Source: Trypanosoma brucei
Lineage: Eukaryota
Assembly (NCBI GenBank): GCA_000002445.1
Contig: CM000208.1
Location: forward strand, 3,168,001-3,232,000
DNA length: 64,000 nucleotides
Direction of reading: 5' to 3'
Part shown: piece after piece, positions 1-64,000 of the stretch
Position numbering within the stretch: the stretch's first letter is position 1
How the letters are laid out: every line of letters starts with the position of its first letter
Made by a program: the position numbers and the translations under genes
Notes under the pieces: model-generated
Seen by the model: only the letters and a program-made list of their open reading frames with translations
Database searches by the model: none
Told to the model about the DNA's origin: nothing

Positions 1-3000
1 TGAATAACTTTGGAATCATTGACACTGCAAGCGCCCTCATTTCATCGTTGTCACTGCCCAACGACTCGATTGCGGCTCGAAACACCGCAGAGAGGCTTTC
101 GACAGATTCCGTAGAAATACCTAAACCAAAGGCTTCCGCAGCAGCTAGGGCACCGAGCTGCGTAGCTGGTGCCCGCAGCGCCTTCTGCCACTGCTCCTGT
201 GGTATGTGCTCATACCCCTGACTGAGACCCGCAATGAACTTCTGATACGACTCGCTGGCACCATCCAGCCTCTGCACTAGAAAAGCTAGGAGTATTTTAC
301 CCGTGTCAGGAATGTACCGCCGCATCTGGTCATCCGCTTCCTCCACATCGAGAATAGTGTCCAAAAGTTCCAAGTTGTGCTGCACGTATTTGCTCTGTCG
401 GTTGAGGTACCTGAATATAATCTCGAGTGCCACATTGGGTTTAACCTTTACCACCTCTACGACACCCCGAACGGAGGTTTCGAGTTGGGCCTCTGTGGCA
501 CTTTCAATAAGACCAGGTCCAACGATCTTTGAAACCTTCGCGAAGAGTTCACGGGCGCATTGCTGTACCTGAGGATCTTTCTCCTGCATACCTGGCAAAA
601 CACACCCCACAATCTGTCCCCCCATACCAATAAGACGTCGGCCGTCGACGTATCCAACAACACAAGTGAGACAAGTAAGAGCACCAAGCTTACTTCTGCG
701 GTCGTCTTCCTTGTAGCGGTCGCACAGAGTGTCAATGAATGGTTCAATCATCTCGCTGAGGCGCGACGTGAATTCGATGGTCTTATTCGCCATCTCCGCA
801 CAATCTGGATTTTCCGATGGGGCGTATATGACCAAAAGGTCGATCAAACCGCTGAAAATTTTTTTGACAGCTCCACATGGACTTGCCACACATGCCTGCC
901 ACGCGTTGTTAGACTCTGTTCGCACGTTAAGATTGTGTTCGTTACGGCCACAGAAAATGGCTGACAAAAGTCGCACAAATCCCTCAGTACCAAGGGCCTC
1001 TTCAAGAGCTCCTAGAACGGATATTCCGCGCTTCTCAACACTGCGAGCGGATTCCACCTGTAGGATTTCCATGGCTCCCGTATCGTCGTCCGCTGCCGGC
1101 TCACCGTTGGTTTGTTCGTCTTCTTTTCCTCCCTTCTCACCATCCTCAGGACCGCGTTCCTTGACCGACTGAACACGCATTTTCTTTCGTATGTTCTGTA
1201 CAATGTGAAGGAGTAACTTTGATGTTAGCAACAGGGAGCTGTGGCGCAACGTTGAGACCTCACTCAACACACCGTTCATCAACGGTTCAAGAACGAGAGC
1301 CAGATTTCGCGTGCCGTATAGGTTTATGATGCTTGAGCCTGCTGTCAATGCTACGTCACGAACACGGTCTGAAAAGTGGGAAAGACCTTCCAGAACCCAC
1401 GGAAATGCCATTGGCAGAAGTTGCTGAAAGGTTGTTGGGTTGAGGGTGGAAGGGGCGTACACTACAATGTGCAAGAAACCTTCCCTCACTGGTGGTCGTT
1501 CGTCAAGCATGCCAGTTTCAATAACTGCAAATGAGTCGTAGAGGACGGCGTCACCACAGCTTTCTACAATTTCAACAAAAACTTGCGCAGCTCCCGCTTT
1601 CTCAACACTGCTACCGTGCGACTTGTGCAGGTTTGAAAAGCACCACGCCACGATTTCATCAACAAGGGTACCGCCGATTGCAGCTGCGAGGGCGGCAATC
1701 GCTTTTGCGCTGGTGGTGCGAGTCTCTGTTTTGGGATCCTCTGCAGCCTCCTCCAACAGCGAGACGAGTTGTTGACAGTATGGCTTGAGTGACTGGGTGT
1801 CGTTGACGAGGTTTACCATTGATGCAACAATCTGCGCCGCTTTCGGCCGTGTGTGAGGCATCTGGTTACTGAGTCCGCGGGAGATAATAGGAATGATGAG
1901 AGCAAGTGAGGCCGGATCTACAGCGTTCACAAAGCGTGTGTAAAGCAGAGTATCCAGCGCATTTTCGGTTTCAGTATTAGGTGAGCGAAGGGCGGCGAGA
2001 ATGACTTCCACGTGCTCTCGGATTTCAGTATTAGATACGACACCAGCAACCCGCCGCAAGGCATTCATGGCTGCTGCCGACACGTTGTGGTTGACGTCGA
2101 ACAAACAGGCATTAATATGCTTCGTAATCTCTGGAAGTGTTGCTGCTAACTGCTTAGGTGAACAAAACGCAACATAACCTATGAAGTTAAGTGGCGGTAT
2201 GCGCATCTTTGCCTGATCCGCCGCGAGACCCTTCACTAGTCGAGGTATTAGTTGCCTCAAACCCACTGCGGTAAGAGAGCTAACCATCAACCGCGAGGCA
2301 TCATCAGCGCATTCAGACACCTTTTGATCCTTGTCGGCAACGCCCTCCAGCAACCCACTAGACATCGCAAGCGCATAGGGTTCAAATTTCGGGCCCATAA
2401 CTTCGGACAATACTTCAAGCAAAACCATTACACCCGAACGCTCGGCCTGTTTTTCACGCATAGATGCCTGCATCGTTTCCAATATGTTGTAGCGGCGCAG
2501 CGAAGTGAGTCCAAGTCCATGCAAAACACCGGCAACACCGTATGCATGTGCCTTTTTCTTGATGTATGAACCAGAGTGAAGAACCTGCTTCAGACACTTT
2601 TGAACAAACTCATCCAACTGGGGCAGCGAACACGCATCCTTGTTCTTTGTTACTTCAACCATCGAGTCACACACCGTGCGGTGAACCATTGCGGAGGTCG
2701 AATTATTGAGCGTGCTCCCTTGTTGCACAATTATAGACTCCAACAAAGAGTTTTCCTTCAGACGGCAGCCAATAATCGTTAACCACACGGTCGAAATGGC
2801 GAGGTAGAGCTCTTTATGAACTGGAGTTATATCCTTTGGTGGCTTACTTAAACGTACCTGCAGAGTTTGTGACATCGCTTTAAGGACAACCAATGAGCAG
2901 TCGTGTAATACGACGCGCCCACAGGAAAGCACCACGAGCATAAAGGGTTCCGTATTTGGTGACTCAACGATAGTGCATAAATAAAGAAGAACGTCTTGGA

Positions 3001-6000
3001 AAGCATCGCCTTTCAATGACGAAGAAAGTACCTCAATAGCCACAACCGACCCTAACCCCCCAATTTTGCAAATGTCCTTGAGCCATGAACGTTGCTGAAC
3101 ATCCGTTGTATTGGGTAATAGAAAGAGCTCGCGCATTGATGCGCTTATGCGAGTTGCGTGGTGTTTTTGTTGCTGACCGTAGGCTTGCAAAAAATAAGTG
3201 AGATCATTCCAGTCTGTCGGGCAAAGAGTAAAAGGGTGGCTTGAGTTTTGGGTGATACCCCGCATTGACCTTACAACATCCGTAGAGGAGTCATGAAGAA
3301 ACACCGCAGCTAGGGTTAAGGCACGACGGCAAGTCGAAAAGTGTGAAAACCTATGATATGCTGCCGCGGTTACTTCTTTCACTGTGTCTACCTGGTTGAA
3401 GAACCCCAGCTCCAGAGCAACAAGATGAGAAGTGGGAATCATTGCCATCAAAAGGTTGATCCCCTGTTGCACACTCTTAAACAGCGAAGGAAACCTCTGC
3501 AATATCGTGTACAGCAACTGTAGCGTCTCCGTCGGCTGCGGTAAGTTTGCCTGACCAATGTTCTGAATCAACACACCCATGATTTGGTGTTGAGTTGCGA
3601 GGGGAATTGTTGTACGAACAGCTTGGCTTCCACGACCGGCTTTGAATGCTACATGTGAGAACGGGAGCAGCACCACGAACAGCGGGGGAGGGAGCATTTT
3701 TGTCATTGACTGACGCAAATACGTCGCCATAGTAGAAACACGAGAAACATCGTCTACAGAGAGTGAGGCTTTTCCCTCTAACTCAGCAACCGTTCTGGAC
3801 ATGCCCTCAGCTATGTGTGCAAACGCTGTTCGTGAAAGGAGTCCAGCAATAGCATCAACAAGCAACCGCTCCAGTACTTCTGGCACATCGTTTCCACTCA
3901 ATGTTTCCTGCAAATAGGGAAAAAGTACCGCCACGCACTCGAGGGGGAAGTCGCCTGACGTGCCTAGAGTACGAACAGTCACAAGGGCAGTTTTCCGCTG
4001 TAACAGAATATCCTCAATAACCCTGCTGTGCTTTTGGATCTCTTTGCGGAGCTCCTCCCGACCCTTCTCAAGTGCGGCGGCATCCCTTCTTTTCATATCC
4101 TCAAAGTCATCCTCGGCCATGCCTTTGGGTGGTTTGGAGGGATAAGTTTTTAACAACTGCCGCTCTCGCAACGTCTTTTCCTCGTATTGCAACATTGCCG
4201 CCGGGGACGCAGCGGCTATCGCCCGGTCTCGCATATCCAAGGCAAGCATATACTCCACTGACTCTTTGACTGCATCAAGGAGCTTGTTAAAAATTATTTG
4301 TGACGAAGCAAACCCGGTCCTAGTTCCTAGGAGTAACACCAAACCGCGACTCGCCGCCGTGCGTAAGTGGACAGATTCACTGAAGTACCCACAGAGCCCA
4401 TCAACAAGTGCATCGTGGTGCAAAACCAGGAGATGTCTGTGTTCTCCGCTGAAGAGCGAATCAAATAGCCGCCGCTGGACAACCTTGGAGCTTGTCCGCA
4501 TGCGTCCCAAGAGCGAGTCGTTGTCACAGAAATAGTAAGGGTCTTCACCCTGAATATGATCATGGCCACAACAAATCACAAGTTCCCGAAGCGCGGTAGG
4601 AACTGCCATCTTGGCAGTGTGTTTTAGTAACGCCGAGGCGACGGGTAGTAGCGCACCGCAGGCAGAATTCGACAATATGTTTGTTTTTTCTTTCTCCTCC
4701 AGCCCGAATACAACATGGGTAACACTGTCCCATAACGCAATAGCGGCACTTGCATCACTTGCAAGATCCTCTACAGAGTATGAGAGGCGTCGGCGCAGTA
4801 ACCCACTTCTGTGCGTAAGAAGAAGAGCCATTGGAGAAAAAACAAATACGTTTGCGAGCGCAACCGCCGTCTCCGCGAGGGCATCCAACTCGTCTCTACT
4901 CTCCCCAATCCGTGAAACCACATCAGCCCGGCACAAGACTGTGCAAAGTTTAGGGGAAACTTTTGCTTTACTTTCTACAAGAGACCGGAGCGCTATGAAG
5001 GCAGCTGGCCTATAGGCATCCACTTCCTCACAACTATCAAAGAGAAGTTCATTCAACCCCTCGATAACATCGCTCGGTGCCCGCTTGGGGGAAATATACA
5101 GTGCCATGGCCCATCTCACCTCCTCATTACCTTTGGCACTTTTGAGCGCGGCCCGCATTTCGTCCACGACACGGTTCTCCACACCACTGACCTGAAGCAG
5201 CCTCCAGGCTGCTTTAACAGCATCTGCAGAATGACTCACCAAATCTCTCTCTATAATCTTTACAATGTCTTCCTGACGGACCCTTAAGCGAGACGTTTCG
5301 GATGATGCACGCAAAACAGCACTGGTGAGGATCATGATCGATGCCTTTTCCGTTGAAGCGCAGCATTTTTGCATAACGGCAGCGGCGGCCCGAACAAACA
5401 AGGGTAACAATTCTTCCTCCATCCCTATTCCAAGAAAAATCAAACAGTAGAGTGTTTCCCATTCCTGTGCGACCTCGGGGGTAAGTATCTTCCCTTTGTT
5501 CACAAACGGCATGAGCAACTGGAAGAAGCTGTCTTCACCATGGGTCATGAAATAGCCTCTCTTGTCACTCACAGGAAGCGCCAGGATGACAGTCAGGTAA
5601 TCGCGGGTGCTGTTTAACGAACAATTAGTGAGTCCCATGTTGTAAAGACATAACTGTATCACCTCTTCCGCTTTATCGACCAGCAACGATCCGGGAACAG
5701 GCCTCTTTCCAAGAAGGTGAAGCATCAGCATCGGTGAGCTCTTCACTGTCTGCTGCACTGTTTCCTTCGAAATAGGGCATGACCACGAGGGAAACACGGA
5801 CAGCGTCAATGCTTGCGGTGGTGGAAGTTTCTCAATGAGGGCACCCCATTTCTCGCGCAAGTGGTTGCAACTCTTTTCCAGAATCCGCCGAAGCCGCCGC
5901 ATGGGACCACACAACAATACGTTTTCATTGCCAACGGGTATGTTGAGGGACAAACTTGAAAAAGAGTGTTTCCTACACGCTGCATGAAGCTTGGCGTAGT

Positions 6001-6532
6001 GCAGAACCACCGTAGCAAATATGTTCAAGAATAGTGTTTGCTCTTCTCCCGCTTGGGGTACGGCATCTCCCTTAAATAACGGTGGCGCCGCCGCTTTGAG
6101 AATTTCCTCCGCACAGCGCAGTGCAGTGCGGGAGTAACCCATAGGTAAGGTCGCTGTTTGGTGAAGAATGCTTGTCCACTCTTCACGCGTCAGCGGTGTG
6201 TCCCTCACGACGAGAGGGAGAAGTTGTCGTTGCAGCTGCCGCTGGTACCTGATAGGAAAGCTTGGTATTTTTGCTGCACCCAACACACATTGAATAACAG
6301 ACACTGCGGGCAGGCGCTGAAGCGGTCGCGCGGCCAATGCGTTAATGTTCTCAGGTACTTCGGTTGTACGTAGCCCCGCCTCCTGTTGTTCTTGAACCCC
6401 CTTCACATATTGGTTAAGCAGGGCCACCTCACGCTCAGTGAGGGGATGTGAGTAATTGAAAAGTACCTTGACAGCACGCGGGATGAGCGGAGACCCTCGC
6501 TGAAATGCTGCAACAACACCGCGAATATCCAT
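1..6532 (-). CDS. Very large HEAT/ARM-repeat-like protein, 5' partial (N-terminal >=2177 aa; C-terminus beyond window start)
   Basis: Minus-strand ATG at 6532 (plus-strand 'cat' at 6530-6532). The frame (first bases congruent to 1 mod 3) is the only minus frame with no complete ORF listed between 1 and 6530, as expected for an ORF that runs off the window edge. Hand translation at both ends shows no stops (MDIRGVVAAFQRGSPLIPRAVKVLFNY... through ...LGSDNDEMRALAVSMIPKVF). The plus strand here has only short ORFs. The translation is leucine/alanine-rich helical-repeat sequence typical of HEAT/ARM solenoids. Confidence 0.55.
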   Translation of the reverse strand, partial: MDIRGVVAAFQRGSPLIPRAVKVLFNYSHPLTEREVALLNQYVKGVQEQQEAGLRTTEVPENINALAARPLQRLPAVSVIQCVLGAAKIPSFPIRYQRQLQRQLLPLVVRDTPLTREEWTSILHQTATLPMGYSRTALRCAEEILKAAAPPLFKGDAVPQAGEEQTLFLNIFATVVLHYAKLHAACRKHSFSSLSLNIPVGNENVLLCGPMRRLRRILEKSCNHLREKWGALIEKLPPPQALTLSVFPSWSCPISKETVQQTVKSSPMLMLHLLGKRPVPGSLLVDKAEEVIQLCLYNMGLTNCSLNSTRDYLTVILALPVSDKRGYFMTHGEDSFFQLLMPFVNKGKILTPEVAQEWETLYCLIFLGIGMEEELLPLFVRAAAAVMQKCCASTEKASIMILTSAVLRASSETSRLRVRQEDIVKIIERDLVSHSADAVKAAWRLLQVSGVENRVVDEMRAALKSAKGNEEVRWAMALYISPKRAPSDVIEGLNELLFDSCEEVDAYRPAAFIALRSLVESKAKVSPKLCTVLCRADVVSRIGESRDELDALAETAVALANVFVFSPMALLLTHRSGLLRRRLSYSVEDLASDASAAIALWDSVTHVVFGLEEKEKTNILSNSACGALLPVASALLKHTAKMAVPTALRELVICCGHDHIQGEDPYYFCDNDSLLGRMRTSSKVVQRRLFDSLFSGEHRHLLVLHHDALVDGLCGYFSESVHLRTAASRGLVLLLGTRTGFASSQIIFNKLLDAVKESVEYMLALDMRDRAIAAASPAAMLQYEEKTLRERQLLKTYPSKPPKGMAEDDFEDMKRRDAAALEKGREELRKEIQKHSRVIEDILLQRKTALVTVRTLGTSGDFPLECVAVLFPYLQETLSGNDVPEVLERLLVDAIAGLLSRTAFAHIAEGMSRTVAELEGKASLSVDDVSRVSTMATYLRQSMTKMLPPPLFVVLLPFSHVAFKAGRGSQAVRTTIPLATQHQIMGVLIQNIGQANLPQPTETLQLLYTILQRFPSLFKSVQQGINLLMAMIPTSHLVALELGFFNQVDTVKEVTAAAYHRFSHFSTCRRALTLAAVFLHDSSTDVVRSMRGITQNSSHPFTLCPTDWNDLTYFLQAYGQQQKHHATRISASMRELFLLPNTTDVQQRSWLKDICKIGGLGSVVAIEVLSSSLKGDAFQDVLLYLCTIVESPNTEPFMLVVLSCGRVVLHDCSLVVLKAMSQTLQVRLSKPPKDITPVHKELYLAISTVWLTIIGCRLKENSLLESIIVQQGSTLNNSTSAMVHRTVCDSMVEVTKNKDACSLPQLDEFVQKCLKQVLHSGSYIKKKAHAYGVAGVLHGLGLTSLRRYNILETMQASMREKQAERSGVMVLLEVLSEVMGPKFEPYALAMSSGLLEGVADKDQKVSECADDASRLMVSSLTAVGLRQLIPRLVKGLAADQAKMRIPPLNFIGYVAFCSPKQLAATLPEITKHINACLFDVNHNVSAAAMNALRRVAGVVSNTEIREHVEVILAALRSPNTETENALDTLLYTRFVNAVDPASLALIIPIISRGLSNQMPHTRPKAAQIVASMVNLVNDTQSLKPYCQQLVSLLEEAAEDPKTETRTTSAKAIAALAAAIGGTLVDEIVAWCFSNLHKSHGSSVEKAGAAQVFVEIVESCGDAVLYDSFAVIETGMLDERPPVREGFLHIVVYAPSTLNPTTFQQLLPMAFPWVLEGLSHFSDRVRDVALTAGSSIINLYGTRNLALVLEPLMNGVLSEVSTLRHSSLLLTSKLLLHIVQNIRKKMRVQSVKERGPEDGEKGGKEDEQTNGEPAADDDTGAMEILQVESARSVEKRGISVLGALEEALGTEGFVRLLSAIFCGRNEHNLNVRTESNNAWQACVASPCGAVKKIFSGLIDLLVIYAPSENPDCAEMANKTIEFTSRLSEMIEPFIDTLCDRYKEDDRRSKLGALTCLTCVVGYVDGRRLIGMGGQIVGCVLPGMQEKDPQVQQCARELFAKVSKIVGPGLIESATEAQLETSVRGVVEVVKVKPNVALEIIFRYLNRQSKYVQHNLELLDTILDVEEADDQMRRYIPDTGKILLAFLVQRLDGASESYQKFIAGLSQGYEHIPQEQWQKALRAPATQLGALAAAEAFGLGISTESVESLSAVFRAAIESLGSDNDEMRALAVSMIPKLF

Positions 6533-7173
6533 GTTGCTTGCGCCTGTGCCCCTGTTAATGGTCGCACCTGGTTTTATACTTAACGATACTATTTTTTTTT
6601 TTCCTCCCCCGTTTATTTTTATTTGTTGCTTGTCTGCTACTTTCCCCTCTCTGATATGTAAGCACATTCCGGTAAACCGAAAAAAAGCGGGGGCAAACGA
6701 GCACTTGGTAGCGTGAACTCAAACAGTTTCATCGTCGCAAATCCTTCAAAGTAAGGTTAACAACAATGAAAGAGGGAATTTGCACAACACCTGCAGGAAA
6801 GAAAAGAAGCTCCATGTCGATGAGGTTTCTAGTGCCCGCTGCAGTTAGGCCGTCGAGAGGGATATCTCGGGAACCGAGCTTAAACATGCAGTGCGAGGTT
6901 TCAGACGCCGTCCCACAACTCCATCACCCTCTTCCTCATTCGAATTGAGAGAGGATGCACGGTATGATGTTGTGGGAAGAGAGTACACGCAGAATTCAAA
7001 AAGGTAGCGCAGAAGCCATCATTCGACCACTTGGGGAATGCAAAACATACGCCCTTCTTCCCTGGTCATCATTCCGCGCTTCCAAGTCGTTGTTTTAGTA
7101 TGTGGCGGAAAAAAAAACAATTTTTAAATCTAAGTTTTACGTCACACAGTAAGGCCTCCACCAGCGCGAGCGG

Positions 7174-8412
7174 TCACTCCACTTTCCTTACGGAGCCCTC
7201 AAGATTTCGCACATTCCACCATATTTGCCCAACGTGGCATACAACAGCTAGCACCGCTGCAGTTGGCGGGCAGCTAACGAATATCAGACAGACCAAAATA
7301 ACACCTGCAAGTGGCAGCGGATCGGTTTGCGGCAGTTTTGCGCAATGTGCGTAAATGGGAATGTGAACAATGGAACTACACGTGCATGCCATGGTAATGA
7401 TCCACAAAGCAACGTACGAGAAGGGCCCCAAGGTATAGGTCCCATACCCACCCTTTTCTATGTGGACAGCGTGGCACGGTATGATGGCAAGTAGCAGAGC
7501 CAAGTTGAGAACCAACATGATCGTTGGAAGACGAAGAAACATGCTTTTGCTTTTCGCACCAATATTCACGAGGACAAAGCACTGCGAGATCCAACATACG
7601 ACAAGCCCTGCGTCGATACACCGTAGAGGAATCAGTTGCCGTGCCCACGACTCAGGGAGTACCGCATTCAGGAGGGCAGGTGAGAATGTTGCTTTTCCAA
7701 CATTAGGGAACATAAGTGATATCCAACTCGTAAGAAAGAAAAACAACATTGCCTCGTCAACAGACACAAACCGATTGCCCCATATGAAGATATTTTTCTC
7801 ATAGTGGAGCGTGTGCGAAAGAATCGTGGGCAGGGCCACAAGGGCAGTCGTGACTGCAACATTGGAGAACGAGAATCCAAGTACAGACATTGAAACGCAG
7901 GTCGACATCAACGAAGTAACACAATCTAACCCGTGGTCTAGATATTCACCAATGTTGCTGGTTTTCTTCAAGCGACGAGCAAGGCAGCCGTCAGTATTAT
8001 CAGCAACACAGTAAATAAGGTTGAGAAACCCACAGAGTAGCAGCATGGATGTGGGTGTAAACACAGAGTTAAAGTATGGCTGCAGCATTGATGGGTAAAG
8101 CGGTGAAGGACCCGGGGCATCCATCCACTTAGGGCTTTTGATCAGAAAATACGAGCCGGGAACAAACGTCGCGAACGGGGGTTCAAAAAATGTGTTCAGT
8201 GGCATAGCTGTAAGCAGTAACAATGATGAAACGACTGTTGCAAAAATACCGGTTAGCGTCACTTTGTTTGGGGTCCATGTTGTTGGGTAAAGCGATGCCG
8301 CATATTTGTATACCGGACTCAATACATACTCGAAGAGGTACGACAGTTGTGGCACCACCGGCGACGACAGGTCCTCGCACCGCGTAGAAGTGAGTAAGTC
8401 TACTACTCCCAT
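7174..8412 (-). CDS. CDP-alcohol phosphotransferase (ethanolamine/choline phosphotransferase-like), multi-pass membrane protein
   Basis: The ORF contains the CDP-OH phosphotransferase motif D-G-x2-A-R-x8-G-x3-D-x3-D as 'DGCLARRLKKTSNIGEYLDHGLD', plus multiple hydrophobic segments. Start is placed at Met37 (MGVVDLL..., 'cat' at 8410-8412). An upstream in-frame Met at 8520 also exists. Confidence 0.7.
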   Translation of the reverse strand: MGVVDLLTSTRCEDLSSPVVPQLSYLFEYVLSPVYKYAASLYPTTWTPNKVTLTGIFATVVSSLLLLTAMPLNTFFEPPFATFVPGSYFLIKSPKWMDAPGPSPLYPSMLQPYFNSVFTPTSMLLLCGFLNLIYCVADNTDGCLARRLKKTSNIGEYLDHGLDCVTSLMSTCVSMSVLGFSFSNVAVTTALVALPTILSHTLHYEKNIFIWGNRFVSVDEAMLFFFLTSWISLMFPNVGKATFSPALLNAVLPESWARQLIPLRCIDAGLVVCWISQCFVLVNIGAKSKSMFLRLPTIMLVLNLALLLAIIPCHAVHIEKGGYGTYTLGPFSYVALWIITMACTCSSIVHIPIYAHCAKLPQTDPLPLAGVILVCLIFVSCPPTAAVLAVVCHVGQIWWNVRNLEGSVRKVE

Positions 8413-8742
8413 ATATTCTCCCCTCCTTCCGCTACGTTTAGTGTTTCCCTCCAATTTAACGCGAGAGGAGGCGTGATACTGGGTGCCCGGTAAAATACAA
8501 GAAGCAGATCCTTTGTGCACGTACTTACGTAATAAAAATATGAAGAAAAAATAAATAGAAATACGCTATCAAATATAATTGATGCCTGTTGTCCTTCCTT
8601 CTTTCCCTTCTCTTTCACGCTCACCCTCTAGGGTTCCCACAAAGGGAAGAGTGATCAAATGGAAGGGGAAAAACACATCTGCGTAACGTTTATTGCGATA
8701 AAGCATGTAACCATACACTTACAGAATTAACTCCCATCGCGA

Positions 8743-9591
8743 CTAGTGTACCATCATCAACCCACGTCCCCCAATGTTTTCCTTTACGGCGTGAATGTGG
8801 TCAATAATTCGATTGTCTGCCGTCCTGCAGATATATACGACAAGGCGGTTGTGTATCCCATGCGTATTGAGCAGCCGCCGCATCATCTTTGGACTCCATT
8901 CGAACTCTGTTCTTCCGTCATACGAACAAGGTTCAATGACATTGATTGTAGAGTCCCCCTGAAAGTATTTCAATTCCACCGCGAAGGCACGGTCGTTATG
9001 AAAGTCACGAAACCCAGCCACGAGACCGTGGTCGTGCATTACCCGCGCGCATCCTCGTGTTTCAATGGTGGAAGGTACGACAACGAACCGCTTCCGTTGC
9101 TCCGTTGCCTCCCGAATCCGATGACAGAAGTCATATATTGGAGTATACAAGTTCTCCTCCCGCCTGCGCGGCACGCGCTTTTCTATCTGGACTCGGTCGT
9201 CATCCTGGACACTCGGTTTGTCGTACGTCCCGTAGTATAACGCATGGTCCCCCTTATGCTGAAAGAAAAGCCTCGTGATAGGATCAGCAGGGAGGTCGCG
9301 CCGGCGCTCTACTCCCGGTAAATCAACGAGTGGGGTTTGTGGTACAGCTTCATGGGAACTGACTGCCTCACTGCGTTGCAGTCGCGCCTGCATTGGCATT
9401 CGCTCCTCCTCCAGCAGCGCGTTCAACTGCTGGCGGAGCAATCTCTCATCCCGTTTGACATCGTTGGCAACAGCGAAGAGGCTCCCTTCTCGCTCTCGCT
9501 TCCCATGCAGAAGACGATGCCCTTGCGCCGCACCTAAAGGGGGCACCGCCCCGTAAACCTTCGCCAGAGAAAGAAGCGACTGGCGGAGCAT
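8743..9591 (-). CDS. Hypothetical protein (282 aa), no motif recognised
   Basis: Complete 282-aa ORF on the cluster's coding strand with non-low-complexity composition. The overlapping plus-strand ORFs look like antisense shadows. Confidence 0.45.
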   Translation of the reverse strand: MLRQSLLSLAKVYGAVPPLGAAQGHRLLHGKREREGSLFAVANDVKRDERLLRQQLNALLEEERMPMQARLQRSEAVSSHEAVPQTPLVDLPGVERRRDLPADPITRLFFQHKGDHALYYGTYDKPSVQDDDRVQIEKRVPRRREENLYTPIYDFCHRIREATEQRKRFVVVPSTIETRGCARVMHDHGLVAGFRDFHNDRAFAVELKYFQGDSTINVIEPCSYDGRTEFEWSPKMMRRLLNTHGIHNRLVVYICRTADNRIIDHIHAVKENIGGRGLMMVH

Positions 9592-10216
9592 TCTAAACAG
9601 CTAATCCACTTCCTCAAGGTCCGCAGGTACACGTCGAAACCCTACCACTTACCTATTTCACAACAAAGATACGTCCCCCTCTTCGGCGTGCAGCTTCCAA
9701 GGCGAAAGCGCCCCTATCTGTATCTCTTATTTACCAGCTCTCACCTTTCGCCGTGCCACCGCGAATGAAATTGTAGGAAGGTTTTACAACTCGAAGAAAG
9801 TGGTGCACTGGCCGGCAAGAAAATTTGAATAAACCACTGGGTTTTTCTAGTGAACCGTACCGTAATTCCGTCCACAGAGTTAAACCCTGTCAAGCGGCGA
9901 AAAGTGAGGAACTGGTATCGAAAAAGGAAGAAGAGTAAAAACAAGTACAAGCACTAGGTAAGGTGGTCAACGGGTAAACCGCTAGGTTTACTTTCACCCA
10001 AACAGTTGTTACCTAGGCATTTATTTTCCTCTTAATGTTGCACCAACGTGTTAGCAATCGTCCATCCTTTACACAAAAAATATTATAAACGCATCACAGC
10101 TGGTGTTAACCGAGGGCATCGTTTGAATCGAATACCCTGCATTTAATGAAGGAATGCATCCATTTTGGGTTCACTTGCAGTCACAACTTCCCAAAAAGAG
10201 ACGAGCGGTATCGTAG

Positions 10217-11116
10217 CTAAATAACATGTCGATACATTTCGTACGTTGAGCCTTCATCGGTCCTACGCTCGATCCGTATGATGCTTCCGCGGGGAAGGTC
10301 CAAATACTCAACCATTGGGTCGTCGTTAAGTATACGCGGAAGTTGCGTAATCATCAGCTTCCTTTGCTCCAGGAACGCCCGGACTTCAACATCCGTCATC
10401 GGCACGTGTTTCGGCACCGATTGGTGCCTTGATATGTTGTATGCGAGCTCATCCTCCTCGAATACCTGAATCCGAATAACCTGCCCTGTTGTACCGGGAT
10501 GGAGGCCGCCTCCCGCTTCACGGATACTTCGCCGACCTCCGCGAACCTTAGACCCAACCACAACGATCATAGAACTGGCATTTCTCCGTTGTGCCACCTC
10601 TCGAAGGTTATTTAGGACATCCACGCCAAGTGATTGAACAAAGAACGCACACAGAATTGTTTCGTTCTTTTTTCGACTAGAAGGCTCGGCTGTGGGGCCC
10701 CTTCCATCCACCTCATCTTCCGTTTTGCAACTGATTGCCCCACCCCCGAAACCGATTCGAGAGGATGACCCCTTACACACAAGCTCCAGCGAAGAGTAAA
10801 GGAAATCTTGTGAAGCATCACGGAGCGCTTTTGTACGCTTCGATTTCGACGGATCCTTTCCCGGCCTCCCTTCCTGCTTCGCCTCCTCTTCTTCTTCAGC
10901 GGTCGTCTGCCGGTGACGTTGTAAATAAGAAGAGCATCTTTGGGTAAACCACTGGTAATTCAGGCCATCCGTTATATCGTACAACCTTGAATCGCGGATT
11001 GCATTGGCAACATCGGACGGATGACTTACGACAAAACCACGGTCAATGGCCATTTGAATTACAGTATTGAATGCGCGGTACAACCGTATCATCTTGAAAC
11101 TTTTGACGGAATCCAT
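10217..11116 (-). CDS. RPB5-like RNA polymerase subunit, long divergent paralog (candidate RPB5z-type isoform)
   Basis: The N-terminus MIRLYRAFNTVIQMAIDRGFVV and C-terminus HQSVPKH...QLPRILNDDPMVEYLDLPRGSIIRIERRTDEGSTYEMYRHVI match the RPB5/ABC27 core (HELVPKH...QLPRI..DPVARY.G.KRGQVVKI.R.SETAGRY.TYR). There is a central roughly 80-aa insertion with an acidic/lysine-rich tract (EEEEEAKQEGRPGKDPSKSKRTK). Confidence 0.7.
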   Translation of the reverse strand: MDSVKSFKMIRLYRAFNTVIQMAIDRGFVVSHPSDVANAIRDSRLYDITDGLNYQWFTQRCSSYLQRHRQTTAEEEEEAKQEGRPGKDPSKSKRTKALRDASQDFLYSSLELVCKGSSSRIGFGGGAISCKTEDEVDGRGPTAEPSSRKKNETILCAFFVQSLGVDVLNNLREVAQRRNASSMIVVVGSKVRGGRRSIREAGGGLHPGTTGQVIRIQVFEEDELAYNISRHQSVPKHVPMTDVEVRAFLEQRKLMITQLPRILNDDPMVEYLDLPRGSIIRIERRTDEGSTYEMYRHVI

Positions 11117-11420
11117 ATTGTAGCGTGCTGGAGAACTAAACGAGGGAGGGTATAGTTGCTAATGGGGGTATGCTTGTTCCGTGTTGTACTGCTTTGTCTG
11201 GACTATTAAACGGAAGAGCCTATATTTTAATGCGCCACCCTGCGTGCACATAATAAAAGGGCAGGCAGCGAGAATGAAATGGTAAAGAAAGATGTATAAG
11301 TAAGAAATTTTCGCTATTCGGCAACGTAACAGTATGTGGTGAGTTCTGACACAACAAAGGCATTAGAAAACTTGTTGCGCCATGCACACCTTGTTATAAA
11401 TGGGTAGAAATAATACTGTC

Positions 11421-11434
11421 ATATATATATATAT
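11421..11434. repeat. (AT)n microsatellite
   Basis: atatatatatatat lies in the intergenic gap between the two RPB5 paralogs. Confidence 0.9.
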
Positions 11435-11510
11435 TTGTGGTTTCGTTAAGGGCTTGTGCCAGAACGAAACAGTCGCAGCCGTGGAAAGCACAAAGGATAC
11501 CGCGTGACCC

Positions 11511-12170
11511 CTACACTACCTGTCGGTACGTAACGTAGAAACCGGCCGATACGCTCTTCCGCTCGATTCGTACGACACGACCGCGCTCCAGCCCCAAGTA
11601 AGCTGCCACAGGATCAGTTGAGAGAATACGTGGTAGCATGTTTAGCTCCAATGAATGAGCCTCAAGCATCTCCTTGACCTCCTCGTCCTCTAGCTGTGTA
11701 TGTTTGGGTACCAATTCGTGATGAGTGATATTCACCACAAGGTCATCCTCGTCGAACAGCTGAACCTTTTGACCAGTGCCGCTACGGTTGATGCAATCCA
11801 CATAACGCTTAACTGTAGCATTTACCTTCCCATGTGTTACGATGATTACGCGTTCGCAATTCGCATCCATTGCTGTTTGGCAGTACCCCTTCATCCCCTC
11901 CATTCCTAGTTCAGAAGCAAAGAACACCATGGCCCGACTGCGGTGCGTGCCACCGACACGTTCACACGGTACCGTCATGCGCTCACGGTAAATCCTCCTC
12001 CCCTCTCTGTCTACATATTGCTCACAGAACTGTCCAACCGTCTCCGGGATGATGCTGCTCGGGACTTGATACTTCCGGTCCCTCATCATCTCCCCCACCG
12101 TCCTCATCACCCGAAACATACGATCATAGACAAGCTCCTCTTGGCCGATGGCGTAGCTTTCACTGCTCAT
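11511..12170 (-). CDS. RPB5: DNA-directed RNA polymerase subunit RPB5 (ABC27), canonical-length paralog (219 aa)
   Basis: Similarity runs across the full length: RMFRVMRTVGEMMRDRKYQV at the N-terminus, and the C-terminus ITHHELVPKHTQLEDEEVKEMLEAHSLELNMLPRILSTDPVAAYLGLERGRVVRIERKSVSAGFYVTYRQVV matches the RPB5 C-terminal domain almost motif for motif. Confidence 0.8.
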   Translation of the reverse strand: MSSESYAIGQEELVYDRMFRVMRTVGEMMRDRKYQVPSSIIPETVGQFCEQYVDREGRRIYRERMTVPCERVGGTHRSRAMVFFASELGMEGMKGYCQTAMDANCERVIIVTHGKVNATVKRYVDCINRSGTGQKVQLFDEDDLVVNITHHELVPKHTQLEDEEVKEMLEAHSLELNMLPRILSTDPVAAYLGLERGRVVRIERKSVSAGFYVTYRQVV

Positions 12171-13434
12171 TGTATGTCGTCGCTGGTTTCCCCTATCCTA
12201 CCTACAGATTGCATTAGCGTAACGAAAAGCCAACAACAGAAAATGAGACGGAAAGTCAACCAAACATCTTGTCAAAATAAAAGGCAATGATCACCACAGG
12301 ACAAAGGAGCACTCAGCTGCAAAGTACGGAAACCTGAAGGGGATAAGCAAACCAGTGAAAAGGTGCAATGAAATTGCGCTTAGCCTACCGGTAGCCCACC
12401 GTGCACACAGATAAGTAAACAAATGAACAAACACAGAAAAAGCTGTGTTATATTGACTCTATCGCTCTGGATAAGATTTCATCCCACTCTATAGGTAAAT
12501 AAAAAACGTTGCACCACGACTCTTAGGTGGGCTTACTTACACAGCCTTAAAGCAGCAGGAGGCACTCATCTGGAATAAAAAGGGGGAAAAGATCACGTGC
12601 CAGCAGAAACCTTAACATTCTGCTCGCTGCATAACACTTACAACCATGGAAGAGGGGGGATAAAAACTTAAAACCACAACACGTTTCTGCTCCCATGTGC
12701 GTACAAAGAAACAGACAGGGTGGAAGCAGGAGTGTTTGTACCAAGGTCGTTGCATCACGGAGGAAAACTACTTCCGTTGATAAATACAGAAATGAGTAAA
12801 CTTAAAAAAAAAAACAGAGAAGGACAGAAAAGGAAGAGGAAGATAGGAAAGGAGCCACATTCAAAAACAACATTCACACTGGTGCGGCTGGCTGGACACG
12901 GCACGACACCACAGAGAAATCAAAAGGGCTTCTGAGTACTAAATAAGGTTAAGAAAAGTTGTAAACTAAGGACAAAGCTAGGTTTTTAAATAATTGGCTC
13001 CCTTCCCCACGCACACAAACACACCCGTCTGCAAGTAAAAACTAAAAAAGGAGCGGGTTGAAGGCTGGCGGCGGCTACCACTGGCCCCTTCCTCCCGCCT
13101 TTTGTATTTTCCTTCAGTAAGTGCCTCTGATATGATTACATCTACTGAAATTCGGCAGGCAATTCATCACAAATCTGTAATTTTATTCGTTATGTTAGCA
13201 GCGGCTCCAGCTACTCGTCGGCGTCTGCAAATGTGAGCGAGCATTGTCGACTGCAGTCACCGGCACAAATTATTCACTGCCAAAGTATCTGTGCAGCATA
13301 CGTTAGGTCTCCAGTTCCTGACAACGACAGAGGTAGCTATTTAAATACTACAACCTCACACTACGCCCCTTTCCTTCTTCTCCACATATACCTATCAGCG
13401 GCCGGTATTTACCGCGGCTTTTCGCTGAGTCGTT

Positions 13435-16400
13435 CTATCTGCAACCGTCACTGCGTGGGATCCGATACGCGGCAATTGCTTTATTTCTTTTTCGCACCGT
13501 CACAAATACATGCGAAGCAAGTCCACTGGACAACACACTGCGAACATCCCTGATTGTGCGAACACGTTTTCCATCTACCTCCATAATAATATCACCCCGC
13601 TCAATACCGGAGGCAGAAGCTTCTGCCGTTTGCGCCTCAACGGTAAGTCGTTCAGGGGAGATAACTAGCCCTATGGGTATCCACTCCGGCATCATTGGCT
13701 CTCCTGTTTTGAGCCTGATTTCGCACGAGGGTGATTGCGAGCGGGCACCTGTGCTGCAAGGATTGGCTGAAGTGAAACGTAATTGGTTGTTCAGACTTCT
13801 AGAGCGCTGCGGGTACTTGGTCATTCCGCCACGCTGAGTCTTTTCAGGAGATGAAACACGGCCTTCGGATGATACCCTCCTCAACCTCGATCCCGCAGAC
13901 GGTGCTCGCTGATTTGCGCGACCTTGCCTTCCATACTCATCCTTTTGCTTTCCCTCCTCACTTGTTCGATTAGTTACCGGTGCGGATGCCACGGGCGTCA
14001 TTTTTCTCCCTCTCCCCCCTGTTACAACAGCAGGAGATACCATTTTCCCCTCTCTGGTCGCCGATGGATCCCTTCGAGGTACGCTTTTGGAAATGGAGCG
14101 CGGCGCTGCACCTGGCTGTGACTGGGTTCCACTGTTCCTCTTCAGTTCCTGTAACCGTGCTCGCAGATCACTCACCTGTGGTCGAGATCTCTTCTCCGCA
14201 ACCACATCCTGCGATCTATTGCTGCCTCCCGTTGTCGGTAGTCTCTGCGCTTCCCCACGGGAGGGATTCTTCAGTTGCATGTAAAGGGTCTTCGGTTGCT
14301 TAACCGCTTGGTGACCCTTCACTCGTGCATAGAACCGCCACTTGGCGAAAAAACGAAGCAGCAAAAACTTCATGACTGCACGTGTCATAACACGGACCGC
14401 AGTTTCTATGAACGGAGGAATTGAGCGCGCCGTGCTACTCCGCGGAGCAGTACGAGCACTAGGTGACCCGCCCTCGCTCCACGGCGTAAAATGCCAGCGG
14501 CGCTCCTTGTTGGACTCGCTACGAGATAGTAGAGAGGGTGAACGTGATTCAACACGTGCGAGGGTTCGTTCACTACACGGTTTCTTGGGGGGGAAACTTT
14601 CAGACGGTTGCTCACCGGCCCCTGGTATGTGGTCCTGGTACGAGCTGTAACGCGTTCCGTCCTTTCCACGCCAAGTTGTGGTAAGCTGTTGGTCCAGAGT
14701 ACGATTCGTAGCGCGTACCACTGAATGAGGGCTGCTTCGTTGAGAGGAATTAAAACTACCAATATCAGCAGAGGCTACAAGCAGTGCTGGGACGTTAATG
14801 CTGCAACTCAATGGTAGAAGTTCTGTGTCACCATAACGGTCAAGGTGAGAATTGCTTTGCCGCAGCTCGCGGACGCTGACACCTAGTTTCATAGCTACGG
14901 CTCTCAAATTCATTTCTTGTTTGACACGGCGTGATGGGGGTGTTTGACTTCGTAGGGACGGCGACATGCTAAGTGTTTCTGTGAGGGGCCCATACCGTGG
15001 GATGTGGAGCCTGGCAGACTGGGGCAGGGGCATGTCGACGTCAAACGTGGCGAGGTGCGGATTTGAAGCGATAAGCAACTCGAGCGGAACGTCGTGCAGA
15101 AGCGCGATATGGGTAAGTGTTGCGGGCTCGTTGTCTGGCGTAAGTGAATCTTCGTGAGAAGGAAGAAAAAATTCCTGCTGTTGTCGCCAATCGATACCAG
15201 CTATATCACTACACTCATCCTCTCCTTCAAGTGGATTACTACCTCCACCATCGACAAAGAGCTGAGCACTCGTGTTCGGCCCCCGTGGCGTTGCACAACA
15301 TTCCTCTTTGCTCAATAAATCATTTGGTGGTGCAGTGGTCACCACATTGTTTTCGTCGATACGATCGTGCAAACCTCCCGCTCCATGCGCAGCAGCACAG
15401 TCAAATCGGACGGCGGTCGGTTTGTCATGGTTGAGGCAACGCTTGTGAATTTTGAGCACTTGAGGGAAGTCAAATACAGCAATAAGAGCATTTATTTCAT
15501 CCTCCAATAGATAGCGGTCGTGCACCAACCCAAAAACAATACTGTTATCCTCGTGGGAAAATTCAACGTCCTTCACACACTCCCTCGATAATTCAAAAAG
15601 TGCAGTGACTTCGGACGAAAATGTCTGAATAATATCATCTTCAAATCTGCTAACTGTTATATCCCAGTCAGTACCAGAAAATGTCTTTTTGTGCCGCGTT
15701 GTGAGGAGCTGCAGGGCATCCTGTTGACTGGCGTACGGTCGCCGTTGTGGAGGTTGAGGGGGCAGTTGGGAGAGCCATTCCCGGTTAATGCTCTGCTCTT
15801 GCGGCAGAACGGAGGTTTGTTTTTTCGTTACATCGCATGATTCTTGCGGCTGTGAGGAAGAAAACAGTGAAATGGGGAGTAAATCCTCAGAGAAGCTATT
15901 TGGCTGAAGTGACGGTGAGTTACTGATGTCATCCCCCTGGTTCGGTAAGGGGCCAGCACCGTGTGCCTGCGACGCATCGTCGGCATCATGACTTTCCACC
16001 CCAAAATTCGCTACGGAATTACCGGGTGCAGCATCTGAACTAGCCAAATTCAGTCGTGCCTGAAACAGTGTCGGCCCCTCCCCGCCTGTACCAAGAACCT
16101 CACTTTCTCTCTCAGGTGGTTGCTGCGGCCACCGCACCGTGTGCCCAACAGGATCATAATGAAATGCCTCGTTAGGACTAGGTGGACCAGAAGAAGGCGC
16201 CTCCTCTTCCCTCAACGTGATTGGAAAGGTTGAAAGAGTGGACTCGTCATTTATATCGTTGTACCTCTGTAATTTATCCCCGTTCCAAATGCCGTTCCCA
16301 TGGGTATTCAGAGGGGCGTCATCTAGTTCACAGTGGCCATTATTGGCATCTTTTACGGCTGGGGAGCTGGCAAAGCCAGCACCACCAGACTCCAGTTCCT

Positions 16401-17493
16401 CCTCCAATCGAGTATATTGGGCAAGCAAGCCCGAGAACTCACATTGCCGTAGAAGCAGCTCGGCTCTGGCGTCATCTACAGAGGCAGGAAGTCGAATGTG
16501 AAACTGCACCCGCTGCACAGCACCGCTCCCACATTCTGTGCCAACGTCGAGAGCGCGTATGTTCCAAACAGAGTGGGCGTTGATGCCAAACGCCTCACCT
16601 ACATCCTTCGCAAAGATATCCTTCCACGTGCAGCGCGTTCCATCAATATCGTCAACTATCGCGTTCTCCTCGAGCAGCAGGCCCTGCCAGAGAGGTCCGC
16701 GGAATGATTTGCTAAGTACGGCAACACGGAACTTCCCTGTTGTACTACGGTAACCGTTGCTCTCTTCCTTCACTGTGCTTAATCCCTTTTCATTGCGGTG
16801 AGGCAAGTTAATTGCGCTATCTTCGTGACATATAAGATAATTTGTAACTATATGATCCTGCGTTTGTCTACAAAGTTCTGAGTGCTCCAGTAAGGGTTCC
16901 GCGGAAAACTCGTCTGAGGGCAATTTGACGGCTCGTGGAGCCACGTCCTCCCCACCTTGGGTAGAAAAGGTCAAAACGGGCGTAACAGAGAGGGTCGAGG
17001 CGACTGTAAACACCACATCTAGAAGTTCTTTTACTGCAGCGTGGGCCCGCTCCGTTATAACACGTCGCCCAGTAGAGCTATCGCCCAGTAAGCCGACGTG
17101 CTTCACACTGCCGAGCGTGGAGTTTACGCGCCGGACGCGCTCCCGCAGAAGCTGGGATTTACGCACAAACAACGCGGTATCAACTATCCTCGGTAAAGCG
17201 TAACCGTTAATGTCGTTGAATTCATTTGCAGCGTTACATTGAGGAGACTTTAAGCTTCCACCTGAAGCCGTCTCATTAATACTACACAATTGCTCTAGTA
17301 AAACTCGTGAATGTTCGCGCAACAGCATGCAAACGGCGGCAAGTTTCTTCTCCATGGGCAAATGTGGTGTTGTTGACGTCTCAGAGTCGCCCGTTTGTCC
17401 TCCCGCAGCCACAGCACGTAGATCTGCGTTTGTAAGTACCTCCTGGAGTATTTGAATAGCTTCGTTGCATGATTGATCCATTGCGCGACACAC
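13435..17493 (-). CDS. Large hypothetical protein (1352 aa), Ser/Pro-rich low-complexity middle, PDZ-like C-terminal segment
   Basis: A 4-kb uninterrupted ORF on the coding strand. The C-terminus (GLVISPERL...IERGDIIMEVDGKRVRTIRDVRSVLSSGLASHVFVTVRKRN) fits the PDZ consensus (GD.I..VNG..V....h...V.L). No other domain recognised. Confidence 0.5.
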   Translation of the reverse strand: MCRAMDQSCNEAIQILQEVLTNADLRAVAAGGQTGDSETSTTPHLPMEKKLAAVCMLLREHSRVLLEQLCSINETASGGSLKSPQCNAANEFNDINGYALPRIVDTALFVRKSQLLRERVRRVNSTLGSVKHVGLLGDSSTGRRVITERAHAAVKELLDVVFTVASTLSVTPVLTFSTQGGEDVAPRAVKLPSDEFSAEPLLEHSELCRQTQDHIVTNYLICHEDSAINLPHRNEKGLSTVKEESNGYRSTTGKFRVAVLSKSFRGPLWQGLLLEENAIVDDIDGTRCTWKDIFAKDVGEAFGINAHSVWNIRALDVGTECGSGAVQRVQFHIRLPASVDDARAELLLRQCEFSGLLAQYTRLEEELESGGAGFASSPAVKDANNGHCELDDAPLNTHGNGIWNGDKLQRYNDINDESTLSTFPITLREEEAPSSGPPSPNEAFHYDPVGHTVRWPQQPPERESEVLGTGGEGPTLFQARLNLASSDAAPGNSVANFGVESHDADDASQAHGAGPLPNQGDDISNSPSLQPNSFSEDLLPISLFSSSQPQESCDVTKKQTSVLPQEQSINREWLSQLPPQPPQRRPYASQQDALQLLTTRHKKTFSGTDWDITVSRFEDDIIQTFSSEVTALFELSRECVKDVEFSHEDNSIVFGLVHDRYLLEDEINALIAVFDFPQVLKIHKRCLNHDKPTAVRFDCAAAHGAGGLHDRIDENNVVTTAPPNDLLSKEECCATPRGPNTSAQLFVDGGGSNPLEGEDECSDIAGIDWRQQQEFFLPSHEDSLTPDNEPATLTHIALLHDVPLELLIASNPHLATFDVDMPLPQSARLHIPRYGPLTETLSMSPSLRSQTPPSRRVKQEMNLRAVAMKLGVSVRELRQSNSHLDRYGDTELLPLSCSINVPALLVASADIGSFNSSQRSSPHSVVRATNRTLDQQLTTTWRGKDGTRYSSYQDHIPGAGEQPSESFPPKKPCSERTLARVESRSPSLLSRSESNKERRWHFTPWSEGGSPSARTAPRSSTARSIPPFIETAVRVMTRAVMKFLLLRFFAKWRFYARVKGHQAVKQPKTLYMQLKNPSRGEAQRLPTTGGSNRSQDVVAEKRSRPQVSDLRARLQELKRNSGTQSQPGAAPRSISKSVPRRDPSATREGKMVSPAVVTGGRGRKMTPVASAPVTNRTSEEGKQKDEYGRQGRANQRAPSAGSRLRRVSSEGRVSSPEKTQRGGMTKYPQRSRSLNNQLRFTSANPCSTGARSQSPSCEIRLKTGEPMMPEWIPIGLVISPERLTVEAQTAEASASGIERGDIIMEVDGKRVRTIRDVRSVLSSGLASHVFVTVRKRNKAIAAYRIPRSDGCR

Positions 17494-17763
17494 AGAGCTT
17501 AACAGAGCGCTCTTACACTAACCTTCCTTGAAGGTTTTCGTTTAGCTATCAACAAAAGGTATACACACAAAATGAAATGAGGGGAATGATGTTCAACAGC
17601 ATATCATACAACAAATGCACTCAGCAGGGGAAAAAAAATTATGCATGTGTTAAGGAGCTCGGGGAAATGTACACACATACATATGCGTAAAAGTAAAGTC
17701 TCCACAGTAGACAACTCGTTTGAGATACCCAAAATCCAAACCAAGAACAGTTTCTTTACGCCC

Positions 17764-18075
17764 TTAATGAGTGTTAACATCCATTTTCTCCTGTTCTTGC
17801 ACGCGTAGTTGGCTCCAAGGAATTGCACCCAACTCCAGCCGCTTGCGTTCCACGAGAGCCATCACATCAGCAGGTGTCAAGCAGGCGTCATCTTTATATC
17901 GCTTCCTGTCAGCCGCCAACTCCCCGCTCTTCTTTTTGTGAGAAAGTCCGGCAAGGTGCTGTTGGGCCGTGCGGCTGTCGCTGCAGTATATATTGCAGCA
18001 AGGGCAATAATACGCACCTGTTGTGCGCCCAGAACCTTGCGCCTGAAGCATACTAAAAAATATAATATTTGACAC
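17764..18075 (-). CDS. Small U1/matrin-type C2H2 zinc-finger protein
   Basis: YYCPCCNIYCSDSRTAQQHLAGLSHKKK gives a C-x2-C...H-x5-H spacing typical of U1-like/matrin zinc fingers. The true start may be the internal Met (MLQAQ...). Confidence 0.45.
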   Translation of the reverse strand: MSNIIFFSMLQAQGSGRTTGAYYCPCCNIYCSDSRTAQQHLAGLSHKKKSGELAADRKRYKDDACLTPADVMALVERKRLELGAIPWSQLRVQEQEKMDVNTH

Positions 18076-18852
18076 AGTCTGCGTGTTGAGTTGCAGTGTT
18101 GTTGCAGACAGTTATATTCACTTTTGATCAAAACAAAACTGACAGCCGTTGCTCTAGCCGTCACACCTGACTTAACGCGACTACCCCTTTTTTCTATATT
18201 AACTAAGCCACTTCCTGAGCCACACAGATCAGGTTGCCTATGAATAAACACATGAAAATCATTGTTCCAAAAAAAAAAAAGTGAAAGTATGGGATAAATG
18301 TCGTGCATGTGTGCCGAATCAACCGGGGAGTGAGCATCAAAGAAAGGTTATGTGCCGAAAGGAGGCAGGAAGCGCTACACTACAAACAATTCTAGGCGGA
18401 AGACACTCAACCTATCCCCGTGACACGAGTCTTTCCACAGCAATATCATCCGCCAAGGAAAAAAAAAAAGAAATTCCGCATACCTAAAAAAAAAAATGGC
18501 AAAGCGGCGGTGCGAAATAAAGGAAATGTTACAAGTAATGACACAAGAAAACGCGGTGATTACAAACTGAAAAGGTTCACACTACACCCACCTCAACCTC
18601 TTTGAACTTGTTCAGGATCGATTAAAGTGTTGCCAGCTCAACTTTCCGCATGGTTTCTCCTCCACAAAATTATTGACACTACTGCCGTTGGCAAGACACA
18701 AACACGCGCACACACGCCGCAACGGGCAGACCACTGCTCGAGGTGCAAGTGTTTTGGTACATGCGTGTGGTGGCTACGTCAACACGGAACATGCAACTGC
18801 CATGCAACGGCGTAAAGAAGAAACTGTGGTGGGATGCAAGAGGATAAGTTGT

Positions 18853-21800
18853 CTAGCCTGCGGGTGTCGAAGGCGACAGTGTTATTCCTTGGGAACGACC
18901 CTCTCTGTTTGAGGTAGTGGATATACTGTGGTCGCTCACCATAGCTCTGCTACCGTTCACAAGATTACGGTCCTTCATGGATTCCCACTGATGTGATGGC
19001 GGAGCTAACGGACTGCCCGACGAATGCAAAGAACAGCCCACACTTTGAGGACATCTCTCAAGCGACTGTGGTAGCCCTACAGGCGACATGGTCAACGTAC
19101 CTACTAAGTGCCCATATCCAGTCACATGTTTTTCCTTACTTTCTCCTTTCGGCTGGATGTGGGAACAGTTCGCAGATGGGACAACAAGAGCGGGGTATTC
19201 AGTGATATCACTGAGCAGTGATTGTTCGGTGTATTGAACTCCTTCCGTACCATCCTTGGCGTGCGATGGCAAATGTATTCCACTAATGAGCGACAAGTTG
19301 GCCGAATGGTGGGCGTGCCACTGCGAAGCGTTGCTTTGCGAAGCTTCCACAAGAGTTGCCACAGAAGGGCACCATATCAAAGGTTTGTGTAAGTCCGGCG
19401 TGCCATCTGATCGAAGTGGATTATGCTCCGTGCCCGCCTCCTCCGCTGTAGGGTTCGTTGAAGGAAGTTGTGGTGCCTGCGGTTCACAATGACGGAGGTG
19501 CTGCGTGGCAATTCCATCGCTATAAACGGTGCTCCGATCACGGCCGCCAACAGACTGGGCGCCAAAAGGAACCGCGCCAGCACAACCCACATCATGTGGA
19601 GCGCCACGCAAAACGTCGACTTCATTCCGCGGTTGTGGTAATCCCTGTGTTGTCCTGTTATTGAGTTGAGGAGTCACTGTCCTTTTGCTGGACAGAAACC
19701 CCTCCGATTGTGTCGCGGGACTTGGACCTATCTCTTTCGAGTGTGCCAGCGGGAGGTCTCCACTGGAAGCTTCACAAGAAAGCGGATGCCTCCCACTCGC
19801 AAAAGAATAGAAAACAAGGACGTGTGACTGAATCCAGCGGTAACAGTCACGCAGAATCTTCCCGACCATTTGGTTCACATTGAGAACCTGAATTGCCTCC
19901 TTCAGTTCCGAAGCGGAATGCTTGCAAAGATAGTTTTGGCACACGGTACCAATTTCAAAGGGTAACGACGAGGGGTCCGAAGAAAGAACAAGACGCAGAC
20001 AACTTCCAAAGGTACCGGTACCTAGTTTATATAAGTCACTTATGTGCTGAAGTGTGGTGCAAAGAGCTGAAAGTGCTCTGGCATATGGAGCCTTTGGCGA
20101 TTCTCCACCTTTCACAACGGCGAGCAAAGTGTGCTGAGCATTCAAAACTGCATCTTCCACCGATATCGGATACATGGCAGTAACACCACTGGGTGGTGTC
20201 GCTCCCGCTTGAATGTCGTGACTCGGTAATGACATAGGGAGCGTAGCGCCAGACGCAGTGACTATCAACCTTATTTCGTCCTCCATTCTCTTCTGTTTGT
20301 CGATTATCCCACGTAACTGAGTGTCGTCAACCTTACATTTTGCAGCCCATTCCTCTGCTGCACTCGAGTTCTGGACAAGGACAGAAATCGTCTGCCGCAT
20401 ATCCTCCACAGCCGCCCGCAAAAAAGATAATTGCTTCTCTTGCTCTCTGCTAACTTTACCCTGAGTGGACTCTGTTGACTTTACGCCTGACAAAATTTCT
20501 GCGGCTTCGGTCTTTAGCCGTAGTCCCTCCAATTCCCCATGAAGTTGGGCAACCGATGCTGATAACACGTCTAAACGAAGTTCTAATGCGTCGTCTTGTG
20601 TGGACCGCACCTCTTGTGATCGTTCGGCACGATCCTCCCTGACGCTTGGTACTAAGGTACAAGATGCTTCAGTGGAAACACGCTCCGTAGCGTGAATTAC
20701 CTCTGCACATAACTTTAACAACTCCCTCCGCACCTCATGGCACGATTCCACATCTTCTTTCCCCAGGGCAAGAAAACGTTGTTGCTGCTCCAGCAATTCA
20801 CAACTTACTGCACGATCCTCCGTTGCACGGCGCGACCATGCAGCCTCATGCTCAGCGATACAGGACCACAGGCGCTCCTCCTGTGTCCTACCTAGTTCCC
20901 GCTGTTGCGTCAAGTACCCCTGCACTTGTCGATAGAGGGATTCGTGGTGTGATTTGGCGAATTTTTCTACGGTATCACCAATAGCTAGAAGCAATGCCGA
21001 TGGCAGAGCGTTCTTTGGTGACATGTCTTTATCTTGAAACGAATCGCTTTGTTCAATAAGTGAAGCGAGCCGCTGAGAAACGTTACTTGTAATTTGTTCC
21101 ATGAAGGAGTGGTCGTTCAGCAGTACTCCAATCACCGAATCCAGTTGCGCGGTGGTGTTATCGCAAGACCTACCGCAAGCAGCTGTATCCTTACTGCCGC
21201 TCCAGTTAGACATGGTAAAAACATCCTCCTCATCACTACTACTATCAGTATCTAGCACACTGGATTCGTACATTCCGCGCCTACCCCTTTGCTTCTGTTT
21301 ACCCCGTTTTCGGGATGGAGAAACCACCATTTTGCTGTGTCGGCGAACAGTGTAGACAGTGGAAGCAGTTGAGAGGCGCCCCGCCAAGTGGACGAGAAGA
21401 GTATTCCGATATGTATTTTCATCCAGCGCTATTCGCTGCCGAGCGGTGTACTCCTGCTGCTCAAGCCGCCAGAACACCCACTGGCACTCCACTGACGGCA
21501 GCTGCCGAACTACCCTCAACACACTCTTAGCAAGAGATTCTCTACGGTGAGGTCGGGGCATTCCTTTCGAAGCAGCACCAAAACTGCAGCTGCTTCCTGC
21601 ATCAACTGTCCCTGCACCACACAATCCGGAAGAACTGTTATCATCGCTCTCAGAGGAGACAAGTGTGTTCAGATTGTTAGCGTCGTTGGTGTTATTGTCA
21701 TTTAACCGTCCTGCGCTGCGTCCTCTTTGGACCTGAGTGCCTTTAGTTCCGTCTTTCAAAAATGAGGATGATGTCCCTTTGGTTTGAGTTACCGCCCCCG

Positions 21801-22206
21801 GACAACGGGACGACCTGATATTACCTGAGTGTGTCCCCTCCATCCACACATTCTCATCCGGTTTATCATACTCCAGCCCCACCTTATCTCTGAGCTCGCA
21901 GAGTGTCTCCCACATATGCTGTACAACCCAAGGATTAACGTGCTGGACACGAGACTCCAGCTGATGAATGCGCGTCTCAACACATCTAAGGCCTCTCCGA
22001 ACCACATCAACTTCCTTCACAGTGGCGCTCGTTACCTCTTTCTGATATTGTGTGTTCAGTACTCGGCCACGGGACGTCACGGTTGTCCCTGGTGCGGTGC
22101 CGCACGGCGATGAGACAACACCGCCAGTAGCCGTAGTCGTGGCAATGCTAAGTGGCGTGTTCGTCACAATGGCACCCGCCTCCCTTGCATGCGGGGGAGT
22201 ACTCAT
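18853..22206 (-). CDS. Large hypothetical protein (1117 aa) with predicted coiled-coil/low-complexity regions
   Basis: A 3.35-kb uninterrupted ORF on the coding strand, with Glu/Leu/Arg-rich heptad-like stretches (LELRLDVLSASVAQLHGELEGLRLKTEAAE). No catalytic motif recognised. Confidence 0.5.
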   Translation of the reverse strand: MSTPPHAREAGAIVTNTPLSIATTTATGGVVSSPCGTAPGTTVTSRGRVLNTQYQKEVTSATVKEVDVVRRGLRCVETRIHQLESRVQHVNPWVVQHMWETLCELRDKVGLEYDKPDENVWMEGTHSGNIRSSRCPGAVTQTKGTSSSFLKDGTKGTQVQRGRSAGRLNDNNTNDANNLNTLVSSESDDNSSSGLCGAGTVDAGSSCSFGAASKGMPRPHRRESLAKSVLRVVRQLPSVECQWVFWRLEQQEYTARQRIALDENTYRNTLLVHLAGRLSTASTVYTVRRHSKMVVSPSRKRGKQKQRGRRGMYESSVLDTDSSSDEEDVFTMSNWSGSKDTAACGRSCDNTTAQLDSVIGVLLNDHSFMEQITSNVSQRLASLIEQSDSFQDKDMSPKNALPSALLLAIGDTVEKFAKSHHESLYRQVQGYLTQQRELGRTQEERLWSCIAEHEAAWSRRATEDRAVSCELLEQQQRFLALGKEDVESCHEVRRELLKLCAEVIHATERVSTEASCTLVPSVREDRAERSQEVRSTQDDALELRLDVLSASVAQLHGELEGLRLKTEAAEILSGVKSTESTQGKVSREQEKQLSFLRAAVEDMRQTISVLVQNSSAAEEWAAKCKVDDTQLRGIIDKQKRMEDEIRLIVTASGATLPMSLPSHDIQAGATPPSGVTAMYPISVEDAVLNAQHTLLAVVKGGESPKAPYARALSALCTTLQHISDLYKLGTGTFGSCLRLVLSSDPSSLPFEIGTVCQNYLCKHSASELKEAIQVLNVNQMVGKILRDCYRWIQSHVLVFYSFASGRHPLSCEASSGDLPLAHSKEIGPSPATQSEGFLSSKRTVTPQLNNRTTQGLPQPRNEVDVLRGAPHDVGCAGAVPFGAQSVGGRDRSTVYSDGIATQHLRHCEPQAPQLPSTNPTAEEAGTEHNPLRSDGTPDLHKPLIWCPSVATLVEASQSNASQWHAHHSANLSLISGIHLPSHAKDGTEGVQYTEQSLLSDITEYPALVVPSANCSHIQPKGESKEKHVTGYGHLVGTLTMSPVGLPQSLERCPQSVGCSLHSSGSPLAPPSHQWESMKDRNLVNGSRAMVSDHSISTTSNREGRSQGITLSPSTPAG

Positions 22207-23703
22207 CGGCTCCAGGGAACTTCGAGTGGGATAATGTTACGCACTTAGCGCCTTCCCACTTCGTACGAGTGCCCCGATGGCACTACCAACTTCCCTTTTG
22301 TTGTTATTACCCCAAGGCACAATGAGAAGGAAACTTGAAAGAAGAAGACGTAAGAAGTTATTAAACCAGTTTGAAGAAGACGAACTCTAAGCGATGGGGT
22401 GCTGTTGTAAAGAAGCGACAATTTTTGGTATTGTGGTTAAGGAATCTCATTAAATGGAAGTTCCTACCTTTTTTCTCTTTGTCCTTAAACTGCTAGACCT
22501 CACTTACACCCCTCTTCCTGTCGTTCAGTTGGGGCGAAAAGGGCATTTCCCATAATATTAGTAATAGTGTTCAAAAAAAGAAAACGAAAAAGTAAAATCT
22601 GTGACGCTCCTACATTGCGAGAGTAATGTATCGCCCCACACCACTCAACGCGTGCATCGACTTCCACCATGCACACGCAGCCATAAAGTCGTGGTTCACC
22701 AACTTCTCTCAATACCCTTCACCGCAGAAGAGCATAACAAAACACACGATAAACGCAACACCAGCAACAACCGCAGAGGGTTGTCAGCACCGCCGCATAC
22801 ATCTCCTTACCCTTCTCCATTGCATTTCCCCTCCGTTACTTCTTCCCTTCTATTCCCTCGCGGTGACCTACGATAGCATCAGCCACGTAGTAGAGGGAGA
22901 AGACGCAGGATCGAAAGAAAAAATAAAATGAGCGATAAATATTTTCACATATAAATGTGCCGAAACGTAGATAGAGGTAACAAAAAGAAAAACCTCCCTT
23001 GAGCTAGGTAGCCGCCCCCCACCTATGGAATGAAGGTACCAATCCACACAGCTATTAATGCAACTGAATGCACGTTCTCAAATCTCATCGCCGTAACATC
23101 CGCTCCCCTTGAGCACCCGCGACAACGACTAACCTTTGTGTACACACCACGCTTCCCTCTTCCCCGCAAACAATTCCCTCCCAGCCTCCGCTACCATCAC
23201 TGACGACACTCAAGAAAAAACTTAACGTCCGGGGCCCCACCTCACTTCTCGACACTGAGAACTAATCATTAACTGATAACACATATTTCGAAGACCAGTC
23301 ACCAACAATGAGGTTGTGGTGGGTGCATCCTCATGTTCTTTGTGCCCGCACCAGTCACAGAAGCGTTGCGTGTGCTCCGACGAAATTTTGTCGTGTCTTT
23401 CCTCCTCATCTTTCCTTTCCTTCGACTATTTTTTATTTACCTTTTCCCCTCGTGCATATAGCCCTTTCGAACACCAAACAAACTCCAACCAGTGGCACTC
23501 TACCGTTTCTCTTTCCACTTTTCCCACAGTGAGGCCACCACCGCGTTGTATCCTCAGCTTTGACCATCACTTCTTTCAGTGTAAACCCCGTTTACCTCCT
23601 TTTCCTTTTTCTTCACTCATACTCCCCACTTCAGCTCAACATGGCGTTCGTTTAGACCTGAGACACGTCGTGCCCATACCCATTAATGTGTTGTTCCTGA
23701 TTC

Positions 23704-25116
23704 TTACTTCTTTTTCTTGCTCTTCCCCGTTACTGCCTTTACTTGCTTGACACCCTCGATGTTAACTTTCGGGTCGAGAGCCAAGCACTCCGTTACAGCG
23801 CCCCAGCCAACAGTGATCTTCCCCTCGCGGATGGTAAACTTCAACCCCTTTTCCATTGGCATTGGATAGGCAAGTGTCAGCACCAACTCGCGACTATCAC
23901 CGGGCATGCAAACGAGTGTCTTTTCGAACTCCTTCAACTCTGCATCCTTCTTCTTTTGCTCATCCGCGTCCTTCCCATACTTTTTGTTCAACTCAGCAAC
24001 CTTCTGCTCACTTTCGGGGAAATTGAGATCCGCCGTGACATCGGCACAGCGAAAAAACAACTGTGGACGGTAATGGGGACTAAAAGCTGTGTGCCTCCCT
24101 CCCTCGTCCTTAGTAAGTACGTAGACTTGTGCACGCACTTTGTTAAAGAGTTTAGTGGCGCCTGGAGCCGATAGGACCATGCCGCGCTCAACGTTGTCCT
24201 TGGACAAAGTCGTTGTATCACCAGTTCCCAAAATGCTCGCGCCAACAGAATCGCCAGGCATACACTCCTCCAGTGTCTTGTGGTACATTTCAATACCTGT
24301 TACTTTCACGGTTAGCTTCTTCGCACTGAAGCCACTGAGCTCAGCGTCGGCACCGAGCTTCATGAGGCCCTGATCAACACGGCCCGTGACAATGACAGAT
24401 TTCTTGTCTTTTCCAATTTCGTAGACGTGCTCAATAGGCATTAGAAATGGCTTCTCGGTTGCACGGGGTGGGTCAGGAATCCATTCATCACACTTCGCTA
24501 CCAACTCCATGATCCGTGCTTCGCTATCGGTGTCACCCTCGAGTGCCTTAACGGCGGAGCCACGTACAAGTGGTGTTTCCTCAGCGGGAAACTTGTACTT
24601 CTCCAACAGCTCACGCAACTCCATCTCCACCAGCTCAATCATGTCCTCTTGACCCTGCATAAGATCACACTTGTTAATGAAGCCCACAAGGGCAGGAAGA
24701 CCAATCTGTGAACAAATAAGCAAATGCTCACGAGTTTGCGGCATGCAGCCGTCGTTAGCGGCAACGACAAGGATGCCACCATCCATCTGCGCGGCACCAG
24801 TAATCATGTTCTTCACAAAGTCCATGTGACCCGGGCAATCTATGTGACCATAATGCCGCTTCTCCGACTCATACTCCACGTGTGTAGCGTTAATGGTAAT
24901 CTTTCGACTCTTTTCCTCGGGAGACTTGTCGATTGCAAAATAGTCGAGGGCTCTTGCCTTACCTGCCTTCGCCAGAACCGTCGTAATGGCAGATGTCAAC
25001 GTTGTCTTACCATGATCAACATGACCAATTGTACCAATGATAAGATGTGGTTTACCGCGAACAAAGGCTTCCTTCTTTGCGTTTAAAAGAGAACAGCGAA
25101 AGGCAGCGCGAAACAT
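23704..25116 (-). CDS. EF-Tu: Mitochondrial translation elongation factor Tu (EF-Tu), with a Lys-rich insertion in domain III
   Basis: G-domain motifs [16 protein letters not shown] and NKCD are present, and domains II and III are colinear with bacterial EF-Tu. Start is assigned to [12 protein letters not shown] ('cat' at 25114-25116), a plausible mitochondrial presequence. The 81 codons upstream in the ORF track are probably 5' UTR. An insertion ([35 protein letters not shown]) interrupts domain III relative to E. coli EF-Tu. Confidence 0.9.
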
Positions 25117-25668
25117 GGTGACCGAACGAAATTTGTCCTTTCGGTTACCGTAAAGCACGAGGAATGCGCGCTCCTCCAAATGTAAACTATCACAAAATAT
25201 CCCCTTATTCGGTGGACTAACCTTTTCCCCTGATGCTGTGTATTTGTTTTGTAAACCCACCTGTGGGGCTAGCTTCCTTTGGCCACTTGCGACTAAAATG
25301 AAATGTGAAGAAATTGGGCTACAAGTTGAACATTGTAGAGGTGCATGAAACACCAACAAATGTAAATTGTGTTTGGAACCGCTTTACACATAGAAAAGTT
25401 GCTCTGGGGACTGAGGTACCGCTATCCGCGAAGGTGACGTATGGAAAGTGAACGTTGACTAACCACTTGTGTCTCCTCTATGTTTGACTCATTTTTGTTT
25501 ACATCAGTATGGCCCACGGAGCAACCCCTTCGGCACAGCGGCAGCGCAGTGGTTGCACACCTCTAGCTCTATAACAGCACTTTCCACTTCATAGGAAACC
25601 TGCGTCTCGTGCTCCCCTCCCATGTAGATTGTGTTGCCTTCCGTACCGTGTTAACACCTCATTCCCAG

Positions 25669-26268
25669 TTAAATCACGCTCCAATAAACACTTACCACTG
25701 CGTAGACATGCGCAGAGAGGTCATGCGCATGGTTCACCCACCCATCCGCCTGGCCATAGTAGCAACTAGAACACAAGTGAATGCCCGCACCTGATTTCCG
25801 CATGATTACACAGTGAACAACATATTTGTAGGGGCGGCGCATTGCCAGTAGTTTTTCCATAATTCCATCGCAAATGTGTTGAATCCATCCGTGTGCTTTG
25901 ATATGGTCGTAGCGCTGCGCGTCATCTTCGCCACCCTCGTCATCAAAGCAAGGGCTAAGGACCTGCAGGATAATGTTCTTCACATCATTAGCGGGAACAC
26001 CGTTAATGTCGACGGCAGCATCCGGCGCCGACCCGGTTCCTGCTGCAGTGTCTTCCTCCTCGCTGTCATGATCTTCCTGTGCACCAGCTGGTGGTCCCGT
26101 AGCAGCTGCCGGAGCCGCTGAGGACCCCATCGCTTCCTTCTCGGCGTTGGAACTAGATCCCGCCTCCTGCCCTGACACCGTTTCGGGTGAGTCGTCAGCG
26201 GCAACTGGTGCGGGTGCGGTGTCAGACCCCGGGCTTTTAGGCCCCTCCTGAGGCGTCTCATCAGACAT
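25669..26268 (-). CDS. Tctex-1-family dynein light chain with acidic/Ala-Pro-rich N-terminal extension
   Basis: The C-terminal roughly 100 aa (NDVKNIILQVL...RYDHIKAHGWIQHICDGIMEKLLAMRRPYKYVVHCVIMRKSGAGIHLCSSCYYGQADGWV) match the Tctex-1/DYNLT family (..[25 protein letters not shown]..). The N-terminal roughly 95 aa are low-complexity acidic. Confidence 0.65.
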   Translation of the reverse strand: MSDETPQEGPKSPGSDTAPAPVAADDSPETVSGQEAGSSSNAEKEAMGSSAAPAAATGPPAGAQEDHDSEEEDTAAGTGSAPDAAVDINGVPANDVKNIILQVLSPCFDDEGGEDDAQRYDHIKAHGWIQHICDGIMEKLLAMRRPYKYVVHCVIMRKSGAGIHLCSSCYYGQADGWVNHAHDLSAHVYAVVSVYWSVI

Positions 26269-26543
26269 ACGAAATACCCTCTAAGGGCACAAAGGAGCAG
26301 AACTTTACACAACCGGAAAGAGGTGGAGGGTAAATAATGCGGAACAAGTGCGGTTCACAAGCCGTTAGCTGCAGAAGAAATAAAGGAAACAAATAAATGC
26401 GGAAAGAGAATGCCATAAAGTCTCGACTTCTCGCTGTCGGTATCCAAAGTTATATAAAGAAAAAGGAACACATTTGCAGTTCCGGTAGGTGTTGCAATAT
26501 AAGGAGAGACATAACAACACGATCTATGTTAACGGAGGAACGA

Positions 26544-28685
26544 TCACACGAGGCTGCGTAATCGCGCCACCTCCTTGGTATCCAAACCGAGGGTTTCGTT
26601 GCAGTACTCTGAGCGATGTAACACCTCCTGAAGAAACTCTCGAAGTCTGGCTGGGCTACCCCTCAACGAAACTGCCGTCGAGCCATCTCGACCGCCGACA
26701 CGAACAATTCGCCAACGGTTAAGCAACCCGACAGCTGCGGTGAATGCTGCACGGTCAAGTGCAGCAGCAGCATGTGTTCCCATGGACGAGGCAACATCCT
26801 CCAGCAAGTCAACGACGGTACGCACTACACCAGCCTCATGGCGGAGGTATACGTACGTAAGAAGTAAAAACATTTCCCGGGTACAGTAACCCAGTTCAAC
26901 GAGTTTGCATTCGGAAAGCATATCACCAACTAAAAGCGCGTAATTCCTGAGAGGTTTCACCGACCCTGCGCTTTTCCGATTCGCATTGGTAAATTCACCA
27001 CGCCACAATGACTTCACTGCCTCTGGCGCAACACTAAAGACGGCACTACGGATATTTTGCGCAACTTTCAGTTTCGGCGAAGTTCTCTCAAACCACGACA
27101 AAAGTTTACCACAACTGGCACTGCTAAGGAGAGGAATTTCCCCTGAACACACTTCCCCAAAGACAGCAGAAACGGCAGTCATTACTCTTCCCGCCGTCGC
27201 ACCAACGCTTCTCAGTTGCCCAGATAGCACCATGATACGCTGAGCGAAATGAACGTCACTCACAGATTGTTGCGGAGAACGTGCAACAGCAGACAACTCT
27301 GTGAGAACATATCCGGACATCTCAAGCATGGCTGCTTCCAGCAACATCACCTCCGGTGGAGTTAGGTAACCGTTGACTTCTCCTTCCGGGCTCTGATCCT
27401 GCGCCACGCCTGCGCTGACGGCATCAAAACGCCACCCGGTAAACGAATGTGAAGTGGTGCACCCTGAAGCACCCGAATCAGTCACAGATCTCACTTTTTT
27501 CAATCTTCCTCTCTTCGTATTTCTTGCCTTCACAGTATTCACCTTCAGTTCAAGTCGCTCTTTCACTTCCACTAGACACGCACGGGCGACGCAACTAACG
27601 CTCCATGGAAGCAAGGGGATACAACGTGCCTCACACGTTAGTCTACTTGACAAGCGCTTCTCAAGCTGCCGAATGTCTGGTGTTGACGATGTCATCACAA
27701 GAGACATTCCTCCCCCTTGACCATCACTTTCGTGCATAAGGCCAGAAAGCACATAAAGCAGTTGATCGCACCATACTCCAAAACGCTCAACGCGACGAAT
27801 GCAAACAATGAGATTGGTTCCGTGTGTTCTCATTAGCAGAAGGGCACGCTGAAGTGCTGCGAGAGCACTCGACGCCCCCCCCATGGCGTAGGCGGTCGTC
27901 GATGTCACATGAAATGCATCATCATCTTCACTTGCACTTCCATCATCAAGCAACTCATCGGGCACAGCTAACCGTGGTCTCTTTCGGCCAACTTTACCAT
28001 CTTTTTCATGTCCGCTTACCTTTAAATCCTTCGTAACACAGGAGCCTTGTTTCGTACGCGAGGGGCATTCGGCGTCAGTCTGCACAGCTCCTTCAGATAT
28101 TTTGTCCAGCGCCATCAACTTGCTAAAACCAAACAAACTTCCAAAATCAAACGTGCCCTTACTGAAAGAAGTATCAGCAGACCGTAAGCTTTTTGAGTTT
28201 GAGCTCCTCAAGAAAGTGAGCATCTGTTGCCCAATAGATCGAAGGGCATCTTCGTCGCTATTAAGAACGTCACCGTCTAGGTACAAAACAAACGTATTGT
28301 TTCCCTCCATACAGTCTTGAGCAACCAATCTTAGCAGACGGTGCGCGCCACAGCCCCGTGGCCCCCACAACATGTGACACGAGCGGTGGCCAAGGGCACA
28401 TGAGGCCGCTACGGCACTACGTACGGAACGATATACAGCAAGATGCATGCCAAGTTCGTCACGTCGTCCCGAAGGATCTTCTGCGGCATCACGTGTTGTC
28501 ACACCATGGCGCTGTGGACTACGGCCACGCCTCGCAACCTCAAGAAAAGACTTACCCGTACTCGCTGTCAGCTGGGCAAGAACACGGCAGCACTGCACGG
28601 CTAATTGATGTTGTACCGTGGAAAGAAATGACCTCGTAAAACTACAACACTCACCCCCACCGCTTTCACAAAATACTCCTTTCAT
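26544..28685 (-). CDS. Hypothetical protein (713 aa) with degenerate P-loop; possible divergent ORC4/AAA+-like protein
   Basis: A complete ORF. The segment LWGPRGCGAHRLLRLVAQDC...TFVLYLDGDVLNS resembles a Walker-A/AAA+ context but lacks the canonical GKT lysine (GPRGCGAH). Kinetoplastid ORC-like proteins are known to have degenerate nucleotide-binding motifs. The identity is an inference from memory. Confidence 0.4.
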   Translation of the reverse strand: MKGVFCESGGGECCSFTRSFLSTVQHQLAVQCCRVLAQLTASTGKSFLEVARRGRSPQRHGVTTRDAAEDPSGRRDELGMHLAVYRSVRSAVAASCALGHRSCHMLWGPRGCGAHRLLRLVAQDCMEGNNTFVLYLDGDVLNSDEDALRSIGQQMLTFLRSSNSKSLRSADTSFSKGTFDFGSLFGFSKLMALDKISEGAVQTDAECPSRTKQGSCVTKDLKVSGHEKDGKVGRKRPRLAVPDELLDDGSASEDDDAFHVTSTTAYAMGGASSALAALQRALLLMRTHGTNLIVCIRRVERFGVWCDQLLYVLSGLMHESDGQGGGMSLVMTSSTPDIRQLEKRLSSRLTCEARCIPLLPWSVSCVARACLVEVKERLELKVNTVKARNTKRGRLKKVRSVTDSGASGCTTSHSFTGWRFDAVSAGVAQDQSPEGEVNGYLTPPEVMLLEAAMLEMSGYVLTELSAVARSPQQSVSDVHFAQRIMVLSGQLRSVGATAGRVMTAVSAVFGEVCSGEIPLLSSASCGKLLSWFERTSPKLKVAQNIRSAVFSVAPEAVKSLWRGEFTNANRKSAGSVKPLRNYALLVGDMLSECKLVELGYCTREMFLLLTYVYLRHEAGVVRTVVDLLEDVASSMGTHAAAALDRAAFTAAVGLLNRWRIVRVGGRDGSTAVSLRGSPARLREFLQEVLHRSEYCNETLGLDTKEVARLRSLV

Positions 28686-29043
28686 GGAAAAAGAGTTTGG
28701 TAATTTTCCACCTAATTCAGCAAAGAAATAATGAAATGAGAATTATCACATTTCACATTAACACAATCCCGTAGATAACCAAAAAAGAGAGAAAATAAAG
28801 AAAAGCACGAGCAACACTAATGGCTAAACCGAAACCCAGTGGCTGTCATCCACCACCGCTCAACGCAAAATGCACCCTTCCCGACTTACGGTAGACGGCA
28901 AATAAAGTATCAGCAACATCATATGAATTAGAACAGTGTCCCAGGTAGATATTGCACCATGCCTCGTCCGTGTGGCAACTTAAAGTGCGACACGCAGCGG
29001 GCATATTAACAACCGAGCATTAACATAACCATAGCACATGTGT

Positions 29044-29891
29044 ACGCAAGTACGAGCAAGCACAACAAACACCTGGTGGCACAATAAGGAATATCACAGG
29101 GAAGAAACTAGAAGAAAGGAGGGTAGACGGTGTGTACACAAGGCACCGACATACTCGCCTCGCCTCTTGGAAAGCCACCACCCACAACGCACCACCAAAA
29201 AGGCATGCCGTGGCTACGGGCCTCCTCAGAAATAGAAGGTAACACTGAAGAAACAGCAATGGGGGAAATTACTGCAGGTACGTGTCAGTCAAGTACAGCA
29301 CTCTCGCTGAAAGCGTTGGTATCAATCAGCACTAAGTTGTCACTCAGTCGCGCACTACAACTTCTGTCCTCATACACAGCCATGCAGCAGAACATCTCCA
29401 CCACATGTATCACCCCACAATGCATGCAAAGCACGGTGTGGGGCGGTTGTATGGGCGTCGATACAGCAACAGTGAATAAAGATGCAGTGTAAACACACAT
29501 AGCAGGAAGGAGTTAGGGACGGTAAATGCCGGTACAATCAACACCGCTGCTCAACATTTGTACACATTCAAGAGTCCTCATTGGATGTGTCGGTCCGCCT
29601 GTCGTTAGACAGTTTCTCATCGTCGCAGCGGTGTCGTGCCCATAACATGTCACATTTCGCATAGTCCAATGATCCAAGAGTCAAAAGAGAAGGGAAAAAA
29701 GAGTAACGAGGGGAAGAAGGGAGGAATCAGATAGATTGGTAAACGCAAAGTTGGTTTCTCGTTCATTATGGGTCGTCAGTGCGCACTACAACTGCAGTCA
29801 CATCACGCAGAGTAAACGCTATTGGAATATCTCCGCCTCCTGAAATCGCCCCACAACGATTTCTGCACATGTGAGGCGTTAGACAGAGACG
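29044..29891. repeat. Direct repeat copy 1 (848 bp), about 99 percent identical to 34952-35799
   Basis: Read by eye, the two copies match base for base over roughly 848 bp apart from a handful of substitutions. Unique flanks begin at both ends. ORFs inside the repeat (for example 29130..29492) are duplicated verbatim in copy 2 and are probably spurious. Confidence 0.9.
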
Positions 29892-30395
29892 TTGTACTTG
29901 ATATCAGTGTAAAATAAGGACCATGTTGGCACGAAAAAGACAAGACAATGCAGTTGTCATGACATCTTTTCACTGATGCATCCCCTATTCGCATAACTAT
30001 TACGTAAACATAATCACACATTACTCATAACACAAGTTGCTAGGACAAGCGACTTCACTACACGGTGTTGCTACGGAAACATACCTCACTGTGCTAACAT
30101 ACACTGCATCAGAATGCGATTACATGCATCTCAGCGTCACCTGGAAATCTGGGATACAATCGCATCATACACTTGTCTAGTTTCGTAAGCAATGAGTTCT
30201 TGGTCACATACCACAGGTAATGTACTCTCTCAAATGAAAATATTGTGATGAGCACCGCTCGAGTATTCTGTTATGATTCCGTTTGTCGACTCACAATGTG
30301 ACGATGGAAAAGAATGAGGATATCAAGTTATTGCATTTTAGGTTTTCATGTCAACTAGAAAATCAGAGAGCCGACACCACATCCCCTCAGTATCT

Positions 30396-32450
30396 TTACG
30401 CAACTAGCTCCGTATCCATTGCCTTCACCGCCGGAATACAATATTCAAATGAAAGCAGAACAATACCAATATCCCACGCGTCGCCACAGGGCCCCAAGTT
30501 GTTTTCGTGTATAAACGGTAATTCACATTTTTGGTTCGGTATTTGTGAGGTGCGCTTGGAACGGCTCCGTCCAACTTCAATTAATCCCTCATAAACGCCA
30601 CGCTGTAGGTGAGAAGGTCCCGTTACCATTTCACCACTGTTGAGTGAATAAGGTGTACGGTTAGTTTCTACAACATGTGGCATGTGTTGGTCCTCAGTTC
30701 CGAGGATGCATAACGTTGCAGGGGAATCTTTTGCGTCTGCAAGTGGCGACAGTTCCTCACAATAGGGGAGAGGGTGACCACAGCACCCAATAAAACTGTT
30801 GATGAAGGAAGCCGCGGAGCACTTTGATGAAATAGATAAAAATATATCAATAACTTGCTTTAAGAAGTCACATTCGACTGAAGTTTGCTTGCAATGCTCA
30901 CTGGACCAGGAGTACATCATTTCCACGGCTGCGTTGATTTCAACAAAAAGTAAAGGTTTTTTATCTCGGTGAAGAGAGTCTGTTGAAGGCAATGAAACGC
31001 GACCAAAGTTTACCGTCACGTGCTGATGTGGAAATACACACCATTCCCCCAACTCTTGGAGAACAAAGATGACTCCTCCACAAAGAGGCCCTTCCTGCCG
31101 GGAAGCAGACACCACATTTTCCGTATTTCCATATTCGGGTATAAAGCATGCCCCCACAAGAGACTCATTGGAAATAGGGTATCTTTGCAACACCTCAGTT
31201 TCAGAAAGGACAAACCACGGAGGGCAGAGATGCAAGAAGAAACCGCAACAGTCAAAGTGAAAAGGAAGATTGCGTACCGTGCCACCATGTCGCAAGCATA
31301 GTTTGCGTTCGGATATTTCGGTCATTGTGAACCAACAGCATGGCGTTGAAGCTAAGTGGATTTGGGCATCATCATTTTCCTCCATATCTTCATTGTCCAT
31401 ACGATTCTCAAGCTGTACAGGCTCTCCTGTAGCAGCCCAGTAGTTCAGGACCCGCCCTGCATGAAACGAAGAGTAATTAGCGGAATAACGTCTCTGATTT
31501 GCCCGATCACTGAAATCCACATTCATCAATGTGATATCCTCCTCAACATGAAATTGGTGAATGTCTTGCATTCGTGGAAGGAAATATTTTGAAAACGGTC
31601 CACGAAACGGAACAATCCATGCACGCCAATAACCAGTTGAATCGGAACTAGAAGCTGGCAGCTCTATCTCTGAGGACGAAAAAATATCATCAAAAAACCA
31701 TCCATCTTTCTCCCACACAATATGACCTGAATAAGGTGTCTCCACAGCAGAAACTGTCGAGACAGACTCAGCAGCAAGTGATGGTTTGCTTTCCAATGCT
31801 GCTACCATATTCTGATCCATTAGATTTGATCCTTTAGACAGTTGGTGAAGAAACTGCAACCCTCCTTCGGTGCGTCGGAGCTCTTTCTGAAGCAAACGAG
31901 TCCTCATACAATCAGCAATATTCAGTCGCTGTTCGCAACGAAAGAGTTGAATAATGATTGGTGTCGGTGATGCACCGGGAACCTCCGAGGGTTCCACGCT
32001 AACCTTCGTAGTAGACAACAGCAATGACTGAGCGGAACTGCTCCCCACACACCAGTCACGCATTGATGGAACAGGGTTTGCTGAAATCGTGGGGTACCTG
32101 AAATTCCCGTCATTTATATAATTCAGAAGCGTTTCTTGCACCCCTTCCGGACAGTAGTAGCAAGGCGTAGCAGACAGAGGCAAAAGGGAATTCGGCGCCA
32201 CGGTGGGACATCGTGTCTCTCCTGTTCTCTTAAGAAAATCTCTCCTCTTCCGCAATACAATATACCCCCATCGCAGCATCAGTCGAGGTAGACACGGAAA
32301 TGCACTCCGCAGAGCCTCCGCCAAACTATGGAAGGAAATAAATGTCATTACAGTGCAGAGGCCCCTTCCCCACCCTACTTGTGACAAGAACAGAACACAT
32401 GCATCACACATGCAAAAGATAAAAATATATACGTCGACACAAAGTACCAT
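30396..32450 (-). CDS. Hypothetical protein (up to 684 aa)
   Basis: A 2-kb ORF on the coding strand. The extreme N-terminus (MVLCVDVYIFIFCMCDACV) looks like translated UTR, so the real start is probably an internal Met. No domain recognised. Confidence 0.5.
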   Translation of the reverse strand: MVLCVDVYIFIFCMCDACVLFLSQVGWGRGLCTVMTFISFHSLAEALRSAFPCLPRLMLRWGYIVLRKRRDFLKRTGETRCPTVAPNSLLPLSATPCYYCPEGVQETLLNYINDGNFRYPTISANPVPSMRDWCVGSSSAQSLLLSTTKVSVEPSEVPGASPTPIIIQLFRCEQRLNIADCMRTRLLQKELRRTEGGLQFLHQLSKGSNLMDQNMVAALESKPSLAAESVSTVSAVETPYSGHIVWEKDGWFFDDIFSSSEIELPASSSDSTGYWRAWIVPFRGPFSKYFLPRMQDIHQFHVEEDITLMNVDFSDRANQRRYSANYSSFHAGRVLNYWAATGEPVQLENRMDNEDMEENDDAQIHLASTPCCWFTMTEISERKLCLRHGGTVRNLPFHFDCCGFFLHLCPPWFVLSETEVLQRYPISNESLVGACFIPEYGNTENVVSASRQEGPLCGGVIFVLQELGEWCVFPHQHVTVNFGRVSLPSTDSLHRDKKPLLFVEINAAVEMMYSWSSEHCKQTSVECDFLKQVIDIFLSISSKCSAASFINSFIGCCGHPLPYCEELSPLADAKDSPATLCILGTEDQHMPHVVETNRTPYSLNSGEMVTGPSHLQRGVYEGLIEVGRSRSKRTSQIPNQKCELPFIHENNLGPCGDAWDIGIVLLSFEYCIPAVKAMDTELVA

Positions 32451-33521
32451 ATATTAACAGCGCACATAATCATGAACTCATGAACGCAGCGATATTCATA
32501 TCCTGCAAGAACAAAGAATATACCCAATGAAAAGGTATCAATCATCTTTTGACTGGAACCAGGCTACTTTGATCCAACCCTATCAAACTGGTATGGGTAA
32601 AAACGTACCAGTTATTATGACACCTAGATAACACCATGTATTTGAGTGTTGATTATTTAGCCGTTCACACCAATCACCAATGGCAGAAGTCCGTAGAGTA
32701 ACTGGCAAAACCAAATCAGTTGTGTTCACGCGTAGCATATACACCATACCGTGCAACTAATAACGGTACCGATATGCCATTCACACTCACACATCCCACA
32801 GATTCTCCACGCTATCTGTCACCGTGCTTGGCACTTTCACAAGTTCCATCTGCTTCAGCTATGCTACTTCAGTACCACTAATTGTACAAACATATTCCGT
32901 GGCGTATGCCCACACAGACACACACACGTGATAATCCTACTGAAAAGAGGCAATGTGAAGAAGTAAAAACACCGATGAAAGCAATACACAAACAGCGAGT
33001 GGGGAAGGCGACCTACCCGAAAAGAAACATTAAAACGCACATTAACTTTTTTCTAATGGAAAACAATGGGTATCATATCAATGGACGAAAATAATAAAAA
33101 GAATAACAATGCAGGGCAGTGAGCAGAACCACACAATGAGTCAAATGGGAATGCAGCAGCAGCCAACCACGGTTGCAGCAAACATGTCGCCTCGATGTCT
33201 CAATCATAACCCACGTATGGTAGTCTGTGTTACCCTTGGGTTCATACGCCCTCCTAAAGAAACAAGTTGTAAAATGTTATACTACGTCGGAAACTATTTA
33301 TTATTATATCCACTCTCTCCACAGAACCAATCACTCTCTCGTTATTAACACACTAAATTACGGAATAAAAGTTAGACATTAGTGTCACAGCGCTCTTCAG
33401 ATGTTAAGGGGTTTCGATATTAGCGAATAGAATGGGGAGTAAAAAGAAAGTCAAACATATTAAATCATAAATAACAAATAACCAAATATGAGAAGAAGGG
33501 GAAGAATAAAGCATCATGTAC

Positions 33522-34514
33522 TCATTTAGTTATATCAGACAACACCTGCCCACCATGACGCCGCACGAAATCCAGACGGCGGGGCACCATGAATGCCTTC
33601 CCTTTGCCAAGTCGGAAAAAGATGGCAACGGCAAGAAGCCCGCTTAGCATGCCAATAACGCTACCAGCCACTACATCACCGCTGTGGTGACGATTGTCGC
33701 GTAACCGTGACGCAGCAACGGCGCATGCAAAATAAATCGGCAGGAGACCAACGAGCGTGCGCCACACAGATGCACCACTGAAGGCACGCAGAACTGAAAG
33801 GAAGTACATGGCCATAGGCGTGAAAACAGAGAAGGCGCAACCGCTGTGACCTGAAGGGAAAGACCGTCTGCCTTCTGCAGCAACCTTGCACCAATCTTTA
33901 ACTCTGGATGTCGAATTGTAACCTTCGCGTTCCAACCTAGCGAGGAAGTCGGGACGGAGCACACCAGCGTAAACTTTCAGAACTTCAACGATACAAAGGG
34001 CCAATACAACTGAGAAACCGTGCGCCACAACCCAATAATTAGCGGTTTCAAGGAACGTCATTAACCGCTTTGAGCTGCCTTTGTTCTCTGTCGTAAATGA
34101 CCCGTCAGGGCAGTTACCAGTACGTTCCGCGGCAGCATTATTAAACCCGTCGGAAGATACCTCCAGCATCTCTACTGGAGCCCGCGATTCATCAGGGAGA
34201 CGGTTAGACACATGTATATCCAAATACCACTCCCCCTTCGAGGCGAAAAGGGCACGTAAAAACTCCATTATGAAGTAAAATCCAATGGGCGCAACCTCCA
34301 TTATAAGGAGAGTTAACACAGAAAATGTTGAACTCTTTAGCTTGTAGCTTATGGTTGCATCGGTCCACGAAAAACCTCGGCAATACGGTTGAAGGGATTC
34401 CATCCACAGGCAAACGACGAATGCTATCCCAATTAGCAGAAAATAGTCCAAAACGTGAAATACTTTACAGTAGTGCACAAACTTCGAACAGCACGTCCCG
34501 CTTTCGGTGGTCAT
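33522..34514 (-). CDS. PAP2-family lipid phosphate phosphatase (phosphatidic acid phosphatase type 2), multi-pass membrane protein
   Basis: All three PAP2 signature motifs are present in order: K-x6-RP-like (KVYAGVLRPDF), PSGH (SFPSGHSG) and SR-x5-H-x3-D (SRLRDNRHHSGDV). Several hydrophobic helices. Confidence 0.7.
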   Translation of the reverse strand: MTTESGTCCSKFVHYCKVFHVLDYFLLIGIAFVVCLWMESLQPYCRGFSWTDATISYKLKSSTFSVLTLLIMEVAPIGFYFIMEFLRALFASKGEWYLDIHVSNRLPDESRAPVEMLEVSSDGFNNAAAERTGNCPDGSFTTENKGSSKRLMTFLETANYWVVAHGFSVVLALCIVEVLKVYAGVLRPDFLARLEREGYNSTSRVKDWCKVAAEGRRSFPSGHSGCAFSVFTPMAMYFLSVLRAFSGASVWRTLVGLLPIYFACAVAASRLRDNRHHSGDVVAGSVIGMLSGLLAVAIFFRLGKGKAFMVPRRLDFVRRHGGQVLSDITK

Positions 34515-34951
34515 TTTCGCACTTCTTGAAATGATTAATTACTCCCAAGAACTACAACTTGTATCAGACACGGGGGAAAGCAAAATGTAGAGAGCACTAA
34601 AGGAAGACAACAAACTCGGAAAGAAAATACCAGGCAAGAAAATAGGCGGTCTTTCACTACCACCAACCAGCAAACATCACACAACCATACGGTCTGCAAA
34701 TGCATTATTATGAAACTCAGTGCGCTGCGCCACATTGGCACGGTAACAAGAGGCACACAGCACAAAAAAAGACCATACCACACAACTGCCACCCACAATA
34801 ACATCTACAAGCCGACAACACGGGGCTCAGCTTTAACGATACTGACAAGTGCACTCCGGTAAGTGTAGTGATATTTTTCAAAAAGCACAACATAAGCCTC
34901 ACTTCTACACCACCGATAACGCGTGCAAATAAGCCTGGCGGTGAAACTCCA

Positions 34952-35799
34952 ACGCAAGTACGAGCAAGCACAGCAAACACCTGGTGGCACAATAAGGAAT
35001 ATCACAGGGAAGAAACTAGAAGAAAGGAGGATAGGCGGTGTGTACACAAGGCACCGACATACTCGCCTCGCCTCTTGGAAAGCCACCACCCACAACGCAC
35101 CACCAAAAAGGCATGCCGTGGCTACGGGCCTCCTCAGAAATAGAAGGTAACACTGAAGAAACAGCAATGGGGGAAATTACTGCAGGTACGTGTCAGTCAA
35201 GTACAGCACTCTCGCTGAAAGCGTTGGTATCAATCAGCACTAAGTTGTCACTCAGTCGCGCACTACAACTTCTGTCCTCATACACAGCCATGCAGCAGAA
35301 CATCTCCGCCACATGTATCACCCCACAATGCATGCAAAGCACGGTGTGGGGCGGTTGTATGGGCGTCGATACAGCAACAGTGAATAAAGATGCAGTGTAA
35401 ACACACATAGCAGGAAGGAGTTAGGGACGGTAAATGCCGGTACAATCAACACCGCTGCTCAACATTTGTACACATTCAAGAGTCCTCATTGGATGTGTCG
35501 GTCCGCCTGTCGTTAGACAGTTTCTCATCGTCGCAGCGGTGTCGTGCCCATAACATGTCACATTTCGCATAGTCCAATGATCCAAGAGTCAAAAGAGAAG
35601 GGAAAAAAGAGTAACGAGGGGAAGAAGGGAGGAATCAGATAGATTGGTAAACGCAAAGTTGGTTTCTCGTTCATTATGGGTCGTCAGTGCGCACTACAAC
35701 TGCAGTCACATCACGCAGAGTAAACGCTATTGGAATATCTCCGCCTCCTGAAATCGCCCCACAACGATTTCTGCACATGTGAGGCGTTAGACAGAGACG
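34952..35799. repeat. Direct repeat copy 2 (848 bp), about 99 percent identical to 29044-29891
   Basis: Same evidence as copy 1. The two copies lie 5908 bp apart in direct orientation and flank the hypothetical gene 30396..32450 and the PAP2 gene. Confidence 0.9.
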
Positions 35800-36711
35800 G
35801 TAACCCGCAACAGCAGCTGCTGCAGGAAGAATGCATGTCCTCGGCCAGTACGGAATATTTATCACATTGGTTTCTATGGCGGCCCACTTGGCGTTAACCG
35901 ATTCTCCATCTAACACCATCGCCCTGGTGAGAAGGTTTTCTGTCTATTTTTCTTGGGTGATGAGTGATAAGCGTATTTTGGTACTGCCTTAGGTTTGTAC
36001 ATATGAAAAGAAATAACGAGGAAATAAAAACAAAGTTTTGATTATCCTGCAGCATCAGTCTACTTCATTGCAGGCAGAAAACGCTCATTTACGTATGAAC
36101 ATATTCATATCATCCCCATCTTCAAGTACGCTTCCCACGCACGTACACAAAGTGGTAAGTGGGAATGTACGAAAAGAGAAGAATGGAAGAATAATACTTT
36201 AAATACCCAGTCGCACTTGCGGACACCCTCTAACGATCCCAGCGGGAACGGTTGAGGTGGCACATACAAGATAATTAGCATAATCAAATATGGAAAAAAA
36301 AAAGAAAAGTAAAAGGGACAGAGCACGGTAGAAACAAAAAAGAAAAAGAAAGCAACTCCGTACACCTTCTGTTTTTTTTTCACTGCCAAAGCAGGACCGC
36401 TCTGTGCCACACACTGGCAAAACAAAAGCGGAAAATGTGGAGGGGAAAAGGACAGGATGAAAGGTAATAAAAAAAAGAAAATTGAAGAAACGTGTCGCAT
36501 GATATAAAAAAGGAGATATAACGTCCCTCTTTTATAATCGGTGGCATTGCTGCTTTGGTCTTTTTTATGGCTGAGCTGATTCATACCGGCCCGAGTTTGC
36601 TCTTTGTGACATTGTGAAGAGGAGTTGCCAGTTAAGGTCCACACAACACCGTCACCTACGGTAGCAAGTAGATACTGCAAACTCACACACACCTGGGGGT
36701 GGGGGATTTAA

Positions 36712-36731
36712 AAAATAATAATAATAATAAT
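36712..36731. repeat. (AAT)n microsatellite
   Basis: aataataataataataat sits in a low-complexity intergenic region. Confidence 0.85.
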
Positions 36732-36988
36732 TGTAAAACGAAGTAAGGCATCTCTCTTATAGCCGCAGCCGCCATTACGAGCACAGGGAAGGTAGACATT
36801 TGCTCACGCTGCAGGCAGTAAGTTATCATATAAATAAATCAAGAAAAAAATTACGCAAGGGGGGATGCACTCATTCCCTTCCGGACACGGAACAGAAAAT
36901 TGAAGAAACAGGTGTGTAAGTAAAACACAAAAAATAAGGTACCACATAGCACGGTGGATTAACCAAAGGACTAAAAGAAAGAAGTTGT

Positions 36989-36989
36989 G

Positions 36990-37024
<35 letters not shown>
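36989..37024. repeat. Compound (CA)n(TA)n microsatellite
   Basis: gcacacacacacacacacatatatatatatatatat. Confidence 0.9.
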
Positions 37025-38143
37025 GAGCAAATACCCCCGCGGAATGAATGATTACGCAAAAACCACGGAAAGGGGAAGTAGTTGTACCCAAGATGTAAGC
37101 ACTGCAGCTGTAAAAAAAAAAAAGTGTTCGGTGCCCAACCACATGACCCCGCCCACAGCCGAGAAGCAACACTTGCAATAAAACGGCGGAAACAAGAGCG
37201 ACACACAAACAGTTGGAAGTAACCGAAGTATAAATCCTTCCCTTGGGCTTTACGAACGCGTTTTGGTATTGAAAAGGAAATTCGAGGAGATTTTAAATGC
37301 ACACACTTGTGGAGGGTCAGCCGTTCAGAAGTGACGACGCTCATCCTCAGTTGGTAGCCTCTCTTCCATTACCCCACACGTTTCAATTTTACGTCCCCTC
37401 GACTACAACTGAGTGTGTTTTACACTTGCCTTGCTTATCCACACCGTCTTTCCTTCCGCTTTTCTACAGCAAGATCGCACGTTTTCGCCACGTTTTGCAC
37501 TTATCAAAAAAAAATATATATTCGTTTTGTTTTTACCCCCTTTAGCCCCACGTTTTTTTCTTTTGTTCGCTCCGGCGCACGCACAGCCACATGCATGTTT
37601 CGCCATGCGTTGCTGTTCATCAACGTTTACAGTCGTATGACGATAATAAGGAAGACGATGATAGTAATAATAGTAATAATAACAGTAAGGAAATAATTAA
37701 AAGAGCTAAAAGAAAAAGTAAAGATCGGTAGATCAAAATGGTGACAAACACATCACCACACACGTATTTACGTACGTGCACGTACATATATATATACGTT
37801 TTTGAAGACGTAAGGTACTGCAACCACATAGAGTATTTTAAATGTGTTGACCGCAAGCACTCCCAGATGCACATCACTGTGGTAATACCCGCGTGCCCAC
37901 TTTCCTTCAGTGGAGATATCCCACAAGCTGCTTTCCATCTCATTCAGTCTGGTAACAGCCCCTTCAGTCGCACTTGCACCAACTTTGTCCAGAGCTTCCG
38001 CTGCTGTTTTATGAGCGTTGACGTACAATACTTTGCCTTCACGTCGAAACCCGCCGCCAGCGAAACTTTCAATTGGTTTGCAACTGTTTCTACAATTTGT
38101 TTTCTTGCTTCCCTTCCCTCGTCTGCCTCATCTCCCATCCCCG

Positions 38144-38152
38144 CCCCCCCCC
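38144..38152. repeat. C9 homopolymer
   Basis: ccccccccc lies just downstream of the citrate synthase stop. Confidence 0.8.
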
Positions 38153-38180
38153 AGTTTTTGAACCGCTGGGACGCGCTACC

Positions 38181-39635
38181 CTACGCTATGTTGTACTTTG
38201 TGAGAAGTGACTCACTTGTCATCGTTTTGGGTCTCTCGATAGGTCGCCCCTGCAGTCGATCCCATACGATTCCTGTAAGGACCCCCAGCTGTCGCGAAAG
38301 ACCGAATAGAACTGTGTAAAATAACTGTTCTTTCATCCCATAGTGCTGAAGAAGTACACCGGATTGGGCATCAACGTTGGGGAACGGATTCCTCACCTTA
38401 CCATGTTTCTTGAGGATTCCGGGCATGATCTCGTAGATGGCGTCAACGAGTATAAAAAGCTCATCATTAGGGAAGTTATTTTTACAGTACTCGCGGAAGC
38501 AGGTGTAACGGGGGTCAGTCATACCAAGAACAGCATGCCCATAACCTGGCACCACCCTTTTGGCGTTGAGCACATCCCAAGTGAGTTTTTCCAGCTCCGC
38601 GGCAAGCCGCTTGCGATCATGAAGGTCCACACCTGCAGCTTTGCATTTGTCGCGCATCTCAAATAAATATGTTAACACCTCTTGGTTTGCCAAACCGTGA
38701 AGTGGGCCAGCGAGGCCGGCGAGACCTGCAACAAGGGATAGATATGGGTCACTGAGTGCTGATGCAACCAAAACTGTGGCGTGAGCAGACACGTTGCCAC
38801 CTTCATGGTCCGCATGGAGGCAAAGGTAAAGGCGCATGCAGTCCCAGAATGACTCATCTTTATATCCCAGCATGTTTGTAAAGTTTGCTGCCCAATCAAG
38901 ATTAGGGTCACTGGGGTTGGCCAGTTGCGCCTTACCAGTTGCGAGACGATTGTACACAATGGCCGCCACATGTGAAGAGCGAGCGATCAAGTCAAGGCTG
39001 TCATCCAGTGCATACTCCCAATAGTTTGTTTTGTTCGCCTTCCCCTGGGAATACGCTGTGGCAAACTTCGAGTACGTTTGGAGGGCCATTAAACCAGCGC
39101 CAAACTGAGTCATGGGATGAGAGTTATCCGGCAATGAGGCAATTGTCTTCACGGCAGCACTGATTGCACGCTCGTCTGCACGGCGGTGCAATTCTTCGTG
39201 CATTTCTTTCACCTGCCGCTCGTTTGGTATTGTGCCGGTCACAAGCAACCACAGCATTCCCTCAGGGAGCGGGGAGCTTCCGCCACGCCACGATTTGGGA
39301 AGTTTTTCGCAGCACTCCGAAATGGTGAGCCCCCGGAAGCGAATACCAACTTCCTTATCGAGATATGATGGTTCATAAACGAAACCGGTAACTCCGCGCA
39401 TGCCACCGTACATGCTGGACACCGTGGACTCTGAAAGCTTATCCCCGCCATGTTTGGCTATCAGTTGCTTAATGCGAGGCGCATCACTCTGGTGTTTTTT
39501 CAGTATAGACAGTTTCAGTTCATCAAAGATAGGCGAACCGCCGGCGGCAGCACAAAACAATGAGGGCGAAGATGAAAACCCTCGTAACATAGCTCCCCTC
39601 ACGATTCCAGATGAGTAACGAGCACGCATGCACAT
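38181..39635 (-). CDS. CS: Citrate synthase (mitochondrial)
   Basis: Full-length similarity to eukaryotic citrate synthase, including the GYGHAVL signature and catalytic His/Asp context (HADHEGGNVSAH). Start is set at Met25 (MCMRARYSSGIVRGAMLRGFSSS, presequence-like; 'cat' at 39633-39635). The ORF track extends to 39707. Confidence 0.9.
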   Translation of the reverse strand: MCMRARYSSGIVRGAMLRGFSSSPSLFCAAAGGSPIFDELKLSILKKHQSDAPRIKQLIAKHGGDKLSESTVSSMYGGMRGVTGFVYEPSYLDKEVGIRFRGLTISECCEKLPKSWRGGSSPLPEGMLWLLVTGTIPNERQVKEMHEELHRRADERAISAAVKTIASLPDNSHPMTQFGAGLMALQTYSKFATAYSQGKANKTNYWEYALDDSLDLIARSSHVAAIVYNRLATGKAQLANPSDPNLDWAANFTNMLGYKDESFWDCMRLYLCLHADHEGGNVSAHATVLVASALSDPYLSLVAGLAGLAGPLHGLANQEVLTYLFEMRDKCKAAGVDLHDRKRLAAELEKLTWDVLNAKRVVPGYGHAVLGMTDPRYTCFREYCKNNFPNDELFILVDAIYEIMPGILKKHGKVRNPFPNVDAQSGVLLQHYGMKEQLFYTVLFGLSRQLGVLTGIVWDRLQGRPIERPKTMTSESLLTKYNIA

Positions 39636-39996
39636 TGGAAATAAATCCTCCCGTTTAGTGATGGTGTTACCTTTCAAATGCAAATCTGACAAATTATAGA
39701 GGAACAACTGGCGGTATTTTCCTTTCTCTTTTTTGCTGTTGCTTTTTATATCCCTTTGTATGCCTTTAACTGCGAATTTTGCTCAGAACGCGGCGAGCCA
39801 CAGATTAAAATAAACAGAACGAAAAGGGTGCAACAGCTCTGTGGACAATGGAGTCCCCTCAGAGGGGTGGGGTTGGAGAGACCATGTTAAATATTAAAAA
39901 ATGAGATGCAACGGGGAAGTCGTGTATTTGGAAACGGCGTATTGTGCCCACACACAATTTTCAAGCTTCCTGCTGCCGCAACCGCACGGCGACGAT

Positions 39997-40007
39997 GGGG
40001 GGGGGGG
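39997..40007. repeat. G11 homopolymer
   Basis: ggggggggggg sits about 290-360 bp upstream of the citrate synthase start in the transcription direction (start 39635, or 39707 per the ORF track), which is on the minus strand. Confidence 0.85.
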
Positions 40008-40478
40008 TAATAGAAAAATAAAAGATCGATGAGTGGAGGGTAGTACGACGACATCGCACGCTAACACAAATCATGAGCAGTTGCGCTAAGCAGATGTTGG
40101 TGCTGCGCTAACGGGATATGGACACAGCTTCGCCACAGGTTGTCGCACGCACCTCGATAGCTCAATCCAGTGGTTTCTGGCTCTTCTACGGCGCAAGTCG
40201 CACAAAGCAGGTATGTCTGTGCAAGTCCCTTCATAGGAGTGACCGGCACCCTTGAGAGACACGTACATACTGTTCACAAAAACACGGCAAAATAAAAATA
40301 AAACAGACGTCACATTCCTCGTGTAAGTTGATCACGGGCCACCTCTGCCAAACATGCAAACATTTCCTCCGAACAAAGACCTGAGCCACAGAGCAGAAAC
40401 CACCCCATACATTGCCGAGAACTACATGTCGCTCCAACAGACTCTACCGTACACACACATACTGAGCACTTGTAACCT

Positions 40479-42047
40479 TCATTTGTGGGTTTGCAAGCGC
40501 AGAACGGCGTATCGTGTGTCAACAACATGGTTATCACTCAGCACTGGGCCCGACGGCACGTACATGAATCGCACTGATTCTTGTGTCAAACGCATGCACC
40601 GGCCTACGCCTGAACGCAAAAAGCTTAATTTTACATCTTTGATTCTTACGTGCGATGTGGTACTCTCAGGGAGAAGTTCTAACGGGCCCCGTGCTGTGAG
40701 CAGAAGAACCCCATGACAAAACGTAGTTGGTGAACCTTTCGGTGGTACTGACTGCAAAGTGTGCAACCGACCACTGAAGAGGGGTCCCCGCTCGCCTCCC
40801 TCCCACGGCGGATTTGTGGGCGGAGGTTTCGAAGCTTGCGATGTGGTCGACAACATCTCCTGTTGCTGATTTTTCAAGTTGAAGGACGGACTACTTCCCA
40901 TTTCTACATTTGTCTTCCTTTCGCCGTGAAGTTCAGTAGAATCGAGCTTCTCCAAACTCTGCACAACCTCCACGTCCGAGATCCGGTATCCCTCGCCCGT
41001 GAGGCTGCTGGTGCCAGACGTTCCTTGGGCTGCCATAGATGAATGAAGTCCATCACGGAACTTTTGTGGCAGCTCCGCGACACGAAACTCACCTACCTCA
41101 CTGGAAAACACCGTTGATATCCATTCTCCGCGTAGCTGCACTCCCATTGGGTACGCTGAACGCAGAAAGGAGGGAAGGTACGACTGACAAATGTCTTGTA
41201 TGATAGAAGATTGATCTGAGGGACTCATGAACAAAACGCCAATGGGAGCGCCCCAACGTGACTCACCATGCAGCAAAACGTTCATTGCTTTAACCCCTGT
41301 AGAGGTCTGCGGAAGCCGCAGTTCGCCTGTCTTCAATACTCCCTCCAGGGGAAAAACGATAGCACCTTCCGGAGGAAACTGTTCAAGTTGCAAGGCGGCA
41401 ACATCACTGTAGTTGCGGTGTTGCGCCGAGCCATTCAAGTCAACTGCCAGAACGAAATCACTGCCAACGAGAATCCAAACAGGTTGTAACTGTTCTTTGC
41501 TCAGTTGTGCCCCACCCCTCCCTTCCGCGTGACGTATCACCCACTCCCTCATATCGAACTTGCGAGCATCTGCCTCAATCATACTATTCAAAAGATCAAT
41601 GGCTTTATGAAACTGGGCTTTGTCAGCGGGTCTCCGCCGACAAATAAGCTTTTCAGAGCCCTTGTCGTCCACTCCGCAGCTATCCGGAGGAGCTCTTGGA
41701 CAAATTGCATTTAACCTATGATCAAGATGAACTATGTTACGTTTTTGCATTCTGCCGAGAAATTTCGGCTGCTGTCCACCATCTTCCGGACTGGGTGGCC
41801 CACACATTTTTGGTTTTATATGTCCTGGTAACAACGGAATGGAGTGGCGCGGCAGTGGTGGGGATTCGCAGACCTTTTCCCCATTATTTGCCTTTCCGGG
41901 CATCAGGGTTCCTTTGGAGCGGAGAGGTCGAAGCGAGCCAACTAATGTCTTCGATGAATTGGCAAGCGAATTAGGCGTCGCCTTGCTGGAACCATCTTGC
42001 CCTTGCGGCGGTGCAGAGTTTGTGGGTAGTGGGATTTCTACACCCAT
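40479..42047 (-). CDS. Hypothetical protein (522 aa)
   Basis: A complete ORF on the coding strand with non-repetitive composition. No motif recognised. Confidence 0.45.
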   Translation of the reverse strand: MGVEIPLPTNSAPPQGQDGSSKATPNSLANSSKTLVGSLRPLRSKGTLMPGKANNGEKVCESPPLPRHSIPLLPGHIKPKMCGPPSPEDGGQQPKFLGRMQKRNIVHLDHRLNAICPRAPPDSCGVDDKGSEKLICRRRPADKAQFHKAIDLLNSMIEADARKFDMREWVIRHAEGRGGAQLSKEQLQPVWILVGSDFVLAVDLNGSAQHRNYSDVAALQLEQFPPEGAIVFPLEGVLKTGELRLPQTSTGVKAMNVLLHGESRWGAPIGVLFMSPSDQSSIIQDICQSYLPSFLRSAYPMGVQLRGEWISTVFSSEVGEFRVAELPQKFRDGLHSSMAAQGTSGTSSLTGEGYRISDVEVVQSLEKLDSTELHGERKTNVEMGSSPSFNLKNQQQEMLSTTSQASKPPPTNPPWEGGERGPLFSGRLHTLQSVPPKGSPTTFCHGVLLLTARGPLELLPESTTSHVRIKDVKLSFLRSGVGRCMRLTQESVRFMYVPSGPVLSDNHVVDTRYAVLRLQTHK

Positions 42048-45000
42048 AACGGCGTGTCACGCAGCCGCTTCACTAACTGAAGTGTGCTGAACCGTGTCCC
42101 AAGGCCCTTTCGCTAAGGGCTACCTTTGGATTCGAGCGAATTCTTCCACTCTTCAGGGGAAAGCTTCCAAGGAGAAACAGTGAAGCTATGAACGTACATG
42201 CCGAGGGCAGGAAAAGAACACAACATACTCACCCAATGGCTTGCAAGATCGAATAAATAACACACAGAAGGTAAAACATTGCCAGACACATGCACATATA
42301 AAAGAGGAGGAAAAGGAAAACGGGTGCCGGCCACCCGGCAACTGCGCACGACAGCAAAGGGTTTGCTCCGCTGTGTGAACTCCCTTTGTCCAACGGCACA
42401 TGTTCACAGAAATACACACGCACAAAGACACACAAGGAAGAAAAAAAAAAGAAAGAAACGTTACACACACAACACATGATCCAATAGAGAACAAAACAAC
42501 TCCCTAAATCTTTCCTCCTTTCGCGTTCCCCAAACCCTCTCGCACTCACACGATGTCACATGTAACTTGTCGGGTAAAACAACCAAAGGACAAAAAGTGG
42601 CAAGCACGTTCCGTACCATCCCCACACCAGCCGAATCCTCTCCAGAGACAGACACAAAAAAACGAATAAAGAAGGTGGAGAGGAGTACATATTGATGCTC
42701 GTGAAATCGCACTAAACGAAAAAAATGCGTCACACATCCAAAAGGGGTAAAAACATCTATACATCAATCGCTTGTTTACTCATACATCTCCACAGTCAAC
42801 GGTCCACAGAATGACAACCCACCAAAACGAAGATAAGGATAAACGAACCAACAACCGAACAGAAACAATAATAAGTCGACACAGGTGCGCGAATCTAAAG
42901 GGGAAAGGTCAGGTGGGGGTGTTGCTAGCGTAAGTATTGCCACATCTCGAAACGGATGGCGCAGCGGTGAGGTAGTTGCATGATGAAGATGTGTACGCAG
43001 GGTTCAACATCAAACAAGTTGCGGTATTCGTTGCCAAATAATATAGGGGTTGGTTCACCTCAAAAAGCCTTTAGTCCCCCCTCATTATTCGCCATCTTCA
43101 CATCATCGTTACCTTCATCCGTAGGGCATCCCCCACACCTACGCCCATCCCAATCATGCATCTGTACGCCTTCCACTGTGGAACACATGCAGTTGCAAAA
43201 TTACAAATCAAAATAAATACCCCCAATGCACTCGCGTACAGGGGGAACAGAAAAACACCGAACGATTCGCAAGGAAGCAGAGCACCCAGGTACACAACGA
43301 CACCATCTCAGCCGGAAAAGTAAAAATGAAGGGGATGCAAGAGACAATTCCCCGCGCAGGGGCCAAAACCGAAGAAAAAGTTAATAGCACAACCCTCGCA
43401 TCACCACACACACACAAAAAAAAAAGAATTATGGTAAAACCGTGGTGATCAAAAGGGAAAGAGAGTTACCCCTTTTTTTATCAGAGTGGTGCAGGGGTCC
43501 CTCATTTTTTCTTTTTTTTTGGAGGGGGGGTTGTAGGATGCCACAGTTGATTGAAAGGAATTTCTTAACAACAACACCAAAGCCACCCATCTCCAGTATA
43601 TTCCCACCACCACCACCACGAAAGAAAACAAGTTAAAGGAATGGCCCCTCTTTTCTCCCCTTTAAAAAAGAGGGGAGACGGCAAGCCGTCCTCCTCACTG
43701 TAAGTCTGAGATACTCAAAAATGAATCCTTGTACCCTTCCGTCTTCACCTTCACTCAAGCAATAACTTCTTCCGACTTTTTTGCAGTGGAGCGTTTCTCT
43801 TATAATCCCTTCACTCTTCGCAGGCCTTTTTTTTTTAAATTCCATTCCTTTTTTATCCCAGCGGTTACTTCACTCATTCGCTACAAAAATTTCCCCCCCT
43901 AACTAAGCGGAGGTCTACACGCTCCCCCTCGGCACCTCCAAAGACGGGTTTTTCGTCCCTACGGTTAGTTTCACTTTCTTTTACCCATTTTACCATCACC
44001 ATCACCACCACCCCCTCCTTCCTTCTCTGTTTCAGCGGGTTGCGTTCCGCACTTATTTAACGATCCGTGAGAGTTACATTCCCGAGACGGAAAAATATTC
44101 ACACAAACATATATATGCAGACGCTTGTAAACGCACTAAGTTAGAATGACAAGAAAATAAAAGACAAAAGACAAACACCACATACACACAACGAAAAAAA
44201 ACGTGTGGAATATGATAGGCGTTTCCGACTTGGGACGTTCCTTTCACAATCATTCCCACAGTGACAGTCCACGATCTTCTGCACTCAAAAAGTAAAACTT
44301 TCTTTTAACTCCCTCCTTCCCTCCTTTTTTCTTTTTGTTTTTAAAACTTGTGCCTCGGTCACAACGTCACTCGTCACAGCTTTTGCAACGGTGACGGCTG
44401 AGCAGGCGCATACAACCCTAACACGTAAACATTACACCACCATCTTCCTCTCTAGAGATATATCCGCTTGCCGGCAAAGCACCTGTTGGTAACTTTTAAC
44501 TCTTTTCCATGTTGTCCCCGCCACTCTCTCCCAGTAAAAATGAAAAAAAAACGAAAAGGAGAGAGAGAGAGGGACAACAACGGAAAACTGAAGAAGGTAT
44601 TTGCCACCACCAAGTTAAATTATGATGAAATAATAAAAATAAATGTAGCAACACTCCCCCTCGTCCCCATATGTTGCTAAAATTTCGCCCATCTTCATCA
44701 TCAAACGTGTGTGCGATCGCACTGCTACATGCAATAATCGCATGAGAGAGAAAATGAAAAAGGGGTCAGATTATTTAAAGAATAAAAGAGAACGCATACC
44801 TGTGGCAGTTAATTATCAAATATCTCCTAAGGATACGCCAACGCAAGAATAGAGTGGGATATACAAGCACGCAAACATCCCGACACTAATACTGCAAGCG
44901 ACTTTTGCACATGCTGCGAATAACAACTTTGCACAATTGGAAAGCACCCAAAAATATTGCAAACCATCCTTCCCCCTCTTCGTTTCTTGACAACTTCGGT

Positions 45001-45073
45001 TACTTCACTTTCATCGAAACGCCCATGTTTATGTTTCTTTGTACGTATGAATGTATGAGAAAAAGGTGAGTTA

Positions 45074-46939
45074 TCACTGCTCGTCTTCACTGTCCTTCAG
45101 TGCATCCTCAATCTGTTGTATTTTGGTATTATGTGCCCATTTATCATTAACCAGAAATGTGCGGGTCAGTGCGGTATGAACAGCATACCTCACATTGCTC
45201 ACCTTATCCTTCGCTAAACTCAGTAACCCATCGAGAAAGTACTTGTCCACCAGGCTCTCCGCGTCCAGTTTCGCTACCTCCTCCGCAATATATGGAAACA
45301 TCAGCCGATCACGAAAACTGTAGCGACCGGCGATCTGCAGTAACGCGTCCGCGTAGTCCCCGCAACTGTTCTCCCGCCCAGCATCAGCCAAATGCTTGAG
45401 AAGGACGGCCGCTGAGCGATACGTTGACCGCCGTACCTCCATCACGCTATCATCAAGAAGACGCAGTACTAGAGCGATAACCGAACCAAGCGCACTGCTG
45501 CTGGTGGGATCGAGCAGTACACCAACATCGCCAATCCTCTGCCCGACCACGTTCCGAAGCCGCCAGTTCTCACTGTCGAGGGGTACGTGACAAAGAAGTG
45601 GAACGAGTCGCTCACGCGTTGCCACGCCCATGACGGCAAGGAAGACGTCAGCATTTAGTACGACCCCCAACCGCACCTCGTCAAGATCTCTAATAAGCAT
45701 CTCAAAAGCAGTGACAAGGTGCGACTCGGTGAGATCTCGACCTAAAATCTTAGCAAATTCATGCAGTGAATGGGCCAGGGACTTGCGGACTTTCCATTTA
45801 ACATCCTTGAGCAGGGTTGCGTACGCATCTCCAGCCTCGTCCCAACGACCTGGTCCTGCGATCTCTACAACAGCAGGGAACGAGTAGGCACATGGTTCAC
45901 TGTAATCTGTGTCGCCATTCTCCGACTCAAAAGCCATATCCGTGTATGTCTTGAGCAGGGCTGGAGTTAGATCTGAAGGTCGAAGTGTGTGCAAAAATCT
46001 CCCCAGGTACTCGTAAGCTCCATTCCGCACCCAACGCGAGTTGTCATCCAGCAAAAGTCGAAAAGCGGGCACGAGTTTATCAGCTCTGGCGGTGGGACTC
46101 ACACCGAGAGAGATCTCTTCGATGTTCTCCGCGCAAGCTTTACGAACCCCCCAGATTTCGTCCAGGCACAGATTAAGGTATATCGGTAGCACAGTCTTGT
46201 CCGCTATTTCCTCCTGCACTACCTCGCATACTTTTCCCAAGTTCGCGCCGACAGTTTTTCGCACGGTAAAGTTACTATCGTTGGCCAACAGTTCCAACTC
46301 CGGAAGCACGTCGTTCACACAGCACTCTTTACCGAAAAGCCCCGCCATTTCGTTGAATAGAAGTGCTGCTACAACGCGATAATCCTCCGCCCTCTCGTCG
46401 CGCGCTAACATTATGGCAACATGAAGCAGGTGCTCCTGAATATGTTCGGGCTTAACGAGTTCACCAAGTGCTTTTAACGCTACCAAAGCTGCTGCCCCCA
46501 CCTCCACATTCTTGTCTACTAACATCTCAAATCCAATCGGAAGGAACTTTCCTAATAGACAGTTGTAACCAGCGTCACCACCCTCCTGAACAAAATATGC
46601 AGCCACTTCCGGGAGTTGCTGAACCAACATGCGCCGCACAAGGGGTTCACAGTCATTTGTGAATCTGCTCAGAAGTGGAATGATGTGGCTGGTACTCTGC
46701 TCAAAACCAGCATACCTTACAGTATCCGCGAGCTCACGCAGCAAAAATTGACGCTGCAATGAAAAGCCAGAAGAGTGATAGCTCAAGAGCCGGTTGAGTG
46801 GGTCTAGGGTGTCGTCAATTGCATACTCGTTGTAGATAAATTCCTCCTCACCGTCTCGTTGATTCTCGTCGAGCATAGCGGCACAGCTTTCCCCTCCTAA
46901 CCCCTTGCTGTAGTCTCGGTTTGCCCCACACGGCTTCAC
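45074..46939 (-). CDS. HEAT-repeat protein, PP2A scaffold (A/PR65) subunit-like
   Basis: There are many approximately 39-aa repeats of the PR65 type: LPELELLANDSNFTVRKTVGANLGKV, VLPIYLNLCLDEIWGVRKACAENIEEI, LVPAFRLLLDDNSRWVRNGAYEYLGRF, LVPLLCHVPLDSENWRLRNVVGQRIGDV, KDVKWKVRKSLAHSLHEF. The overall length of 621 aa is close to PR65. Confidence 0.55.
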   Translation of the reverse strand: MKPCGANRDYSKGLGGESCAAMLDENQRDGEEEFIYNEYAIDDTLDPLNRLLSYHSSGFSLQRQFLLRELADTVRYAGFEQSTSHIIPLLSRFTNDCEPLVRRMLVQQLPEVAAYFVQEGGDAGYNCLLGKFLPIGFEMLVDKNVEVGAAALVALKALGELVKPEHIQEHLLHVAIMLARDERAEDYRVVAALLFNEMAGLFGKECCVNDVLPELELLANDSNFTVRKTVGANLGKVCEVVQEEIADKTVLPIYLNLCLDEIWGVRKACAENIEEISLGVSPTARADKLVPAFRLLLDDNSRWVRNGAYEYLGRFLHTLRPSDLTPALLKTYTDMAFESENGDTDYSEPCAYSFPAVVEIAGPGRWDEAGDAYATLLKDVKWKVRKSLAHSLHEFAKILGRDLTESHLVTAFEMLIRDLDEVRLGVVLNADVFLAVMGVATRERLVPLLCHVPLDSENWRLRNVVGQRIGDVGVLLDPTSSSALGSVIALVLRLLDDSVMEVRRSTYRSAAVLLKHLADAGRENSCGDYADALLQIAGRYSFRDRLMFPYIAEEVAKLDAESLVDKYFLDGLLSLAKDKVSNVRYAVHTALTRTFLVNDKWAHNTKIQQIEDALKDSEDEQ

Positions 46940-48714
46940 TCCTTCCCTTTCCCGTTCCTAAGACTGAACACCCTTGACTACAGAACAAAAAGCAATGAAC
47001 TGTCTGTCCGACGCCCCTCTCCTCGCTTCCTTCACAACAACGCCTAAATCCAACAAGGGCACTACAAGAAATGTAAACTTTTTATTCACCTCCCACGGTA
47101 CACTGTTTGGCCCCTGTTCTTTCTTTTCGGGGCTCCCCGATGCGACGTCAGTAGAGCCCGTTGCACCACGCGGTACGCCCAATTTTGGGGGTCTCCTTTC
47201 CTCCCGTTCCCCTCCCTGCACACGCACGCAAGAACACGTTCAATAAGAAACCAATAACGCCCGAACGCAACAATGTAAAGCAGGACCTTTCAATAAGGAA
47301 GGTTAGCTTCGTTTCGGTCTCCTGCTGCGTACTTGCTGCACGGACCTACAGTGTGATTCTCTGTGGCTTCCTACGATACTCGTTCCTTCAGTATCAATAA
47401 AAACGTTTCTTCTGTCTCTTCTTTATTTCTCCTGCGTCACCACAAAGCCGTAACCCTGTTAGTCTCCTCGACCTTCCCTCCTCACCGCTCTTCGTTGCGG
47501 GGGCTGCCTCGTCTCCTTCACAGCCTCCCAGTGGAGTCCCCCTTTAATTTAATTTGCTTTCTTTCCTTGTATATATTGAGGTGAGTTGTGGTTTTTGGTC
47601 CTATCGTTCTCTCCACCCAAACTCGGTACACAACCACAATATAAATAGGTAGTTGTACGTGATTTTGTGCCTGTGCGAGAGCCCGTAGGTTTTGTGAGCC
47701 TATTGTTCTTATTATTATCGCTTATTGTTATACACGCACTCGAATATACGCTTTTACACCCTTTGCGCTTTAGTAACACACTAAATAGGTAGAAAGTCAT
47801 GTGCAACCAACCGGGTGCATCAGACAAACAACAAAGGGGGAGAACGTGAGGAAGTATAGGCAAAGAGCAGAGAAGACGACGGACGGTTACACGCGACACA
47901 AAAGGGTGTGGGGTATGACAGTTGTCTACACTGTCCTTTTCCATTTTTTCCTTTGCCCTCACTCTTCCACACAGATGTAGCTGGAGTGGATACCACCGAC
48001 ACTGCAGGATTAGATAGTGACAATCGCTACAACGTATCCCAGGTAGGGAAGATGGAGACCTCAACGCCAGACAGAGACCGCCCACCGAAAGGGGGGAAGG
48101 AACAAAAATGTGGTAGTTGCAGAGAGGTGAACACCGCCGTTCATCACAACTACGTCAGTGCTGCCCATGTACATGTCACAACACACAAGCAGTGTGCTTT
48201 ACTTCACTCTAGACGAAAGCCACTGCCCACCGTGTATGCGAAGCAGCCAGACGGACGAAAACAACAAACGACACCAACACACACGATGCAAGATGACAAA
48301 AAAAAAAGGAAAGACACTTTTTCTCGCGCCGTTTGACTGTCGCCGTTGTTGAACAAAGTCCATCACATACTCTTAACCGTAGACACATCATCATGTGCAA
48401 CAAGCACACACGGATAGGCGCTCTACTGCTCTCTCACACTTCTAAAAGTGTAATCAACGGCTATTCCTTCCCCTCCATAAATGACAGAAAATCTCCAAAA
48501 CGCCAGAAATATATGTAAAAAATAAATAAAAGGTCCTCCCACCACTTTTAATCCAAGAATTGCGTAGGGAGGCCCTGAACCGTCACGTACCGCCGTTTCG
48601 TTCACTATTAGCATTACTAATGGTAAAGTTTCTGATAAACTGGCACCAATGACAGAGAAAAATCCCTTCATTTTCGAGAAGCTTTCTCCTGGCAGTTAAA
48701 GCAGACACGCACCT

Positions 48715-51399
48715 CTACATGTTGTTAAGAATTTTCCACATTGGATAAAGTAAAAGAGTCATTAGTCCCTCTTTTCGTGCCTTCATCGTGCACAAGAGCA
48801 AAACTAACACAAGCCACTCCTCGTGCAGGCGCAGTGCCTCCTCCACCACGTCGTCCTCTGGCCTCCCGCAGTGTTCCGTGGAATCACCCGGCAAACTCAA
48901 GGTGAAGGGCGCGCGGTGGCGATTTAGAGACTCTATCAGCTCTTGCTTTTGATCCTCAGCACGTCGCTCCGCGGTCATCCGCCTCCTGGTATCACCCGAC
49001 AAAACTTGAGAAGATGAAAAGTCGCCTGTTGAAGTACTTCCCTCCACAGCTGGTTGCATCCACAGGCGCAACTGAGCACCAGATAGTGTTTCAGGGTGCA
49101 TTGTACAAGTCTGTGCAATCAACTTCGCCGGCCGGCGAAGTACCTTGTTAATATCATTATAAGGATAATTGTCAGACATGAAGCCGATGATATTCTGCAC
49201 GTACAGCAGTAACGACTGGAATGCATAAGCCGGGGAATACTCAGGACTTGTGAGCCCTACGCAATCTGAGTGGTTTAGACGGCGAACGACGCCCGCTAAG
49301 GCGTCAAATTCATCATTTATAAGCGACGCGGCGCCGGGGTAGTACTGTTCCATTAGTGTACTGCCGTGCTCTTGCCAGTTGAAATTACCGCTTCTCAACG
49401 TGCAACCGCCAACGTTAGAGCCCTTGATTCGCTTCTCACTAACTATATCGTCAACTCCTGTGTATCGTGTAAAACTGATGTCAGCGTTGTGGTGGTGCTC
49501 ATCCCCAACGACCACACAAGGGGAAAGCAAGGCAGCCAGCGCCGGTGGTAGCGCGGTAAATGAACATAAATCATTTGGCACGAAGAGTCCCATAACCAAA
49601 CTGCATAACGACAGCGTTTCGGCCACAATGGTTGACACTTGCATGAGGCCATGAATGCTCCATCCTGCGCTCATGGCTGTACGAATGTCAACATCAGATA
49701 TTTGCCATGGGACGTGGGTTGCGATTGCTATAAAGCGTTGAAGGGCCTGCAACTTTGGTGGTGGTCCGTCCCGGAGCCAAGACCTTGCTGTTCCACAGAC
49801 TCCACCCTCCTTTCCACCCACTCTCATAAGCAAGGCACCGAATCGGCACACAAGATACTCACATTTCTGACGGCAGGCCGTCATGAATGCCACCATCAAA
49901 CGTTCAGAATTCAACAGCGGGCCATTCCCGAAGAAAACATAGATAAACGTGCTGTGGTGAGCCTTAAGAAATTCAGGACATGCCGAGAGGACGTAGTAAT
50001 ATTGTGGCAATTCGCCCATATCTGTGAATATACGATACAGTAGGTCGCGACGTCCGCTGCACAGTGACCGCAGGGAGGCGATACTGCAATGAGAAAGTGC
50101 CTCCCATAACGCTTGTTGTGTCGCGTCCTTTTCCTTTGAAGCCTCTTTGTTCGCTAGCTCCCCATCGATTGCACCGCAGCTACTTGTCCTACCTTTCGAT
50201 AAGGTCCCGAGGCGCCGGCGGGCCAGGGACGGTGTTGAGGAGGAGGATGGTAGGGAGCAACGAGGCATCGTACCCGCGGTAGAGACTGACTTCTGCAATG
50301 CGTCCAACTCCCTAGAAAGCCTCCCGGAGAGCAGCTGCCCCAGAGTCGGTAGAGCCGCAGTTGGAGAAGGAGCTACGTACCATTTGACATCGGTAGCTTC
50401 GTGGAGACGTGGAGAAAGTACCTCATCCCAATTTAACCTTACCAGTTTACCCTCCACAACGTAGAGAAAGTTGGCGTTCGATTCCATCCCCCAGAGCTCA
50501 CTCACCTGTGTTTCCCTAATTGTTCTTGCGTCGACCTGTGACAGACATTTCAATATTCTACCGCGTAAACCTGAGGGGCATATGGCCTTCCCCAAAACAT
50601 CTGCGATAATTAGTTGCAGACAATTGGCTAACGACTGACATGGACAAGAGAATGCAATCCCAATGAGACAACAGAACGCCATCTCCGCCTCGTGGAGACT
50701 TCCAGCATAGGACCTTTCACCACGTACAGCGTCTCCGGTGTGGTAATCACCACTCATAAGACTTGTGCCGTCTTCACTACTATAAGCCAGAGGAAAGGAG
50801 CGAGATACACTCTCCACGGTAGGTTTACGAATTTTACACTGCTGCGCAAGCCGTCCGTCATCGTCACACGCAGACACGTCGATGCCGATAGAAGAAGAAT
50901 GGTGGCCAACCCCGCTATGGCTACCCCTCGACACTGCTTGGCAACTCTTTAACCCGTTCTCCGCGTCCCGCAGCAACATACATGCTCTTTGCAGGTAGCG
51001 AGAAGTGCACTTAATCAACCCAGCCGGCACGCAGCCAACGTCACACTCAGCTACTAATGCACTCAATTGTTTTGCCATATCGTCAGCGAAGCCAAGAGTT
51101 GCAGGCTGAGCTCCAGATGGGCCCAGCGCATCGCACTGCACCGCGTCTTCAGAAGGTACACGAAAGAGCACCCTCAACGAATGGTTTTGGTGGGCACTTT
51201 GTTCTGATTGTGCCGCATGCTGATGGGCTTTACGCTCCAGCGCGTAGGTGTCACCAATATGTCCCAAAACAGAAGTTATGAGCTCTGCAAAAGACGGACA
51301 TGCCAAGTGGTTGTCTGCTTCCGAGCTATCCTGTCCCTCTGGAAGCATCGTGTTGGGCTGCATGTTGCTACGCAGTAGAGCAAGGTGTAAGCAGGTCAA
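48715..51399 (-). CDS. Large protein (894 aa) with Sestrin/PA26-like core region
   Basis: Residues about 455-610 (nt about 49570-50037) read YYYVLSACPEFLKAHHSTFIYVFFGNGPLLNSERLMVAFMTACRQKCEYLVCRFGALLMRVGG...KLQALQRFIAIATHVPWQISDVDIRTAMSAGWSIHGLMQVSTIVAETLSLCSLVMG. As I recall it, this parallels the Sestrin core (..GDGPLP..RHYIAIMAAARHQCSYLV...GGD...KLR.LNE.NKLLAHRPWLITKEHI..LL..GE.SWSL.EL..A.VLL.H.HSL.SF). The rest has no recognised domain. Confidence 0.5.
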   Translation of the reverse strand: MTCLHLALLRSNMQPNTMLPEGQDSSEADNHLACPSFAELITSVLGHIGDTYALERKAHQHAAQSEQSAHQNHSLRVLFRVPSEDAVQCDALGPSGAQPATLGFADDMAKQLSALVAECDVGCVPAGLIKCTSRYLQRACMLLRDAENGLKSCQAVSRGSHSGVGHHSSSIGIDVSACDDDGRLAQQCKIRKPTVESVSRSFPLAYSSEDGTSLMSGDYHTGDAVRGERSYAGSLHEAEMAFCCLIGIAFSCPCQSLANCLQLIIADVLGKAICPSGLRGRILKCLSQVDARTIRETQVSELWGMESNANFLYVVEGKLVRLNWDEVLSPRLHEATDVKWYVAPSPTAALPTLGQLLSGRLSRELDALQKSVSTAGTMPRCSLPSSSSTPSLARRRLGTLSKGRTSSCGAIDGELANKEASKEKDATQQALWEALSHCSIASLRSLCSGRRDLLYRIFTDMGELPQYYYVLSACPEFLKAHHSTFIYVFFGNGPLLNSERLMVAFMTACRQKCEYLVCRFGALLMRVGGKEGGVCGTARSWLRDGPPPKLQALQRFIAIATHVPWQISDVDIRTAMSAGWSIHGLMQVSTIVAETLSLCSLVMGLFVPNDLCSFTALPPALAALLSPCVVVGDEHHHNADISFTRYTGVDDIVSEKRIKGSNVGGCTLRSGNFNWQEHGSTLMEQYYPGAASLINDEFDALAGVVRRLNHSDCVGLTSPEYSPAYAFQSLLLYVQNIIGFMSDNYPYNDINKVLRRPAKLIAQTCTMHPETLSGAQLRLWMQPAVEGSTSTGDFSSSQVLSGDTRRRMTAERRAEDQKQELIESLNRHRAPFTLSLPGDSTEHCGRPEDDVVEEALRLHEEWLVLVLLLCTMKARKEGLMTLLLYPMWKILNNM

Positions 51400-52316
51400 C
51401 TATACAAAGTAACTATTTCTATTGATGCACAACAAGGGAGAAGGCAAAAACGCACGAAAAACAAAGTGAAGACGCAAAAGAGAAATCAAAGAGACAGAAG
51501 ACCAGCACCAAAGAAAACCATAACGAAAGTGAAATCAAAAAAGAAACAAAATGCACATCAACATAAATCAAAAATGTCCTACGGATGACTCCAAGTTTAA
51601 CTGGATATCATGGGTGCATCAACGATGCGGAAAGGTCGAGCTGCAGCGCCTTAAATTTGAGGGTAAATCCACAATGTAGTTACGACCACCGCCTCCCTCC
51701 ATATATTCTCCCCATTTTTTATTCTGTTCCTGCCTGCAAATACAGAGATGAGCAATTTTTTCCCCTTTTAACATTTAAAAAAAAAATCTATATCATCTGC
51801 ACATTTACCCACGTCACAAAATGACACAGTTTCTTTCATTTATTTTTCCTCTTTTTTTCTTTCTTACATCACTTCCTCCAGCACCATCGCAGCACTCAAT
51901 CGAAACCACTGACGGTACGCCAGTCCTCGCAACGAGACGGCGGAAACTGGGGTACCCCCTCAACACTTTTGAGTGCTAAGAGATGAAGGAGAATGGAGAG
52001 GGGATTATACACAGTAAAGCAAAAAAAAACAAGAAGGAAATAATAGACGGATACGGAGTGAAGAAAAGGCAAATTTTGATCGCTTTTGCACTTCCCCATT
52101 TTCTTAGATCCTTCCATTGTGTGTAACACACGTTACCAACAGGGCTTTCACCACGAGTTGAAAACAAAACGGTAAGAAAAGACATGAGGAAACGGGGAAA
52201 ACGCACATTAACTCTGCATCAGGCATGGTTGGCACACGCACTCGTTCAAATAGTTACGAGCGGGTTTCAAGGGGCACCTTACACGCACATACAAACACAA
52301 AGTGTGGAAATAACAT

Positions 52317-53144
52317 TTACGCAGCCTCCTTTAGACACTTAGGGTCCCAACCAACGGCAAACCAGGGATGGGAAATGATACCCTCAAGGGTGATACGGTT
52401 TTGGGGGTCCACAGTCAACATGCGCTTGACTAAATCCCTTACAGCCTCAGACACCTGCCGCAGCATAGCGTACTCACCGCGCTTGACTTTCTCAAGAAGG
52501 GATTTCTGGTTACGATCCTCAAAGGGGAGTTTTCCAGCGAGCATGACGTAAAGAATGACACCACAACTCCAAATATCAGCGGCGAATGCGTTGTGGTCGC
52601 TTCCACTAAGTGCCTCGGGAGCAATATAGTTCGGGGTCCCCATAGCCCTGCTGGAAGGGAGGTCACTGTCGCCACTGCCATTGCTGCAAAAGCCAAAATC
52701 ACTAATTTTCAGCACTCCGACAGCATCAAGCAGAAGATTTTCGGGCTTCAAGTCACGGTGAGCGAACCCCTTGCCGTGGCAGTGGTGAACGCCGGCGATG
52801 AGCTGTTGGAAGTAGCGTCGTGCAGTCGGTTCGTCAAAGCGTTTCGCAGCAACGATTTTGTCAAACAGCTCACCGCCCGATACGAACTCTAACACCAGGC
52901 AGTAGTGAGTTGGCGTTTCCTTGAAATCGTGAAATGCAATTATATTTTCATGCTTAAATACGCGCATGGCCTCTACTTCCCGCATCAATTGGCCTTCCAT
53001 TTCTTCCTTTCGCAGTTTAGCCTTGTCTATGATCTTAACTGCCCACCTCCGTCGTTGCTCATCCGTTGCCAAGCGGACGGTGGAGAAGGTACCAGATCCA
53101 AGTTTTTGGGAAACCGTGTACGGTGGAAGAACAAAATTTTCCAT
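52317..53144 (-). CDS. Ser/Thr protein kinase, catalytic domain only (CAMK-like), tandem copy 1
   Basis: GSGTFSTV (glycine loop), VAVK-type AVKIIDK, HRDLKPENLLLD, DFG, GTPNYIAPE and DIWSCGVILY are all present. The 275-aa product ends ...HPWF.... Confidence 0.85.
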   Translation of the reverse strand: MENFVLPPYTVSQKLGSGTFSTVRLATDEQRRRWAVKIIDKAKLRKEEMEGQLMREVEAMRVFKHENIIAFHDFKETPTHYCLVLEFVSGGELFDKIVAAKRFDEPTARRYFQQLIAGVHHCHGKGFAHRDLKPENLLLDAVGVLKISDFGFCSNGSGDSDLPSSRAMGTPNYIAPEALSGSDHNAFAADIWSCGVILYVMLAGKLPFEDRNQKSLLEKVKRGEYAMLRQVSEAVRDLVKRMLTVDPQNRITLEGIISHPWFAVGWDPKCLKEAA

Positions 53145-53887
53145 ATTACCTCTTTATAATGTCTATATCTTATTCTTGTTCGGCTTTGACCATGCGAAAC
53201 AAGTCGAATTGCAGCCTGCAAGTGCGAGCTAGGAGAAAGGAAAGAAAGGACGAAGAAGAAAGAGTACCCAAATGTTTTTCTAAATTACCACCACACTCCC
53301 TCACCGACCAAACTTCACTATCAGCCGTTGCACGTGGAAGACGCGAGCGAGACGCTATTGCTAATCACATTCCGAAGCGCAACATTAGGAAAAAGGAAAC
53401 GTAAAAAAAAAAAGGAGAAATAGGAAGAGACAAAAGAAAGTGAGAAAACGGAAAAAAAAGAAGCGGAAGGTGCTCGTGGCACGCACCGAACAAAGTTTTC
53501 CGCAGAGAGACCTTTTTGAGAGCAGGAAGTTAATGCTTCGTCCCTAAGTATAGGTTTCAATACGCACCGTATTCGATGACATCATTTACTCCTTCTTCCC
53601 TTCGTCTCCCCTTCTCTGAAAACGGAACTAGAAAGGTAAAGAGGAAAAACGATTAAGACCCCTTATTGAACGGTTGCCCCGTAGAATTGTCGCCACAGGC
53701 GGTGGGGGAGGGTAGAAACATACCGTACAATCAAACAAGAAAGGGCAAAACCACTTGCAAAAAAAAAAAGACATAACTAATCACTTAAGTTAACGATCGC
53801 TGAGATGTCCGAAGGGAAGTGAAACGAGCGGACGGATATAACAACACCAACTAGCCACCAGGAATCAGCAGTTCGGGACTCTCTTTA

Positions 53888-53897
53888 CCCCCCCCCC
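53888..53897. repeat. C10 homopolymer
   Basis: cccccccccc lies in the intergenic gap between the two kinase genes. Confidence 0.8.
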
Positions 53898-54486
53898 TTC
53901 CTCTTTTAACGAGCAAACGCACACACATGTATAAATACATACATACACATGTATATATACATGTTGCGCCTTCACTGGAGGTTCCCAGTCCCGCAAAGAA
54001 CAAAAAAACAAGAAATATTGCGCACGCTACTCTTATTAACCACTCCTTTCTCTTCCCCAGAACACATATACTCGACTTCTTTCCTTCTCCGCTCGCCACT
54101 TAGCTCCACAGTTTTCGTTCTTCCTTCCTCAGAACATTTTTCATATTCTCCCAGTAGACACCTGCCACACCGTCCCCTGGGGTATCGCAATGGCAAAAGG
54201 GTGGCACAACGAAGATGATAGAAAGTGGAAACTTGGCTCTGGCAACAGAGAAACATATAACAAAGATAACAATGATAGAGAGTCGAGTCCCTGCACCTCT
54301 TCAAAACTCATAAACTAATCCCGCAAACTTTTTCGGTGAAATCAACCGGTTTCACCCCTTTCAGCCCACAAACAACCGTATGCACAAACACAACAAATAA
54401 CAAATATATATATATTTATTTATTTAAAAGCAGTAATACACACAACACAGAATAACTCCCAGAATAATCGGGAAGAAAGAGTACCA

Positions 54487-55347
54487 TCACGCCGACTCGT
54501 TCAGACACTTAGGGTCCCAATCAACGACAAACCAGGGATGGGAAATGATAGCCTCAAGGGTGATACGCTTCTTAGGATTTACGACAAGCATGCGCGCGAT
54601 TAAGTCCTTTGCTGCGTCTGACACGTGCCGGACCATGCTGTACTCGCCACGCTCGATCCGTGCAAGAAGATGTCTCATGCTCCGATCCTCAAAAGGAAGT
54701 CGTCCAGCGAGCATGACGTAAAGAATGACACCGCAACTCCAAATGTCAGCACAGAGACCGTTGTAGCCGCGCTCCATGAGGACCTCAGGTGCCACATAGT
54801 TGGGAGTGCCACACACTGTTTTTAGCAGGATGTCCTGCTGCCGGTTTCCGAGACCAAAATCACTAATTTTCAGCACTCCGACAGCATCAAGCAGAAGATT
54901 TTCGGGCTTCAAGTCACGGTGAGCGAACCCCTTGCCGTGGCAGTGGTGAACGCCAGCGATGAGCTGTTGGAAGTAGCGTCGTGCAGTCGGTTCGTCAAAG
55001 CGTTTCGCAGCAACGATTTTGTCAAACAGCTCCCCGCCCGATACGAACTCTAACACAAGATAGTAATGGTTCGCTGATTCGAGCACGTCGTGAAGATCAA
55101 TAACATTCCTATGTTTAATGGATCGCATTATAGCAACTTCACGAAGCATTTGATCCTCCATCTTTTCCTTCCGAAGTCGAGTTTTGTCTATGATCTTAAC
55201 GGCAAATTTCTTACCACCTTCATCTGTTGCCAACCTTACCGTTGAGAAGTTTCCGAACCCGAGTTTTTCCCCCAAACAATACGGTCCCAGCCGCACAGGA
55301 GGTGTCATGGCAGTGAAGCCCTCTGTTACACCGGTGTTCACCCTCAC
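54487..55347 (-). CDS. Ser/Thr protein kinase, catalytic domain only (CAMK-like), tandem copy 2 (paralog of 52317..53144)
   Basis: Same kinase motifs as copy 1. Residues YYLVLEFVSGGELFDKIVAAKRFDEPTARRYFQQLIAGVHHCHGKGFAHRDLKPENLLLDAVGVLKISDFG are identical in the two proteins. An alternative start is at Met14 (MTPPVRLG; 'cat' at 55306-55308). Confidence 0.85.
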   Translation of the reverse strand: MRVNTGVTEGFTAMTPPVRLGPYCLGEKLGFGNFSTVRLATDEGGKKFAVKIIDKTRLRKEKMEDQMLREVAIMRSIKHRNVIDLHDVLESANHYYLVLEFVSGGELFDKIVAAKRFDEPTARRYFQQLIAGVHHCHGKGFAHRDLKPENLLLDAVGVLKISDFGLGNRQQDILLKTVCGTPNYVAPEVLMERGYNGLCADIWSCGVILYVMLAGRLPFEDRSMRHLLARIERGEYSMVRHVSDAAKDLIARMLVVNPKKRITLEAIISHPWFVVDWDPKCLNESA

Positions 55348-56177
55348 TTGATAACGAGCCCTCAGGCAAACAAGACCGTCTTCTCCTTCCCTATAGTGCT
55401 ACAAAGATAGATACAGAAATATATTTATTTGTATCAGCGCTTAAGCCTCCCTTAAACCTCAGCTACGAGTATAACCCCTTTTTCGGCCTGTCTGTTGCCT
55501 TCGCCGGTTTTGCTTTTGGCTGTACACGTACGTACTTCTGTTGCCTACAGTGTCTGGTGCGAGGTGGTGCACAGGGGTGTAGAGAATAAGGGGGGCGAGT
55601 TGTATGTAGTCGATAGATGAAACACAACTGATAAGCCTGTAGTGAGGGCAGATAGAAGAGCAGATACGAGAAAACGTCCCGCGGCTTGACCTTTAAAAAA
55701 AAACACAAAAAAGTATGCAAACACTTTGGTGCACAACGCCAGCGGCTCCTGTCGCTTGCAGAGCAGGAAATGGAACAAGAGCCAGAAATAGAAAAAAAAA
55801 ACGTTTGGATAGGAAAGCACAACAGAAATAAACAAAGGAAGCACTTATGAGTCGGGCGGGATCAGGAGGAGAAAAATGCAGGAGCAACTAAGCCGGCAAC
55901 GGTAGAGAAAAAAAAAGAGAAGGGTCGAACCAAAGAAAAAGATTCCTCCCTACAGCTGGGGCCTCAGCAGACCTCTAACCACCTTTTTTTCCTCTAGGTT
56001 GTGAAGCCGCACCGCGGTATCTTTTCTCTCATACTGTATCCCTCGTTTACCCTAACCCTTTAGTCTGAATCACCTAGTTTTAAAAAAGAAAAACACACAC
56101 ACACAAATTGAGGCTTCTCTCCGACATAACAACACGCCTACCTCCCATGGGTCAATTGAATTTACGCACCACATGCC

Positions 56178-56822
56178 TTAGTAGATACGCTGCGACTTCC
56201 CCATCGTCGACTTGATGTACGCGGATTTCAGATTCTGCCAGTTCTTCTTCAACAAAGACACAAGGAAGTTGATCGCCATAACAACATTCTGGCGTACCTG
56301 ATCCTCCGTCATATCGACATGGCCGACGCATGTTCCAAGGCAGAGCACCTTCTTGAGCTGAAACTTCACTGTGGACTGAAGCTCGAGCACCTTGTCCGGC
56401 AGGCTCTCATTCTGCGCACACACCGTAGGGAACTTACCTACACGATGCATGTGAGGGCCGACAAGACGCGGGACTGTCTTAATGATAGACTCCGAACACA
56501 AGAAGGCATCGTACTGGTTACACATCTTTTTCACCAGCTTCTTGTTCTTGTTCAGTTTCTTCAGTTCCTCCTGGTTCATGGTCGGGACGTCATTCTTCTT
56601 GGCGATGTCCTCGTGCACGAGGTCACAGAGAAGGCAGACAGTCATACGGGGGCGGCACACGTGCGGGAGGCGCACAGAACCAGAGAAACGCTTGTCCTTT
56701 TGGGGGTCGTAGTTCTTCAGGTTTACTTGCAAATCAATGCTCTCCTTGAACTTACGCTCCTTGCGATCTTTCAACACATTTTGAATAGCCTCAGAAAGCA
56801 GTGCTGGAGGGATCTTAGACAT
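56178..56822 (-). CDS. RPL10A: 60S ribosomal protein L10a (uL1)
   Basis: Full-length similarity to eukaryotic L10a/L1 (MSKIPPALL...[24 protein letters not shown]...). 214 aa. Confidence 0.9.
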
Positions 56823-57439
56823 CGCTCAAATGTTAACTGAATGAGTTAAAATATTTGTGTGTTGGTGTGTAGATTCGCTCGCACGGGTAATTGCGACTTA
56901 AGGACGGGAAACTGAACTCGGCTCCTCGTTCTCGCGTGGCTTTCTTCCTTAGAACGTAACTTCTATTATGGCTGTTGTTTGCTAATCGTGGCACCTCCCA
57001 TACGTTTTTTGAGGTTGGTGAGCAAATAGACGAAAGGGTAGAGGAACCGAATGAATAGAAATGAATGGCACGACATGCTATGCCGCTGGTACCAAAAAGT
57101 AGTGACGAAGCGAATCTTTGCATGAGCACAAACAGAATGCATGATCCCTCAACCTTCCTAGAAAAAAAAAATATTGTGCGAGTGAAAGATAATGCGGTCT
57201 TTACCCGAACCCCGTCCGCCCTACAGAGTTTGGCAAACAAATTCCTGCGCTTCCAAATTTCTCCCTTTGCCGCAATTATGAAAAAAAAATGTAGTTGCCG
57301 TTAGAGATGCGAAATCGAAACACCAAGAAACAGACGTGTCGTCAACAACAAATGAAGTGGATGATTATGAAGTCCTTCAACATGGGAAGCGTGTATGCTC
57401 CCACCCCCGATACCCCACTTCCGCCAGGAATGGGTTGCA

Positions 57440-59149
57440 CTAGTACTGCGGCTGGTTTTGCGCGTCCATTAGCTTACCAACTAGCTGCTCAACAGTTGGT
57501 GTCACCGGGCGCTCTCCCCACAAGCGCTCCAGGTCCGCGCTCATGAGCTCCTTTTTACTTAGCAGCTCGCCCACAACGATCTCAACTTTTTCGGTATTAT
57601 TTTTGATTATGTCCACCGCCATCTGGTATGAGAGGGACACAAGTTTCATGGCCTCCTTTTCTGCCAGATGCTGCGCTTTATTGGAGTAGTTCACAAACAT
57701 GCGACCAGCTTGGGTTGACTCCGGATGATATGCAAGTAACCCGGCGTCAGCGTCCATACCGAAGGCCATCATTTGCTTCAATGCAAGGTCAGTGGCACGC
57801 TGAAGATCATCCATTGCACCGGCGGAAGGATTTCCCAGCAGCGCTTCCTCCGCAGCTCGACCACCCAACATGACAACCATGTCAGCCAAAAGAGTAGCAT
57901 TTGTTTGATACTCGTGATATTCATTTCCTGCGCGTTGCGTGTACCCAAGAGCCTGTCCGCGCGGAACGACACTCACTTTCAGTACTCGTTTCACCGTGGG
58001 CAACATCCACGCTGTCAACGCGTGGCCTGTTTCATGGATAGCCGTTCTCCGAAGTGAAGTTTCACTTTGGCGGTTCCTGTGCTTGCTACCCACCAACGTG
58101 TTGTCCACAGCCTCAAGGAATGATTCCTTCTCCACTAGCTTCTTTTCCTGAATACCGCTCTGCAATGCCGCCTCGTTTACAACGGTAGCAATTGTTGCAG
58201 GAGAGAGACCAGGTGTCATGTCGGCAAGCTCTTTTGCTAGAACTAAGTTGCTGATTCGGTCGTCCACCTGCAACGGTTGCCCCTCGTCGTCCGTGGTTCG
58301 TCCTTTAGGGTCACCAGTACAAACACGATCCAAGTAGTGTTTAAATACCTCCACTCGCGCAGCTTTGTCAGGCATCTCAATGTTAATCTTGCGGTCAAAC
58401 CGACCCTCACGAAGGAGTGCCTTGTCAATATTGTCCTGAAAGTTCGTTGCTGCCATGACGATAAGTACGTCGGAACCTGAATTCAACCCATCGAGCTCCG
58501 CGAGGAGTTGATTGATTGTCCGGTTTTCTTCACTGCTGACAGACCCTCCCCGTTTTCCCGCACGTGAACCTATGGCGTCAATTTCATCAATGAAAATAAT
58601 TGCGGGTGCGGCTCCTCTAGCTTCCTCAAACAACTCCCTGACACGCTTAGGTCCGCTGCCACCCATTAACTCAATAAAGTCTGAGCCGCTGCAACTAAAG
58701 AATGGCACATCCGCCTCACCAGCAACAGCTTTTGCCAGCAAGGTTTTTCCAGTTCCTGGTTCACCAGTCAGTAAGCACCCCTTCGGAAGTCGCGCACCCA
58801 GGCGCGTAAACTGGTTTGGGTTCTTCAGAAATTCCACATAATGACGAACCTCCTCCTTAGCCTCAGGTATGCCGATCACATCGCTAAACCTTGTGCCTTT
58901 CACTTCAACACGGAATTGTCGCTTCTTTATTGGCATCATTTGTTCCATAAAGCTATCAAACATATTGTTTTTGGCTCCCGTAGGGGACTGGCGGCGCATG
59001 TAAACCCACGACAGTGCGATTGGCACACCGAACCACAGTAAAGGCCCAAGTGATGGACGCAGCCAGTTATCCTCAGTGCGCGACCGATGGGCATAGGCGT
59101 CGTTGAGCCCACGGACGTATTCGGAGTTGGTGTTGCTAGCAGTGCTCAT
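57440..59149 (-). CDS. ATP-dependent zinc metalloprotease, FtsH/YME1-type (AAA+ ATPase plus M41 peptidase)
   Basis: Walker A GEPGTGKTLLAKAVAGEADVPFF and Walker B IIFIDEIDAIG are present, along with the second region of homology. The zinc-binding HExxH appears as AIHETGHAL. A single N-terminal hydrophobic segment (LGPLLWFGVPIALSWVY) suggests membrane anchoring. Confidence 0.8.
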   Translation of the reverse strand: MSTASNTNSEYVRGLNDAYAHRSRTEDNWLRPSLGPLLWFGVPIALSWVYMRRQSPTGAKNNMFDSFMEQMMPIKKRQFRVEVKGTRFSDVIGIPEAKEEVRHYVEFLKNPNQFTRLGARLPKGCLLTGEPGTGKTLLAKAVAGEADVPFFSCSGSDFIELMGGSGPKRVRELFEEARGAAPAIIFIDEIDAIGSRAGKRGGSVSSEENRTINQLLAELDGLNSGSDVLIVMAATNFQDNIDKALLREGRFDRKINIEMPDKAARVEVFKHYLDRVCTGDPKGRTTDDEGQPLQVDDRISNLVLAKELADMTPGLSPATIATVVNEAALQSGIQEKKLVEKESFLEAVDNTLVGSKHRNRQSETSLRRTAIHETGHALTAWMLPTVKRVLKVSVVPRGQALGYTQRAGNEYHEYQTNATLLADMVVMLGGRAAEEALLGNPSAGAMDDLQRATDLALKQMMAFGMDADAGLLAYHPESTQAGRMFVNYSNKAQHLAEKEAMKLVSLSYQMAVDIIKNNTEKVEIVVGELLSKKELMSADLERLWGERPVTPTVEQLVGKLMDAQNQPQY

Positions 59150-59496
59150 GTCTTAAATGCTGCGGAGCACGGTCGGAAAAATGTAATGTACTTAATTCTT
59201 TCCAAAGGAACACATGAATTGCCCACCAGAAAAAGAAAAGAGTAAAAAATAAAGATAATATGATTTTTCCCCCTTTTTTTTAAGAAAGTTTACAACCACT
59301 AAAGTCAGGTTAGAATAAGAGGAAAGCACCGGTAGAACACAAACTGGAGCGAAGATGAAATACACATGGCAACGGCGAGCATCCCCCTTTTTTTTTTTCA
59401 CACAAACCGAATAATATAAAGGTTTCCCTAATATTTTCTTGTACTATTCACAGAAACTGCCAAATTACGATGCTTGGACACACGGGTCTTAGCATA

Positions 59497-59850
59497 CTAT
59501 TTTGGTTGCGCTGGGGGTTGGTATGCCAGTTGTTTGATGACGTCAGCAGCTCGCTGCGCGATCTCTTGAAGCGGTACCCTCCTCCCTTCTTCAGTCAGCA
59601 ACGGGTGTGAAACTCTCTGCGGATTGTTGCTCAGCAGGTACGCTGCCAAAAATGCGAGTGGATCGGCGGGCCGCACTTTCACCACCTCCTCTAGTCCACG
59701 AAGCAACAACGGCAAAACGGTTGTCTCGAGATATGGCTGGTCCGGCAGCGCATAAACGGGCACCTTAGGTGGTGTAGGGGGCGCACGAAGATGCGCTGCT
59801 AGGCGGTCAAGCGGTGCATTCGCATCCTCTGATTCTTCTGGGGGGTTCAT
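59497..59850 (-). CDS. Dpy-30-motif (RIIa-like dimerisation/docking) protein
   Basis: YLETTVLPLLLRGLEEVVKVRPADPLAFLAAYLL matches the Dpy-30 motif (YL...V.P.L..GL.......RP.DP..FLA.YL). 117 aa. Confidence 0.6.
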   Translation of the reverse strand: MNPPEESEDANAPLDRLAAHLRAPPTPPKVPVYALPDQPYLETTVLPLLLRGLEEVVKVRPADPLAFLAAYLLSNNPQRVSHPLLTEEGRRVPLQEIAQRAADVIKQLAYQPPAQPK

Positions 59851-60199
59851 GCAACACTTTTTTCGTGTGTCTATGCTGTGTAATGTGCTATTATGTTTGC
59901 CTTTCTAACACAGGTCTGACCACGTCTCGCCTTTCTTGTTTACGAGTGTGGGAACTCTTTATACATAGAAGAGGAAAGAAAAGAAAAGTTATTAGCTGCG
60001 TTTAAAAGAAAAAAAAGGCCTAGTGGACCCCCAAAAGGTGAAAATGTTGGGTGAAGAGGCGTAGATGAGTTGCTATGAGCACGCAAAAAAAAAAAGAAAA
60101 CGAAATATTTGCTTTTCATTCCATTGCAATCCCAGGGGAAAATAGCTTAGCATCTGCTTCACGACGCCAATCCGGTGAAAGCCCATCGTGTACCTTTGC

Positions 60200-60460
60200 T
60201 TAATGATCTGGTTTTTTGCGGAATCCGCAGCCAGTTACCAGGATTGCCTTACCACCAGTGGGGCGGCAGAGCATGGTAGCGCAACCATTGCACTTAACCT
60301 CTGACGTGGCATGGCTGTATACCACAGTGATGTTCTTGCATCCGGGGCACTTGACGTCCATGAAATATGAATTGGGGCCCTGCACAAGACGACGGCGCTT
60401 GTGCTTCATGCGCTCTGTGCGCACCGTGGGGTAGCTGAGGTCAGAGTCGAAGAAACCCAT
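60200..60460 (-). CDS. RPS27: 40S ribosomal protein S27 (eS27), C4 zinc ribbon
   Basis: [13 protein letters not shown]...[40 protein letters not shown] matches eS27 including the C-x2-C...C-x2-C zinc ribbon. Start is set at the second Met ('cat' at 60458-60460). The ORF track extends 8 codons upstream. Confidence 0.9.
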
Positions 60461-61454
60461 TGTAGCCTCTCTGTTCTTGCCCAATTAGACTAAGAACCCT
60501 CTATCCCCGAATGTGAGCTAAAAGAAAAAGTGCTTACCGCTGCAGGCTGTGGGCGCGTGCAAGCGTGAATGGCACCGCTAGTTTTCTCCGCCGGGGGAAA
60601 TCCAAGAATGACTTGAGCGAGAAGAAAGAAAATTGAATTGAAGGCAATGTAGTATTGACAAAAGTTTGCTATATGAAAGCCGAATCACTCTCACTGGTGT
60701 ACCCAGTACACACCCTTAGGATTTCGCTCACAGACACATAACGAACCACAGGCGAGGACCGGGTGACAAAAGAAACCGTGAATTCACAGGGAAGGAAAAG
60801 ATAAATTATTAATCACTGCCCCACCAATTGCACTATCCATGTGAACTGAAAATTAACTTGCGCACCACTTTCCATAGAAAAAGATAAGAAGCAAATTTGC
60901 ACCAGCAAACTAAACGAAAACAACGGCATACTTATACATGTCGTCACTCACGTACCCCTCCCTCACCACGTTCATATCGACTGACTGTCACTTGTATAAA
61001 TTGCGATTTTAGTTACCCTTGTGAATGTGTCCAGCATTTTTTTTTTCACACCTTTTCCTCTCCAATAACAGTCTACACTGCCGTAGAGTTGCCCCCGATG
61101 TGGTATAAAAAAAAAAAAAAGAGTCAATGATAAGTGGAAAAAAAAAGACACGACGCACATTCACCGTAAAAGAACTAACAAATCACACAGCACATACACC
61201 TTTCACGCCACTAACGCAGATGGCACATAGTGCCTTTGAGTGGCGCAATACCAGAGGTGAGGACACCTCCGTGTTTCTACAACTCACTAACATGAGAGTA
61301 AAGGCAGAAGGGCATATACATACCGAAGGTTGTGGTGCGCAGTTTGTACTGTGCCATACGCAGACGCACATACGTAAGGGTTTAAGTGCGACTCCTACCC
61401 TTCGCATACGTATTTGGACGCTTATCAACCTTTTACGTATCGAATTTTTGACCC

Positions 61455-63062
61455 CTACTTACGAGCCTCGAAGCAAGTGACACACACACGCTCCGGCACG
61501 TCACCCCTTAGCGGCAACTGGAACGGTGAACAGGTGGCACAGAATACATACCCACACGCGCGGCAGTGGTGTCTACGGCGCTTGAATGTGAACGGTTGCT
61601 GGCACCTGTTGCATTCTTTTGCGGCATCGTCACTCTGCCACTGCACCGCTTCAACAACCTCCTCCTGCTTCAACCCACCTCCACCCACTTGTGCGGCTCG
61701 CATATGCGCGGGTTGCTTCGCGGAGCACATCTCACATGCCTCGAGCGCCCATGTGTTTTGGTATGTACAGGAGGGGCAGCTCCACCACTTGGGCGAGCCC
61801 AAGTTCTGCTCTTCGTTGTGGTCCTTTTTGGATGGCGCCAGGTGGCGGGGCCGTTGCCCGCTCTGACACGCAGTACACAATGCCTCACTGACAGGGTTCT
61901 CCAGAGTGCAAGCGGAGCACACCCACGTGAGATCCCCCGCGGTGCCCACATCAGTGCGCAGTTGAGTGCTTGATTTGTCAACGATGGGCGTTCCGTTGCT
62001 TTGATAACTCTGGCATTTCTCACAACGTGGGTTTGTGACTTTGTTATTTTTTCCGCAGATACCGCAGAGCCAAGCATTGGCAACCACGTGGGAGGAAGCA
62101 GTTGGCCCACCAACTATCGATGCAGTGGTAACAGGTGTGCCATTTTTCTGATAACTGTGACATACTTTGCAGTTCGTGTGGTGCGCCTCATTAGGTGCGA
62201 AACACATACTGCAAAGCCACGCAGTAGGTCCAGCAACTGAAGCTGCCAAAGGAACATTGTTGTGCCTATGCGGCGCTGGTGCACCGTGGTTTCCACTCGG
62301 AGGACCCGCGTTAACGGGAAGGTTGCATCCCGGCCGGCCAGCCTCGCACATTTCGCAAGTGTTTACGGTCAACGGATTCCGATAGGTACACTTTGGGCAA
62401 CCCCAGGTTTCCAGTTCTTCCCGTTTCCTTCGTTCTTTCTCACGTTCTTTCTCAATCTCCTTGCGGAGTTTAATAATCTTCTCCAATTGTTTCCGATCCT
62501 CCTCCTCTTGAGCCAATGCGAGGTCATTCGCGGACACAGCAGGTCCTACAGCACCTGTTCCTGCGACAACAGGGATCTGCGCCTGCAAAGCATTCGCCGT
62601 GTGGGGCACAACGGCAGAAAAAGCAAGCGCTTCTGGGACTATAGAACCGTGAGGTGCAGTGATTGGCGGCGAAGAGTAAGGCGCCACTTGCGGGGGAAGT
62701 GGAGCTGGTGGTGGCTGCACCTGAAGCGGTGGTGGAGAATATGCCGCTCCCCCTAGAGTCGACGTAACCGGGATAGTGGGGTTAGCAGCCGTAGCCTGAT
62801 ATATGCCAGGTGCATAACCCTGTACATGCCGGTGTTGCTGGGTTGCACCGTGACAGGTGAAAGAAGGAGGAGCGGAGGCCACACTCTCGAAAGGCGGCGG
62901 GGGCGCAGAGGGTAGCAAAGTGTTCACGCCGAACGGGTCGTGCTGCTGCATCACCGGGGGGGGAGGTGGGTCACTGGGTGGTGGTGGTGGCACGTAACCG
63001 CCAGTTTGGTTCTGACGCCCCCGTGACCCCGTGTCAAAGAGATCGTCCAAGTTGACATTCAT
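61455..63062 (-). CDS. Protein with Pro-rich N-terminal half, five RanBP2-type zinc fingers and a C-terminal FYVE zinc finger
   Basis: Five matches to W-x-C-x2-C-x3-N-x6-C-x2-C are present (WGCPKCTYRNPLTVNTCEMC, WLCSMCFAPNEAHHTNCKVC, WLCGICGKNNKVTNPRCEKC, WVCSACTLENPVSEALCTAC, WSCPSCTYQNTWALEACEMC). A FYVE signature follows: WQSDD...CNRC...RRRHHCRACG...FCATCS...RVCVTCF. Confidence 0.75.
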   Translation of the reverse strand: MNVNLDDLFDTGSRGRQNQTGGYVPPPPPSDPPPPPVMQQHDPFGVNTLLPSAPPPPFESVASAPPSFTCHGATQQHRHVQGYAPGIYQATAANPTIPVTSTLGGAAYSPPPLQVQPPPAPLPPQVAPYSSPPITAPHGSIVPEALAFSAVVPHTANALQAQIPVVAGTGAVGPAVSANDLALAQEEEDRKQLEKIIKLRKEIEKEREKERRKREELETWGCPKCTYRNPLTVNTCEMCEAGRPGCNLPVNAGPPSGNHGAPAPHRHNNVPLAASVAGPTAWLCSMCFAPNEAHHTNCKVCHSYQKNGTPVTTASIVGGPTASSHVVANAWLCGICGKNNKVTNPRCEKCQSYQSNGTPIVDKSSTQLRTDVGTAGDLTWVCSACTLENPVSEALCTACQSGQRPRHLAPSKKDHNEEQNLGSPKWWSCPSCTYQNTWALEACEMCSAKQPAHMRAAQVGGGGLKQEEVVEAVQWQSDDAAKECNRCQQPFTFKRRRHHCRACGYVFCATCSPFQLPLRGDVPERVCVTCFEARK

Positions 63063-64000
63063 TACAGCTGCTTGATAATATATATATATATATATATTTA
63101 TCAGCAGAAGTTAGGTGCTCAAATACCCGCTTGGTTGCAACAAGGTCACTTAAGGGTGACGGTGTGTAATATATACGATAGCAGACAAAAGAAATAGGAA
63201 GAAGTGCGTCCAGAAATTCCCACCGAAGAAGAGATTTGACAAAGCTCTCACCCTTTAGAACGAAAGCATCAAAATAAACAAAATGAAAAAATAAGAGGGA
63301 AGGCCGCAAAACAGAGTAGTAGAACGTTGCTGCAAACAGCAGTGACGGAAGAAACAACATCATTGAAAGCTCACGTACGCAGTCGCGGTACTACTAGGCA
63401 ACGATCCCCGAATAGGCCAATCAAAAGAACACTGAAGCACCTTTTAGCTGGCAGACAAGAGTACTGCACCCTCTGTTCTCAGGCCATGGACAACAGGTTG
63501 CCAACAATAAGGAAAATGCACACACATCTGTATGTACGCATCTATGCGGGCAGAAGTGGGTTCAGCGTCACAATTTTCTCAAATGCAGCAAGCATCGTTA
63601 GCATTAAACACATCCGTAAGGTGAAAGCCTCAGTCAAACAAAGCACGATGTACAAAACAAAGGGATTCATCGTCCACTTCCATAAAAGTCAATGCGGCAA
63701 TATAACGTCGACACTTTTGGATAAAGGGAAATCGAGACAATGTGCTCCATTAACGCTTCTCATTCAACTTATAACGCTTTACCTCGGCACACACGACATG
63801 CCCCCTCTCCTGACCTTCACATGCGTTTAGACGAGGGAAAAGCACAAAGGTTCATGTGATGCAGCACTAGCACATACTCAGACTCAAGTGCACACGCACC
63901 TTTATTGACTTGGTCCCACATATGTGTGACACAGAATGATAGCGCAAAAAAGAAAAAGACGGCAACATCCGTCGACAGCAACACCGATGATAACAACCGG

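What the first reader, a model, noticed from the sequence alone, without database searches (positions are those of the whole stretch)
10217..12170. Two RPB5 paralogs in tandem: a canonical 219-aa copy and a 299-aa copy with a charged insertion
Both ORFs carry the diagnostic RPB5 C-terminal domain (..VPKH...QLPRIL..DP...YL.L.RG..+RIER.......Y..YR.V) and an RPB5-like N-terminal jaw segment. Trypanosomatids are known to encode duplicated polymerase subunits (the z isoforms such as RPB5z) that partition between RNA polymerases. Finding the two RPB5 genes adjacent and co-oriented suggests an origin by tandem duplication followed by divergence, and the insertion in the long copy is lineage-specific.
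Basis: partly seen in the sequence, partly recalled or inferred. Interest (0 to 1): 0.55.

Follow-up and report, generated by a model that had tools for sequence, protein, structure and literature searches.

The report
Known trypanosome RPB5 / RPB5z gene pair

Summary
Both ORFs are real, intact and co-oriented on the minus strand: a 219-aa protein (12170..11511) and a 299-aa protein (11116..10217). Both match RPB5 domains. Exact-sequence look-up shows the window is Trypanosoma brucei chromosome 10. The 219-aa protein is EAN78705.1/XP_827817.1, named "RNA polymerase II/III subunit". The 299-aa protein is EAN78704.1/CBH16508.1/SCU72652.1, named "RNA polymerase I subunit RPB5z" (Tb927.10.13310 in the literature). 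The accession numbers are consecutive. L. major has the same adjacency: LmjF.18.0780 is RPB5 and LmjF.18.0790 is RPB5z. The gene order FAZ1-domain protein, RPB5, RPB5z, mitochondrial S8, CDP-alcohol phosphatidyltransferase is conserved in T. grayi, L. donovani, Phytomonas and the free-living Bodo saltans. All long copies form one clade (91% bootstrap), so the tandem duplication is ancient rather than lineage-specific. The extra 80 residues are not a single charged insertion. They lie at four sites, three of them in the jaw region, and these sites are expanded across most of the RPB5z clade with poorly conserved sequence. An alignment-based AlphaFold model (pLDDT 87.6) keeps the full RPB5 fold. 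Verdict: observation confirmed, interpretation essentially right, already known. The only mildly new point is that RPB5z exists outside trypanosomatids, in Bodo.

The parts
11511..12170 (-). Canonical RPB5 CDS (219 aa), the Pol II/III subunit
   Evidence: ORF. Pfam Rpb5_N 1.7e-16 and Rpb5_C 8.7e-28. Exact identity to EAN78705.1/XP_827817.1 (T. brucei TREU927) and SCU72651.1, named 'RNA polymerase II/III subunit'. 82% identical to T. congolense RPB5 and 49% to Bodo saltans RPB5.
10217..11116 (-). RPB5z CDS (299 aa), the Pol I-specific RPB5 paralogue (Tb927.10.13310)
   Evidence: ORF. Pfam Rpb5_C 1.3e-21. Exact identity to EAN78704.1/CBH16508.1/SCU72652.1, named 'RNA polymerase I subunit RPB5z'. 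Gene ID from PMC9896412. Member of the long-form clade, 91% bootstrap. Full RPB5 fold.
10223..10441 (-). RPB5z C-terminal assembly domain (aa 226-298)
   Evidence: Pfam Rpb5_C over residues 226-298, covering profile positions 1-73 of 73. Matches archaeal subunit H and eukaryotic Rpb5 chains. Model pLDDT is about 95 here.
10817..10915 (-). RPB5z jaw insertion 2 (aa 68-100): charged, HRQTTAEEEEEAKQEGRPGKDPSKSKRTKALRD
   Evidence: No counterpart in T. brucei RPB5 in alignment A3. Modelled as part of a helical hairpin, H54-81 and H91-108, with pLDDT 78-92. Sequence is not conserved among orthologues.
10667..10759 (-). RPB5z jaw insertion 3 (aa 120-150): G/S/T/P-rich, partly disordered
   Evidence: No counterpart in RPB5. 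pLDDT is below 50 for residues 124-137. Length and sequence vary across the clade.
10949..10993 (-). RPB5z jaw insertion 1 (aa 42-56), containing the clade-conserved GL(D/N)Y.WF motif
   Evidence: This is the only insertion whose sequence is conserved among the trypanosomatid RPB5z orthologues.
11117..11510 (-). RPB5-RPB5z intergenic spacer, with a pyrimidine-rich tract (about 11293-11252) followed by AG
   Evidence: Sequence read. That this tract is the trans-splice acceptor region for RPB5z is an inference from general trypanosome mRNA processing and was not tested. No DNA repeat is shared between the two genes.
8743..9591 (-). Mitochondrial ribosomal protein S8 homologue (282 aa), the conserved downstream neighbour
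   Evidence: Pfam Ribosomal_S8 2.9e-09. Exact identity to EAN78703.1. Sits in the same position in L002-L008.
13435..17493 (-). FAZ1-domain/PDZ protein, the conserved upstream neighbour
   Evidence: Pfam FAZ1_cons 3.2e-19 and PDZ_6. The same neighbour is present in L. donovani and T. grayi.
7174..8520 (-). CDP-alcohol phosphatidyltransferase homologue, a conserved synteny marker
   Evidence: Pfam CDP-OH_P_transf 2.2e-07. Same position in Bodo, Leishmania, Phytomonas and T. grayi.

Best explanation
The window is part of Trypanosoma brucei chromosome 10. The two ORFs are the known genes for RPB5 and RPB5z. RPB5 is the canonical subunit used by RNA polymerases II and III. RPB5z is a divergent paralogue that, according to the literature, is incorporated only into RNA polymerase I.

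Both proteins keep the two-domain RPB5 architecture: an N-terminal jaw domain and a C-terminal assembly domain. RPB5z evolves about twice as fast as RPB5 and carries clade-wide, sequence-variable expansions in its jaw.

The pair arose by one tandem duplication before the split between Bodo and the trypanosomatids. It has stayed adjacent and co-transcribed in the same polycistronic unit ever since.

Shown here: identity, domain content, fold, clade structure and synteny. Taken from the literature: Pol I specificity. Inferred: the jaw expansions adapt RPB5z to Pol I-specific contacts.
For: Identity:
- The 299-aa, 219-aa and S8 proteins exactly match EAN78704.1, EAN78705.1 and EAN78703.1. The accessions are consecutive, on a 4.05-Mb contig, with source names RPB5z (Pol I) and Pol II/III subunit.
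- RPB5z is Tb927.10.13310 (PMC9896412).
- L. major LmjF.18.0780 is RPB5 (27.2 kDa) and LmjF.18.0790 is RPB5z (37.6 kDa). Both were detected by mass spectrometry (PMC7920299).

Function, from the literature:
- Reviews state that RPB5z, RPB6z and RPB10z are Pol I-exclusive paralogues, identified by in silico analysis and tandem affinity purification (PMC6562600; PMC8311968).
- YFP-RPB5z is used as a marker of Pol I and the expression-site body (PMC6893287; PMC4256477).

Domains and fold.

Clade: 21 long forms are monophyletic at 91% bootstrap, and canonical trypanosomatid RPB5s at 99%.

Synteny: the RPB5, RPB5z, mito-S8 order holds in Bodo saltans, L. donovani, Phytomonas EM1, T. grayi, L002 and L003. 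The window's flanks match.

Rate asymmetry: T. brucei against T. congolense is 82% identical for RPB5 and 44% for RPB5z. Against Bodo it is 49% and 29%.

No DNA-level similarity remains between the two genes, as expected for an old duplication.
Against: Nothing found contradicts the explanation. There are three caveats.
- Pfam Rpb5_N for the T. brucei long copy is below the curated cut-off (20.8 against 27 bits). The jaw assignment therefore rests on the predicted fold and on orthologues that do pass: Bodo 33.4 bits and L. donovani 34.2 bits.
- The NJ tree does not place the z clade as sister to kinetoplastid RPB5. It joins the outgroup side at 65%, probably through long-branch attraction. Sequence phylogeny alone therefore does not prove that the duplication happened within Kinetoplastea.
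- Pol I specificity was not tested here and is taken from papers.
Confidence: 0.97

Rival explanations
1. The long copy is a decaying or frameshifted pseudogene of RPB5.
For: Its N-terminal domain scores below the Pfam threshold. It contains low-complexity inserts. It evolves fast: 44% identity to T. congolense.
Against: The 299-codon ORF is uninterrupted, with an orthologous start. The protein is 100% identical in T. b. brucei, T. b. gambiense and T. equiperdum. Intact orthologues are kept in the same position from Bodo to Leishmania. The C-terminal domain is strongly conserved and the model is confident. The protein has been detected by mass spectrometry in T. brucei and L. major (PMC9896412; PMC7920299).
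Confidence: 0.01
2. The pair comes from a recent duplication specific to T. brucei or to Trypanosoma, and the insertion was gained in that lineage.
For: The sequence of the charged insert (AEEEEEAKQEGRPGKDPSKSKR) has no recognisable counterpart even in T. congolense.
Against: The same tandem pair, in the same five-gene synteny, is present in Bodo saltans and Leishmaniinae. The paralogues are only 36% identical over the best-conserved part. No DNA similarity remains between them. The jaw is expanded in nearly all z orthologues: 72-120 aa between anchor residues, against 27-62 in canonical RPB5.
Confidence: 0.01
3. RPB5z did not arise by local tandem duplication. It is an older or foreign RPB5 lineage that came to lie next to RPB5 secondarily.
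For: In the NJ tree the z clade groups with non-kinetoplastid outgroup RPB5s (65%) rather than with kinetoplastid RPB5.
Against: That placement is weakly supported and typical of long-branch attraction for a fast-evolving clade. Adjacency and co-orientation in every genome examined are most simply explained by tandem duplication. No z-like long form was seen among the top hits outside the kinetoplastid-like set in a scan of 1.84 billion representatives, although most of those hits are unnamed.
Confidence: 0.04

Closest known systems
Trypanosoma brucei RPB5z (Tb927.10.13310) and RPB5: the trypanosomatid z-isoform system (RPB5z, RPB6z, RPB10z)
   Same: Identical sequences, not merely similar ones. 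Same adjacency as L. major LmjF.18.0780 and LmjF.18.0790.
   Different: Nothing differs. This is the same locus.
Eukaryotic Rpb5/RPABC1 (yeast ABC27, human POLR2E), shared by Pol I, II and III
   Same: Two-domain architecture: jaw plus C-terminal assembly domain. Pfam Rpb5_N and Rpb5_C match, and the fold aligns over the full length to Rpb5 chains in Pol I, II and III structures.
   Different: In most eukaryotes a single Rpb5 serves all three polymerases. In kinetoplastids the role is split between two paralogues. RPB5z has about 80 extra residues at four sites, three of them in the jaw.
Plant NRPB5/NRPD5/NRPE5 paralogues (Pol IV/V-specific RPB5 variants)
   Same: An independent case of RPB5 duplication with polymerase-specific partitioning. 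These chains appear among the structural and sequence matches: 7eu0_E, 8hil_E and 8hyj_E.
   Different: The plant variants specialise for Pol IV/V, not Pol I. They are a separate duplication in a different lineage and lack the jaw expansions seen here.
Archaeal RNA polymerase subunit H (Rpo5)
   Same: Homologous to the C-terminal assembly domain, aa 226-298: E down to 7.6e-09 by sequence and TM about 0.9 by fold.
   Different: Archaeal H lacks the jaw domain entirely.

Membership tests
RPB5 / RPABC1 family (Pfam PF01191 + PF03871) | C-terminal assembly domain (Rpb5_C) above the curated threshold | tested here: met
   219 aa: 96.3 bits. 299 aa: 76.5 bits. The cut-off is 23.5 bits, and both match the full profile, positions 1-73.
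RPB5 / RPABC1 family (Pfam PF01191 + PF03871) | N-terminal jaw domain (Rpb5_N) above the curated threshold: short copy | tested here: met
   61.1 bits against a cut-off of 27, covering profile positions 4-88 of 89.
RPB5 / RPABC1 family (Pfam PF01191 + PF03871) | N-terminal jaw domain (Rpb5_N): long copy | tested here: inconclusive
   By sequence: 20.8 bits, below the 27-bit cut-off, and only the first helix (residues 8-32) matches. By fold: the AF2 model (pLDDT 87.6) aligns over both domains to Rpb5 chains, with TMt 0.72-0.86 and E down to 6e-16. Orthologues in Bodo (33.4 bits) and L. donovani (34.2 bits) pass the cut-off. Taken together the jaw is present but interrupted by insertions.
Kinetoplastid RPB5z (Pol I-specific RPB5 paralogue) | Sequence identity or orthology to the protein named RPB5z | tested here: met
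   [quoted passage not shown] Falls within the long-form clade at 91% bootstrap.
Kinetoplastid RPB5z (Pol I-specific RPB5 paralogue) | Genomic position immediately downstream of canonical RPB5, as for LmjF.18.0780 and LmjF.18.0790 | tested here: met
Kinetoplastid RPB5z (Pol I-specific RPB5 paralogue) | Physical incorporation into RNA polymerase I and exclusion from Pol II and III | not testable with these tools
   Literature only. Tandem affinity purification and localisation are cited in PMC6562600 and PMC8311968. YFP-RPB5z marks Pol I foci.

The most novel reading that the evidence does not exclude
There are two minor extensions that I did not find in the open-access literature searched.

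(a) RPB5z is not restricted to trypanosomatids. An RPB5z-type gene sits in the same five-gene synteny in the free-living Bodo saltans and in another deep kinetoplastid contig. Specialisation of a Pol I-specific RPB5 therefore predates parasitism, and predates the use of Pol I for VSG and procyclin mRNAs.

(b) Part of the charged 'insertion' is predicted to form an ordered helical hairpin projecting from the jaw. It could provide a Pol I-specific contact, for example compensating for the A49/A34.5 or A14/A43 subunits that have not been identified.
Probability: 0.3. Interest if true: 0.25.

Novelty: already known. Interest (0 to 1): 0.08.

Why it matters
As a discovery it matters little. The gene pair is annotated in public T. 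brucei, T. equiperdum and Leishmania genomes, and RPB5z has been characterised biochemically as a Pol I subunit. The check does show that the first-stage reader can correctly recognise polymerase-subunit paralogues from raw sequence. It also adds modest context: the duplication and its synteny extend to Bodo saltans, RPB5z evolves about twice as fast as RPB5, and the extra length is a set of clade-wide jaw expansions rather than one species-specific insert. These points bear on how kinetoplastid Pol I acquired a dedicated set of 'shared' subunits, but they do not open a new question.

Tried and rejected
1. The first word-indexed homologue search with the full 299-aa protein gave only 2 hits, probably because the EEEEE run saturated the candidate list. 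Repeating it with the low-complexity inserts removed gave 6 hits. The exhaustive HMMER scan gave 1,483 hits.

2. Single-sequence AlphaFold was useless (pLDDT 41.7). The alignment-based run was good.

4. The Biopython NJ bootstrap timed out and was replaced by a numpy NJ.

5. The primary papers could not be read. Devaux et al. 2007 (MBoC) is not held. Kelly et al. 2005 and Nguyen et al. 2006 were not looked up. Functional claims therefore rest on reviews and on later papers that cite them.

6. I searched for the neighbouring T. brucei gene IDs (Tb927.10.13300 and Tb927.10.13320) to name canonical RPB5 and found nothing. Adjacency is shown instead by consecutive GenBank accessions and by the window itself.

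7. The pseudogene, recent-duplication and foreign-origin readings were considered and rejected, or rated unlikely. See the rival explanations.

Full report
**Observation.** The region holds two intact, co-oriented ORFs on the minus strand: 12170..11511 (219 aa) and 11116..10217 (299 aa). A 394-bp spacer separates them. In Pfam the short protein matches Rpb5_N (61.1 bits, E=1.7e-16) and Rpb5_C (96.3 bits, E=8.7e-28). The long protein matches Rpb5_C (76.5 bits, E=1.3e-21). Its Rpb5_N match is weak (20.8 bits, below the 27-bit cut-off) and covers only the first helix. BLASTP between the two gives 36% identity over the C-terminal 143 residues, E=9e-29.

**Identity of the locus.** All 19 ORFs of 200 aa or more in the window are on the minus strand, which is typical of a kinetoplastid polycistronic unit. 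An exact-sequence look-up gave these matches:
- The 299-aa protein equals EAN78704.1, CBH16508.1, SCU72652.1 and XP_011778772.1. [quoted passage not shown]
- The 219-aa protein equals EAN78705.1, XP_827817.1 and SCU72651.1, named "DNA-directed RNA polymerase II/III subunit".
- The downstream 282-aa protein equals EAN78703.1, named "30S ribosomal protein S8".

The three accessions are consecutive and sit on a 4.05-Mb contig, so the window is T. brucei chromosome 10. The literature gives Tb927.10.13310 as RPB5z (PMC9896412). For L. major it gives LmjF.18.0780 as RPB5 (27.2 kDa, Pol II and III) and LmjF.18.0790 as RPB5z (37.6 kDa, Pol I), which are consecutive gene IDs (PMC7920299). Both the paralogue pair and its adjacency are therefore already in public annotation.

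**Known function.** This comes from the literature and was not tested here. [quoted passage not shown] YFP-tagged RPB5z is routinely used as a marker of Pol I and the expression-site body (PMC6893287; PMC4256477). The primary papers could not be read: Devaux 2007 is not held, and Kelly 2005 and Nguyen 2006 were not looked up.

**Which copy is z, and how old is the duplication.** A scan of 1.84 billion representative proteins found 1,483 RPB5-family hits. The top ~20 were long forms of 279-361 aa. I built an NJ tree with 74 taxa, 216 columns and 200 bootstraps:
- The 21 long forms make one clade at 91% bootstrap. Its named members are T. congolense, T. rangeli, T. conorhini, Phytomonas EM1 and Hart1, Strigomonas culicis and Bodo saltans.
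- Canonical trypanosomatid RPB5s make a 99% clade.
- Bodo-type canonical RPB5s make a 100% clade.
- The position of the z clade relative to the outgroup is not resolved. It joins the outgroup side at 65%, probably through long-branch attraction.

**Synteny.** I tested this directly. The order RPB5, long RPB5, mitochondrial S8, CDP-alcohol phosphatidyltransferase, GCN1-like HEAT protein is found in four named genomes:

| Genome | Locus | RPB5 (aa) | Long copy (aa) |
|---|---|---|---|
| Bodo saltans | L005 | 217 | 279 |
| L. donovani | L006 | 213 | 342 |
| Phytomonas EM1 | L007 | 229 | 307 |
| T. grayi | L008 | 219 | 271 |

Two unnamed Logan contigs also carry RPB5, the long RPB5 and S8 in that order (L002; L003). 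The window's own flanks fit: a FAZ1_cons/PDZ protein upstream and CDP-OH_P_transf downstream. No DNA-level repeat links the two genes. The tandem duplication therefore predates the split between Bodo and the trypanosomatids, and the pair has remained linked since.

**The "insertion".** Alignment with canonical RPB5 places the extra ~80 residues at four sites:

| Residues | Length | Character |
|---|---|---|
| 42-56 | 15 aa | holds a GL(D/N)Y.WF motif conserved among the trypanosomatid RPB5z orthologues |
| 68-100 | 33 aa | charged: 8 D/E, 9 K/R |
| 120-150 | 31 aa | G/S/T/P-rich |
| 204-209 | 6 aa | - |

Between two invariant anchors (F57 and F159), z-clade proteins have 47-120 residues, with most at 72-120. 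Canonical and outgroup RPB5s have 27-62. The expansions are therefore a clade-wide feature whose sequence is lineage-specific. L003's copy is the least expanded.

The AlphaFold2 model built with a 42-sequence alignment is confident: pLDDT 87.6 and pTM 0.84. It places much of the charged segment in a helical hairpin (H54-81 and H91-108), and only residues 124-137 fall below pLDDT 50. High confidence for long charged helices should be read with caution. Foldseek against the PDB returns only Rpb5 chains of Pol I, II, III, IV and V at the top, aligned across both domains, with E down to 6e-16 and target-normalised TM 0.72-0.86. Archaeal subunit H matches the C-terminal domain.

**Rate asymmetry.**

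| T. brucei compared with | RPB5 identity | RPB5z identity |
|---|---|---|
| T. congolense | 82% | 44% |
| T. rangeli | 76% | 43% |
| Bodo saltans | 49% | 29% |

The only clade-discriminating substitutions conserved on both sides are few: z has V269 and M294 where canonical has A and T, so the C-terminus reads "MYRQVI" against "VTYRQVV".

**Rivals.**
- The pseudogene reading is excluded. The ORF is intact with an orthologous start, the protein is identical across Trypanozoon, intact orthologues occur from Bodo to Leishmania, and the protein has been detected by mass spectrometry.
- A recent lineage-specific duplication is excluded by the synteny in Bodo.
- A non-tandem origin is unlikely but is not formally excluded by my NJ tree.

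**Verdict.** The only mildly new points are these:
- An RPB5z-type gene is present in conserved synteny in the free-living Bodo saltans. A review describes the z subunits as trypanosomatid-only (PMC6562600), and I found no open-access paper mentioning RPB5z in Bodo.
- The extra length consists of multiple jaw expansions, and part of it is predicted to be ordered.

Interest is low.

Noticed in passing
L005:6855-7694 (Bodo saltans CYKH01001076.1), protein CUG82291.1: The free-living Bodo saltans has an RPB5z-type long paralogue (279 aa) in the same five-gene synteny. A review says the z subunits are 'only present in trypanosomatids'. The public name for this protein, 'DNA-directed DNA polymerase II subunit', is a misnomer.
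   Followed up: partly
window 10217-12170 compared with orthologues: RPB5z evolves about twice as fast as RPB5. Against T. congolense, identity is 44% for RPB5z and 82% for RPB5. Against Bodo it is 29% and 49%.
   Followed up: partly
window 10793-10957 (RPB5z aa 54-108): The alignment-based AlphaFold model places much of the charged 'insertion' in a confident helical hairpin (pLDDT 78-92) rather than a disordered loop. Only residues 124-137 are below pLDDT 50.
   Followed up: partly
L003:675-2166 (Logan SRR22387817): This is a deep-branching kinetoplastid contig whose RPB5z copy has almost no jaw expansion: 47 residues between anchors, against 103 in T. brucei. Its 288-aa gene model appears to carry a spurious N-terminal extension of about 51 aa that overlaps the RPB5 ORF.
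   Followed up: no
window 1-64000: All 19 ORFs of 200 aa or more are on the minus strand, forming one polycistronic unit. Identified members include an EF-Tu-like GTPase (23704-25359), a PAP2 phosphatase (33522-34514), citrate synthase (38181-39707), a PP2A-A-like HEAT protein (45074-46939), a sestrin/PA26-like protein (48715-51399) and an FtsH-like AAA/M41 protease (57440-59149).
   Followed up: partly
window 8743-9591: The mitochondrial ribosomal S8 homologue has an N-terminal extension of about 150 aa ahead of the S8 domain (Pfam match over residues 151-281). It is a constant downstream neighbour of RPB5z across kinetoplastids.
   Followed up: no
window ~11421-11436: There is a short (AT)n microsatellite in the RPB5-RPB5z intergenic spacer. 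A pyrimidine-rich tract followed by AG lies further downstream, ahead of the RPB5z ATG.
   Followed up: no
T. b. equiperdum RHW68875.1 (P0047): A 117-aa fragment is annotated as RPB5z in one T. brucei equiperdum assembly. This is probably an assembly or annotation truncation of the same gene.
   Followed up: no

What the first reader, a model, noticed from the sequence alone, without database searches (positions are those of the whole stretch)
29044..35799. Near-identical 848-bp direct repeats 5.9 kb apart bracketing two genes (hypothetical 684-aa protein and PAP2 phosphatase)
Copy 1 (29044-29891) and copy 2 (34952-35799) differ by only a handful of substitutions, while the flanks are unrelated, so this is a recent duplication or ongoing homogenisation. 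The copies are direct, do not correspond to any recognisable transposon terminus, and each sits a few hundred bp upstream (in the transcription direction) of a gene start, the ORC4-like gene and the PAP2 gene respectively. They could be duplicated UTR or processing-signal modules, or recombination substrates able to delete or amplify the intervening 5-kb segment, as direct repeats do in trypanosomatid gene amplification.
Basis: seen in the sequence. Interest (0 to 1): 0.5.

Follow-up and report, generated by a model that had tools for sequence, protein, structure and literature searches.

The report
Repeated snoRNA gene cluster TB10Cs4
The two near-identical 848-bp repeats are two copies of an already described Trypanosoma brucei small nucleolar RNA gene cluster (TB10Cs4) that guides ribosomal RNA modification and processing, so the finding is real but ordinary.

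Summary
Window 29044-29891 and 34952-35799 are direct repeats of 848 bp with 4 substitutions, no gaps and unrelated flanks, and they bracket a PAP2 gene and a 684-aa gene.

The window is T. brucei TREU927 chromosome 10. Each repeat is one unit of the published snoRNA cluster TB10Cs4, lying on the transcribed (-) strand.
- Rfam finds TB10Cs4H2, H3 and H4 above gathering score in both copies.
- Four published oligonucleotides for the characterised C/D snoRNA TB10Cs4C3 match both copies exactly.
- Two more C/D snoRNAs are conserved in T. cruzi and T. theileri.

The arrangement is also present in the T. b. gambiense and T. b. equiperdum assemblies, so it is not an artefact. A third unit lies outside the window, inside a 4.9-kb segmental duplication.

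In T. cruzi the homologous cluster forms a tandem array of about 5.7 units directly upstream of ORC4, the position of copy 1 in T. brucei.

Copies within one genome differ less (3-5 sites) than orthologous copies do between TREU927 and the other strains (7-12). TREU927 copy 1 also carries an 18-nt copy-2-type end. The copies are therefore being homogenised by gene conversion.

"Ongoing homogenisation" is supported. Already known; low interest.

The parts
29044..29891 (-). Repeat copy 1: one unit of snoRNA cluster TB10Cs4, lying between the 684-aa gene and TbORC4
   Evidence: Self-BLAST; Rfam hits; same position as the T. cruzi array, 684-homologue - array - ORC4
34952..35799 (-). Repeat copy 2: a second TB10Cs4 unit, upstream of the PAP2 gene
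   Evidence: Self-BLAST; Rfam hits
29827..29892 (-). H/ACA-like snoRNA TB10Cs4H2, copy 1 (copy 2 at 35735-35800). Its 5' end coincides with the repeat boundary
   Evidence: Rfam RF01862: 78.7 and 77.3 bits against gathering score 50
29723..29811 (-). C/D snoRNA 'Ca', probably TB10Cs4C2; approximate ends (copy 2 at about 35631-35719). C box GUGAUGU, guide CAGUUGUAGUGCGCA followed by D' CUGA, D box CUGA
   Evidence: Boxes and the 19-nt guide are conserved in T. cruzi while the rest has diverged. The name is inferred from gene order only
29548..29627 (-). C/D snoRNA TB10Cs4C3, 80 nt, copy 1 (copy 2 at 35456-35535)
   Evidence: Exact matches of four published oligonucleotides: PMC6411936 Table S1 and the PMC9841430 probe, mapped. 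About 90% identical to T. cruzi and T. theileri
29394..29459 (-). H/ACA-like snoRNA TB10Cs4H3, copy 1 (copy 2 at 35302-35367). Carries one of the four copy differences, at 29400
   Evidence: Rfam RF01533: 81.4 and 86.1 bits against gathering score 45
29281..29380 (-). C/D snoRNA 'Cb', probably TB10Cs4C4; approximate ends (copy 2 at about 35189-35288). Guide AAGUUGUAGUGCGCGA followed by D' CUGA, D box CUGA
   Evidence: Guide and boxes conserved in T. cruzi and T. theileri. The guide shares UUGUAGUGCGCG with a published antisense SSU rRNA oligonucleotide. The fifth nucleotide upstream of D' is C, which fits the Gm target reported for C4 in PMC3273796. The name is inferred
29165..29227 (-). H/ACA-like snoRNA TB10Cs4H4, copy 1 (copy 2 at 35073-35135)
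   Evidence: Rfam RF01534: 88.4 bits against gathering score 50, in both copies
29044..29061 (-). The last 18 nt of copy 1. They are copy-2-type in TREU927 only, which marks the end of a gene-conversion tract
   Evidence: Seven-copy alignment: copy 1 of IVM-t1 and DAL972 and copy 3 of IVM-t1 carry a different sequence here, so their repeat is 830 bp
28810..33707 (-). 4.9-kb segment (last ~62 codons of PAP2, the 684-aa gene, repeat copy 1, plus 234 bp). It is duplicated outside the window between the Aha1 and lipase/PP5 genes and carries the third snoRNA unit
   Evidence: BLAST of L002 (IVM-t1) and L006 (DAL972) against the window; Rfam on L002 and L006; TREU927 has a 99%-identical paralogue, EAN78740
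33522..34514 (-). PAP2-family phosphatase gene between the repeats
   Evidence: Pfam PF01569, E = 2.8e-26
30396..32450 (-). 684-aa conserved hypothetical gene between the repeats (the real start is probably Met35)
   Evidence: Exact match to EAN78712; homologues lie upstream of the snoRNA array in T. cruzi and T. theileri
26544..28685 (-). TbORC4 (Tb927.10.13380), downstream neighbour of copy 1 and the conserved synteny anchor
   Evidence: Exact match to EAN78711; PMC3297607 and PMC4889932 use this gene identifier

Best explanation
Each 848-bp repeat is one unit of the known T. brucei snoRNA gene cluster TB10Cs4. On the transcribed (-) strand a unit carries six small nucleolar RNA genes, in the order H2, C/D 'Ca', C3, H3, C/D 'Cb', H4.

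How it works (from the literature, not tested here). The units have no promoter of their own. They are transcribed by RNA polymerase II as part of the long polycistronic unit that covers the window, and the precursor is cut into individual snoRNAs. These assemble into C/D and H/ACA snoRNPs that 2'-O-methylate and pseudouridylate rRNA. C3 and C4 also help cleave the large-subunit pre-rRNA.

Why several copies (inferred). Multiple copies raise dosage in a genome without gene-specific promoters. The copies stay nearly identical because gene conversion between them continues (shown here by strain comparison), not because the duplication is recent.

Origin of the bracketing (inferred). The ancestral state was probably a cluster or array between the 684-aa gene homologue and ORC4, as in T. 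cruzi. In the T. brucei lineage one unit came to lie upstream of PAP2, and a 4.9-kb block carrying another unit was copied about 76-115 kb away. The exact path is unresolved.
For: Identity of the window: TREU927 chromosome 10, with exact protein matches to EAN78711 and EAN78712.

snoRNA content:
- Rfam TB10Cs4H2, H3 and H4 score 77-88 bits (gathering 45-50, E = 1e-14 to 1e-18) once in each copy, all on the - strand, and nowhere else in the 64 kb.
- Four published TB10Cs4C3 oligonucleotides match both copies exactly.
- Against T. cruzi and T. theileri, only six short blocks of the unit are conserved: five by BLAST (for H2 a 26-nt match to T. theileri only) plus H2 by Rfam. The two blocks without an Rfam family or a published probe have C, D' and D boxes and an invariant rRNA-antisense guide.

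Published function and expression: PMC3273796, PMC6411936, PMC4855143 Table S1, PMC6562600.

Not an artefact: the same two units with the same junctions occur in T. b. equiperdum IVM-t1 and T. b. gambiense DAL972.

Synteny: the T. cruzi order is 684-homologue, then about 5.65 tandem units (period about 1290 bp, 98.4% identical), then ORC4.

Gene conversion:
- Seven sites are shared by both copies within TREU927 and differ from both copies of IVM-t1. No site shows the opposite, position-specific pattern.
- Over the 830-bp core, within-genome distances are 3-5; orthologous distances between TREU927 and the other strains are 7-12.
- TREU927 copy 1 has acquired an 18-nt copy-2-type end.
Against: - Expression and processing of these particular copies were not tested here; they rest on published work.
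- The names C2 and C4 for the two further C/D genes are inferred from gene order and guide sequence, because Liang et al. 2005 and the cluster figure of PMC3273796 could not be read.
- IVM-t1 and DAL972 are close to each other: orthologous distances are 3 and 7 against within-genome distances of 3-5. The conversion signal therefore rests mainly on TREU927 against the other two, and on the 18-nt tract.
- How a unit came to lie upstream of both PAP2 and the 684-aa gene is not explained.
Confidence: 0.96

Rival explanations
1. Duplicated untranslated-region or RNA-processing-signal modules. On this view the repeat is kept because it supplies splice-acceptor, polyadenylation or stability signals to the flanking mRNAs (the 684-aa gene and ORC4; the upstream transcript and PAP2).
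For: Both copies lie in intergenic regions a few hundred bp upstream of a start codon. The unit contains two pyrimidine-rich tracts on the - strand, at about 29676-29727 and 29100-29135. PMC3273796 notes that some snoRNA clusters lie within predicted 3' UTRs.
Against: The only parts of the unit conserved across Trypanosoma species are the six snoRNA blocks. The spacers, pyrimidine tracts included, give no cross-species BLAST match. In T. cruzi the unit is tandemly repeated about 5.65 times with no mRNA between the units, which is not what an mRNA signal module would look like. At most this is a side effect of where the snoRNA units sit.
Confidence: 0.03
2. A dispersed mobile element or a retroposed copy.
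For: At least three copies exist in the genome, one of them about 76-115 kb away.
Against: There are no target-site duplications, terminal inverted repeats or poly(A) tails at the unit ends or at the ends of the 4.9-kb block. There is no coding capacity with a family match. The content is fully accounted for by snoRNA genes. All copies are on the same chromosome, in the same orientation as the transcription unit.
Confidence: 0.005
3. An assembly artefact, or a very recent strain-specific duplication with no homogenisation.
For: Near-identity of 99.5% is what a recent duplication or a mis-join would give. The short-read T. equiperdum assembly has a 4844-bp contig carrying just PAP2 and the 684-aa gene, so assemblies do break at these repeats.
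Against: Three independent assemblies share the same collinear structure and junctions. Shared within-genome substitutions and the 18-nt tract require exchange after the strains split.
Confidence: 0.005

Closest known systems
T. brucei snoRNA cluster TB10Cs4 (named in Liang et al. 2005, RNA 11:619; re-examined in PMC3273796 and PMC6411936)
   Same: It is this cluster. H2, H3 and H4 match the Rfam families built from it. C3 matches the published oligonucleotides exactly. The chromosome, the strand relative to the transcription unit and the mixed C/D plus H/ACA organisation all agree.
   Different: Nothing in kind. Added here: the units are not head-to-tail but separated by two protein-coding genes; a third unit lies in a 4.9-kb duplication; and there is direct evidence of gene conversion. 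I could not read the figure giving the published repeat number.
Homologous snoRNA array upstream of ORC4 in T. cruzi (L004), and the partly duplicated cluster in T. theileri (L005)
   Same: The same six snoRNA genes, the same neighbours (684-aa gene homologue upstream, ORC4 downstream), and high within-species identity between units (98.4% and 99.3%).
   Different: T. cruzi has about 5.65 head-to-tail units of about 1290 bp. T. theileri has a 420-bp partial unit (H3, Cb, H4) repeated 2.5 kb apart around a 302-aa ORF. C3 lies between H4 and H2 in those species but between Ca and H3 in T. brucei.
Tandem gene arrays of T. brucei that evolve in concert (Jackson 2007, PMC1855330)
   Same: Multi-copy genes in a promoter-less polycistronic setting, kept alike by gene conversion, with dosage as the likely benefit.
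   Different: Those are protein-coding tandem arrays. Here the unit is a non-coding RNA cluster, and the copies are interspersed at about 5 kb and 76-115 kb.
Direct-repeat-mediated amplification and deletion in Leishmania and other trypanosomatids
   Same: Long direct repeats flank a gene-bearing segment and could recombine.
   Different: No amplified or deleted form was seen in the three assemblies. The repeats exist for their own gene content, not as dispersed repeats such as SIDER.

Membership tests
Trypanosomatid snoRNA cluster TB10Cs4 | Contains the H/ACA-like snoRNAs TB10Cs4H2, H3 and H4 (single hairpin plus AGA box) | tested here: met
   Rfam RF01862, RF01533 and RF01534 are all above gathering score in both copies, over the full model length
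Trypanosomatid snoRNA cluster TB10Cs4 | Contains the C/D snoRNA TB10Cs4C3 | tested here: met
   Four published oligonucleotides match exactly at 29548-29627 and 35456-35535
Trypanosomatid snoRNA cluster TB10Cs4 | Located on T. brucei chromosome 10 | tested here: met
   Window proteins are identical to EAN78711 and EAN78712 of the 4.05-Mb TREU927 record. IVM-t1 CM010681.1 and DAL972 FN554973.1 are collinear
Trypanosomatid snoRNA cluster TB10Cs4 | Interspersed C/D and H/ACA genes on the same strand as the surrounding Pol II transcription unit | tested here: met
   All six snoRNA blocks and all large ORFs of the window are on the - strand
Trypanosomatid snoRNA cluster TB10Cs4 | The RNAs are expressed, processed and act on rRNA | not testable with these tools
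   Published only: RNA-seq and RNAi in PMC3273796, PMC6411936 and PMC4855143
Trypanosomatid snoRNA cluster TB10Cs4 | The two further C/D genes are TB10Cs4C2 and TB10Cs4C4 | tested here: inconclusive
   Boxes and guides are conserved, and the Cb guide fits the reported Gm target on SSU rRNA.
Transposable element or retroposon (RIME/ingi/SIDER type) | Target-site duplication, poly(A) tail or terminal repeats, and many dispersed copies | tested here: not met
   None at the ends. Only three copies were seen, all on chromosome 10. Direct comparison with RIME/ingi consensus sequences was not possible
Concertedly evolving repeat family | Paralogues within a genome are more alike than orthologues between genomes, although the duplication predates the split | tested here: met
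   Within-genome distances are 3-5; TREU927 against the other strains gives 7-12. There are seven shared-within-strain sites and none position-specific, plus the 18-nt tract

The most novel reading that the evidence does not exclude
The snoRNA units may act as portable blocks of homology that have reshaped this locus and still exchange sequence over 6 kb and about 76-115 kb. That would account for the break-up of an ancestral tandem array, the placement of a unit upstream of a lineage-specific PAP2 gene, and the spread of a 4.9-kb block. Crossovers between the units could then still generate deletions or circles carrying PAP2 and the 684-aa gene in some cells or strains.
Probability: 0.2. Interest if true: 0.3.

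Novelty: already known. Interest (0 to 1): 0.08.

Why it matters
It matters little beyond correct annotation. A tool-less reader flagged as unexplained a block that is a published, functionally studied snoRNA cluster; two of its RNAs, C3 and C4, are needed for trypanosome large-subunit rRNA processing.

The small additions made here are:
- The cluster's copies in T. brucei are interspersed with protein-coding genes rather than tandem.
- The homologous cluster is a tandem array at the same syntenic site in T. cruzi.
- The dispersed copies are demonstrably homogenised by gene conversion.

These are a tidy example of concerted evolution of non-coding RNA genes. They do not open a new question.

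Tried and rejected
- Exact look-ups of the two TREU927 684-aa proteins returned no DNA, so the third copy could be examined only in IVM-t1 and DAL972.
- Liang et al. 2005 could not be read by DOI or PMC id, and PMC3273796 has no supplement held. The published repeat number and the C1/C2/C4/H1 sequences are therefore unavailable.
- ORFs inside the repeat (120 aa on either strand) have no Pfam match and were dismissed as spurious.
- There are no tRNAs in the window and no tandem repeats above score 60.
- I looked for a remnant of a 684-like gene upstream of copy 2, which would support a model of tandem duplication followed by loss. tblastn found none.
- I tried to date the PAP2 insertion. The best T. 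cruzi and T. theileri PAP2 homologues lie in a different locus. The T. congolense chromosome-10 orthologue has no contig in the collection, so the origin of copy 2's position stays open.
- A C/D-like sequence at about 30105-30175, outside the repeat, has boxes but no terminal stem and no cross-species match. It was not accepted as a gene.
Full report
**Observation.** A self-comparison of the window finds 29044-29891 and 34952-35799 as direct repeats of 848 bp. They have 4 mismatches and no gaps (99.53% identity). The mismatches are at 29065, 29123, 29127 and 29400. Similarity stops abruptly at both ends. All large ORFs of the window are on the - strand. In the direction of transcription the order is: citrate synthase (38181-39707), copy 2, a PAP2-family gene (33522-34514; Pfam E = 2.8e-26), a 684-aa gene (30396-32450), copy 1, a 713-aa gene (26544-28685) and a Tctex-1 gene.

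**Where the window comes from.** The 684-aa and 713-aa proteins are identical to EAN78712 and EAN78711 of Trypanosoma brucei brucei TREU927, on a 4.05-Mb record, chromosome 10. The 713-aa gene is Tb927.10.13380, studied as TbORC4 (PMC3297607, PMC4889932). That assignment rests on my recollection of the identifier plus the occurrence of the identifier in those papers.

**What the repeat is.** A scan of all 64 kb against Rfam gives six hits above gathering score, and all six lie inside the two repeats on the - strand.
- TB10Cs4H2 at 29827-29892 and 35735-35800.
- TB10Cs4H3 at 29394-29459 and 35302-35367.
- TB10Cs4H4 at 29165-29227 and 35073-35135.

These are the H/ACA-like snoRNAs of the T. brucei cluster called TB10Cs4. 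A permissive scan adds nothing else credible.

The C/D snoRNA TB10Cs4C3 has been studied by RNAi and cross-linking. Both 80-nt amplicon primers, a biotinylated antisense oligonucleotide (PMC6411936 Table S1) and a northern probe (PMC9841430) match exactly at 29548-29627 and 35456-35535.

Two further blocks are C/D snoRNAs by their anatomy: about 29723-29811 ('Ca') and about 29281-29380 ('Cb'). Each has a C box, a guide ending in a D' box (CAGUUGUAGUGCGCA-CUGA and AAGUUGUAGUGCGCGA-CUGA) and a D box. In alignments with T. cruzi and T. theileri the boxes and guides are invariant while the rest has diverged. The Cb guide shares 12 nt with a published antisense SSU rRNA oligonucleotide. Its fifth position upstream of D' would pair with a G, which fits the Gm target reported for TB10Cs4C4. 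From gene order I infer that Ca is C2 and Cb is C4, but I could not check the published sequences.

The six genes cover about 464 of the 848 bp; the rest is spacer.

**How it works.** Published work gives the mechanism. I did not test it here.
- Trypanosomatid snoRNA genes sit in clusters of mixed C/D and H/ACA genes. [quoted passage not shown]
- H2 and H4 are assigned to pseudouridines in SSU rRNA and H3 to one in LSU rRNA. All three are expressed in both life-cycle stages (PMC4855143 Table S1).
- C3 guides two SSU methylations, and its depletion impairs LSU pre-rRNA processing (PMC6411936).
- C4 depletion causes accumulation of the 5.9-kb precursor (PMC3273796).

**Not an artefact, and not only two copies.** The collinear regions of T. 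b. equiperdum IVM-t1 (L001, 98.6% identical over 22 kb) and T. b. gambiense DAL972 (L003) have the same two units at the same places.

The 684-aa gene has a 99%-identical paralogue in TREU927. In IVM-t1 and DAL972 that paralogue lies in a 4.9-kb block equal to window 33707 down to 28810. The block holds the last ~62 codons of PAP2, the 684-aa gene, a complete snoRNA unit and 234 bp more. It is inserted between an Aha1 gene and a lipase/PP5 pair, about 76 kb (IVM-t1) or 115 kb (DAL972) upstream. Its ends are sharp and have no poly(A) tail. The T. brucei group therefore has at least three units. Because the block contains a truncated PAP2 end, it was copied from the ORC4 locus and not the reverse (inference).

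**Homogenisation.**
- A four-way alignment of TREU927 and IVM-t1 shows seven sites where both copies of a strain agree and differ from both copies of the other strain. No site shows the position-specific pattern.
- With seven copies, over the 830-bp core, within-genome distances are 4, 5 and 3. Orthologous distances between TREU927 and the other strains are 7-12.
- In IVM-t1 and DAL972 the repeat is only 830 bp. Copy 1 (in both strains) and copy 3 (IVM-t1) end in a different 18 nt. In TREU927, copy 1 carries the copy-2 version of those 18 nt (29044-29061). This is the footprint of a copy-2-to-copy-1 conversion tract in the TREU927 lineage.
- Since the junctions are otherwise shared by all three strains, the duplication is older than their divergence. 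The near-identity is therefore due to continuing gene conversion.
- The 4.9-kb blocks show the same tendency: 99.1-99.4% identity within a genome against 98.2-98.5% between genomes.

**Comparison with other trypanosomes.**
- In T. cruzi BrA4 (L004) a homologue of the 684-aa gene (30% identity) is followed by a tandem array of the same snoRNAs. The array has a period of about 1290 bp, about 5.65 units and 98.4% identity between units, and it ends about 440 bp before ORC4.
- In T. theileri (L005) the 684-aa homologue is followed by a partial unit, a 302-aa ORF, a fuller unit, a methyltransferase gene and ORC4. A 420-bp repeat there is 99.3% identical and 2.5 kb apart.
- The cluster next to ORC4 is therefore old, and copy 1 occupies the ancestral position.
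- C3 lies between H4 and H2 in T. cruzi and T. theileri but between Ca and H3 in T. brucei.
- The window's PAP2 gene has no counterpart beside ORC4 in those species. Their best homologues (38-39% identity) are in another locus. T. congolense has a chromosome-10 orthologue whose DNA I could not obtain.
- How a unit came to lie upstream of both PAP2 and the 684-aa gene is unresolved. No remnant of a second 684-like gene is detectable upstream of copy 2.

**Rivals.**
- The UTR or processing-signal reading is not needed. Cross-species conservation is confined to the snoRNA blocks. In T. cruzi the units follow each other with no mRNA in between.
- A mobile element is excluded as far as the ends can show.
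- An assembly artefact is excluded by three concordant assemblies.
- The repeats could still mediate deletion or excision of the 5-kb segment, but none of the three assemblies shows it.

**Verdict.** This is a real feature, correctly described, and fully explained by a known and functionally characterised snoRNA cluster. It is already known. The interspersed arrangement and the conversion footprint are minor additions.

Noticed in passing
window 28810-33707 (second copy outside the window; L002 8354-13254, L006 4635-9539): A 4.9-kb segmental duplication on chromosome 10 carries a truncated PAP2 3' end (annotated as a 72-aa ORF in two assemblies), the 684-aa gene and a third snoRNA unit. Identity is 99.1-99.4% within a genome. 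The distance between the two blocks differs between assemblies (about 76 kb against about 115 kb).
   Followed up: partly
window 52317-53144 and 54487-55347 (- strand): Two neighbouring protein kinase genes (275 and 286 aa; Pfam Pkinase E of about 1e-73) share 82% nucleotide identity over about 600 bp. They are an older tandem paralogue pair and the only other long repeat in the window.
   Followed up: partly
window 29548-29627 against L004 and L005: The position of the C3 snoRNA within the cluster differs between lineages: between Ca and H3 in T. brucei, but between H4 and H2 in T. cruzi and T. theileri.
   Followed up: partly
window about 30105-30175 (- strand): A C/D-like sequence (AUGAUGC ... 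CUGA ... CUGA) lies about 215-285 nt upstream of copy 1, outside the repeat but inside the 4.9-kb block. It has no terminal stem and no cross-species match. It might be a further member of the cluster (C1?) or nothing.
   Followed up: no
window 32348-32450: The first 34 codons of the 684-aa ORF look non-coding. The DAL972 annotation starts at Met35 (650 aa), and similarity to T. theileri and T. cruzi begins at residues 34 and 98.
   Followed up: partly
window 34515-38180: The 3.7 kb between citrate synthase and PAP2 contains only low-complexity, pyrimidine-rich ORFs (195 and 157 aa, annotated as hypothetical genes in other assemblies) besides snoRNA copy 2. It is probably non-coding.
   Followed up: no
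window 63068-63107: A short (TA)n tract flanked by inverted arms (GCTGCTTGATAA ... TTATCAGCAGAAG) forms a 40-nt palindrome.
   Followed up: no
L001 4172-5160: In the IVM-t1 assembly the PAP2 reading frame is split by a frameshift near codon 172, and neither PAP2 nor the adjacent 684-aa gene is annotated. This is probably a long-read indel error rather than a pseudogene.
   Followed up: no
L005 4324-4743 and 6826-7245: T. theileri independently has a 420-bp, 99.3%-identical partial snoRNA unit (H3, Cb, H4) repeated 2.5 kb apart around a 302-aa ORF with no Pfam match. This parallels the T. brucei arrangement.
   Followed up: partly

What the first reader, a model, noticed from the sequence alone, without database searches (positions are those of the whole stretch)
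48715..51399. Sestrin/PA26-like core embedded in an 894-aa protein
A roughly 150-aa segment aligns by eye, motif for motif, with the conserved Sestrin core (GxGPL...R.....M.A.R..C.YLV....G....GG ; KL..L......A.H.PW.I......L...G..SW.........V.L..H). Sestrins are stress-responsive regulators of TORC1 signalling best known from animals. A homolog in this lineage, with a long unrelated N-terminal region, would be notable, especially with a giant HEAT-repeat (possibly TOR-pathway) protein in the same window. The match is from memory of the family consensus.
Basis: partly seen in the sequence, partly recalled or inferred. Interest (0 to 1): 0.6.

Follow-up and report, generated by a model that had tools for sequence, protein, structure and literature searches.

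The report
Trypanosoma brucei Sestrin gene, already known

Summary
The ORF is real (minus strand, stop at 48715). The true CDS starts at the ATG at 51363 and encodes 882 aa, not 894. The window is Trypanosoma brucei chromosome 10. The protein passes every Sestrin test I could run. Pfam PA26 scores 115 bits against a 29.4-bit cutoff (E=5e-33). Human Sestrin2 matches over both domains (E=6e-18). An AlphaFold model (pTM 0.83) superposes on GATOR2-bound Sestrin2 (TM 0.81). The redox Cys-x-Tyr, HxPW and WS motifs are conserved. NCBI already names the 99%-identical T. b. equiperdum protein 'PA26 p53-induced protein (sestrin)'. Haidurov & Budanov 2024 discuss T. brucei Sestrin, and Leishmania papers list the orthologue. 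So this is already known. The 'giant HEAT-repeat, possibly TOR' neighbour is a GCN1 homologue about 42 kb away, not a TOR-pathway protein. Some details add modest interest. The ~400-aa N-terminal extension is a conserved, predicted-folded domain with no detectable relatives. A 66-aa insertion precedes the last helix. The leucine-pocket lid and Arg390 are absent. The GATOR2-binding DDYDY hinge reads DNYPY. The protein is therefore unlikely to be a leucine sensor, and GATOR2 binding is unproven.

The parts
48715..51363 (-). Complete CDS of T. brucei Sestrin (882 aa plus stop).
   Evidence: ORF list. First ATG at 51363 and same length as P0001. Coordinates checked by translation.
50269..51306 (-). 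Lineage-specific N-terminal domain (aa 20-365). Predicted alpha/beta fold with a disordered loop at aa 150-209. Conserved islands include 'AFSCP' (aa 237-241, window 50641-50655) and 'W..xP...ALPT' (aa 328-340).
50164..50268 (-). Ser/Arg-rich disordered linker (aa 366-400).
   Evidence: pLDDT below 50; poorly conserved.
49528..50049 (-). SESN-A, the N-terminal AhpD-like domain (aa 439-612).
   Evidence: Pfam PA26 best stretch. Aligns to human Sestrin2 residues 74-216. pLDDT above 90. Foldseek match to Sestrin2.
49852..49884 (-). Redox motif MTACRQKCEYL (aa 494-504). C501 corresponds to human C125 and Y503 to Y127. An extra C497 lies one helical turn upstream.
   Evidence: Alignment anchored on the human fragments; translation.
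49705..49722 (-). ATHVPW (aa 548-553), the counterpart of the central LAHRPW motif.
   Evidence: H550, P552 and W553 are invariant or nearly so.
49645..49662 (-). WSIHGL (aa 568-573), the counterpart of the GATOR2-contact motif WSLAEL. W189 and S190 are kept; E193 is Gly.
49402..49527 (-). Short inter-domain linker (aa 613-654) replacing the ~118-aa animal SESN-B linker. Human L261 has no counterpart.
   Evidence: Alignment; low to mixed pLDDT.
49054..49401 (-). SESN-C part 1 (aa 655-770), including the position of the leucine-pocket lid (aa 690-712, window 49228-49296), which is not conserved here, and W768 (human W444).
   Evidence: Aligns to human 335-440. Residue mapping. hhalign.
49159..49173 (-). 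DNYPY hinge (aa 731-735), the counterpart of the GATOR2-binding DDYDY. D406 is kept; D407 is Asn.
48856..49053 (-). Clade-specific 66-aa insertion (aa 771-836): a low-confidence loop plus one long helix, with 'EQKQELIESLNRHRAPFTL' conserved in Trypanosoma.
   Evidence: Alignment; model.
48718..48855 (-). Terminal SESN-C helix (aa 837-882). LHEEWL corresponds to HSEKVH, with E849 matching human E451.
   Evidence: hhalign against short-form protist Sestrins, 92% probability, E=5.7e-7. pLDDT above 90.

Best explanation
The gene encodes the single Sestrin orthologue of Trypanosoma brucei. Shown: it has the two tandem AhpD-like all-helical domains of Sestrins. SESN-A keeps the redox Cys-x-Tyr. SESN-C keeps a DDYDY-type hinge in the form DNYPY. 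Inferred from animal Sestrins and from the Rag/TOR components reported in Leishmania: it acts as a stress-responsive brake on TORC1-type signalling by docking onto a WDR24-SEH1 (GATOR2/SEACAT-like) module through the SESN-C hinge and the WS helix of SESN-A, and/or as a Cys501-dependent reductase of hydrophobic hydroperoxides. It is probably not gated by leucine in the animal way, because the pocket lid, Arg390 and the L261 linker are missing. The clade-specific N-terminal domain and the 66-aa insertion probably supply lineage-specific regulation or partners. I put family identity at about 0.97 and the GATOR2-docking mechanism at only about 0.4.
For: Pfam PA26 at 115 bits against a cutoff of 29.4. 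Sestrin2 PDB sequence hits over both domains, E~5e-18. A profile built from this protein's core recovers 698 proteins at E<=1e-8, the top ones named sestrin-1/-2/-3 at E~1e-90 to 1e-99. The exhaustive representative search gives 278 relatives. The AF2 model has pTM 0.83 with the core at pLDDT above 90. Foldseek matches GATOR2-bound Sestrin2 9lwf_X at E=1e-12, TM 0.81. Conserved residues: C501/Y503, H550/P552/W553, W568/S569, R657 (human R338), W663, D731, Y733, Y735, W768, E849. NCBI names the orthologue a sestrin. T. brucei Sestrin is reported to carry DDYDY-like and WSLAEL-like motifs (PMC11429811). Leishmania has RagA, RagC, Raptor, TOR and a Sestrin hit (PMC7901767).
Against: For the mechanism, not the identity. 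Only 1 of 5 acidic human GATOR2-contact residues is acidic here: D104N, E345Q, D364N and D407N, with D406 kept. Y349 is Ser, Q340 is Gly and R404 is Met (contacts taken from PMC12507694). D406 and D407 together are reported as essential in human. The Leishmania GATOR2 'homologues' are short WD40-level BLAST matches, and the GATOR1 subunits NPRL2/3 were not found. H132 of the proton relay is Phe. I found no functional study of the trypanosome protein.
Confidence: 0.85

Rival explanations
1. Redox-only Sestrin. The protein works mainly as an AhpD-like Cys501 hydroperoxide reductase or redox sensor and has no GATOR2/TORC1 role in trypanosomes.
For: C501 and Y503 are conserved, with a second Cys (C497) one helical turn away. 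There is detectable sequence and fold similarity to AhpD-like peroxidases, E~2e-5 and Foldseek ~1e-3. The acidic GATOR2 patch is eroded. Leishmania Sestrin co-immunoprecipitated with DDX3 alongside antioxidant enzymes (PMC5133982). GATOR1/2 is only weakly detectable in Leishmania.
Against: The SESN-C hinge (D731, Y733, Y735), W568/S569 and R657 serve no known redox role, yet they are conserved. The literature says the eukaryote-specific feature of Sestrins is the GATOR2-binding hinge. H132 of the proton relay is Phe.
Confidence: 0.2
2. Repurposed scaffold. In kinetoplastids the Sestrin core is a docking module. The conserved orphan N-terminal domain and the C-terminal insertion carry a lineage-specific function (a different ligand or partner) that is independent of GATOR2 and of leucine.
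Against: There is no positive evidence for any alternative partner or ligand. Extensions on conserved cores are common in trypanosomatid proteins (general knowledge). The core motifs remain under Sestrin-like constraint.
Confidence: 0.2
3. The similarity is a chance or low-complexity artefact, or the ORF is not a real gene.
For: None beyond the mis-called TTG start.
Against: E-values of 1e-33 (Pfam) and 1e-18 (PDB). Orthologues at 44-56% identity over the full length in T. congolense, T. vivax, T. rangeli and T. conorhini. A confident Sestrin-fold model.
Confidence: 0.01

Closest known systems
Human Sestrin2 (PDB 5DJ4, 5CUF, 9LWF, 9LVJ) and animal Sestrin1-3 / Drosophila Sestrin
   Same: Two AhpD-like helical domains in the same order. 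Catalytic Cys-x-Tyr in SESN-A. Central HxPW motif. WS helix. SESN-C hinge with D-x-Y-x-Y. R338, W344, W444 and E451 equivalents present. Predicted fold superposes at TM 0.65-0.81 normalised to target.
   Different: About 17-18% identity over the structural alignment. An extra ~400-aa N-terminal domain. The SESN-B linker is cut from ~118 to ~42 aa, with no L261. A 66-aa insertion lies between W444 and the HSEKVH helix. Leucine lid residues T374/Y375/T377/T386 and R390 are replaced. H132 is Phe, E193 is Gly, D407 is Asn, and most acidic WDR24 contacts are neutralised.
Trypanosomatid long-form Sestrins (T. b. equiperdum P0001, T. congolense P0002, T. vivax P0003, T. rangeli P0004, T. conorhini P0153; Leishmania LdCL_180011700 / LinJ.18.0660 from the literature)
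   Same: Same architecture: orphan N-terminal domain with the AFSCP motif, Sestrin core, C-terminal insertion, and invariant Glu in the terminal helix. Identity is 99% to T. b. equiperdum and 44-56% to other Trypanosoma.
   Different: The D407 equivalent is lost only in the salivarian species (N in T. brucei and T. congolense, G in T. vivax) and in a few unnamed sequences, but kept in T. rangeli and most other long forms. The second Cys (C497) is likewise seen only in the salivarian species.
Bacterial AhpD / carboxymuconolactone-decarboxylase-like peroxidases (PDB 2OYO, 2PRR, 6K40, 3C1L)
   Same: Each Sestrin domain has this all-helical fold. SESN-A still gives direct sequence hits at E~2e-5 and Foldseek hits at ~1e-3.
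   Different: These are single-domain proteins with a CxxC active site. Here the domains are fused in tandem, the site reads C497-x3-C501, and the second domain has the hinge in place of an active-site helix (for the family description).

Membership tests
Sestrin (Pfam PA26, PF04636) | Scores above the curated Pfam gathering threshold | tested here: met
   115.1 bits against 29.4, E=5.4e-33, two stretches. 13 of 13 full-length relatives also hit PA26.
Sestrin (Pfam PA26, PF04636) | Two tandem AhpD-like all-helical domains that superpose on solved Sestrin2 | tested here: met
   On a predicted model only: AF2 pTM 0.83 with core pLDDT above 90. Foldseek 9lwf_X E=1e-12, TM 0.81; 5dj4 TM ~0.7.
Sestrin (Pfam PA26, PF04636) | SESN-A redox motif: catalytic Cys125 and Tyr127 | tested here: met
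   C501 and Y503 lie in MTACRQKCEYL. H132 is Phe, as in ~98% of non-metazoan Sestrins according to PMC11429811.
Sestrin (Pfam PA26, PF04636) | Central LAHRPW motif | tested here: met
   ATHVPW at aa 548-553. H, P and W are invariant or nearly so in the alignments.
Sestrin (Pfam PA26, PF04636) | WSLAEL GATOR2-contact motif in SESN-A (W189, S190, E193) | tested here: inconclusive
   WSIHGL: W568 and S569 are kept, L191 is Ile, I195 is Met, but E193 is Gly.
Sestrin (Pfam PA26, PF04636) | Electronegative DDYDY hinge in SESN-C (D406 and D407 essential for GATOR2 binding in human) | tested here: inconclusive
   DNYPY: D731, Y733 and Y735 are kept, D407 is Asn and D409 is Pro. Essentiality comes from PMC12507694.
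Sestrin (Pfam PA26, PF04636) | Physical binding to GATOR2 (WDR24-SEH1L) and inhibition of TORC1 | not testable with these tools
   This needs co-purification or genetics. Only 1 of 5 acidic contact residues is retained. The kinetoplastid GATOR2 evidence in the literature is weak BLAST matches.
Leucine-sensing Sestrins (animal Sestrin1/2 type) | Leucine pocket: lid T374/Y375/T377/T386, R390 for the carboxylate, E451 for the amine, W444, L261 | tested here: not met
   T374 is Val, Y375 is Arg, T377 is Leu, T386 is not Thr, R390 is not Arg, and L261 has no counterpart. Only the W444 (W768) and E451 (E849) equivalents remain.
AhpD / CMD peroxidase family proper | Single-domain protein with a CxxC active site | tested here: not met
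   The protein is a tandem two-domain fusion and its site reads C497-x3-C501. It is related only at superfamily level, E~2e-5.

The most novel reading that the evidence does not exclude
Kinetoplastid Sestrins may form a distinct long-form subclass. In this reading a conserved orphan N-terminal domain and an insertion next to the ligand-pocket helix replace the animal leucine lid and linker. The protein would then sense a different signal (another metabolite or a redox cue) or signal without canonical GATOR2 docking. This would apply most strongly in salivarian trypanosomes, which have lost the essential D407 and most of the acidic WDR24-contact surface.
Probability: 0.25. Interest if true: 0.5.

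Novelty: already known. Interest (0 to 1): 0.15.

Why it matters
As a discovery it matters little. The gene is already annotated as a sestrin, and its presence in T. brucei and Leishmania has been published. Its main use is as a clean positive control for reading motifs by eye. The residual value lies in the residue-level picture: an intact redox site, a half-kept ligand pocket, a degraded acidic GATOR2 surface and an orphan N-terminal domain. That picture gives concrete, testable hypotheses about how nutrient and stress signalling reaches TOR in trypanosomes, where the upstream pathway is poorly defined and much of the animal machinery (Ragulator, KICSTOR, CASTOR, NPRL2/3) was not detected in Leishmania.

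Tried and rejected
1. Full-length word-indexed homologue searches returned only 3 Trypanosoma proteins, because low-complexity words filled the candidate list. A trimmed core alignment fixed this.
3. The C-terminal insertion showed a weak similarity to eIF2alpha (9h74_A, E=0.0017). I rejected it: the score sums two copies of the same segment in that chain, and the best single-stretch E-value is 2.3.
4. A functional link to neighbouring genes was considered and rejected. The candidates were GCN1, the PP2A-A scaffold and the two AMPK/SNF1-like kinases. All genes lie in one minus-strand polycistronic unit, where adjacency is not evidence of co-function in trypanosomes.
5. Cluster look-up to name the long-form relatives named only T. 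rangeli. The rest are unnamed Logan/ENA assemblies.
6. Searches for a dedicated functional paper on trypanosome Sestrin, or for SEACAT in kinetoplastids, found none.
Full report
**What is there.** The window has long intron-less ORFs, all on the minus strand. It carries two copies of the trypanosomatid snoRNA cluster TB10Cs4. Its proteins are 99% identical to Trypanosoma brucei equiperdum. It is therefore a piece of T. brucei chromosome 10 inside one polycistronic transcription unit. The reported ORF at 48715..51399 (minus strand) exists. Its 894-aa length is an artefact of accepting TTG as a start. The first ATG is at 51363, which gives 882 aa. That is the length of the database orthologue P0001, which differs at only 13 positions.

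**Is the Sestrin resemblance real?** Yes, by a wide margin.
- Pfam PA26 (PF04636) scores 115.1 bits against a gathering cutoff of 29.4, E=5.4e-33.
- phmmer against all PDB sequences puts human Sestrin2 first, E=4e-18 to 9e-18. There are two aligned stretches: aa 450-595 to human 74-216, and aa 654-765 to human 335-440. Bacterial AhpD-like peroxidases follow at E~2e-5.
- An exhaustive HMMER scan of 1.84 billion representatives finds 278 relatives at E<=1e-3.
- A profile built from the trimmed core of this protein and its relatives recovers 698 proteins at E<=1e-8. The top ones are named sestrin-1, -2 and -3 of vertebrates and insects, at E~1e-90 to 1e-99.
- An AlphaFold2 model built on a 66-sequence alignment has pTM 0.83, with the core at pLDDT above 90.
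- Foldseek matches that model to solved Sestrin2. The best match is the GATOR2-bound form 9lwf_X (E=1e-12, TM 0.81 normalised to the target). Single AhpD-like domains follow.

The similarity thus covers the whole two-domain Sestrin core, not just about 150 aa.

**Is it new?** No.
- NCBI already calls the T. b. equiperdum protein 'PA26 p53-induced protein (sestrin)'.
- Haidurov & Budanov 2024 (PMC11429811) include T. brucei in their non-metazoan Sestrin set. They state that it carries motifs resembling DDYDY and WSLAEL.
- Lypaczewski et al. 2021 (PMC7901767) list a Leishmania donovani Sestrin (LdCL_180011700) together with RagA, RagC, Raptor and TOR. Their GATOR2 matches are weak, and they report no NPRL2/3, Ragulator, KICSTOR or CASTOR.
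- Padmanabhan et al. [quoted passage not shown]
- I found no dedicated functional study of the trypanosome protein.

**Anatomy at residue level.** I aligned this protein with 40 relatives and anchored the numbering on the human Sestrin2 fragments printed. The anchoring was checked, the results are, and the window coordinates were verified.

Conserved:
- Catalytic C125 and Y127 correspond to C501 and Y503 in MTACRQKCEYL.
- LAHRPW corresponds to ATHVPW (aa 548-553).
- W189 and S190 correspond to W568 and S569.
- R338 corresponds to R657, and W344 to W663.
- D406, Y408 and Y410 correspond to D731, Y733 and Y735.
- hhalign places W444 on W768.
- hhalign places E451 of HSEKVH on E849 in LHEEWL. This Glu is invariant across all 18 long-form sequences and is followed by a 2-residue insertion (92% probability).

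Not conserved:
- H132 is Phe, which is usual outside animals. E193 is Gly. D407 is Asn and D409 is Pro, so the hinge reads DNYPY.
- The leucine lid is replaced: T374 is Val, Y375 is Arg, T377 is Leu, and T386 is not Thr.
- R390, which binds the leucine carboxylate, is not Arg.
- The SESN-B linker is about 42 aa instead of about 118, and L261 has no counterpart.

I also mapped the GATOR2-interface residues defined by cryo-EM (PMC12507694). Of the acidic set D104, E345, D364, D406 and D407, only D406 is acidic here. The others are N480, Q664, N683 and N732. Y349 is Ser, Q340 is Gly and R404 is Met. The hydrophobic contacts are kept conservatively (L191 to Ile, I195 to Met, L351 to Leu, I352 to Met). 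Among the named sequences, loss of D407 is limited to the salivarian trypanosomes: N in T. brucei and T. congolense, G in T. vivax. T. rangeli and most other long forms keep Asp.

**Lineage-specific parts.** The N-terminal ~400 aa are not mere low complexity.
- The relatives share conserved islands: AFSCP at aa 237-241 and W..xP...ALPT at aa 328-340.
- Both the full-length and the stand-alone models predict the same alpha/beta topology for aa 25-365. Disordered loops lie at aa 150-209 and 366-400. The stand-alone model is only moderate (pLDDT 61, pTM 0.60).

A second clade-specific feature is a 66-aa insertion (aa 771-836). It lies between the W444 equivalent and the terminal helix and contains one predicted long helix. 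The stretch EQKQELIESLNRHRAPFTL within it is conserved in Trypanosoma. A weak resemblance of this insertion to eIF2alpha is not significant once the duplicated target segment is discounted.

**How it most likely works.** Identity as the T. brucei Sestrin orthologue is shown (probability about 0.97). The function is inferred.
- The conserved SESN-C hinge, the WS helix and the R338 equivalent have no known redox role. They are the hallmark of GATOR2 docking, so a role as a stress-responsive brake on TORC1-type signalling through a WDR24-SEH1-like module is the leading model. I give it only about 0.4. The acidic contact surface is largely neutralised in T. brucei, and kinetoplastid GATOR components are poorly established.
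- The intact Cys501-x-Tyr503 site makes a hydroperoxide-reductase or redox-sensor role plausible, either alongside the first role or instead of it.
- Animal-type leucine gating is unlikely, because the lid, R390 and L261 are missing. The retained E849 and W768 leave open a structural role or a different ligand.
- The orphan N-terminal domain and the insertion presumably add lineage-specific regulation.

**Context claim.** The 'giant HEAT-repeat (possibly TOR-pathway) protein' is an ORF that runs off the left edge of the window (6718..2, minus strand, at least 2239 aa). It is a GCN1 homologue. Pfam gives HEAT_EF3_N 1e-33, HEAT_EF3_GNC1 5.5e-16 and HEAT_GCN1 1.8e-12, and PDB gives GCN1 7nrc at 5.5e-43. 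GCN1 belongs to the stalled-ribosome/GCN2-eIF2alpha branch, not to TOR. The HEAT protein immediately downstream of the Sestrin gene (45074-46939) is a PP2A A-subunit-type scaffold. In trypanosomes, neighbours in a polycistronic unit are not expected to be functionally linked (established knowledge), so the context adds nothing.

**Verdict.** The gene is already annotated and already in the literature, so the finding is 'already known' with low interest. The modest residual interest lies in the long-form architecture and in the degraded leucine and GATOR2 determinants. These are testable.

Noticed in passing
window 2-6718 (-), runs off the left end: Giant truncated ORF of at least 2239 aa that is a GCN1 homologue (EF3/GCN1 HEAT repeats; PDB GCN1 E=5.5e-43). 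It belongs to the GCN2/eIF2alpha branch, not the TOR pathway.
   Followed up: yes
window 52317-53144 (-) and 54487-55347 (-): Two tandem short (275 and 286 aa) kinase-domain-only genes of the AMPK/SNF1/CIPK type, immediately upstream of the Sestrin gene. They are 69% identical overall, with a central block of ~70 aa that is fully identical, which suggests gene conversion. Animal Sestrins also act through AMPK, but adjacency is not evidence of a link in trypanosomes.
   Followed up: partly
window 29165-29892 (-) and 35073-35800 (-): Two copies of the H/ACA snoRNA cluster TB10Cs4 (H4, H3, H2 in the same order and spacing), ~5.9 kb apart. They flank the 684-aa (30396-32450) and PAP2-family (33522-34514) ORFs, which suggests a segmental duplication.
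   Followed up: no
window 10217-11116 (-) and 11511-12170 (-): Tandem RNA polymerase subunit RPB5 paralogues. One is canonical (219 aa, with N and C domains). The other is longer (299 aa) and has a divergent N-terminal part.
   Followed up: no
window 49852-49884 (-), aa 494-504: A second cysteine, C497, lies one helical turn before the catalytic C501 (C-x3-C). It is present in T. brucei, T. congolense and T. vivax but is Ser in T. rangeli and in the other long-form relatives shown. It could form a resolving disulphide.
   Followed up: partly
window 48856-49053 (-), aa 771-836: The Sestrin C-terminal insertion shows a weak similarity to a segment of eIF2alpha (PDB 9h74_A; whole-sequence E=0.0017, best single stretch E=2.3). 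I judged it to be chance.
   Followed up: yes
window 45074-46939 (-): The gene directly downstream of Sestrin encodes a PP2A A-subunit-type HEAT scaffold (PPP2R1A-like_HEAT, 621-aa ORF from a GTG, so the true start is probably further in).
   Followed up: partly
window 13435-17493 (-): A 1352-aa ORF with a FAZ1 conserved domain and a C-terminal PDZ domain, probably a flagellum-attachment-zone-related protein.
   Followed up: no
window 18853-22206, 26544-28685, 30396-32450, 40479-42047 (all -): Four sizeable ORFs (1117, 713, 684 and 522 aa) have no Pfam family at E<=0.001 and only sub-threshold hits at E<=1.
   Followed up: partly

What the first reader, a model, noticed from the sequence alone, without database searches (positions are those of the whole stretch)
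52317..55347. Tandem CAMK-like kinase paralogs sharing a roughly 200-bp near-perfect gene-conversion tract
Nucleotides about 52694-52895 and 54854-55056 are identical apart from two substitutions, and they encode the identical 71-residue block YYLVLEF...KISDFG (hinge through DFG). A second highly similar tract lies at the 3' ends (52330-52410 versus 54500-54580). The N-terminal and activation-loop regions are clearly diverged: copy 1 has an Asp/Ser-rich activation-loop insert FCSNGSGDSDLPSSRAMGTP, versus LGNRQQDILLKTVCGTP in copy 2. This mosaic is the signature of recent inter-paralog gene conversion constrained to the catalytic core, while substrate-proximal regions diverge.
Basis: seen in the sequence. 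Interest (0 to 1): 0.5.

Follow-up and report, generated by a model that had tools for sequence, protein, structure and literature searches.

The report
Gene conversion between tandem trypanosome kinases
Two neighbouring protein-kinase genes of the sleeping-sickness parasite Trypanosoma brucei keep copying their catalytic core onto each other, while three short regions that tell the two enzymes apart stay different; this is a clear new example of a process already well known in this parasite.

Summary
The window is T. b. brucei TREU927 chromosome 10, and the two genes are the annotated CAMK/CAMKL kinases Tb927.10.13480 (K1, 52317-53144, minus strand) and Tb927.10.13490 (K2, 54487-55308, minus strand).

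- **The tract:** K1 52693-52895 and K2 54854-55056 (203 nt) differ at 2 bases. The rest of the genes is about 50-65% identical with saturated synonymous divergence (dS 0.09 inside, 1.3 outside; permutation P<1e-5).
- **Shorter tracts:** one lies in helix F (48 nt) and one at the 3' end (65 nt).
- **Flanks:** UTRs and spacers share no similarity.
- **Other species:** T. congolense and T. vivax have the same K2-K1 pair. In each species the hinge-to-DFG tract is identical between the paralogues but differs between species, so homogenisation is recurrent (concerted evolution).
- **K1-specific islands:** three islands escape conversion in all three species: strands beta4-beta5, the activation segment (no T-loop threonine) and helix G.
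- **Strain differences:** in T. b. gambiense DAL972 the K2-like tract in K1 is 354 nt long and overwrites the K1 activation loop. One synonymous polymorphism is shared between the paralogues across strains.

It is a new member of a known kind, comparable to T. brucei tandem arrays, TbrPDEB1/B2 and the PGK genes. Interest is moderate to low.

The parts
52317..53144 (-). K1 = Tb927.10.13480, a CAMK/CAMKL protein kinase of 275 aa (XP_827832.1). This is the downstream, derived paralogue.
   Evidence: ORF. Pkinase domain E 5.7e-73. Exact match to the TREU927 protein EAN78720.1/XP_827832.1. The published RNAi primers for Tb927.10.13480 map to 52627-52646 and 53007-53026.
54487..55308 (-). K2 = Tb927.10.13490, a CAMK/CAMKL protein kinase of 273 aa. 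This is the upstream paralogue and has the ancestral-type sequence. The ORF continues to a GTG at 55347.
   Evidence: ORF. 100% identical to P0001. Orthologues start at the equivalent Met. It lies next to RPL10a = Tb927.10.13500.
52693..52895 (-). Conversion tract T1, K1 copy. It covers the end of beta5, the hinge, helix D, helix E, the catalytic loop and DFG (codons L83-G151).
   Evidence: 203 nt with 2 mismatches to 54854-55056. dS 0.087. Secondary-structure elements come from the AF2 model.
54854..55056 (-). Conversion tract T1, K2 copy.
52533..52580 (-). Conversion tract T2, K1 copy (helix F, ADIWSCGVILYVMLAG). The K2 copy is 54703-54750.
   Evidence: 48 nt with 2 mismatches. Third-position identity is 0.88 within the species against 0.38-0.56 between species.
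52333..52397 (-). Conversion tract T3, K1 copy (C-terminal ITLE..DPKCL). The K2 copy is 54503-54567.
   Evidence: 65 nt with 3 mismatches. In the matching C-terminal segment (RITLE to KCL), third-position identity is 1.00 within the species against 0.58-0.63 between species. Position 52378 is G in TREU927 K1 but K2-like in T. b. equiperdum and T. b. gambiense K1.
52581..52691 (-). K1-specific island I2: the activation segment from DFG+1 to the start of helix F (FCSNGSGDSDLPSSRAMGTPNYIAPEALSGSDHNAFA). It has no T-loop Thr. The K2 counterpart is 54751-54852.
   Evidence: 51% nt identity to K2. K1-type features are shared by T. congolense and T. vivax K1. Residues 153-168 have pLDDT<50. This island is overwritten by K2 sequence in T. 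b. gambiense DAL972.
52899..52943 (-). K1-specific island I1: strands beta4-beta5 (IIAFHDFKETPTHYC). The K2 counterpart is 55060-55104 (VIDLHDVLESANHYY).
   Evidence: Protein identity K1 versus K2 within a species is 0.33-0.40. K2 orthologues are 0.87-0.93 identical and K1 orthologues 0.53-0.67. Strands E71-76 and E80-86 in the model.
52482..52511 (-). K1-specific island I3: helix G (NQKSLLEKVK). The K2 counterpart is 54652-54681 (SMRHLLARIE).
   Evidence: Identity K1 versus K2 within a species is 0.2-0.4, while K1 orthologues are 0.8-0.9 identical. Helix 213-222 in the model.
53145..54486 (-). K2-K1 spacer (K2 3' UTR, K1 5' UTR). It is unrelated to the other flanks.
   Evidence: blastn finds K1/K2 homology only at 52319-53107 versus 54489-55268, and nothing significant in the flanks.

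Best explanation
K1 and K2 are an old tandem pair of CAMKL kinase genes, 2.16 kb apart in one polycistron of T. brucei chromosome 10. Non-reciprocal homologous recombination (interlocus gene conversion) repeatedly copies patches of coding sequence between them.

The patch from the hinge to the DFG motif covers the ATP-binding hinge, helices D and E, the catalytic loop and the Mg-binding loop. It is kept near-identical in every salivarian species examined. Helix F and the C-terminus are also homogenised.

Three short islands define K1:
- strands beta4-beta5;
- the activation segment, which lacks the T-loop threonine that K2 and other CAMKL kinases have;
- helix G.

These islands are retained in T. 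brucei, T. congolense and T. vivax. The likely reason is that conversions which overwrite them are removed by selection. Once the islands are about 50% diverged, they may also block heteroduplex extension.

The result is two enzymes with the same catalytic machinery but different activation and docking surfaces.

What is shown: the mosaic, its significance, its independent recurrence in each species, the conservation of the islands, and the strain differences. What is inferred: the recombination pathway, selection as the cause of the islands, and any functional difference between K1 and K2.
For: **The mosaic**
- 203 nt with 2 mismatches, against 50-65% identity beside it.
- dS is 0.087 inside the tract and 1.31 or saturated outside it. 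Permutation P<1e-5, including for third positions alone.
- Homology is confined to the CDS. UTRs and spacers are unrelated, so this is not a recent whole-unit duplication.

**The pair is old**
- The syntenic arrangement RPL10a-K2-K1-PA26 occurs in T. b. gambiense, T. b. equiperdum and T. vivax.
- K1- and K2-type proteins both occur in T. congolense.

**Conversion happened independently in each species**
- Tract nt identity is 0.99 between paralogues within T. brucei and within T. vivax, but 0.81-0.83 between species. Third positions are 0.96-0.97 within and 0.54-0.57 between.
- Species-specific residues are shared by both paralogues: HHCHGKG/DAVGVL in Tb, HYCHSKG/DATGEL in Tc, FEKIV/RFNEP/DANGML in Tv.
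- The longest exact K1/K2 match in T. vivax (199 nt) starts at almost the same gene position as the T. brucei tract.

**The islands behave in the opposite way**
- K1 orthologues resemble each other more than K2 of their own species. For I3 the values are 0.8-0.9 against 0.2-0.4.
- This holds even in T. vivax, where nearly all the rest of the gene is nucleotide-identical.

**Exchange is ongoing**
- T. b. gambiense K1 carries 354 nt of K2 sequence with 1 mismatch. That stretch includes the gambiense-type K2 allele at alignment column 490, and K1 sequence is retained on both sides.
- The C/T synonymous site 52794/54955 is polymorphic in both paralogues across strains.

**The mechanism is plausible**
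- T. brucei homologous recombination depends on substrate length and is impeded by mismatches (PMC1904282).
- Strain-specific conversion between a tandem pair 2379 bp apart is documented for TbrPDEB1/B2 (PMC2689650).
Against: - No read-level data were available. The extended T. b. gambiense tract rests on one Sanger draft assembly that was ordered against TREU927 (PMC2854126).
- This tract has already caused at least one public assembly artefact (L010).
- Selection on the islands is inferred from conservation across only three species. Mismatch-limited heteroduplex extension alone could hold boundaries in place for some time.
- The gambiense allele, if real, shows that loss of island I2 is tolerated in at least one lineage.
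- T. congolense could be examined only at protein level.
Confidence: 0.9

Rival explanations
1. The identical tract is an assembly chimera or collapse. Reads from one paralogue were used to build the consensus of the other.
For: The tract does cause assembly errors. The T. equiperdum OVI contig L010 (2169 bp) starts and ends at the same spacer position. It encodes a K1-5'/K2-3' chimeric protein, P0121. This is a graph loop closed through the 203-nt repeat.
Against: - The same 203-nt tract lies in both genes, with unique flanks, in three independent chromosome-scale T. brucei assemblies: TREU927, T. b. equiperdum GCA_003543875.1 and DAL972.
- Two T. vivax assemblies show the analogous 199-nt exact tract.
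- T. congolense proteins show the same pattern.
- The two copies differ at 2 positions, one of them a polymorphism seen in other strains.
Confidence: 0.02
2. There is no DNA exchange. The tract is identical because of extreme purifying selection, on the protein and on synonymous sites, for example an embedded RNA or DNA element or codon constraint.
For: The tract encodes the most conserved part of the kinase. Protein identity there is 0.91-0.94 even between species.
Against: - Third-position identity in the tract is only 0.54-0.57 between T. brucei and T. vivax and about 0.40 to T. grayi, so synonymous sites are free to change.
- Amino-acid substitutions specific to each species are shared by both paralogues.
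- Conserved-residue codons outside the tract differ in about half of cases: 23 of 47 in the N-lobe.
Confidence: 0.02
3. There was a single recent conversion event in T. brucei only, with boundaries set by chance. The divergent regions are then simply unconverted sequence with no selective meaning.
For: In TREU927 the tract has only 2 differences, comparable to between-strain divergence. Boundaries do move within T. brucei: 203 versus 354 nt.
Against: - The same tract is homogenised independently in T. congolense and T. vivax.
- Its 3' boundary falls directly after the DFG glycine in all three species: at the last base of that codon in T. brucei, and after that residue in the protein alignments of all three.
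- T. vivax has converted nearly the whole gene, yet spares exactly the three islands that distinguish K1 in the other species.
Confidence: 0.06

Closest known systems
Concerted evolution and gene conversion in T. brucei tandem gene arrays (Jackson 2007, PMC1855330; T. b. gambiense genome, Jackson et al. 2010, PMC2854126)
   Same: Tandem duplicates in a polycistron show sequence mosaics, within-species homogenisation and subspecies-specific recombinant copies. The methods match too: GENECONV-type tests and species-versus-paralogue tree comparison.
   Different: - Those surveys analysed arrays of at least 3 copies, according to PMC2854126, and this two-copy kinase pair does not appear in the passages retrieved.
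- They report that copies with remodelled UTRs tend to escape conversion and keep orthology. Here the UTRs are completely unrelated, yet internal CDS patches are still homogenised.
TbrPDEB1/TbrPDEB2 gene conversion (Kunz, Luginbuehl and Seebeck 2009, PMC2689650)
   Same: A closely spaced tandem pair (2379 bp apart there; tract copies 2161 bp apart here) of signalling enzymes in T. brucei. A strain-specific conversion replaces one functional module of the downstream gene with that of the upstream gene. This parallels K1 of T. b. gambiense acquiring the K2 activation segment.
   Different: The PDEB event is a single conversion unique to the Lister 427 lineage and was verified by PCR. The kinase tract is recurrent across species, and its strain variant has not been verified experimentally.
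Phosphoglycerate kinase genes PGKA/B/C of T. brucei (gene conversion described in the late 1980s; recalled from my own knowledge, and the papers appear in the reference list of PMC1855330)
   Same: Tandem paralogues whose cores are kept near-identical by conversion, while segments that give each isoenzyme its distinct properties remain different.
   Different: A different enzyme family. There the distinct segments determine glycosomal versus cytosolic location. For K1/K2 no functional difference has been shown.
CAMKL kinases (AMPK/Snf1, MARK, plant CIPK/SnRK3)
   Same: The best solved-structure matches of K2 are CIPK23 (E 5e-80), CIPK24, Snf1, SIK3, MARK and AMPK alpha. K2 has the T-loop Thr context LLKTVCGTPNY. 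Both genes are listed as CAMK/CAMKL in the T. brucei kinome RNAi library.
   Different: - Both proteins are bare kinase domains of 273-275 aa. They have no NAF/FISL, UBA, KA1 or AID region.
- K1 has no T-loop Thr. It has a Ser/Asp-rich activation loop that the model predicts to be disordered.

Membership tests
Eukaryotic protein kinase (Pfam PF00069) | A full-length Pkinase domain with the catalytic residues: VAIK Lys, helix C Glu, HRD and DFG. | tested here: met
   K1 E 5.7e-73 and K2 E 3.5e-74, each covering essentially the whole profile. The columns K37, E56, H129-R130-D131 and D149-F150-G151 are invariant in the alignment.
CAMK group, CAMKL family (AMPK-related) | The kinase domain is most similar to AMPK/Snf1/MARK/CIPK. 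| tested here: met
   The top PDB matches are CIPK23/24, Snf1, SIK3, MARK4 and AMPK alpha2 (E 5e-80 to 1e-65). Both genes are classified CAMK/CAMKL in Jones et al. 2014, supplementary file 3.
CAMK group, CAMKL family (AMPK-related) | An activating T-loop threonine, equivalent to AMPK T172 (position recalled from knowledge of the family). | tested here: inconclusive
   K2 and all single-copy orthologues have it (LL.TVCGTP). K1 of T. brucei, T. congolense and T. vivax lacks it (SSRAMGTP, FEKAMGTP, NGASMGTP). So the feature is met for K2 and not met for K1.
CIPK/SnRK3 (CBL-interacting kinases) | A C-terminal regulatory region with the NAF/FISL motif. | tested here: not met
   The proteins end about 10 residues after the kinase domain. 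Pfam reports only kinase-type families. The resemblance is limited to the catalytic domain.
Interlocus (non-allelic) gene conversion | A tract with far lower divergence than its flanks, including at synonymous sites, beyond what chance gives. | tested here: met
   dS 0.087 against 1.31. Permutation P<1e-5 for all sites and for third positions.
Interlocus (non-allelic) gene conversion | A patch-like (non-reciprocal) transfer, with paralogue-specific sequence kept on both sides and gene order unchanged. | tested here: met
   K1-type sequence lies on both sides of T1, and on both sides of the 354-nt gambiense tract. Synteny is intact.
Interlocus (non-allelic) gene conversion | Phylogenetic incongruence: the tract groups by species and the flanks group by paralogue. 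| tested here: met
   Segment identity matrices at nucleotide level and protein level.
Interlocus (non-allelic) gene conversion | Variation in tract extent, or polymorphism shared between the paralogues, among strains. | tested here: met
   203 nt in TREU927 and T. b. equiperdum against 354 nt in DAL972. A C/T site is shared between the paralogues. Caveat: each strain is a single assembly.
Interlocus (non-allelic) gene conversion | Read-level or experimental confirmation of each haplotype, and dependence on the recombination machinery. | not testable with these tools
   No reads and no genetics were available.

The most novel reading that the evidence does not exclude
K1 (Tb927.10.13480) may be a salivarian-specific CAMKL kinase that works independently of T-loop phosphorylation. 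Its catalytic core would be continually re-templated from K2 by gene conversion, while three selected islands (beta4-beta5, the activation segment and helix G) give it a different mode of activation and different partners. T. b. gambiense would then carry a natural loop-swap allele that has lost the K1-type activation segment, a fixed functional difference between subspecies. The locus would be a natural domain-swap series for mapping the specificity determinants of a kinase.
Probability: 0.3. Interest if true: 0.5.

Novelty: new member of a known kind. Interest (0 to 1): 0.33.

Why it matters
**Practical**
- The 203-nt identical tract means that RNAi or probes aimed at the kinase core hit both genes. 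The published kinome library used one fragment for both genes (window 52627-53026), and it spans the tract.
- Gene-specific work must target the UTRs or the islands.
- The tract also misleads assemblers. At least one public protein record (SCU65559.1) is a chimera produced in this way.

**Biological**
- The locus shows conversion and selection acting at sub-gene resolution. The catalytic machinery is shared, while the activation and docking surfaces are kept apart over the whole salivarian radiation.
- A candidate subspecies-specific variant exists in T. b. gambiense.

None of this changes current understanding of trypanosome genome evolution.

Tried and rejected
- **Third paralogue:** P0004 (79% identical to K2) first looked like a third gene on another chromosome. 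It is in fact the K1 gene of T. b. gambiense chromosome 10, at the syntenic position.
- **Second witness for the long tract:** I considered P0121 (T. equiperdum OVI) as independent support for a long-tract allele. I rejected it because its 2169-bp contig is a loop through the repeat.
- **Homology outside the CDS:** blastn with word size 7 found nothing significant.
- **Literature on the two genes:** a full-text search for Tb927.10.13480 and Tb927.10.13490 gave 0 papers. The IDs occur only in the supplementary tables of Jones et al. 2014, where the joint knockdown shows no growth defect and the earlier RIT-seq column reads 'Day 6 BSF'.
- **Jackson 2007 and 2010:** passages matching kinase and chromosome-10 gene IDs in these two papers do not mention the pair.
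- **Direction of transfer for T1:** this cannot be determined because both copies are homogenised in every species. Only the gambiense extension is clearly K2 to K1.
- **Is T. grayi copy b a K1 orthologue?** It shares EEQL.REVE and ET motifs with K1 but has a canonical activation loop. T. cruzi marinkellei and Leishmania have a single copy. The age of the duplication beyond Salivaria is left open.
- **T. congolense DNA:** it could not be fetched, because these proteins have no contig on record.
- **tRNA scan of the window:** it found nothing.
Full report
**What the window is.** All long ORFs in the window lie on the minus strand. The two ORFs of the finding are full protein-kinase domains (Pfam PF00069, E 6e-73 and 4e-74). 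The downstream ORF (52317-53144, here K1) is an exact match to the T. b. brucei TREU927 protein XP_827832.1/EAN78720.1, which lies on a 4.05-Mb chromosome. The upstream ORF (here K2) is 100% identical, from the ATG at 55308, to a 273-aa protein found in T. b. gambiense and T. b. equiperdum. The neighbouring RPL10a gene is Tb927.10.13500. The kinome RNAi library of Jones et al. 2014 lists Tb927.10.13480 and Tb927.10.13490 as CAMK/CAMKL. Its primers for Tb927.10.13480 map to window 53007-53026 and 52627-52646, inside K1. So K1 is Tb927.10.13480 and K2 is Tb927.10.13490. The closest solved structures to K2 are CIPK23/24, Snf1, SIK3, MARK and AMPK, which supports the CAMKL label. Neither protein has any domain beyond the kinase domain.

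**The observation.** At an offset of 2161 nt, 52693-52895 and 54854-55056 (203 nt) differ at two positions. A codon alignment gives a sharply mosaic profile. Nucleotide identity is 0.97-1.00 and third-position identity 0.9-1.0 inside the tract. Beside it the values are 0.33-0.67 and 0.2-0.5. Two shorter tracts exist. One is in helix F (52533-52580 versus 54703-54750, 48 nt, 2 mismatches). The other is at the 3' end (52333-52397 versus 54503-54567, 65 nt, 3 mismatches). NG86 dS is 0.087 in the main tract and 1.31 outside it, and it is saturated in the N-lobe and the activation segment. In 100,000 permutations of the variable sites, none reached the observed run, either for all sites or for third positions alone. 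The identical protein block has 69 residues (LVLEF..ISDFG), not 71. Homology between the two gene units stops at the CDS borders, and the UTRs and spacers are unrelated.

**Not an artefact, and not selection alone.** The tract is present in both genes in three independent T. brucei assemblies. An analogous 199-nt exact tract at the same gene position is present in two T. vivax assemblies. Synonymous sites of the tract are free to change between species. Third-position identity is 0.54-0.57 between T. brucei and T. vivax and about 0.40 to T. grayi. Constraint on the sequence therefore cannot explain the identity within a species.

**The pair is old and the homogenisation is recurrent.** The arrangement RPL10a-K2-K1-PA26 is shared by T. 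brucei subspecies and T. vivax. T. congolense has both protein types. In the tract, paralogues within a species are 0.99 identical at nucleotide level, while the same paralogue is 0.81-0.83 identical between species. Each species has its own amino-acid substitutions, and both of its paralogues share them. This is concerted evolution by repeated conversion after speciation.

The opposite pattern holds in three short islands:
- I1, strands beta4-beta5 (K1 52899-52943);
- I2, the activation segment from DFG+1 to the start of helix F (K1 52581-52691);
- I3, helix G (K1 52482-52511).

In these islands K1 resembles the K1 of other species more than the K2 of its own species. For I3 the identities are 0.8-0.9 against 0.2-0.4. 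T. vivax has converted almost the entire gene, yet it spares exactly these islands. The secondary-structure labels were checked on an AlphaFold2 model of K1 (mean pLDDT 87): strands 71-76 and 80-86, helix 213-222, and an activation loop (153-168) with pLDDT below 50. In all three islands K2 resembles the single-copy genes of Leishmania and T. cruzi marinkellei, so K1 is the derived copy. K1 of all three species lacks the T-loop threonine and instead has a Ser/Asp/Glu-rich loop that evolves quickly.

**Exchange within T. brucei.** In T. b. gambiense DAL972 the K1 gene is K1-type at both ends, but it carries 354 nt of K2 sequence with 1 mismatch. This stretch runs from the start of the tract through the activation segment to helix F. 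It includes the 9-nt length difference and a base typical of the gambiense and equiperdum K2 allele. The synonymous site 52794/54955 is C in TREU927 K1 and in equiperdum K2, and T in the other four copies compared. The polymorphism is therefore shared between the paralogues. In the 3' tract, TREU927 K1 has a private G at 52378, where K1 of the other two strains is K2-like. These differences fit ongoing conversion, but each rests on a single assembly per strain. A caution comes from the T. equiperdum OVI protein SCU65559.1, which has a K1 5' half and a K2 3' half. It sits on a 2169-bp contig that begins and ends at the same spacer position (window 53896 and 53889). That contig is an assembly-graph loop closed through the 203-nt repeat, not a real gene.

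**Mechanism.** The best-supported reading is non-reciprocal homologous recombination between the two copies, which lie 2.16 kb apart.
- High identity in the tract favours further exchange.
- The islands, about 50% diverged, should impede heteroduplex extension. T. brucei recombination depends on substrate length and is impeded by mismatches (PMC1904282).
- Selection is needed to explain why the same three islands persist in three species that have very different amounts of conversion.

The recombination pathway and the functional meaning of the islands are inferences. It is likewise inferred that K1 is regulated differently from K2 because it lacks the T-loop threonine and has a different helix G.

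**Comparison with what is known.** Mosaic tandem duplicates, concerted evolution and subspecies-specific recombinants are described for T. brucei arrays (PMC1855330, PMC2854126). A strain-specific conversion between the tandem pair TbrPDEB1/B2 is documented (PMC2689650). The PGK genes are the classical case, which I recall from my own knowledge. I found no text describing this kinase pair's mosaic. The kinome screen treated the two genes as one RNAi target, with no growth defect. The finding is therefore a new, clean member of a known kind.

**Verdict.** Confidence in gene conversion is 0.9. Interest is moderate to low (0.33).

Noticed in passing
window 29044-29891 and 34952-35799: An 848-bp segment is present twice at 99.5% identity, 5908 bp apart. 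It carries the H/ACA snoRNA cluster TB10Cs4 (H2, H3, H4; Rfam RF01862, RF01533, RF01534). Two protein-coding ORFs lie between the copies. This may be another homogenised repeat in the same polycistron.
   Followed up: partly
L010 (T. equiperdum OVI contig CZPT02000341.1, 2169 bp), gene 753-1571: The public protein SCU65559.1/XP_067077141.1 is a K1-5'/K2-3' chimera. Its contig starts and ends at the same point of the K2-K1 spacer, and its length is close to the 2161-nt repeat spacing. It is an assembly loop through the 203-nt tract. A separate 108-aa K1 fragment (SCU68990.1) is annotated on a 17-kb contig.
   Followed up: yes
L005 (T. grayi) 1672-5804; L006 (T. melophagium) 1544-5810; L007 (Leishmania sp.); L011 (T. 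cruzi marinkellei); L009 (Phytomonas): Copy number at this kinase locus varies among trypanosomatids.
- One copy in Leishmania sp. and T. cruzi marinkellei, still between RPL10a and PA26.
- Two copies in Phytomonas.
- Three copies in T. grayi, where copies a and c are 96% identical and b is divergent.
- Three copies in T. melophagium, as whole-unit repeats 99% identical including the spacers.

Mosaic identity within the CDS also occurs in T. grayi and Phytomonas.
   Followed up: partly
window 55309-55347: The K2 ORF extends 13 codons upstream to an in-frame GTG. Orthologues in T. congolense and T. vivax, and the database protein, start at the ATG at 55308.
   Followed up: yes
window 53920-53965 and 54399-54425: There are low-complexity CA/TA-rich stretches (cacacacatgtataaatacatacatacacatgtatatatacatg, and an A/T-rich run with (TA)n) in the K2-K1 spacer. 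Long purine-rich runs lie around 53388-53470. I did not examine whether they are UTR regulatory or trans-splicing/polyadenylation signals.
   Followed up: no
window 48715-51399 (minus strand): The gene directly downstream of K1 encodes a protein with a PA26 (sestrin-like, PF04636) domain. It is syntenic in T. vivax, Leishmania sp. and T. cruzi marinkellei. An AMPK-like kinase pair next to a sestrin-like gene is a curious neighbourhood, given that sestrin and AMPK are linked in animals (from my own knowledge). In a trypanosome polycistron, however, adjacency implies nothing about function.
   Followed up: no
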